Below are positions 1 to 18,508 of a DNA stretch of 18,508 nt, piece after piece. The stretch is from IMG/VR virus record IMGVR_UViG_3300017649_000004, one strand, 5' to 3'. A model generated the notes under the pieces. That model was not told where the DNA came from. It searched no databases and worked only from the letters and a program-made list of their open reading frames with translations. Origin of the DNA: a virus. Its lineage: Duplodnaviria > Heunggongvirae > Uroviricota > Caudoviricetes. Within the stretch, counting starts at the first letter, position 1, and each line of letters begins with the position of its first letter. The translations under genes were made by a program, and so were the position numbers.

Positions 1-2
1 CC

Positions 3-86
3 GACCCCGAGAAGCTGATCAACCTGGCCGGCGCTTCAACCGAGGACGCCGGCCAACCTTTATCAACCCACCTCAAACGGAACTGA
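3..86 (+). CDS. 3' end of an upstream gene (5'-truncated); by position possibly the major tail protein or a neighbour
   Basis: Frame 3 is open from the window start (DPEKLINLAGASTEDAGQPLSTHLKRN) to TGA at 84-86, 2 nt before the chaperone ATG. Identity is positional only. Confidence 0.3.
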   Translation, partial: DPEKLINLAGASTEDAGQPLSTHLKRN

Positions 87-88
87 CT

Positions 89-442
89 ATGACGCAGTTT
101 ATCAACCTGGACGAAATCAAGCGCGAGCCGCTCGTCACCATTCAGGTGAACGGTCAGAAGCATGAGATGCGCACGGCAACGGTCGAGGACTTCATCGAGA
201 ACATGAAGGCGATCGAGAGCCTGGGTAAGAACGCTTCGCTCGTCCAGGAAATCGAAGTGATGATCGGTATCGTCGCGCGTGCCTTCCCGACGCTCCCGGA
301 GAATGAGATCCGCTCCTGGCCGATCGACAACCTTCAGAAGCTTTCCGAAATCGCTCGCGGCCTTGGCGGTGAAATCGTCACCGACAATCCGGAGAAGGCC
401 AAGGAGGCTGAAAAGTCGGGAAACGCCCCGACGGCGGGCTAG
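89..442 (+). CDS. Tail assembly chaperone (lambda gpG-like), 117 aa
   Basis: Small ORF two genes upstream of the tape measure gene; slippery heptamer G GGA AAC (418-424) lies in frame just before its stop. Confidence 0.8.
   Translation: MTQFINLDEIKREPLVTIQVNGQKHEMRTATVEDFIENMKAIESLGKNASLVQEIEVMIGIVARAFPTLPENEIRSWPIDNLQKLSEIARGLGGEIVTDNPEKAKEAEKSGNAPTAG
402..424 (+). other. Programmed -1 ribosomal frameshift signal: internal SD AGGAGG (402-407) plus slippery GGGAAAC (418-424)
   Basis: X XXY YYZ heptamer in the correct phase (TCG GGA AAC) at the conserved G/GT position; SD-like hexamer lies 10 nt upstream. Confidence 0.8.
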
Positions 443-804
443 AATCCATCGATTTTGGATTCCTGTTCGCCGAGGTGCTTTCCGAATACGGGATGAGCTT
501 CGACGAGCTTCTGAACCTGTCGCTGAAAAGGTTCTGGTTCCTTTCGAACCAGATCGACAGGCTAAGGGCCAAGAAAGACCTGCGGCAGCTCCAGCTTCTG
601 GCCTCGGTTACGAGCGTCGAAAGCTACAAGGCAGCCACCGAGTTCCTCGAGAAGCAGGTCGGCCAGGTCTACGTCTGGAAGCCGAAGAACGTTCCTCCCG
701 TCATTCAGATCGATCCGGAAACGGGTCTTGATCCTGAATTTGATCGCGAGGGTCTGCGTGCCCTCAAACGCAAACTGGCTGCTCAAGCGCGCCGCAAGAG
801 GTAA
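424..804 (+). CDS. Tail assembly chaperone frameshift extension (gpT-like part of a gpGT fusion)
   Basis: The -1 frame is open from the slip site (RPDGGLESIDFGFLFAEVLSEYGMSFDELL...) to TAA 802-804. The ORF-track start at 475 is a GTG inside this frame. Predicted fusion is about 238 aa. Confidence 0.75.
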   Translation, partial: RPDGGLESIDFGFLFAEVLSEYGMSFDELLNLSLKRFWFLSNQIDRLRAKKDLRQLQLLASVTSVESYKAATEFLEKQVGQVYVWKPKNVPPVIQIDPETGLDPEFDREGLRALKRKLAAQARRKR

Positions 805-819
805 GGAAGCGCTTACTTA
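801..819 (+). promoter_or_regulatory. GTAAG-N7-TTACTTA motif, copy 1 (before tape measure gene)
   Basis: GTAAG gaagcgc TTACTTA; overlaps the gpT-like stop codon, ends 12 nt before ATG 832. Confidence 0.7.
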
Positions 820-831
820 TAGGATAGGACG

Positions 832-3800
832 ATGACTGCAATTCGCGTTGAACTCCAGCTTGCCGACGGCTCCTTTACCAGCGGTCTGCTGCGTGCCGGT
901 CAGTCGATGGCGGAGTTCGAGCGGCAGCTCGTCCGGGCCAATCCGCGGCTGCGCCAGTTCGCTCAGAACGGCCAGAGTGTCGTAACCTCGATGGCTTCCG
1001 CGGCGCAGGCGTCGCGGGGCTTCCTTGCATCCCTGCGTGACGTGTCGATCGTTGCCGGCACCCTGTCTATGGGTATCGGCGCGATCGGCCGCGCAGCTAA
1101 TGGCTGGCTCGGCAAGATTGTCGAAATCAACGCCGAGATGGAACGCCTGACCTACCTCATGGCGGGTATGTCCACCAAGGACGACCCGATGAGGGACGCT
1201 GCTCAGAACGTCGCCTATCTTCGTGAGCAGACCAAGCAGGTTCCCTTCTCGCTGCGCGCCGTTTCGAGCGCATTCGTCAAGCTGAAGGCTACCGGCATTG
1301 ACCCGACCGCCGGCGCACTTCAGGCCCTGACCGATGGTGTCGCAGCCTTCGGCGGCTCCGACCAGCACCTTGAGCGCATTGTTCTCGGTATCTCGCAGAT
1401 GGCGGGTAAGTCCGTCATCCAGATGGAAGAAATGCGCCAGCAGCTCGGCGAGTCCATGCCGGGCGCAATGCAGATCATGGCGCGCGCAATGGGCGTGTCG
1501 GTGGCCGATCTGTCGAAGGCCATCTCGACCGGCACCGTTGCTGCAAGCTCTGCCCTTGAGAAGTTCTATCAGGAGGTCAATCGCACCTTCGGCGGCTCGG
1601 CCCAGCGCATGATGCGCTCCTTCCAGGGCCAGGTCTCGCAGCTGCAAACCAACCTCCAGATGCTGGCAACGAATGAGGGCGGCACCGGCTTCTTCGACCA
1701 GATCAAGAACCAGCTCGTCGACCTCAACGACTTCCTGAGCGGCAACATCGCCAAGCAGCTGTCGCTGGACCTCGGCAATGCGCTCAATGCCGGCGTCCAG
1801 GTCTTCCGCACGATCATTGAAAGCGCCTGGCAGTTCCGCAGCGAGCTCGTAGGTATTGCAACGATCGCTGCGACGGGCATTGGCCTGCGAATGCTTGATG
1901 GCCTGCTCAACTCGCTGGCGCTGACCATGACTTCGAGCGCCGTTGCCATGCGCGGCTTTGCGAAGTCCATGATGGACGCTCACTCGATGTGGGTGCTGGC
2001 GAACTCGGCAGGTCTGACCCTTTCGAACACTTTCGTCCGTCTTCAGTATGCCGGCCTTGCTGCGGCGACGGCCATGCGTGCGATCATTACCAGCGCGGCC
2101 GCTTTTGCGCCTGTCATCATCGCCCTTGGCTCTGCGATTTATCTGCTTGCAGATCACTTCGGGCTGCTCGGCTCCAAGACGGAGAAGGCTTACGAGGAGC
2201 TGATCAAGTTCGGCGCCGCGTCCAAGAAGATCGCGGAACAGACCGTTCAGGATCGCATCGATGAACTGCTCTCCGAAGAGCAGTCCCTCATGCGCCAGAT
2301 CGAGATCCACCGGAACTTCCTTGCCAATCCGAACCTGAGCGAAGCGGGCCGCCGCCGGCACGAGGAAAACATCCGCAAGTTCGAGGAAGACCTCGAGGCT
2401 CTGCGCAAGAAGATCAAGGACACGCGGGTGGAGGGCGACGATGCAATTCTGGCCGCACAGAACCGCGAGGAAGAACAGGCAATCCAGGCGCTTGATCGCA
2501 AGCTCAAAGACCGGCTCTTTGACATCCAGCGTCGCTATCGCCAGCTGACGACCGACCTCAGCGAAGAATACGACGAGGAGCGCGCAAAGGTCGAGGAGAC
2601 CGGCAAGTCGTTCACCGCGCTTCAGGAGCAGTATCAGAAGAACCTCGCCGACGCGCGTGCGCAGCTCTACGAGGAGACCCGCCGGATCATTCTCGATGAG
2701 CTGAAGGCCGAGGAAGAGAAGATGGAGCAGGTCGGTGAGGCTGAAAAGCGTCACTACGAGCTGCGCATCATGCACCTTCAGACGCGCCTTGCTGACCTTC
2801 GCAAGCAGCGCGAGGCAGAGCTCGGCTTCGGCATTGATCACCTCAAGGCCGCCGGCGGTCAGGAGAAGAAGGTTCAGGCCGGTCAGTCGATCCTCAATAC
2901 TCTCGAAGAGGAAATCGAAGGCATCAAGGCCAAGATGGCCGGCGCATCGGGTGCTGCCACCGAAATGTGGGCGCGCATCCAGAACGGCGACTTCGGCTCG
3001 GTCGAGGAAGGTGGCGAGGCAGTCCAGGAGCTGCACGACAAGCTCGTCAAGGCGGCCGAGGCTAAGGAAGTGCTCGACCGGCTGATGAAGGGCCAGTCGA
3101 AGGCTGAGGCTGACCTTGAGAAACTGCGCCTGAAGCTCATCGAAGACGAGATGGAGCTCATTGAGCGCCGGATGGGCCGTGAGCTTTCCGACGAAGAGCG
3201 CTTCATCCTGCGCCTCAAGCACGGCTACTACGAGGGCCTTGGCTCGATCGAGAAGATCCGCGAGGCAATCGGCGGCGCCAATGTCGAGTTCCGCAACCAG
3301 GAAGGCGCTGCTGCCAAGGTTGGCCGTGCGATCAAGGAAGACGCGTTTGGTGACGCGGCGGTCAAGGCTGTCGAGAACGTCGACAAGGCCGCACGCAATC
3401 TCGTTTCCACGATCCACAATCTGTCCGGCGCGCTCGATGGCGTGAATTTCGACCAGTTCGCCACGCGTGCGATGAACTCGCTCGGCGGCTTTACTGGCAG
3501 CTTCCTTGCGCCTGGCGCTCATGCCGGCGGCGAGGCAATCACCCGTCACGCCGGCTCGTTCCTTGATCTGATTGGCCGCGCCGAGGGCACCGACAAGGGC
3601 CGCGGCTACAACGAAACCCTCGCCTATGGCCGCTTCACCGGTGGTCCGCGCAACCTCGTCGCGATGACGCTCGACGAGATCGACGCGCTCCAGACGCAGA
3701 TGCTGCGCCACCCGGGCAACCACTTCAATTCGTCGGCTGTCGGTCGCTACCAGATCGTGCAGAAGACCCTGCGCAATTTGCGCAAGAAGCTTGGCCTGTC

Positions 3801-5535
3801 GGGCGACATGCTCTTTACGCCCGATCTTCAGGATCAGCTTGCTATCGCGCTGATGAAGGGCCGCGGCAACGACGTGGCGGGTCTTCGCAACGAGTGGGAA
3901 GGTCTGCGCCGCGTTTCTCCGGACGTGATCCGCGAGGCTTACGGGCGCCAGATGTCGGGCGCCTCGATTGGTCCGACCATTTCGAACGCCGCACCTGAGC
4001 AGAAGCCCATTGGTCCGGTCGCAACGCCGCAGTCGAACGCACTCCTTCAGGAACACAATGATCTTCTGAAGGATCGCCTGCGCGTCACCGAACAGCTTGA
4101 GAAGGAAGCCGAGAAGCTTCTGCCCAAGCGCGAGGAGCTGGATCAGCAGGCCGCTGAGCAGGAGCGCCTCGAGTTCCTCGAGGAGCTGAAGACCAAGATC
4201 CGCGAGGCATCTGAAGGCACCGAGAAGCTTGGCTCCGTCCACAAGATGGTGATCGACAAGATCACCAAGGGCGGCATTGGTCCGAACTCCAGCCGCGACC
4301 CGGACGCTCCGGAATACGCCGAAATCATCAAGGCGGCCAAGGAACTCGACGCGCTCAACAAGAAGCTGGCCGAGAACGAGAAGCTGCGCAAGGAAGACGA
4401 GCGCGACCTGAAGGAGCTTCAGGAAGACCGCCTCGAGCGCGAGCGCAAGCTGGGCGAGGCACGCCAGAAGGTTGGCGATCCGCTCTATGAAGGCCAGAGC
4501 CGCGAGCTGACGGAGCTCATCAAGAAGTATGACGAGGCGATCGAGCGCCGCAAGAAGCTCTACGGCAGCAACGATCACCCTGAAGTCAAGGCTCTGATCG
4601 AGGAGCGCGACGCAGCTATCCGTCAGCAGCGCCAGATCGAGTCGGCTGAGCGTCAGGCGGCACTTGCTGCCGAGCGTCGTGAGCTTCAGCAGTCGGTGAT
4701 GACGCAGGCTCAGATCCGCGAGCAGGCAATGCAGCAGGATCTCGCGCGCGTCGACCGCTGGATCGAGATGGCGCGTGCCGCCGGCGAAGACGAGGTTACG
4801 ATCACGCAGTTCGCCGAGGAGCAGAAGGCGCTCATTCGCCAGAAATATGCTCAGCAGGCCGACCCGCTCGCACGTCAGATGAAGGAGTGGGGCGACCTTC
4901 AGGGCAATCTTGCCCAGGCGTCTGCACGCTGGATGGAATCGATGGCCGACGGCCTCACCGACCTGATCATGGGCACCGGTGATCTGCGTCAGGCGATCCG
5001 CGGCATCCTGCGCGACATCATCAACATGGGCATCAAATACCTCATGTCGCAGTTCATGGGCGGCAAGGGTAAGGCCAGCGCGGCGGTGTCTGCGCGTGCG
5101 GCAGTTGGCAAGGGCGGCAAGATGGGTGGCGGCAAGAAGCTGTTCCCGATGGCCCACACCGGCGGCATCATCGGCCAGACTGCGCTGCGCGGCCGTATGG
5201 CATCGCCCGTCAGCTTCATCGGCGCCAAGAAGTATCACACCGGCGGCATCGTCAATAAGGGCCTGCTGCCGTCTGAAGTGCCGATCATCGCCAAGAAGGG
5301 TGAAGGCGTCTTCACGCCCGAGCAGATGGAAGCGATGGGCTCGTTCCAGCAGAACCAGGCCTTCCAGATCAATGCGCCGATCACCGTCAACGGCTCTGCC
5401 GGCACGCCCGAGCAGAACGAGGATCTCGCCAAGAAGATGGCGAAGCAGATGGAAGTCACCATGCGCACGGTCATTGCTGACGAGGTTCGCAAGCAGCAGC
5501 GGCCGGGCAACGCGCTCAACCGTAGAGGTCGATAA
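832..5535 (+). CDS. Tape measure protein, 1567 aa, with internal lambda-type lysozyme/lytic transglycosylase domain
   Basis: N-terminal tape-measure signature (LGISQMAGKSVIQMEEMRQQLGESMPGAMQIMARAMG), hydrophobic segments around aa 340-445, long E/K/R/A-rich coiled coils, C-terminal HTGG..HTGG..SEVPIIAKKGEGV segment; position between chaperones and gpM-like gene. Confidence 0.95.
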   Translation: MTAIRVELQLADGSFTSGLLRAGQSMAEFERQLVRANPRLRQFAQNGQSVVTSMASAAQASRGFLASLRDVSIVAGTLSMGIGAIGRAANGWLGKIVEINAEMERLTYLMAGMSTKDDPMRDAAQNVAYLREQTKQVPFSLRAVSSAFVKLKATGIDPTAGALQALTDGVAAFGGSDQHLERIVLGISQMAGKSVIQMEEMRQQLGESMPGAMQIMARAMGVSVADLSKAISTGTVAASSALEKFYQEVNRTFGGSAQRMMRSFQGQVSQLQTNLQMLATNEGGTGFFDQIKNQLVDLNDFLSGNIAKQLSLDLGNALNAGVQVFRTIIESAWQFRSELVGIATIAATGIGLRMLDGLLNSLALTMTSSAVAMRGFAKSMMDAHSMWVLANSAGLTLSNTFVRLQYAGLAAATAMRAIITSAAAFAPVIIALGSAIYLLADHFGLLGSKTEKAYEELIKFGAASKKIAEQTVQDRIDELLSEEQSLMRQIEIHRNFLANPNLSEAGRRRHEENIRKFEEDLEALRKKIKDTRVEGDDAILAAQNREEEQAIQALDRKLKDRLFDIQRRYRQLTTDLSEEYDEERAKVEETGKSFTALQEQYQKNLADARAQLYEETRRIILDELKAEEEKMEQVGEAEKRHYELRIMHLQTRLADLRKQREAELGFGIDHLKAAGGQEKKVQAGQSILNTLEEEIEGIKAKMAGASGAATEMWARIQNGDFGSVEEGGEAVQELHDKLVKAAEAKEVLDRLMKGQSKAEADLEKLRLKLIEDEMELIERRMGRELSDEERFILRLKHGYYEGLGSIEKIREAIGGANVEFRNQEGAAAKVGRAIKEDAFGDAAVKAVENVDKAARNLVSTIHNLSGALDGVNFDQFATRAMNSLGGFTGSFLAPGAHAGGEAITRHAGSFLDLIGRAEGTDKGRGYNETLAYGRFTGGPRNLVAMTLDEIDALQTQMLRHPGNHFNSSAVGRYQIVQKTLRNLRKKLGLSGDMLFTPDLQDQLAIALMKGRGNDVAGLRNEWEGLRRVSPDVIREAYGRQMSGASIGPTISNAAPEQKPIGPVATPQSNALLQEHNDLLKDRLRVTEQLEKEAEKLLPKREELDQQAAEQERLEFLEELKTKIREASEGTEKLGSVHKMVIDKITKGGIGPNSSRDPDAPEYAEIIKAAKELDALNKKLAENEKLRKEDERDLKELQEDRLERERKLGEARQKVGDPLYEGQSRELTELIKKYDEAIERRKKLYGSNDHPEVKALIEERDAAIRQQRQIESAERQAALAAERRELQQSVMTQAQIREQAMQQDLARVDRWIEMARAAGEDEVTITQFAEEQKALIRQKYAQQADPLARQMKEWGDLQGNLAQASARWMESMADGLTDLIMGTGDLRQAIRGILRDIINMGIKYLMSQFMGGKGKASAAVSARAAVGKGGKMGGGKKLFPMAHTGGIIGQTALRGRMASPVSFIGAKKYHTGGIVNKGLLPSEVPIIAKKGEGVFTPEQMEAMGSFQQNQAFQINAPITVNGSAGTPEQNEDLAKKMAKQMEVTMRTVIADEVRKQQRPGNALNRRGR
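3556..3945 (+). other. Lambda R-like (lambda lysozyme family) domain within the tape measure protein
   Basis: SFLDLIGRAEGTDKG / SSAVGRYQIV / FTPDLQDQLAIALMKGRG / EWEGL parallel lambda R AFLDMLAWSEGTDNG / STGAGRYQLL / FSPKSQDAVALQQIKERG / IWASL; putative catalytic Glu codon at 3583-3585. Confidence 0.85.
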
Positions 5536-5888
5536 TGGCACTGCCTACCTTCAATCCGCCGATTGGCCCCTCCCCTGGCACCGCGCACCGGCGCCAGATC
5601 AACCTTTGGGAAGCTGAGTTCGGGGACGGCTACTCGCAGCCGACCCCGAAGGGCATCAACCATATCCGCAAGACCACTGAGCTGAAGTGGGAAGCGCTCA
5701 CCTATGAGCAGATGGAAGCAATCATCGGCTTCTTCGAGCGCATGGGCGGCAACAAGCCCTTCTACTACAAGCCGTTCGGCTACTCGACGCGCATCAAGTG
5801 GACGTGCAAGGACTTCTCTGCACGCACGGACGAAGGCATCTGGTCGGTCACCGCGGAACTGATCGAGAGCTTCACGAACGAGGTTTAG
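5535..5888 (+). CDS. Minor tail protein, lambda gpM-like (distal tail), 117 aa
   Basis: AEFGDGYSQ..KGIN, FF..GG.KPF.Y, WTCKD, TAELIESF pattern; TAATG overlap with the tape measure stop. Confidence 0.85.
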   Translation: MALPTFNPPIGPSPGTAHRRQINLWEAEFGDGYSQPTPKGINHIRKTTELKWEALTYEQMEAIIGFFERMGGNKPFYYKPFGYSTRIKWTCKDFSARTDEGIWSVTAELIESFTNEV

Positions 5889-5897
5889 CGTGGGCTT

Positions 5898-5925
5898 GAT
5901 TGTAAGTAAGAGATTACTTACAATC
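5898..5925 (+). promoter_or_regulatory. GTAAG-N7-TTACTTA motif, copy 2 (5902-5920), inside a perfect 12-bp inverted repeat with GAGA loop
   Basis: gattgtaagtaa-GAGA-ttacttacaatc; TACAAT at 5919-5924; SD GGAG at 5939-5942 before the gpL-like ATG. Confidence 0.7.
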
Positions 5926-5947
5926 CCCGATCATTTTCGGAGCCCTG

Positions 5948-6658
5948 ATGTCTATCCAAGCTGAAGCCCAAAGCCTATCGCCGAGCGGTATCATCTCGCT
6001 TTTCTCGGTCGATACGTCGAACCTCAATGGCCCGACGCTGCACTTCGTGATGGGCTCGGACGCTGACAAGCCCGTCAAGTTCAACGACGTCGAATATCAG
6101 CCGGTCGATGTCGAGTTCGAAGGTCTCGAGACGACCGGTAACGGCGCGCTCCCGCAGCCGAAGATCCGCATCTCCAACGTCGATGGTCTGGCACAGGCAA
6201 TGGTGTCGACCTGGGGCGAGCTGCTCGGCTGCACGCTCTATCGCATCCGCACCTACAAGCGCTTCCTCGACGGCCAGCCGGACGCCGATCCGGAGGCTTT
6301 CTACGGCCCCGACATTTTCCGCTTCGAGCGCAAGGCGTCCGAAAACAGCGTCTTCATCGAATGGGAGCTGTCGGCCGCGCTCGACCAGGAAGGCAAGATG
6401 CTGCCGGGCCGAACGGTCATCCGCAATACGTGCCTGTGGCGCTACCGCTACTACAACGCCGCTTCCGGCACCTTCGACTATTCCAAGGCCGAGTGCCCTT
6501 ACACGGGCAACAAATACTTCGACATCAACGACATGCCGGTGAGCCATCCCGCGCAGGACGTGCCCTCGCGCCGCCTGTCCTGCTGCCGCGCCCGCTTCGG
6601 CGCCAACAACCCCCTGCCCTTTGGCGGCTTTCCCGGTGTTCAGAGGGTGAACGTATGA
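5948..6658 (+). CDS. Minor tail protein, lambda gpL-like, 236 aa
   Basis: YQPVDVEFEGLE..G.G.LPQPKIRISN, RIRTYKRFLDG, IEWELSAALD, Cys-bearing C-terminus ending FGGFPG. Confidence 0.9.
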   Translation: MSIQAEAQSLSPSGIISLFSVDTSNLNGPTLHFVMGSDADKPVKFNDVEYQPVDVEFEGLETTGNGALPQPKIRISNVDGLAQAMVSTWGELLGCTLYRIRTYKRFLDGQPDADPEAFYGPDIFRFERKASENSVFIEWELSAALDQEGKMLPGRTVIRNTCLWRYRYYNAASGTFDYSKAECPYTGNKYFDINDMPVSHPAQDVPSRRLSCCRARFGANNPLPFGGFPGVQRVNV

Positions 6659-7455
6659 TCCAGCAGAAATTTGCTGAGGCCTTCGCTGACGCAAAGGCGC
6701 ACGCGCGCCAGGAGTTTCCGGCCGAGAGCTGCGGCGTCATTTCGGGTGGCAAGTATTACGCCTGCGAGAACGTCGCCGAGCCGGCCAAGAACCACAAGGA
6801 AGACGACCCCAACTGCCCCTGCAAACTCTGCTCCTTCCGGATCGCGCCGGAGGTCTACCAGAAGTTCGTGCTCGGCGATGGCGTCGACTTCATCGTTCAT
6901 TCGCACCCGAACGGACCCTTCTACCCCTCGCGTGCAGATATGGAAGGTCAGATCCAGACGGCTGTGCCCTGGGCAATCATCGCGCTCGATGAGGAGCGCG
7001 TTGGTGATCCTGTCTGTTGGGGCGACCAGCTGCCGATCGCGCCGATCCTCGGCCGCTCCTTCATGCACGGCGTCCACGACTGCTACTCGCTGGTGCGCGA
7101 CTGCTTCCGCCTTGGCCGTGAGGAGCTCGCCAAGCAGGACATTCCCTGGCGCTTCGATCCGGTCAAGCTGATCGAGGTTCCGCGCAACGACGCCTGGTGG
7201 GACGCGGGCGACGACCTCTACATGAAGAATTTCATCCGCGCCGGCTTCTTCCAGATCGACCAGGACGAAGCTGAGCCGGGCGATTGCTTCCTGATGAAGA
7301 TCCGTTCCGAGCAGTTCAACCACGCCGGAATCCTGATCGACAACAACCTGATCATTCACCACCTGCCCGCGCGTCTTTCGCGCCGGGAACCCGCCGGCAT
7401 TTGGGCTCGTCAGGCAGGCGTGTGGCTGCGTTATGCGGGGGTGCCCGTTGCGTAA
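6655..7455 (+). CDS. Tail assembly protein, lambda gpK-like (JAB/MPN plus NlpC/P60), 266 aa
   Basis: ATGA overlap with the gpL-like stop; ESCG...HSHP..PS..D JAB motif; GRSFMHGVHDCYSLVRD and NHAGI...HH NlpC/P60 motifs. The ORF-track start at 6361 is an upstream extension. Confidence 0.9.
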   Translation: MIQQKFAEAFADAKAHARQEFPAESCGVISGGKYYACENVAEPAKNHKEDDPNCPCKLCSFRIAPEVYQKFVLGDGVDFIVHSHPNGPFYPSRADMEGQIQTAVPWAIIALDEERVGDPVCWGDQLPIAPILGRSFMHGVHDCYSLVRDCFRLGREELAKQDIPWRFDPVKLIEVPRNDAWWDAGDDLYMKNFIRAGFFQIDQDEAEPGDCFLMKIRSEQFNHAGILIDNNLIIHHLPARLSRREPAGIWARQAGVWLRYAGVPVA

Positions 7456-8086
7456 GGTCTATCTGCATGGCGCGCTCGGCGAGGAGTTCGGGCGCGAGTT
7501 CGAGCTGAATGTGAAGACGGCCGGCGAAGCCATTCGTGCCCTTTCTGCCAATTTCCCGCAGTTTCTCCAGCGCATCCGCGAAGGCGCATGGCATGTCGTG
7601 CGCGGCAAGAGCGTCGAGAAGGGCATGTCGCTCGGCGAGGACGACATTTCGACCTTCAATCTCGGTCGCGGCGATCTGCACATCATGCCGGCCGTCGCAG
7701 GCTCCAAGAACAGCGGCGGACTTCTCAAGATCATTCTCGGCGCCGTGCTTGTAGGCGCTGCATTTCTGTTCACCGGCGGCGCGCTCGCCCAGCCGATCAT
7801 GGCTGGTGCCTTGGGCGGCGTTACCGGCACGCAGCTTGCGCTCGTTGGCGTGGCGGTGGCCGTTGCCGGCGTGTCCCAGCTTCTGGCGCCTGAAGAGGAG
7901 TCGAAGGACGACGATGACTCGTCTTTCACGATGGCGGGCCCCGGCAACACCTATGAGCAGGGCCAGCCCGTGCCGCTGGTCTACGGCGAAGTCTACACCG
8001 GCGGTGTTCTCATTTCGGGCGGCATCGACATCGAGCGGATGGCCGCAAACGGAAAGAAGAGCGGCTCGATCGGAGGCAAGAAGTGA
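7448..8086 (+). CDS. Tail assembly protein, lambda gpI-like, about 212 aa
   Basis: Likely TTG start (LRKVYLHGALGEEFG); ubiquitin-like N-terminus, Gly/Ala-rich hydrophobic middle, NTYEQGQPVPLVYGE...GGVLIS C-terminus. Confidence 0.85.
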   Translation: MRKVYLHGALGEEFGREFELNVKTAGEAIRALSANFPQFLQRIREGAWHVVRGKSVEKGMSLGEDDISTFNLGRGDLHIMPAVAGSKNSGGLLKIILGAVLVGAAFLFTGGALAQPIMAGALGGVTGTQLALVGVAVAVAGVSQLLAPEEESKDDDDSSFTMAGPGNTYEQGQPVPLVYGEVYTGGVLISGGIDIERMAANGKKSGSIGGKK

Positions 8087-11000
8087 TTACCTTTGATGGG
8101 GAAACGAAGCCGGGCACGCATCTGCTACCTCCGGCTCCTGCTGGTCGCGGTGGCGGCAAGGGCTCTGCCTCGAACGATGCCAACACGCTGCGCTCGAATG
8201 CGCGTGCGCGCCTGATCGAAGCCATCTCTGAAGGTCCGATCTACGGCCTGGTCAATGGCGCCAAGTCGATCTTCTTCGACCAGACGCCTCTGATGAACGA
8301 GGACGGCACCTTCAACTTCAAGGACGTCCAGTGGCAGGAGCACAAGGGTTACGCTGACGAGGGCTATTTCAACGGCCACAACGCTGTCGAGACCCCGGTT
8401 TCCGTCGAAACGCAGGTCAAGAAGGCCACCGGCCCTGTCGTTCGCACGATTGTTGACGAGAACGCTGACGCTGTGCGCGTCATTTTGCGTATCCCTGCGC
8501 TTGTGAAGCAGACTGACAAGGGTCTGAAGAAGACGTCCCTGAGCTACGCTATCGACGTGCGCGCGCATCAGGGTTCGTGGCACACCGCAGTTACGCACAC
8601 GCTCAAGGAAGACAAGACCCTCTCGCCCTTCCAGATCGCGCACCGCGTGGAGCTGCCGGAGGGTGGCTCGCCCTGGGACGTGCGCGTGCGCCGTATCACC
8701 GACGACTCCGACGACGACAAGCTCCAGAACGACCTCTACTGGGAAGGCTACATCATCCTTGTCGAAGGCAAGTTCATCTATCCGCACACGGCCGCCATTG
8801 CGATGGAGTGCAATGCGGAGGAGATGGGCACCTCGATCCCGCCGCGGACCTACCACGTCAAGGGTCTGCTGGTGAACATCCCGGTCAACTACAACCCGGA
8901 GACGCGCACCTATAGCGGCATCTGGAACGGCAACTTCAAGATCGGCTGGACGAACAATCCGGCGTGGATCTTCTACGACCTGCTCGTCAACAACCGCTAT
9001 GGTCTCGGCGAGTTCATCTCGCCCGACATCATCGACAAGTGGTCGCTCTACACGATCGCCCAATACTGCGACCAGATGGTGCCCTCCGGCTATCGCAACG
9101 GCGATACCGGCGAAATGATCTATGAGCCGCGCTTCACCTATAACGGCGTCATCAACTCGCGCGACGAAGCCTACTTCGTGCTCCAGTCCATTAGCCAGGC
9201 GTGGCGTGGCATGGCCTATTGGGCGCTTGGCAAGGTCTTCGCGACTGCCGATATGCCGGCCGATCCCGTGAAGCTGGTCACGCCCGCCAACGTCATCGGC
9301 GGCGAGTTCGAATATTCGGGCACCGCGATCAAGGCCCGGCACTCGGTCATCCAGGTCAAGTGGAACGACCCGGACGACTTCTATCGCCCGGCGACCGAGG
9401 TCGTGATCGACACCGATCTGCTGCACAAATATGGCTGGCGCGAAAAGACGATCCAGCTGCGCGGCTGCACCTCGCGCGGCCTTGCGCACCGCTATGGCAA
9501 GTGGGTCATCGACACCGAGCAGAATGAGACCGAGACGCTGACCTACTCGGCTTCCTGGGACCATGCGGAGCTGCGCCCGGGCGACATCATCGCCGTTTCG
9601 GATCCTCGCAAGGCCAACATCCGCGCCGGCGGCCGCGTCGTCTCGCATAACGACCTCGAAATCGAGCTTGATGCTCCCTTCGAGTGGCAAGAGGGCGAGA
9701 CCTATAACCTCATGCTCACCATGCCGAACGGCCAGATCGAGACGAGGGCGATCCTTGCCTTCCTCGATGATCGCACCGTGTGCGTGGCAAGCGCCTATTC
9801 GAAGGAAGCCCTGCCGGATGCTATCTGGTCGATCACCGGCTCTGACATTACCCCGCGGCGCTATCGCGTCCTGACGGTCGAAGAGACCGAGCCCAACATC
9901 TTCAAGATCACGGCGCTCTTCCACGATCCGACCAAGTATGCACGCGTCGAGAACGGCATCAGCTTTGAGCCGCTGCCGTATGAGCGTTCTTCGCGCACCT
10001 CGATTCCGCCGACAAATCTTCAGGTCCACGAGACCGGCTACGTCCATAACGGCCAGCAGGTGAACATGCTGACGCTCTCCTGGACGCCGCCGCAGAACTT
10101 CCTGACGCGCGGCTTCCTGGTGACCGTCGACACGCCCAATGACGGGCGCATCGACCTTGGCGTCACCACGGCAAACTACATGGAGATGCGCCACACGGAC
10201 GCCGGCGAATACACCTTCTATGTCCAGACGGTGAGCTATGCAGGCGTCGTCTCGGAGCCTGCTACGATCACCTTCAGCGCCGTGGGTCAGGCAGGCTTCC
10301 CGCTGCCGACGGTTTCTGATCTGCGCCTTGTCGACCATCCCACCTCGACGGAGTTTGCCGGCGCTGACCTGCGTATTCAGTGGAAGAACAATTTCGCCCA
10401 GGAGCTCTCGGGCTCCGTCAGCGATACGCCCTCGCCGCACTACACGTTCAACGTGGTGAAGATCTATCACGCCGGCACCGGCCAGCTTCTGCGTCAGGAG
10501 CGCGTCTACGGCGAGACCTACACCTATCCGATCGTCGCAAACCGCCAGGACTGCGCGAACCACGGCATCGCCAATCCGAGCCGCTCGCTGCGCGTTGTCG
10601 TGACCGTCAGCGACGTCTTCGGCCGCGAGAGCGCACCGATCGAGAAGACCTTCACCAATCCGAAGCCCGCCGCCACCACGCCGGTCTACTTCATCAACGG
10701 CAACATGATCTTCATGTCGTGGCCGGCGCCCGAGGATCCGGACGTTGAGGGCTACATCCTGCACCGCTCGACGACGCCGGGTATCAACGTCGACACGGCC
10801 ACGCCCTACTACGAGGGCGGCAACAACTCGATCACGGTCATCGGCGACTATGAGACGGTCTACTATTTCAAGCTGGCTGCCTATGACGCCTTCGGCAAGT
10901 ATGACCTGAACTGGTCGAGCGAAATCGCGATCACGACCCTCTCGGATGGTGCCGACGTTGATCCGCCGGCACAGCCGACCGGCCTTATCCTGTCCTCGTC

Positions 11001-12717
11001 CCTGATCGGTGACGGGCGCGTCGAGGTCACGGCGGTATGGAATGCCAACACCGAGCCTGACCTTGCCGGCTATGACTTCGAGGTCAGCACCGGTTCGAGC
11101 TGGATCGGTTTTCCGACCACCACGCCGCGCTATTCCTTCAGCGCGCTGCCCGGCCAGGCCTTCGAGGCAAGGGTTCGCGCACGCGACAAGTCCGGCAACA
11201 CGTCGCCCTACACGGCGGTTGTCTCGCACACCGCGGCGAGCGACACCACGCCTCCGCCGACGCCGACCGGTGTTGAGCTTCAGGCGGGCCTCACCTCGCT
11301 CTGGCTGAAGTGGGACAATCCGGATGTCGCGGACTTCTCCCATATCGAGATTTGGGAGAACAGTTCGAACACCTTCTCGACTGCGACCCTGATCACCACG
11401 ACGCCGGCAAGCTCGTTTGCACGCACGGGTTTGGGCGAGAACGTCACGCGCTACTACTGGCTGCGTGCCGTAGACACCTCTGGCAACAAGAGCCCGACGA
11501 CGGCTGTTGTCTACGGCACGACGGCAAAGCTGCCGGAAGTCTCGCGCATCCAGTTCGCGGGCCTTACCTTCACGCCGAACTCGCCTTCGGCCAACCGTAT
11601 TGCCTGGACCTCGTTCACGGCAACCTACGGCCAGGCAGGCGCAACCCCGACCTCGAAGGCCGTAACCGCCGGCAATGCGTTGTGGAGCTCGGGCACGCTC
11701 TACCTCTACTACGTCGAGGGCGAGACGACGCTTCGCTCGACCACCACGCTGTCGCAGGTGTTCACTAATCGCGGCCATCCGGTAGCGACTTACCGCGGTG
11801 GCACCGACATCGAGCTTGCTACCGGCAAGACCCTCATCAATGGTGCCGAAATCATCACCGGCACGGTGGGTGCTGCCCAGCTGGTGGCAAGCTCGGCGAT
11901 CATTACCAACACCGCGCAGCTGGCTGACGCCATCATCACGAGCGCCAAAATCGTGGAGCTCGACGCAGCCAAGCTGAAGGCAGGCACGGCGATCGCCGAG
12001 ACGATCACCGTTGGTTCGCAGTCGCTGGCCACGATCCGTGACTGGGCGGAAAATCCGGTCGATCGCGTCAATGCCGGCACCACGCTCATTGAGCCCGGCA
12101 AGATCCGGATCGCCGGTGCGACCACGCTGGAGCACTGGAAGACGGGTCCGGACAGCACCGAAATCAACGGCGGCGCGATTGCTGCGAACACGATCAAGGC
12201 GAACTCGGCCGTCATCGGTATGCGCGGCATCACGCTTGAGGGCCTGACCTTCGAGCACAACTCGCCTTCGGCAAACAGCGTGAGCTGGACCGGCGGCACG
12301 ATCCGCTACACCGACGACAACGGCTCGAACACCTCGAAGTCGATCGCTGCCGGCAATGCTGCCTGGACGTCCGGAACCCTCTATGTCTACTGGGTGAAGG
12401 GTGCGACGGCCCTGTCGACCACGACGAACTTTGCCACGGCCAATGGCGACAACAACGTCATCCTGGCAACCTACCGCGGTGGCGTGCTTCTGTTTGCCGA
12501 CTACGGCCGCACGGTCATCGATGGCGGCCAGATCAAGGCTCAGTCCATCGACACCGCCCAGCTCAAGGTGGGCTCGGTCACCGCCGGCGTGATGAATGTG
12601 TCCTCGCTGTCGGCGATCACCGGCAATATGGGCCTGCTCTCCGCCGGCAAGATCCAGAGCGTTGACGGCAAATTCGTCATCGACCTCGACAACCGCTTCA
12701 TTTCGATTGAGGTTTAA
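8083..12717 (+). CDS. Central tail fibre / host specificity protein, lambda gpJ-like, 1544 aa
   Basis: GTGA overlap; GGGKG, EAISEGPIYGL, WTNNPAWIFYDLL..RYGLG, YCDQMVP..EPRF, LRPGDIIAVSD motifs; about five FN3/Ig-like domains (about 10000-11520); C-terminal SLSAITGNMG trimer-type end. Confidence 0.93.
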   Translation: MITFDGETKPGTHLLPPAPAGRGGGKGSASNDANTLRSNARARLIEAISEGPIYGLVNGAKSIFFDQTPLMNEDGTFNFKDVQWQEHKGYADEGYFNGHNAVETPVSVETQVKKATGPVVRTIVDENADAVRVILRIPALVKQTDKGLKKTSLSYAIDVRAHQGSWHTAVTHTLKEDKTLSPFQIAHRVELPEGGSPWDVRVRRITDDSDDDKLQNDLYWEGYIILVEGKFIYPHTAAIAMECNAEEMGTSIPPRTYHVKGLLVNIPVNYNPETRTYSGIWNGNFKIGWTNNPAWIFYDLLVNNRYGLGEFISPDIIDKWSLYTIAQYCDQMVPSGYRNGDTGEMIYEPRFTYNGVINSRDEAYFVLQSISQAWRGMAYWALGKVFATADMPADPVKLVTPANVIGGEFEYSGTAIKARHSVIQVKWNDPDDFYRPATEVVIDTDLLHKYGWREKTIQLRGCTSRGLAHRYGKWVIDTEQNETETLTYSASWDHAELRPGDIIAVSDPRKANIRAGGRVVSHNDLEIELDAPFEWQEGETYNLMLTMPNGQIETRAILAFLDDRTVCVASAYSKEALPDAIWSITGSDITPRRYRVLTVEETEPNIFKITALFHDPTKYARVENGISFEPLPYERSSRTSIPPTNLQVHETGYVHNGQQVNMLTLSWTPPQNFLTRGFLVTVDTPNDGRIDLGVTTANYMEMRHTDAGEYTFYVQTVSYAGVVSEPATITFSAVGQAGFPLPTVSDLRLVDHPTSTEFAGADLRIQWKNNFAQELSGSVSDTPSPHYTFNVVKIYHAGTGQLLRQERVYGETYTYPIVANRQDCANHGIANPSRSLRVVVTVSDVFGRESAPIEKTFTNPKPAATTPVYFINGNMIFMSWPAPEDPDVEGYILHRSTTPGINVDTATPYYEGGNNSITVIGDYETVYYFKLAAYDAFGKYDLNWSSEIAITTLSDGADVDPPAQPTGLILSSSLIGDGRVEVTAVWNANTEPDLAGYDFEVSTGSSWIGFPTTTPRYSFSALPGQAFEARVRARDKSGNTSPYTAVVSHTAASDTTPPPTPTGVELQAGLTSLWLKWDNPDVADFSHIEIWENSSNTFSTATLITTTPASSFARTGLGENVTRYYWLRAVDTSGNKSPTTAVVYGTTAKLPEVSRIQFAGLTFTPNSPSANRIAWTSFTATYGQAGATPTSKAVTAGNALWSSGTLYLYYVEGETTLRSTTTLSQVFTNRGHPVATYRGGTDIELATGKTLINGAEIITGTVGAAQLVASSAIITNTAQLADAIITSAKIVELDAAKLKAGTAIAETITVGSQSLATIRDWAENPVDRVNAGTTLIEPGKIRIAGATTLEHWKTGPDSTEINGGAIAANTIKANSAVIGMRGITLEGLTFEHNSPSANSVSWTGGTIRYTDDNGSNTSKSIAAGNAAWTSGTLYVYWVKGATALSTTTNFATANGDNNVILATYRGGVLLFADYGRTVIDGGQIKAQSIDTAQLKVGSVTAGVMNVSSLSAITGNMGLLSAGKIQSVDGKFVIDLDNRFISIEV
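11545..12564 (+). repeat. Two diverged copies of an approximately 110-aa module in the gpJ C-terminal region (11545-11883 and 12220-12564)
   Basis: GLTFTPNSPSANRIAWT..AGNALWSSGTLYLYYVEGET..VATYRGG..G+TLING versus GLTFEHNSPSANSVSWT..AGNAAWTSGTLYVYWVKGAT..LATYRGG..G+TVIDG; short DNA identities persist (aactcgccttcggc, gccggcaatgc, taccgcggtggc). Confidence 0.85.
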
Positions 12718-12725
12718 GCTTGAAA

Positions 12726-12744
12726 GTAAGGCGGCACTTACTTA
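12726..12744 (+). promoter_or_regulatory. GTAAG-N7-TTACTTA motif, copy 3 (after gpJ)
   Basis: GTAAG gcggcac TTACTTA; also reads as the dyad AAGTAAG-N6-CTTACTT; ends 11 nt before ATG 12756, where no SD is visible. Confidence 0.7.
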
Positions 12745-12755
12745 CTGTCTAAACC

Positions 12756-13472
12756 ATGGCGAAGAAGCTCTATGCTGACGGCACGACCGGTAAGGTAGCA
12801 ATCTACGATCCGGCCGTGCCCGGGGCGTTCACCAACCCGCTCGCGAACCTCAACGCGGTCTATTTCCATTCCGACCTTGATTACGTCGGCGTGGCGGCCG
12901 TGCTCGACTTTACGGTGACGCACCCTGCACGCGGCACGGGCGGCAGCAGCACTCAGCACTCCTATCTCGAGCCTAACCCGGCGTCCGGCCTGGTCTCCGG
13001 TCTCAACCACGATCTCGGCTATGTTCCGCACGCGCTCGTCTTCGTCGGCAATGACATGTTGCCGGCCAACATGCAGATCCAGACGAGCGGATCCTCCTAC
13101 CGGACGGTAGCGGTCGACCTGACCACGACACAGGTGCGCGTCTTTGAGACGGCATGGGTTTATCAGCACTCGCTGCCGGCCCTGACCGTCACCTACAAGA
13201 TCGTCCTGTTCACGCCGAAGATTTCCCCGTCCGGCAATGAGACCCTTCACATCACGCAGAGCAGCTTCGTCGCCTCGCGGGGCAAGCTCAACACCGCCTA
13301 CAACTACCTGCGCCGCGCCGTCTCGAGCCCGATGTTCTGGTTCTCGAAGGGCAAGACGGCGGACGTAGCGAACGGCTCCTTCAAGATCGTCACGGCCAAC
13401 GGCAGCGTCATCAACCGCTCGCCCTACAACGGCTCGTTCGCTGGCGAGGCTGGCCTCGGAGTTGAGGTATGA
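12756..13472 (+). CDS. Putative tail-tip structural protein, 238 aa, beta-rich
   Basis: Phage-like codon usage, directly after gpJ, ATGA-coupled to the next gene. Function inferred from position and composition only. Confidence 0.6.
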   Translation: MAKKLYADGTTGKVAIYDPAVPGAFTNPLANLNAVYFHSDLDYVGVAAVLDFTVTHPARGTGGSSTQHSYLEPNPASGLVSGLNHDLGYVPHALVFVGNDMLPANMQIQTSGSSYRTVAVDLTTTQVRVFETAWVYQHSLPALTVTYKIVLFTPKISPSGNETLHITQSSFVASRGKLNTAYNYLRRAVSSPMFWFSKGKTADVANGSFKIVTANGSVINRSPYNGSFAGEAGLGVEV

Positions 13473-14347
13473 GCTTCTACGCCTCGAACAATCGCTTCTA
13501 CATCACGAACTCGGCCGGCAAGGTGATCTTCGACACCAACAAGCCGATGCCGCACATCGTCCAGACGCTGACGGCCCAGGTCTCGGTTTCCTTCCCGCAG
13601 GTCGATTCCACCTACTGGCGCTCGGAGACGAAAATCTTCTCTGGCTCCTATTTCTGCCCCACCCAGGTCTACGAGTGCCGCTATGTCTATGGCTGCGAAT
13701 GGGAGAATGTCTGCGGCCCCAAGCAGGTCTGCGGCTACAAGAGCGTGTGCAACTACAATGTCGTCACGGGGCAGTATGAATGCGGGCTGCAATGGGTCTG
13801 TGAGACGCAGAACGTCTGCGAGCAGCAGAACGTATGCGATTACCGTTGGAAGTGCCAGAATTGGGACACCTATGGCGATCTCTATGAGATCAGGCAGGGC
13901 TTCGACTACACCGCGAAGGACTGGCAGGCCACCTATGACCTCGGCAGCATCACCGGTGGCATTCAGGCCGACTTCCTGCTGGTCAACTGCCAGGCCACTC
14001 GCACCGCGCAGGGCAACCTGTCCGACATCGGCCCGATCCCCTGCGGCCTGCCGCTCGGCAGCTGGTTCGTGGCGAACAATTCCTCGATCGTTGAGGTCGT
14101 TTCGGACCTTCGCGACGGCGAACCGTTCCTGACCCGGATCATGTCGGTCTTCGTTGAGGGCGGCAAGGTCAAGGTTCAGTTCAAGCACTCGAACCGGGAC
14201 TTCCGCGCTGTGCGTGGCTACTGGGAACAGGCGTGTTCCTTCAACATGTTCCCGCCCTTCGTCGGCGGCATTCCGACCACGCCGCCGACCGGTATCTCGT
14301 CCTACACCTTCAATTTCACCATTCAGGTTGGAAAGTTCACGATCTAG
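13469..14347 (+). CDS. Putative tail-tip/receptor-binding protein, 292 aa, with an 11-Cys ladder insertion
   Basis: ATGA overlap, GAGG SD; beta-rich body; Cys codons at 13655, 13676, 13694, 13712, 13730, 13748, 13781, 13799, 13817, 13835, 13853. Confidence 0.6.
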   Translation: MSFYASNNRFYITNSAGKVIFDTNKPMPHIVQTLTAQVSVSFPQVDSTYWRSETKIFSGSYFCPTQVYECRYVYGCEWENVCGPKQVCGYKSVCNYNVVTGQYECGLQWVCETQNVCEQQNVCDYRWKCQNWDTYGDLYEIRQGFDYTAKDWQATYDLGSITGGIQADFLLVNCQATRTAQGNLSDIGPIPCGLPLGSWFVANNSSIVEVVSDLRDGEPFLTRIMSVFVEGGKVKVQFKHSNRDFRAVRGYWEQACSFNMFPPFVGGIPTTPPTGISSYTFNFTIQVGKFTI

Positions 14348-14356
14348 GAGATGACA

Positions 14357-14722
14357 ATGGAAGCAAGCGGACTCAGCAGCTCTGAAATGGAAGAGTTGGT
14401 CGCAGAGCAGAACGCACAGCGGCCGGAAGCCTACAAGACGGCCCCGCGCTACCCGGTCGACGCCATCCTCCCGCAGCCGGTGATGGATGACGATGTTGTC
14501 GTTGCCTGGATTATTCCCCTCACCATGCGCTCGAAGGGCTTCTCGCACACCCTCTATGAGCGCTGGGAGTGCGCTGAAGACGAGCGGTTTGCCCCGCACG
14601 ATCCTCAAGCCTCGCGCCTGCTTGAGCGCATCATCCTGCGCCTCATCAATGACAGGGACATCTTTGACCGCTGCGCCGATGCCCTTGAAGCCAAGATCGC
14701 AGCGAAGAACCAGGGAGAATGA
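14357..14722 (+). CDS. Hypothetical protein, about 121 aa (acidic; possible assembly chaperone)
   Basis: SD AGGAG at 14346-14350 fits ATG 14357 better than 14351; no recognisable motif. Confidence 0.6.
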   Translation: MEASGLSSSEMEELVAEQNAQRPEAYKTAPRYPVDAILPQPVMDDDVVVAWIIPLTMRSKGFSHTLYERWECAEDERFAPHDPQASRLLERIILRLINDRDIFDRCADALEAKIAAKNQGE

Positions 14723-14928
14723 ACATGGCCCAGTGCATTACGGGCGAGGTCGAATACCGGGGCTACTGCCTGCCCTCCTATCTCACGCCGGCGGAGATGG
14801 AAGCGCGCTACCAGGAAATCCTGGCTGAAGAGAACCGAAAGCGGAAGCACAACAGCTTCTGGCTGGCCGTTCTGGCGATCCTTTCCGTGATCGGCCTCGC
14901 CTTCGTCGTGCTCCAGTTCAACGCGTAA
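14719..14928 (+). CDS. Small protein with one C-terminal transmembrane helix, 67-69 aa
   Basis: RKRKH followed by FWLAVLAILSVIGLAFVVLQF; ATGA overlap at 14719, alternative ATG at 14725 with SD GGGAG. Confidence 0.6.
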   Translation: MNMAQCITGEVEYRGYCLPSYLTPAEMEARYQEILAEENRKRKHNSFWLAVLAILSVIGLAFVVLQFNA

Positions 14929-14945
14929 TTGCCTTCATTTTAGCA

Positions 14946-14975
14946 CCGTGGTAAGTAGGAGGTTACTTACCACGG
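14946..14975 (+). promoter_or_regulatory. GTAAG-N7-TTACTTA motif, copy 4 (14951-14969), inside a perfect 12-bp inverted repeat at the head of the lysis cassette
   Basis: ccgtggtaagta-GGAGGT-tacttaccacgg; right arm overlaps SD GGGAG (14974-14978) of the next gene. Confidence 0.7.
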
Positions 14976-14986
14976 GAGCAACGATC

Positions 14987-15265
14987 ATGGCTGACACACC
15001 TCAGATGACGATTACGCCGGCCAAGGTCGGCTTCGCTCTTTCTCTGGCTGCGGCAGTCACCCTTGGATGGAATGCCGTCTCCTATTTCAAGGCTATTGAG
15101 CTGAAGAACTTCGAGCAGGATCAGGCGATCCAGGGCTTGAAGGAGGCGACCACGCGCATTGAGCGCTCGACCGATCGCCTTTCCACCGAGACCGGCAACC
15201 TCCGCATCGCCGTAGAGCGACTGACAACGGTCATCGACCGAGTTGACGCTGGAGGTAAAAAGTAA
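14987..15265 (+). CDS. Membrane protein with N-terminal TM helix and coiled-coil tail, 92 aa; putative holin or antiholin
   Basis: ATG 14987 with SD GGGAG 8 nt upstream; VGFALSLAAAVTLGWNAV TM segment then heptad coiled coil; directly upstream of the endolysin. Confidence 0.6.
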   Translation: MADTPQMTITPAKVGFALSLAAAVTLGWNAVSYFKAIELKNFEQDQAIQGLKEATTRIERSTDRLSTETGNLRIAVERLTTVIDRVDAGGKK

Positions 15266-15789
15266 TGCCCGCTGTTCCTGCATCGTGGATGCCGGATGCG
15301 CCCATGAAGCGCATCGTGGTTCACTGGACCGCCGGCTCTCACATCGCATCGGCTCTCGACAGGGAGCACTATCACATCATCGTTGAAGGTGACGGCAACG
15401 TCGTTCGCGGCCAGATGCCGATCACCGCCAATGTCCCGCCACTGCGCGAGGGCAGGTATGCCGCGCACACGCGCAACTGCAATTCCTATTCGATCGGCGT
15501 GTCGGCTTGCGGAATGGCAGGCGCGACCGAGAGCCCGTTTAACCCCGGCAGGTTCCCGATCAGCGAACGCCAGTTCCGCAAGCTCGCTGAGGTAATCGCC
15601 GATCTCGCCAAGCGATACAAGATCCCGGTCACCGACCAGACCATCCTGACGCACGCTGAAGTTCAGCCGAACCTCGGCATCAAGCAGGCTGGCAAGTGGG
15701 ACTACACCCGGCTCGTCTTCAAGCCGGAGCTGAAGGGTGCCAAGCCCGTCGGTGACTATCTGCGCCAGCTCGTAAAGGCGGCCATGTGA
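15265..15789 (+). CDS. Endolysin, N-acetylmuramoyl-L-alanine amidase (Amidase_2, T7-lysozyme-like), 174 aa
   Basis: RIVVHWTAG, HYHIIVEGDG, AHTRNCNSYSIGVSAC, ILTHAEV, GKWD; SD GGAGGT; TAATG overlap; no signal or SAR segment and no cell-wall-binding domain seen. Confidence 0.9.
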   Translation: MPAVPASWMPDAPMKRIVVHWTAGSHIASALDREHYHIIVEGDGNVVRGQMPITANVPPLREGRYAAHTRNCNSYSIGVSACGMAGATESPFNPGRFPISERQFRKLAEVIADLAKRYKIPVTDQTILTHAEVQPNLGIKQAGKWDYTRLVFKPELKGAKPVGDYLRQLVKAAM

Positions 15790-16034
15790 TGAGCGTGCCG
15801 AAGAAGAGCACCCGCCGGTTCTCCAAGTCGATGCTCGTCATCAATGGCGCGCTCGCGTGGGTTGCCGTCTTCTTCGCCATCTACATGGGCCAGGCGGAAG
15901 CTGTGGCGGCCGCCGGCATGGGCCTGATTGGCGTCCTCTACTCGGCCTATGTCGGTGTCGGTCACGCTGACTTCCGCAAGCTCCTCGAGGCCGGACGCCA
16001 GGTTCTTCAGGGAGAAGCTGATGAAGCTCGCTGA
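15789..16034 (+). CDS. Putative holin with two TM helices, 81 aa
   Basis: TGATG overlap with the amidase stop; basic N-terminus (KKSTRRFSK), two hydrophobic helices, charged C-terminus; lies between endolysin and spanins. Confidence 0.6.
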   Translation: MSVPKKSTRRFSKSMLVINGALAWVAVFFAIYMGQAEAVAAAGMGLIGVLYSAYVGVGHADFRKLLEAGRQVLQGEADEAR

Positions 16035-16371
16035 TCTGCTACCGCCGCCTGTCCGGGCGGGCCTCACCATTGCCGCCGCGCTCCTTGCCGTGATCGCTAG
16101 CTGGTGGGTTTGCCACACCATCTACAAGCGCGGCTGGGAAGCCGCAGCGGCCGTCTATGAGGCCGAAAAGGAAGCACTGCGCAAGGCCAACGAGGCCGCC
16201 ATCGAGTCCGCGCGCCAGAAGCTCATGGCCGACATCGTGAAACTACGTGAAGAGAATAAGAGGCTCGAAGATGCGATCGCCGAAATCGATGCTGAAGCTG
16301 ACCAGGATCCTGATGCCGAGCGGCTTGGCATTTCTCCTAACAGCGTGCGCCGCATTTCGTCCGTCCGCTGA
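16021..16371 (+). CDS. Inner-membrane spanin (Rz-like, i-spanin), 116 aa
   Basis: ATG 16021 with SD GGGAG; N-terminal TM helix (AGLTIAAALLAVIASWWV) then long coiled coil; overlapped by a lipoprotein gene in the +1 frame. Confidence 0.8.
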   Translation: MKLADLLPPPVRAGLTIAAALLAVIASWWVCHTIYKRGWEAAAAVYEAEKEALRKANEAAIESARQKLMADIVKLREENKRLEDAIAEIDAEADQDPDAERLGISPNSVRRISSVR

Positions 16372-16594
16372 GGCACCGATCATTCTGCCTGACATTCCGG
16401 AAGAGGTTCGCGAGTGCCCGGCGCCGCAGGAGCTTCCGGCTGGCTTCATGTCTCAGGCGAAGGTTGAGCGTTATTGGTCCCGGGACAGAGCAGCGCTCAT
16501 TCAGTGCCGGACGAACCTTCAGACTGTAGTCGACTACTACGACCATCTTCAGGAACACCTTGAAGCTGAGGAAGGGGAAACGAAGCTCCGGTGA
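16271..16594 (+). CDS. Outer-membrane spanin lipoprotein (Rz1-like, o-spanin); start uncertain (16271 or 16289)
   Basis: Lipobox FLLTA-C with Cys at 16346-16348, Pro-rich segment (PIILPDIPEEVRECPAPQELP), second periplasmic Cys; begins inside the Rz-like gene and extends past it. Confidence 0.8.
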   Translation: MRSPKSMLKLTRILMPSGLAFLLTACAAFRPSAEAPIILPDIPEEVRECPAPQELPAGFMSQAKVERYWSRDRAALIQCRTNLQTVVDYYDHLQEHLEAEEGETKLR

Positions 16595-16644
16595 TAACAA
16601 ATAAGAATATTCTTCTGATGAATGTATATAATTATATAGTTATC
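16593..16644. promoter_or_regulatory. AT-rich intergenic spacer with candidate sigma70 -10 element and nested palindromes
   Basis: TATAAT at 16627-16632 inside the perfect palindrome TATATAATTATATA (16625-16638); palindrome AAGAATATTCTT (16603-16614); GATAAC/GTTATC flanks. No good -35 seen. Confidence 0.55.
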
Positions 16645-16657
16645 GAAGGCAGGGGAA

Positions 16658-18508
16658 ATGAACGCTCCTGAAGAATGGCTTGCCTTCGCTGAAGTCTACA
16701 ACGACCGGGAACGTTTCCCTACTCTTGCAGACGTAGGACTTCATCTAGGATATTCCTATCAGACCGTCCGGAACAAAGCAGCGATCCTGCGCGGGAGAAA
16801 GCGTCGCGGTGAAGATGTTCCGGAACTCATCAGCCGCGTCGTTACAAGCTCAAGGGACGCGACCGAACAGCTTTCTGCACACGATCATGCTCAGAAGCGC
16901 GCGGACGCGCTCAGGGACGCTGTGCGTTCGATTTTGACGCGATCCAGATACCCTGTCGTCAATCCTGAAGCGCTCGTTGTCGAAAGCTTTGTGCAGACGG
17001 TCTATGACCGGATCACTGGTCAGCCGAAGGAGAAGGAAGGCACGCCGCGCACCTGGCTGTCTGACACGCTCCGGGTGGAAGGCGTTGAGGATCCTCGCGG
17101 CCGCACCTTCCTCTTTACGTCGGCGCAGAACGACGCGGAGGTTCACGAAGGCTTCTGGCGCTCGCTGCAAACCTACGCCAACGTCCTCGACGCCGACATC
17201 GTGATCGGCCCCCTCACCTACGAGACGCAGTGGTGGAGCGAGAACAACCCGCTCAGCCGCTCCTATGCTCCGGAAATCAGCGACTATCTCTGCTTTGGGC
17301 AGATGGAGATTGGTGACTCGTTCATTTTCGCCGGCGAAATGAACACCCTGCCGACCGCGCGCCGGCCGATTTCGGACCTGACGACCTATTCGCGCGGCCG
17401 CTGGGCAGTGTTCCCGCACCCGATGATCCAGCTCAAATCCGTGCCCTCGACCGACCCGAACCGGCAGGCGCACCAGGTCATGACGACCGGCTCTGTGACC
17501 AGGCCGAAGATCATCCCGCGCAAGGCCGGTGTGAAGTCCATCTTCCATCAGGTGATCGGTGCCACCATCGTCGAATTTGACGACGAAGGCGATGTCTTCT
17601 GCCGGCAGATCGTGGCGCAGGAAGATGGCTCCTTCTACGACCTCGACATTTACGTCAGCGGCGACGACTTCCGCTTCCATGATGGCGTCGAGGCGATCGT
17701 TTATGGCGACCTGCACATTGCCAAGGCAGACCCCAAGAACTGCGTGGCCTCCTTTGGCATCATGCCGCACGATCCGCAGCGCTATCACTATGAAGGCTCG
17801 ATGCTCGAGACCCTGAAGCCTGCGAAGGTGTTCCTGCACGACATCCACGACCACGAGGCGCGCAATCACCACCACATCCACGACGCGGCCTATTCCTTCG
17901 AAATGGCCTATCGCAAGCGCGACAGTGTGGAGCAGGAAGTCTTCTGGTCCGCGGATTTTCTCTACGGCCTGACGCTCGCCTATGACGACACGCAGATCGT
18001 TGTTGTCGACTCCAACCACGACCTTGCCCTTGAGCGCTACGTGCGCGAGGGCCGCTACCGGAACGACGGCATCAACCTGCCCTACGGCTTGAAGCTCGAG
18101 GCGGCCTATATCGACTACCGCCGGCGGGCAGCTGAAGCTCTGGAGAAGGGTCACAACGTGCCGACCTTCTCCCTGCTCGAATGGGCGATCCGTGACGCGC
18201 TTGATCCGATCGAGCTGCCGGTCACCTGGGTGCATGACGGCCAGTCTCACCTCGTCAATGGAATCGAGCACGGCAATCACGGTTTCCGCGGCGCGAACGG
18301 CGCGAAAGGAACGGTTGCAGGCTTTGCGGCGCTCGGCTGCAAGATGAGCATCGGCGACAAGCACTCGCCGGAGATCCTCGATGGCGTCTACGTGGCGGGC
18401 ACGCAGCAGCTCCAGATGGGCTACAACAAAGGCCCCAGCGGATGGGCGGTAACAAACATCGTCCAGTATCCGAACGGCGCGCGCACCCTCGTTACCTTGC
18501 AACACGGT
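16658..18508 (+). CDS. HTH plus calcineurin-like metallophosphoesterase protein, similar to phage T5 A1 family (3'-truncated, at least 617 aa)
   Basis: My own translation of frame 2 is open from ATG 16658 (SD AGGGG) to the window end. N-terminal HTH-like segment (TLADVGLHLGYSYQTVRNKAAIL); TSAQN, EMNTLPTA, TTGSVT, KAG, FHQVIGA, GSFYDL blocks; GDLH (17705), HDIHD (17837), SNHD (18011), HG, GDKH (18353), MGYNKGPSGW. The A1 resemblance is from memory, not a search. Confidence 0.75.
   Translation, partial: MNAPEEWLAFAEVYNDRERFPTLADVGLHLGYSYQTVRNKAAILRGRKRRGEDVPELISRVVTSSRDATEQLSAHDHAQKRADALRDAVRSILTRSRYPVVNPEALVVESFVQTVYDRITGQPKEKEGTPRTWLSDTLRVEGVEDPRGRTFLFTSAQNDAEVHEGFWRSLQTYANVLDADIVIGPLTYETQWWSENNPLSRSYAPEISDYLCFGQMEIGDSFIFAGEMNTLPTARRPISDLTTYSRGRWAVFPHPMIQLKSVPSTDPNRQAHQVMTTGSVTRPKIIPRKAGVKSIFHQVIGATIVEFDDEGDVFCRQIVAQEDGSFYDLDIYVSGDDFRFHDGVEAIVYGDLHIAKADPKNCVASFGIMPHDPQRYHYEGSMLETLKPAKVFLHDIHDHEARNHHHIHDAAYSFEMAYRKRDSVEQEVFWSADFLYGLTLAYDDTQIVVVDSNHDLALERYVREGRYRNDGINLPYGLKLEAAYIDYRRRAAEALEKGHNVPTFSLLEWAIRDALDPIELPVTWVHDGQSHLVNGIEHGNHGFRGANGAKGTVAGFAALGCKMSIGDKHSPEILDGVYVAGTQQLQMGYNKGPSGWAVTNIVQYPNGARTLVTLQHG

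Follow-up and report, generated by a model that had tools for sequence, protein, structure and literature searches.

In the window (the whole 18,508-nucleotide stretch of Caudoviricetes DNA that was analysed), a gene in the tail operon downstream of a lambda gpJ-like gene encodes a protein, P0001, with a ladder of cysteines whose spacing is mirrored about a central loop, and the two arms of this ladder are predicted to form one long antiparallel hairpin. The mirrored spacing is kept in relatives with very different numbers of cysteines, and the gene is kept beside the same neighbours in related phages. On balance, we favour the view that P0001 is a host-recognition accessory of the tail tip that carries a disulfide-stapled probe of variable length and pairs with the product of the adjacent 238-aa gene (n238).

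The ladder protein and its cysteine pattern

The translated gene bore out the symmetric five-plus-five cysteine pattern, with its spacers, that an earlier sequence-only reading had described. The 11 ladder cysteines are located at residues 63, 70, 76, 82, 88, and 94 on one side and 105, 111, 117, 123, and 129 on the other (nucleotides 13655–13855, residues 63–129), with spacers of 6,5,5,5,5/10/5,5,5,5 (first arm/center/second arm). Strictly, the ladder is 1 + 5 + 5: C63 lies outside the mirrored set, has no mirror partner, and faces G136 in the register of the structural model. Three further cysteines (174, 192, and 256) lie outside the ladder. An 18-nt DNA period had also been claimed; the period itself is real (Tandem Repeats Finder gave a period of 18, and the two units quoted earlier are identical at 15 of 18 positions), but it is local, extending over only 2.4 copies with 84% matches. 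This tandem duplication, which lies in the second arm (Table 1), appears to mark the route by which rungs are gained.

The ATG start codon of P0001 overlaps the stop codon of n238 (ATGA), and a minus-strand ORF (13424–14608) overlaps the P0001 gene. Because a profile search with P0001 returned 112 matches (34 below 1e-30) and the synteny is conserved, the plus-strand gene is taken as the real one. Scans against Pfam and PHROG placed P0001 in no family and gave nothing informative for n238, the 123-aa neighbor, ten relatives sharing the N-terminal module, or all 52 members of the alignment. Similarly, tblastn searches of 50,697 isolated-phage records with P0001, its first 60 residues, or n238 produced no match, a sequence-profile comparison of P0001 with the PDB returned only chance-level rows (E ≥ 0.18), and an ESM Atlas feature search gave no usable match. 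In Pfam, PHROG, the phage records, and the PDB, P0001 therefore had no sequence or profile homology to any characterized tail fiber, receptor-binding, or assembly protein. P0001 belongs to temperate phages and phage-plasmids of Alphaproteobacteria, with hosts in the Hyphomicrobiales and Rhodobacterales from soil and marine environments, and prophages bearing homologues were present in cultured strains of Chelativorans, Roseovarius, and Nitratireductor, among them Chelativorans composti JCM 17863, Roseovarius gahaiensis GH877, and Nitratireductor aquimarinus. The source record of the window is 82.5 kb long and about 70% complete.

Table 1. Positions of the ladder gene, its parts, and the neighboring genes in the window.
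Feature	Position	Strand	Basis
Lambda gpJ-like tip attachment/central fiber protein, 1544 aa	8083..12717	+	PF24801, PF13550, phrog_31, phrog_1727
n238, 238-aa partner gene, translationally coupled to P0001	12756..13472	+	26 homologues; model pLDDT 86
P0001 gene, 292 aa	13469..14347	+	ORF translation
Conserved N-terminal module, residues 1–45	13469..13603	+	Profile matches, identity, predicted n238 interface 3–33
Predicted hairpin insert, residues 63–136: C63, arm 1 (64–97), loop VVTG (98–101), arm 2 (102–135)	13655..13876	+	AF2/DSSP and covariation
18-nt tandem duplication in arm 2, units ETQNVC and EQQNVC	13796..13839	+	Tandem Repeats Finder
C-terminal part of the predicted beta-sandwich core, residues 137–292, moderately conserved	13877..14344	+	AF2 strands, pLDDT 81–97
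123-aa gene, no Pfam or PHROG match	14351..14722	+	Conserved beside the ladder gene in L002, L004, L005, L006

Mirrored covariation across relatives

The cysteine symmetry was conserved among homologues and covaried over differing rung numbers and mixed spacers. In the first alignment, all 15 sequences (P0001 and 14 close homologues) had equal numbers of cysteines in the two arms, and the ladders of the close homologues were 2 + 2, 3 + 3, 5 + 5, 6 + 6, and 10 + 10. When we considered 41 ladder-bearing representatives of the family below 50% identity, the cysteine spacers were exact mirror images in 37. In 12 of these 37, the spacers were mixed and still mirrored (Fisher combined p = 6e-10), as in 5,5,7,3/10/3,7,5,5, in 5,5,13/19/13,5,5, in 19,15/18/15,19, and in the longest example, 7,5,3,5,5,3,5,5,5/14/5,5,5,3,5,5,3,5,7. 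A few relatives departed from this rule: P0032 and L007 had equal counts with unequal spacers, whereas P0037 showed no pattern. Judged from these alignments, the cysteine pattern is conserved and far beyond chance, and its mirrored covariation is evidence that is independent of the structural model and stronger than it, sufficient by itself to fix the topology of a hairpin without a solved structure.

The ladder-bearing relatives had 2 to 10 rungs, and the range was 0 to 10 when Cys-free relatives were counted, some of which had a Tyr-rich hairpin devoid of cysteine (e.g., P0050) or no hairpin. Of the 200 arm spacers in the 41 representatives, 196 were odd, so that all of the cysteines are kept on one face. 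The repeating unit had the consensus C-G-[YWF]-E-[YNW]-V, with valine before each cysteine in 61% of cases. The insert spanned 18–145 residues between fixed flanks, and identity at positions other than cysteine was 8–25% in the hairpin, 57–60% in the core, and 69–82% at the N-terminus. Many of the profile matches covered only positions 1 to about 45, and the N-terminal module recurred in some 60 further proteins whose C-terminal parts were unrelated. The central Y-NVVTGQ-Y segment had been likened to well-studied hairpin loops, but it was not conserved as a motif; the central loop varied from 4 to 20 residues among the homologues and was only 4 residues long in P0004, P0012, and P0022.

These patterns also bear on whether the insert is a hairpin at all. 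The antifreeze protein of Tenebrio molitor is built of 12-residue coils in which every sixth residue is a cysteine bonded across the coil, and the six-residue cysteine period of P0001 could on this ground be that of a disulfide-braced beta-solenoid. Disulfides in a solenoid of this type are paired sequentially without a central loop, which requires even counts per run and no mirror symmetry, whereas arms here have 3 or 5 cysteines and mixed spacers are mirrored about the central loop in 12 independent representatives. Furthermore, the four-residue central loops force a tight turn, and AlphaFold2 predicted a hairpin. The solenoid is thus already disfavored, and we give it hardly any weight.

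Predicted structure of P0001

The AlphaFold2 model of P0001 alone (mean pLDDT 87.5; 76–90 in blocks of the hairpin) showed a long hairpin. According to DSSP, the insert is one hairpin with strands at residues 64–97 and 102–135 (34 + 34 residues), extending from a sandwich core, which agrees with the needle of approximately 30 residues per strand and 10 nm on a beta-sandwich that had been expected from the sequence. The two-stranded rod would be roughly 10–11 nm long. The model register places C70 opposite C129, C76 opposite C123, C82 opposite C117, C88 opposite C111, and C94 opposite C105, which are exactly the nested pairs proposed before, from the sixth and seventh ladder cysteines out to the second and eleventh, and all five pairs and the strand ends share i + j = 199. 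The earlier proposal that the cysteines occupy non-H-bonded positions would be compatible with the four-residue loop, which is closed at 97/102.

We assign only a small probability to pairing of the arms between subunits, in which two or three copies of the protein at the tail tip would be cross-linked by domain swapping or by a ladder between chains. An antiparallel swap of identical chains would also satisfy the mirrored spacers, tail-tip proteins are arranged on a threefold axis, and many interchain disulfides occur in Agrobacterium phage Milano (PMC10811340). Nevertheless, the four-residue loops between the innermost cysteines of several relatives favor an intrachain turn, and an intrachain hairpin is what AlphaFold2 confidently predicted.

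Searches with the whole model against the PDB by Foldseek yielded no match below 1e-3; the rows had low TM scores and were driven by the long hairpin, both in the PDB and in BFVD. Rotavirus VP4/VP5* and the hairpins of the lysenin, anthrax PA, and iota-toxin pores were rejected as homologues (TM ≤ 0.2, rmsd > 30 Å). A membrane hairpin of the pore-forming-toxin type was also set aside, the arms having no alternating hydrophobic face and being pinned by cysteines.

The core gave weak matches to sandwich domains, all below Z 8, the level at which the structure-comparison tool advises trust: 3h6j (Z 5.5, rmsd 5.0, 91 aligned), Kp32gp38 (Z 5.1, rmsd 3.3, 87 aligned), and the Helix pomatia agglutinin (Z 4.6, rmsd 4.2, 86 aligned). 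AP22 gp54 (Z 4.4), phage K gp144 (Z 4.6), and T5 pb5 (Z 3.7), like Kp32gp38, fell in the range of a "common arrangement". Residues 44–156 of n238 matched the same tailspike-C-terminal and H-type-lectin-like sandwiches, again below Z 8 (Z 5.0–6.1), and unnamed viral clusters of 137–150 aa matched the P0001 core (TM by row 0.64–0.68). These comparisons, together with the model, support the beta-sandwich core of the sequence-only reading and point to a weak resemblance of the P0001 and n238 cores to the sandwich domains at the C-termini of tailspikes and receptor-binding proteins. Paralogy of n238 and P0001 was rejected at the sequence level (profile–profile probability 0.8%), although the two share weak structural neighbors.

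Gene context and predicted pairing with n238

The genes in the window are ordered TMP, gpM, gpL, gpK, gpI, gpJ, n238, and P0001, followed by the lysis genes. The trio consisting of the gpJ end, n238, and a protein with the N-terminal module was kept in all eight related loci, with an n238 homologue directly upstream in L001, L002, and L004–L009. In the most distant of these loci, the last ~60 residues of the gpJ-like protein were the sole recognizable part (residues 440–500 of the C-terminal gpJ query were 47–49% identical in L007–L009). The position in the tail operon directly after the gpJ-like gene and the conserved linkage are those of an accessory of a lambda-like tail tip, and the conserved order supports the tail-tip setting assumed earlier. 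The other neighboring genes are small ORFs without an assigned function and an Amidase_2 endolysin. Since the same phage also encodes a 1331-aa tail fiber with an S74 chaperone, primary receptor binding need not be the task of the ladder protein.

Complex prediction paired P0001 with n238 with ipSAE values of 0.85, 0.88, and 0.83, whereas the best control scored 0.00; 58 of 80 solved complexes, as against 2 of 110 mismatched pairs, attained the mark used for this score. The partner had a pLDDT of at least 85, and at least 78% of the contacts agreed between the runs. The predicted interface on P0001 comprised residues 3–33 and 149–292, with the C-terminal sandwich forming the main contact surface and the N-terminal module also in contact, and none of it lay in the hairpin. 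Modeling P0001 with its 238-aa neighbor, a check suggested by the sequence-only reading, thus predicts a heterodimer in which the hairpin is left free.

Lambdoid phages carry morons (lom and bor in lambda) and fiber assembly genes between gpJ and the lysis genes, and P0001 occupies this slot. It might therefore act outside the virion, either as an assembly chaperone of n238, for which a tight predicted complex would be suitable, or in lysogeny, as a moron like lom and bor. The absence of a homologue of P0001 or n238 from all 50,697 isolated-phage records counts against the tail-tip accessory that we prefer. On the other hand, the N-terminus of P0001 resembles, by eye, neither a signal peptide nor a membrane segment, translational coupling ties the gene into the tail operon, and it is kept with the gpJ end and n238 across distant phages. 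In addition, conserved docking surfaces together with a hypervariable exposed insert are the mark of structural proteins that face the host and not of chaperones. A role outside the virion is unlikely in our view.

Chemistry of the rungs

The rungs of the predicted hairpin are most likely disulfides, which would form after the particle leaves the reducing cytoplasm. Assembly of the particle in that reducing cytoplasm counts against disulfides, and so does the search of the 82.5-kb, ~70% complete phage record, in which no DsbA was found and one sub-threshold thioredoxin-like match was present; Erv1/ALR likewise gave no match there, but the Erv1/ALR control itself matched 0 genomes. Radical SAM (PF04055) had no match in the record, and its controls matched 14 of 14 genomes.

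A real hairpin with reduced or metal-binding cysteines would also accord with a protein made in the cytoplasm of a phage in which no thiol oxidase was found (with the stated control). In this case, each rung could form a two-coordinate site of the Cu(I) type, or sites could lie between the hairpins of neighboring subunits on a threefold tail tip. Moreover, P0050 keeps a long hairpin without cysteine, which means that the fold can do without disulfides, and metal ions are held on the axis of tail fibers in other phages (T4 gp37 and gp12). However, the P0001 ladder contains no CxxC motifs and no His partners. Four ligands must reach one ion in a zinc ribbon or metal cluster, whereas here there are two thiols per rung, six residues from the next and with neighboring rungs about 20 Å away, so that a monomeric hairpin cannot make a four-Cys site; the arm counts of 3 + 3 and 5 + 5 are also not multiples of four. 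The one-face periodicity (196 of 200 spacers) fits the need of cross-strand disulfides for equivalent sites. Disulfides in the virion have been documented for Agrobacterium phage Milano, which has a related alphaproteobacterial host and whose tail, baseplate, and short tail fiber are cross-linked outside the cell, including intrachain bonds in the short tail fiber; such chemistry is therefore feasible in a virion (PMC10811340). Taking both sides together, we rate reduced or metal-bound rungs as distinctly improbable.

Comparison with known systems

In theta-defensins, the ladder cysteines are two residues apart. The 74-residue insert of P0001, with its period of 6, does not have the size or spacing of these cyclic peptides of about 18 residues with cysteines at i, i + 2, and i + 4. 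It functions in the manner of a cystine ladder without belonging to the defensin family: cysteines face cysteines with nested connectivity (37 of 41 representatives mirrored; i + j = 199 for the five pairs of P0001). Cross-strand disulfide rungs on antiparallel strands are found in theta-defensins, protegrin, tachyplesin, and a loop of green-alga HAP2, in two or three rungs within peptides or loops of 18–37 residues (PMC6327110). The arrangement that they share with P0001, in the latter case deduced from the mirrored covariation, is that of antiparallel strands with parallel rungs that replace a hydrophobic core. In contrast, the P0001 ladder has five rungs (2–10 in relatives) with six-residue spacing over 70–145 residues, interrupts a folded phage protein as an insert of variable length, and has no sequence relationship to the known ladders.

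P0001 resembles the tail-tip proteins of lambda- and T5-like siphophages (the gpJ C-terminal domain, T5 pb5, and side-fiber adaptors) in its location directly after a gpJ-like gene, its combination of a variable distal part with a conserved docking module at the N-terminus, and its beta-sandwich core, but it has no detectable sequence homology to them, and none has been described with a long disulfide-laddered hairpin. Phage Milano differs in being a myovirus whose disulfides are individual bonds at dispersed sites, most of them connecting different subunits, which lock the sheath and do not form a periodic intrachain ladder that stiffens a protruding hairpin (PMC10811340). The "tentaclins", which are C-type-lectin receptor-binding proteins and targets of DGRs, also present a variable surface beta-hairpin that has been proposed as a receptor contact; however, this short hairpin on the domain surface is diversified by a retroelement and has no cysteine ladder, and the fold (C-type lectin plus Ig domains) is a different one (PMC10743442). 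Literature searches on phage host-recognition proteins found no counterpart of the laddered hairpin, in agreement with the earlier statement that no phage adhesin of this architecture has been described.

Proposed function and significance

In the model that we consider probable, P0001 would be a structural accessory of the siphovirus tail tip, a small beta-sandwich paired with the n238 product, and this pair would probably attach to the central fiber formed by the gpJ trimer, at its conserved C-terminal end. A single antiparallel hairpin of about 34 residues per arm would be inserted into the sandwich and held in register by five cross-strand Cys–Cys pairs six residues apart, with tyrosine and tryptophan on the cysteine face and valine on the other. 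Because a hairpin of this length has no hydrophobic core, the rungs would take its place and would produce a stiff exposed rod. To our knowledge, natural proteins hardly ever contain isolated two-stranded beta-ribbons of 10–20 nm, since such ribbons have no core. Within the protein, the rod is the part that evolves fast and varies in length, growing by six-residue units gained in both arms. We infer that it is most likely a probe of the host surface, acting as a spacer with a tip that would cross LPS or exopolysaccharide and reach a receptor; alternatively, it may bind glycans along its aromatic face.

More tentatively, and with less confidence than doubt, the laddered hairpin can be regarded as a new host-recognition organelle. 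Such an organelle would be a self-supporting, redox-hardened two-stranded rod of ~4 to ~20 nm, with a length that is set by the number of six-residue rung units gained or lost in both arms and selected to match the thickness of the host LPS or exopolysaccharide, and it would make the first specific contact through its variable tip loop or its aromatic face. If true, phages would possess an equivalent of the stalk-and-knob found in bovine ultralong antibody loops.

The family defines an unannotated two-protein tail-tip module (n238 and the ladder protein) in a widespread group of alphaproteobacterial phages. With 0 to 10 rungs and arms that stay in exact register, it constitutes a natural experiment in stiff rods on the nanometer scale. 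The hairpin is the part of the module most likely to set the host range, and disulfide rungs, if that is what they are, may make infectivity dependent on the redox conditions, as has been proposed for Agrobacterium phage Milano.

Mirrored cysteines in a long predicted hairpin

The ladder protein P0001 contains 11 Cys in residues 63–129 (window 13655–13855), at position 63, at positions 70, 76, 82, 88, and 94, and at positions 105, 111, 117, 123, and 129, with spacers of 6,5,5,5,5 (10) 5,5,5,5 residues (the central spacer is in parentheses, here and below). The symmetric 5+5 Cys ladder described in the sequence-only reading is present in the translation, with C63 falling outside the mirrored set. 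Three additional Cys occur in the C-terminal part (174, 192, and 256). The 18-nt DNA period of the same reading is genuine, and its two quoted units are identical at 15/18 positions, but it is confined to 2.4 copies at 13796–13839.

The AlphaFold2 model of P0001, built from an alignment of 15 sequences (mean pLDDT 87.5, pTM 0.66), contained two unbroken strands (64–97 and 102–135; pLDDT 76–90) joined by a four-residue loop. A single register (i+j=199) fits both the strand ends and all five Cys pairs, so that C70/C129, C76/C123, C82/C117, C88/C111, and C94/C105 face each other. At approximately 3.3 Å per residue, each arm would be approximately 11 nm long.

A first homologue search identified 14 relatives of 254–328 amino acids. 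In these and P0001 (15/15), the Cys counts on the two sides of the central loop were equal (2+2, 3+3, 5+5, 6+6, or 10+10). An exhaustive profile search returned 112 hits, 34 of them below 1e-30, and representatives with <50% identity to one another were collected in an aligned set of 52 sequences. The insert contained at least 5 Cys in 41 of the 52 (hereafter ladder-bearing), and in 37 of these 41 the spacers formed an exact palindrome with no more than two Cys left outside. The Cys symmetry expected for a hairpin is thus conserved among the homologues. The exceptions were P0032 and the protein of locus L007, with equal Cys counts and unequal spacers, and P0037, without the Cys pattern; P0046 and P0049 were mirrored except for one off-by-one or off-by-two step.

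Mixed spacers were found in 12 of the 37 palindromic representatives, for example, 7,5,3,5,5,3,5,5,5 (14) 5,5,5,3,5,5,3,5,7; 5,5,7,3 (10) 3,7,5,5; 5,5,13 (19) 13,5,5; 11,13 (9) 13,11; and 19,15 (18) 15,19. Simple tandem repetition cannot account for such palindromes (combined p = 6e-10 for the 12 proteins, relative to shuffling of the spacers within each protein). The mirrored mixed spacers, together with odd Cys counts per arm, also contradict a Tenebrio-type solenoid in place of the hairpin. Because 196 of 200 arm spacers were odd, the Cys period is even and every Cys lies on one face of the ribbon. The central loop ranged from 4 to 20 residues, and the four-residue loops force a tight intrachain turn; a swapped, interchain ladder, although compatible with the spacer symmetry, is poorly suited to such loops and seems very improbable. 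Metal clusters at the rungs are unlikely, given two thiols per rung and approximately 20 Å between rungs; two-coordinate metals or intersubunit sites are conceivable but improbable. Radical-SAM cross-linking of Cys was also considered and rejected, no such enzyme having been found in the 82.5-kb record. Two independent lines, the AlphaFold2 model and the model-free Cys spacing of the relatives, therefore agree on the beta-hairpin with nested Cys pairing proposed earlier, and strongly support the P0001 insert as a predicted long intrachain hairpin in which Cys faces Cys.

The consensus over 177 C-x5-C units was C-G-[Y/W/F/N]-[E/Q/V]-[Y/N/W]-V, with Val directly before the next Cys in 61%. In an extended strand, Cys would share a face with the aromatic residues, opposite a face with Gly, Glu/Gln, and Val, such that aromatic side chains would flank each rung and two Val would back it. 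An alternating hydrophobic face of the membrane-hairpin kind was absent from this consensus.

A variable insert in a conserved scaffold

The insert between the fixed flanks varied from 18 to 145 residues among the relatives. When proteins of about 50% overall identity were compared, identity was 69–78% in the N-terminal 45 residues and 57–60% in the C-terminal core, and only 8–25% at the non-Cys positions of the hairpin. Among the relatives, P0040 is almost without an insert, P0050 has one of similar length that is Cys-free and rich in Tyr, Trp, and Thr, and in P0051 and P0053 a single basal Cys pair closes an aromatic hairpin. In structure searches, unnamed viral clusters of 137–150 amino acids matched the P0001 core alone (TM by row 0.64–0.68). 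These core-only clusters and the relatives with little insert indicate that the hairpin was inserted into an older, small sandwich. Approximately 60 further profile hits shared only the first ~45 residues, followed by unrelated sequence, a pattern typical of docking modules that carry interchangeable distal parts.

Predicted complex with the upstream protein

The protein encoded directly upstream, n238, was predicted together with P0001, both entered as alignments, and ipSAE values of 0.85, 0.88, and 0.83 were obtained, against 0.00 for the best control. The ipSAE mark is reached by 58/80 solved complexes and 2/110 mismatched pairs, counts that apply only approximately here because custom alignments were used. 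Partner pLDDT values did not fall below 85, and at least 78% of the contacts recurred between runs. No comparable complex has a solved structure, which makes it improbable that the score stems from model memory; it nevertheless expresses the confidence of the model and is not an experimental measurement. The predicted contacts on P0001 fell in residues 3–33 and 149–292, with none in 34–148; the conserved parts thus form the predicted interface and leave the hypervariable hairpin free. The two proteins are therefore predicted to form a heterodimer with the hairpin exposed.

The n238 model (pLDDT 86) and the P0001 core share weak structural neighbours at Z 4–6, a range indicating a common arrangement only. 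These neighbours are H-type lectins and the sandwich domains at the C-termini of tailspikes and receptor-binding proteins. Kinship between n238 and P0001 was rejected by profile comparison, in which they were unrelated. A similar short two-strand motif occurs in three consecutive proteins, at ends expected to meet. In gpJ, the lambda-like tip protein, a GKFVIDLDNRFISI-type segment closes the C-terminus (window 12640–12714); n238 carries ANGSFKIVTANGSVI near its C-terminus (residues 204–221, window 13366–13420), inside the predicted interface; and P0001 starts with SNNRFYITNSAGKVIF (residues 5–22, window 13481–13534). The n238/P0001 motif pair was picked up weakly by hhalign (E 0.07). The motif may act as a strand-exchange "handshake" joining the three proteins.

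Genomic context and distribution

The window is a lambda-like siphovirus tail module from a viral contig of 82.5 kb.

Features of the tail module and adjacent genes (window coordinates)
Feature	Coordinates	Strand	Remarks
Tape measure	832-5535
gpM	5535-5888
gpL	5948-6658
gpK	6361-7455		longest ORF, 364 aa; JAB + NlpC/P60 domains
gpI	7433-8086
gpJ	8083-12717		1544 aa
n238	12756-13472		238 aa; upstream of P0001
P0001	13469-14347	+	ORF, 292 aa
Three small ORFs			between P0001 and endolysin
Endolysin	15265-15789		Amidase_2

The longest gpK-like ORF overlaps the gpL gene by ~300 nt, whereas its homologue in locus L002, at 261 amino acids, begins only where gpL ends, so translation of gpK probably starts from an internal codon close to 6655. 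The gap between gpJ and n238 contains GTAAG-N7-TTACTTA (12726–12744). The P0001 ATG overlaps the n238 stop codon (ATGA) and is closely preceded by a GGAG/GAGG stretch. Past the lysis genes, an ORF (16658–18508, +) runs off the window after at least 617 codons; it matched no Pfam family at E<=0.01.

In 8/8 related loci, the last ~60 gpJ residues, an n238 homologue, and a protein with the N-terminal module followed in this order, and the n238 homologue ended at the start codon of the next gene, even in the most distant loci. The longest ladder, that of P0015 (20 Cys, arms of ~60 residues), lies on the metagenomic contig L001; upstream of it (L001:1-692), the n238 homologue appears split into two called genes of 150 and 79 amino acids (tblastn pieces 1–450 and 462–623). 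The split could be due to a frameshift or to misassembly, or the partner could genuinely consist of two parts. Prophage copies occur in Chelativorans, Nitratireductor, Roseovarius, Tabrizicola, Yoonia, and Pseudorhodobacter, all Alphaproteobacteria. No P0001 or n238 homologue was found in a collection of 50,697 records of isolated phages, and no Pfam or PHROG model covers the P0001 family.

Proposed function and relation to known systems

Three copies of the heterodimer would dock on the C-terminal end of gpJ; a role for P0001 outside the virion, as a chaperone or moron, appears unlikely. The rungs would become disulfides once out of the reducing cytoplasm, a chemistry with precedent in Agrobacterium phage Milano, whose tail and fibre proteins are disulfide-linked (PMC10811340). 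No thiol oxidase gene was found in the 82.5-kb record. The sole thiol-redox-like gene seen there is a 98-codon frame outside the window, with a sub-threshold match to the active-site region of the thioredoxin family (G000:C1:56745-56795, L016; 13.9 bits, E 0.003). Rung number would shift by the gain or loss of 6-residue units, as exemplified by the recent duplication of 18 nt within arm 2, after which selection would make the arms equal again.

The published cystine ladders, found in theta-defensins and, as a cystine-ladder-like loop, in algal HAP2, have three rungs in elements of 18 to 37 residues (PMC6327110). Full-text literature searches found no phage protein with a cystine ladder or a long disulfide-stapled hairpin. 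The nearest phage concept is that of the "tentaclins", with a hairpin on a lectin domain; unlike that of P0001, this hairpin is short and has no ladder (PMC10743442). We rate P0001 as a putative phage tail-tip recognition protein with a greatly extended, length-variable cystine ladder. We infer that the stiff rod would serve as a host-recognition probe, either by extending across LPS or exopolysaccharide or by using its aromatic face to bind glycan. The phage also has a separate long tail fibre beyond the tip formed by gpJ, n238, and the ladder protein. This fibre is encoded outside the window by a 1331-codon frame with a terminal Peptidase_S74 domain, an intramolecular chaperone (59.5 bits; G000:C1:23248-23397, L017). 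Given this fibre, the ladder protein may provide a second recognition element or one that acts at a later stage.
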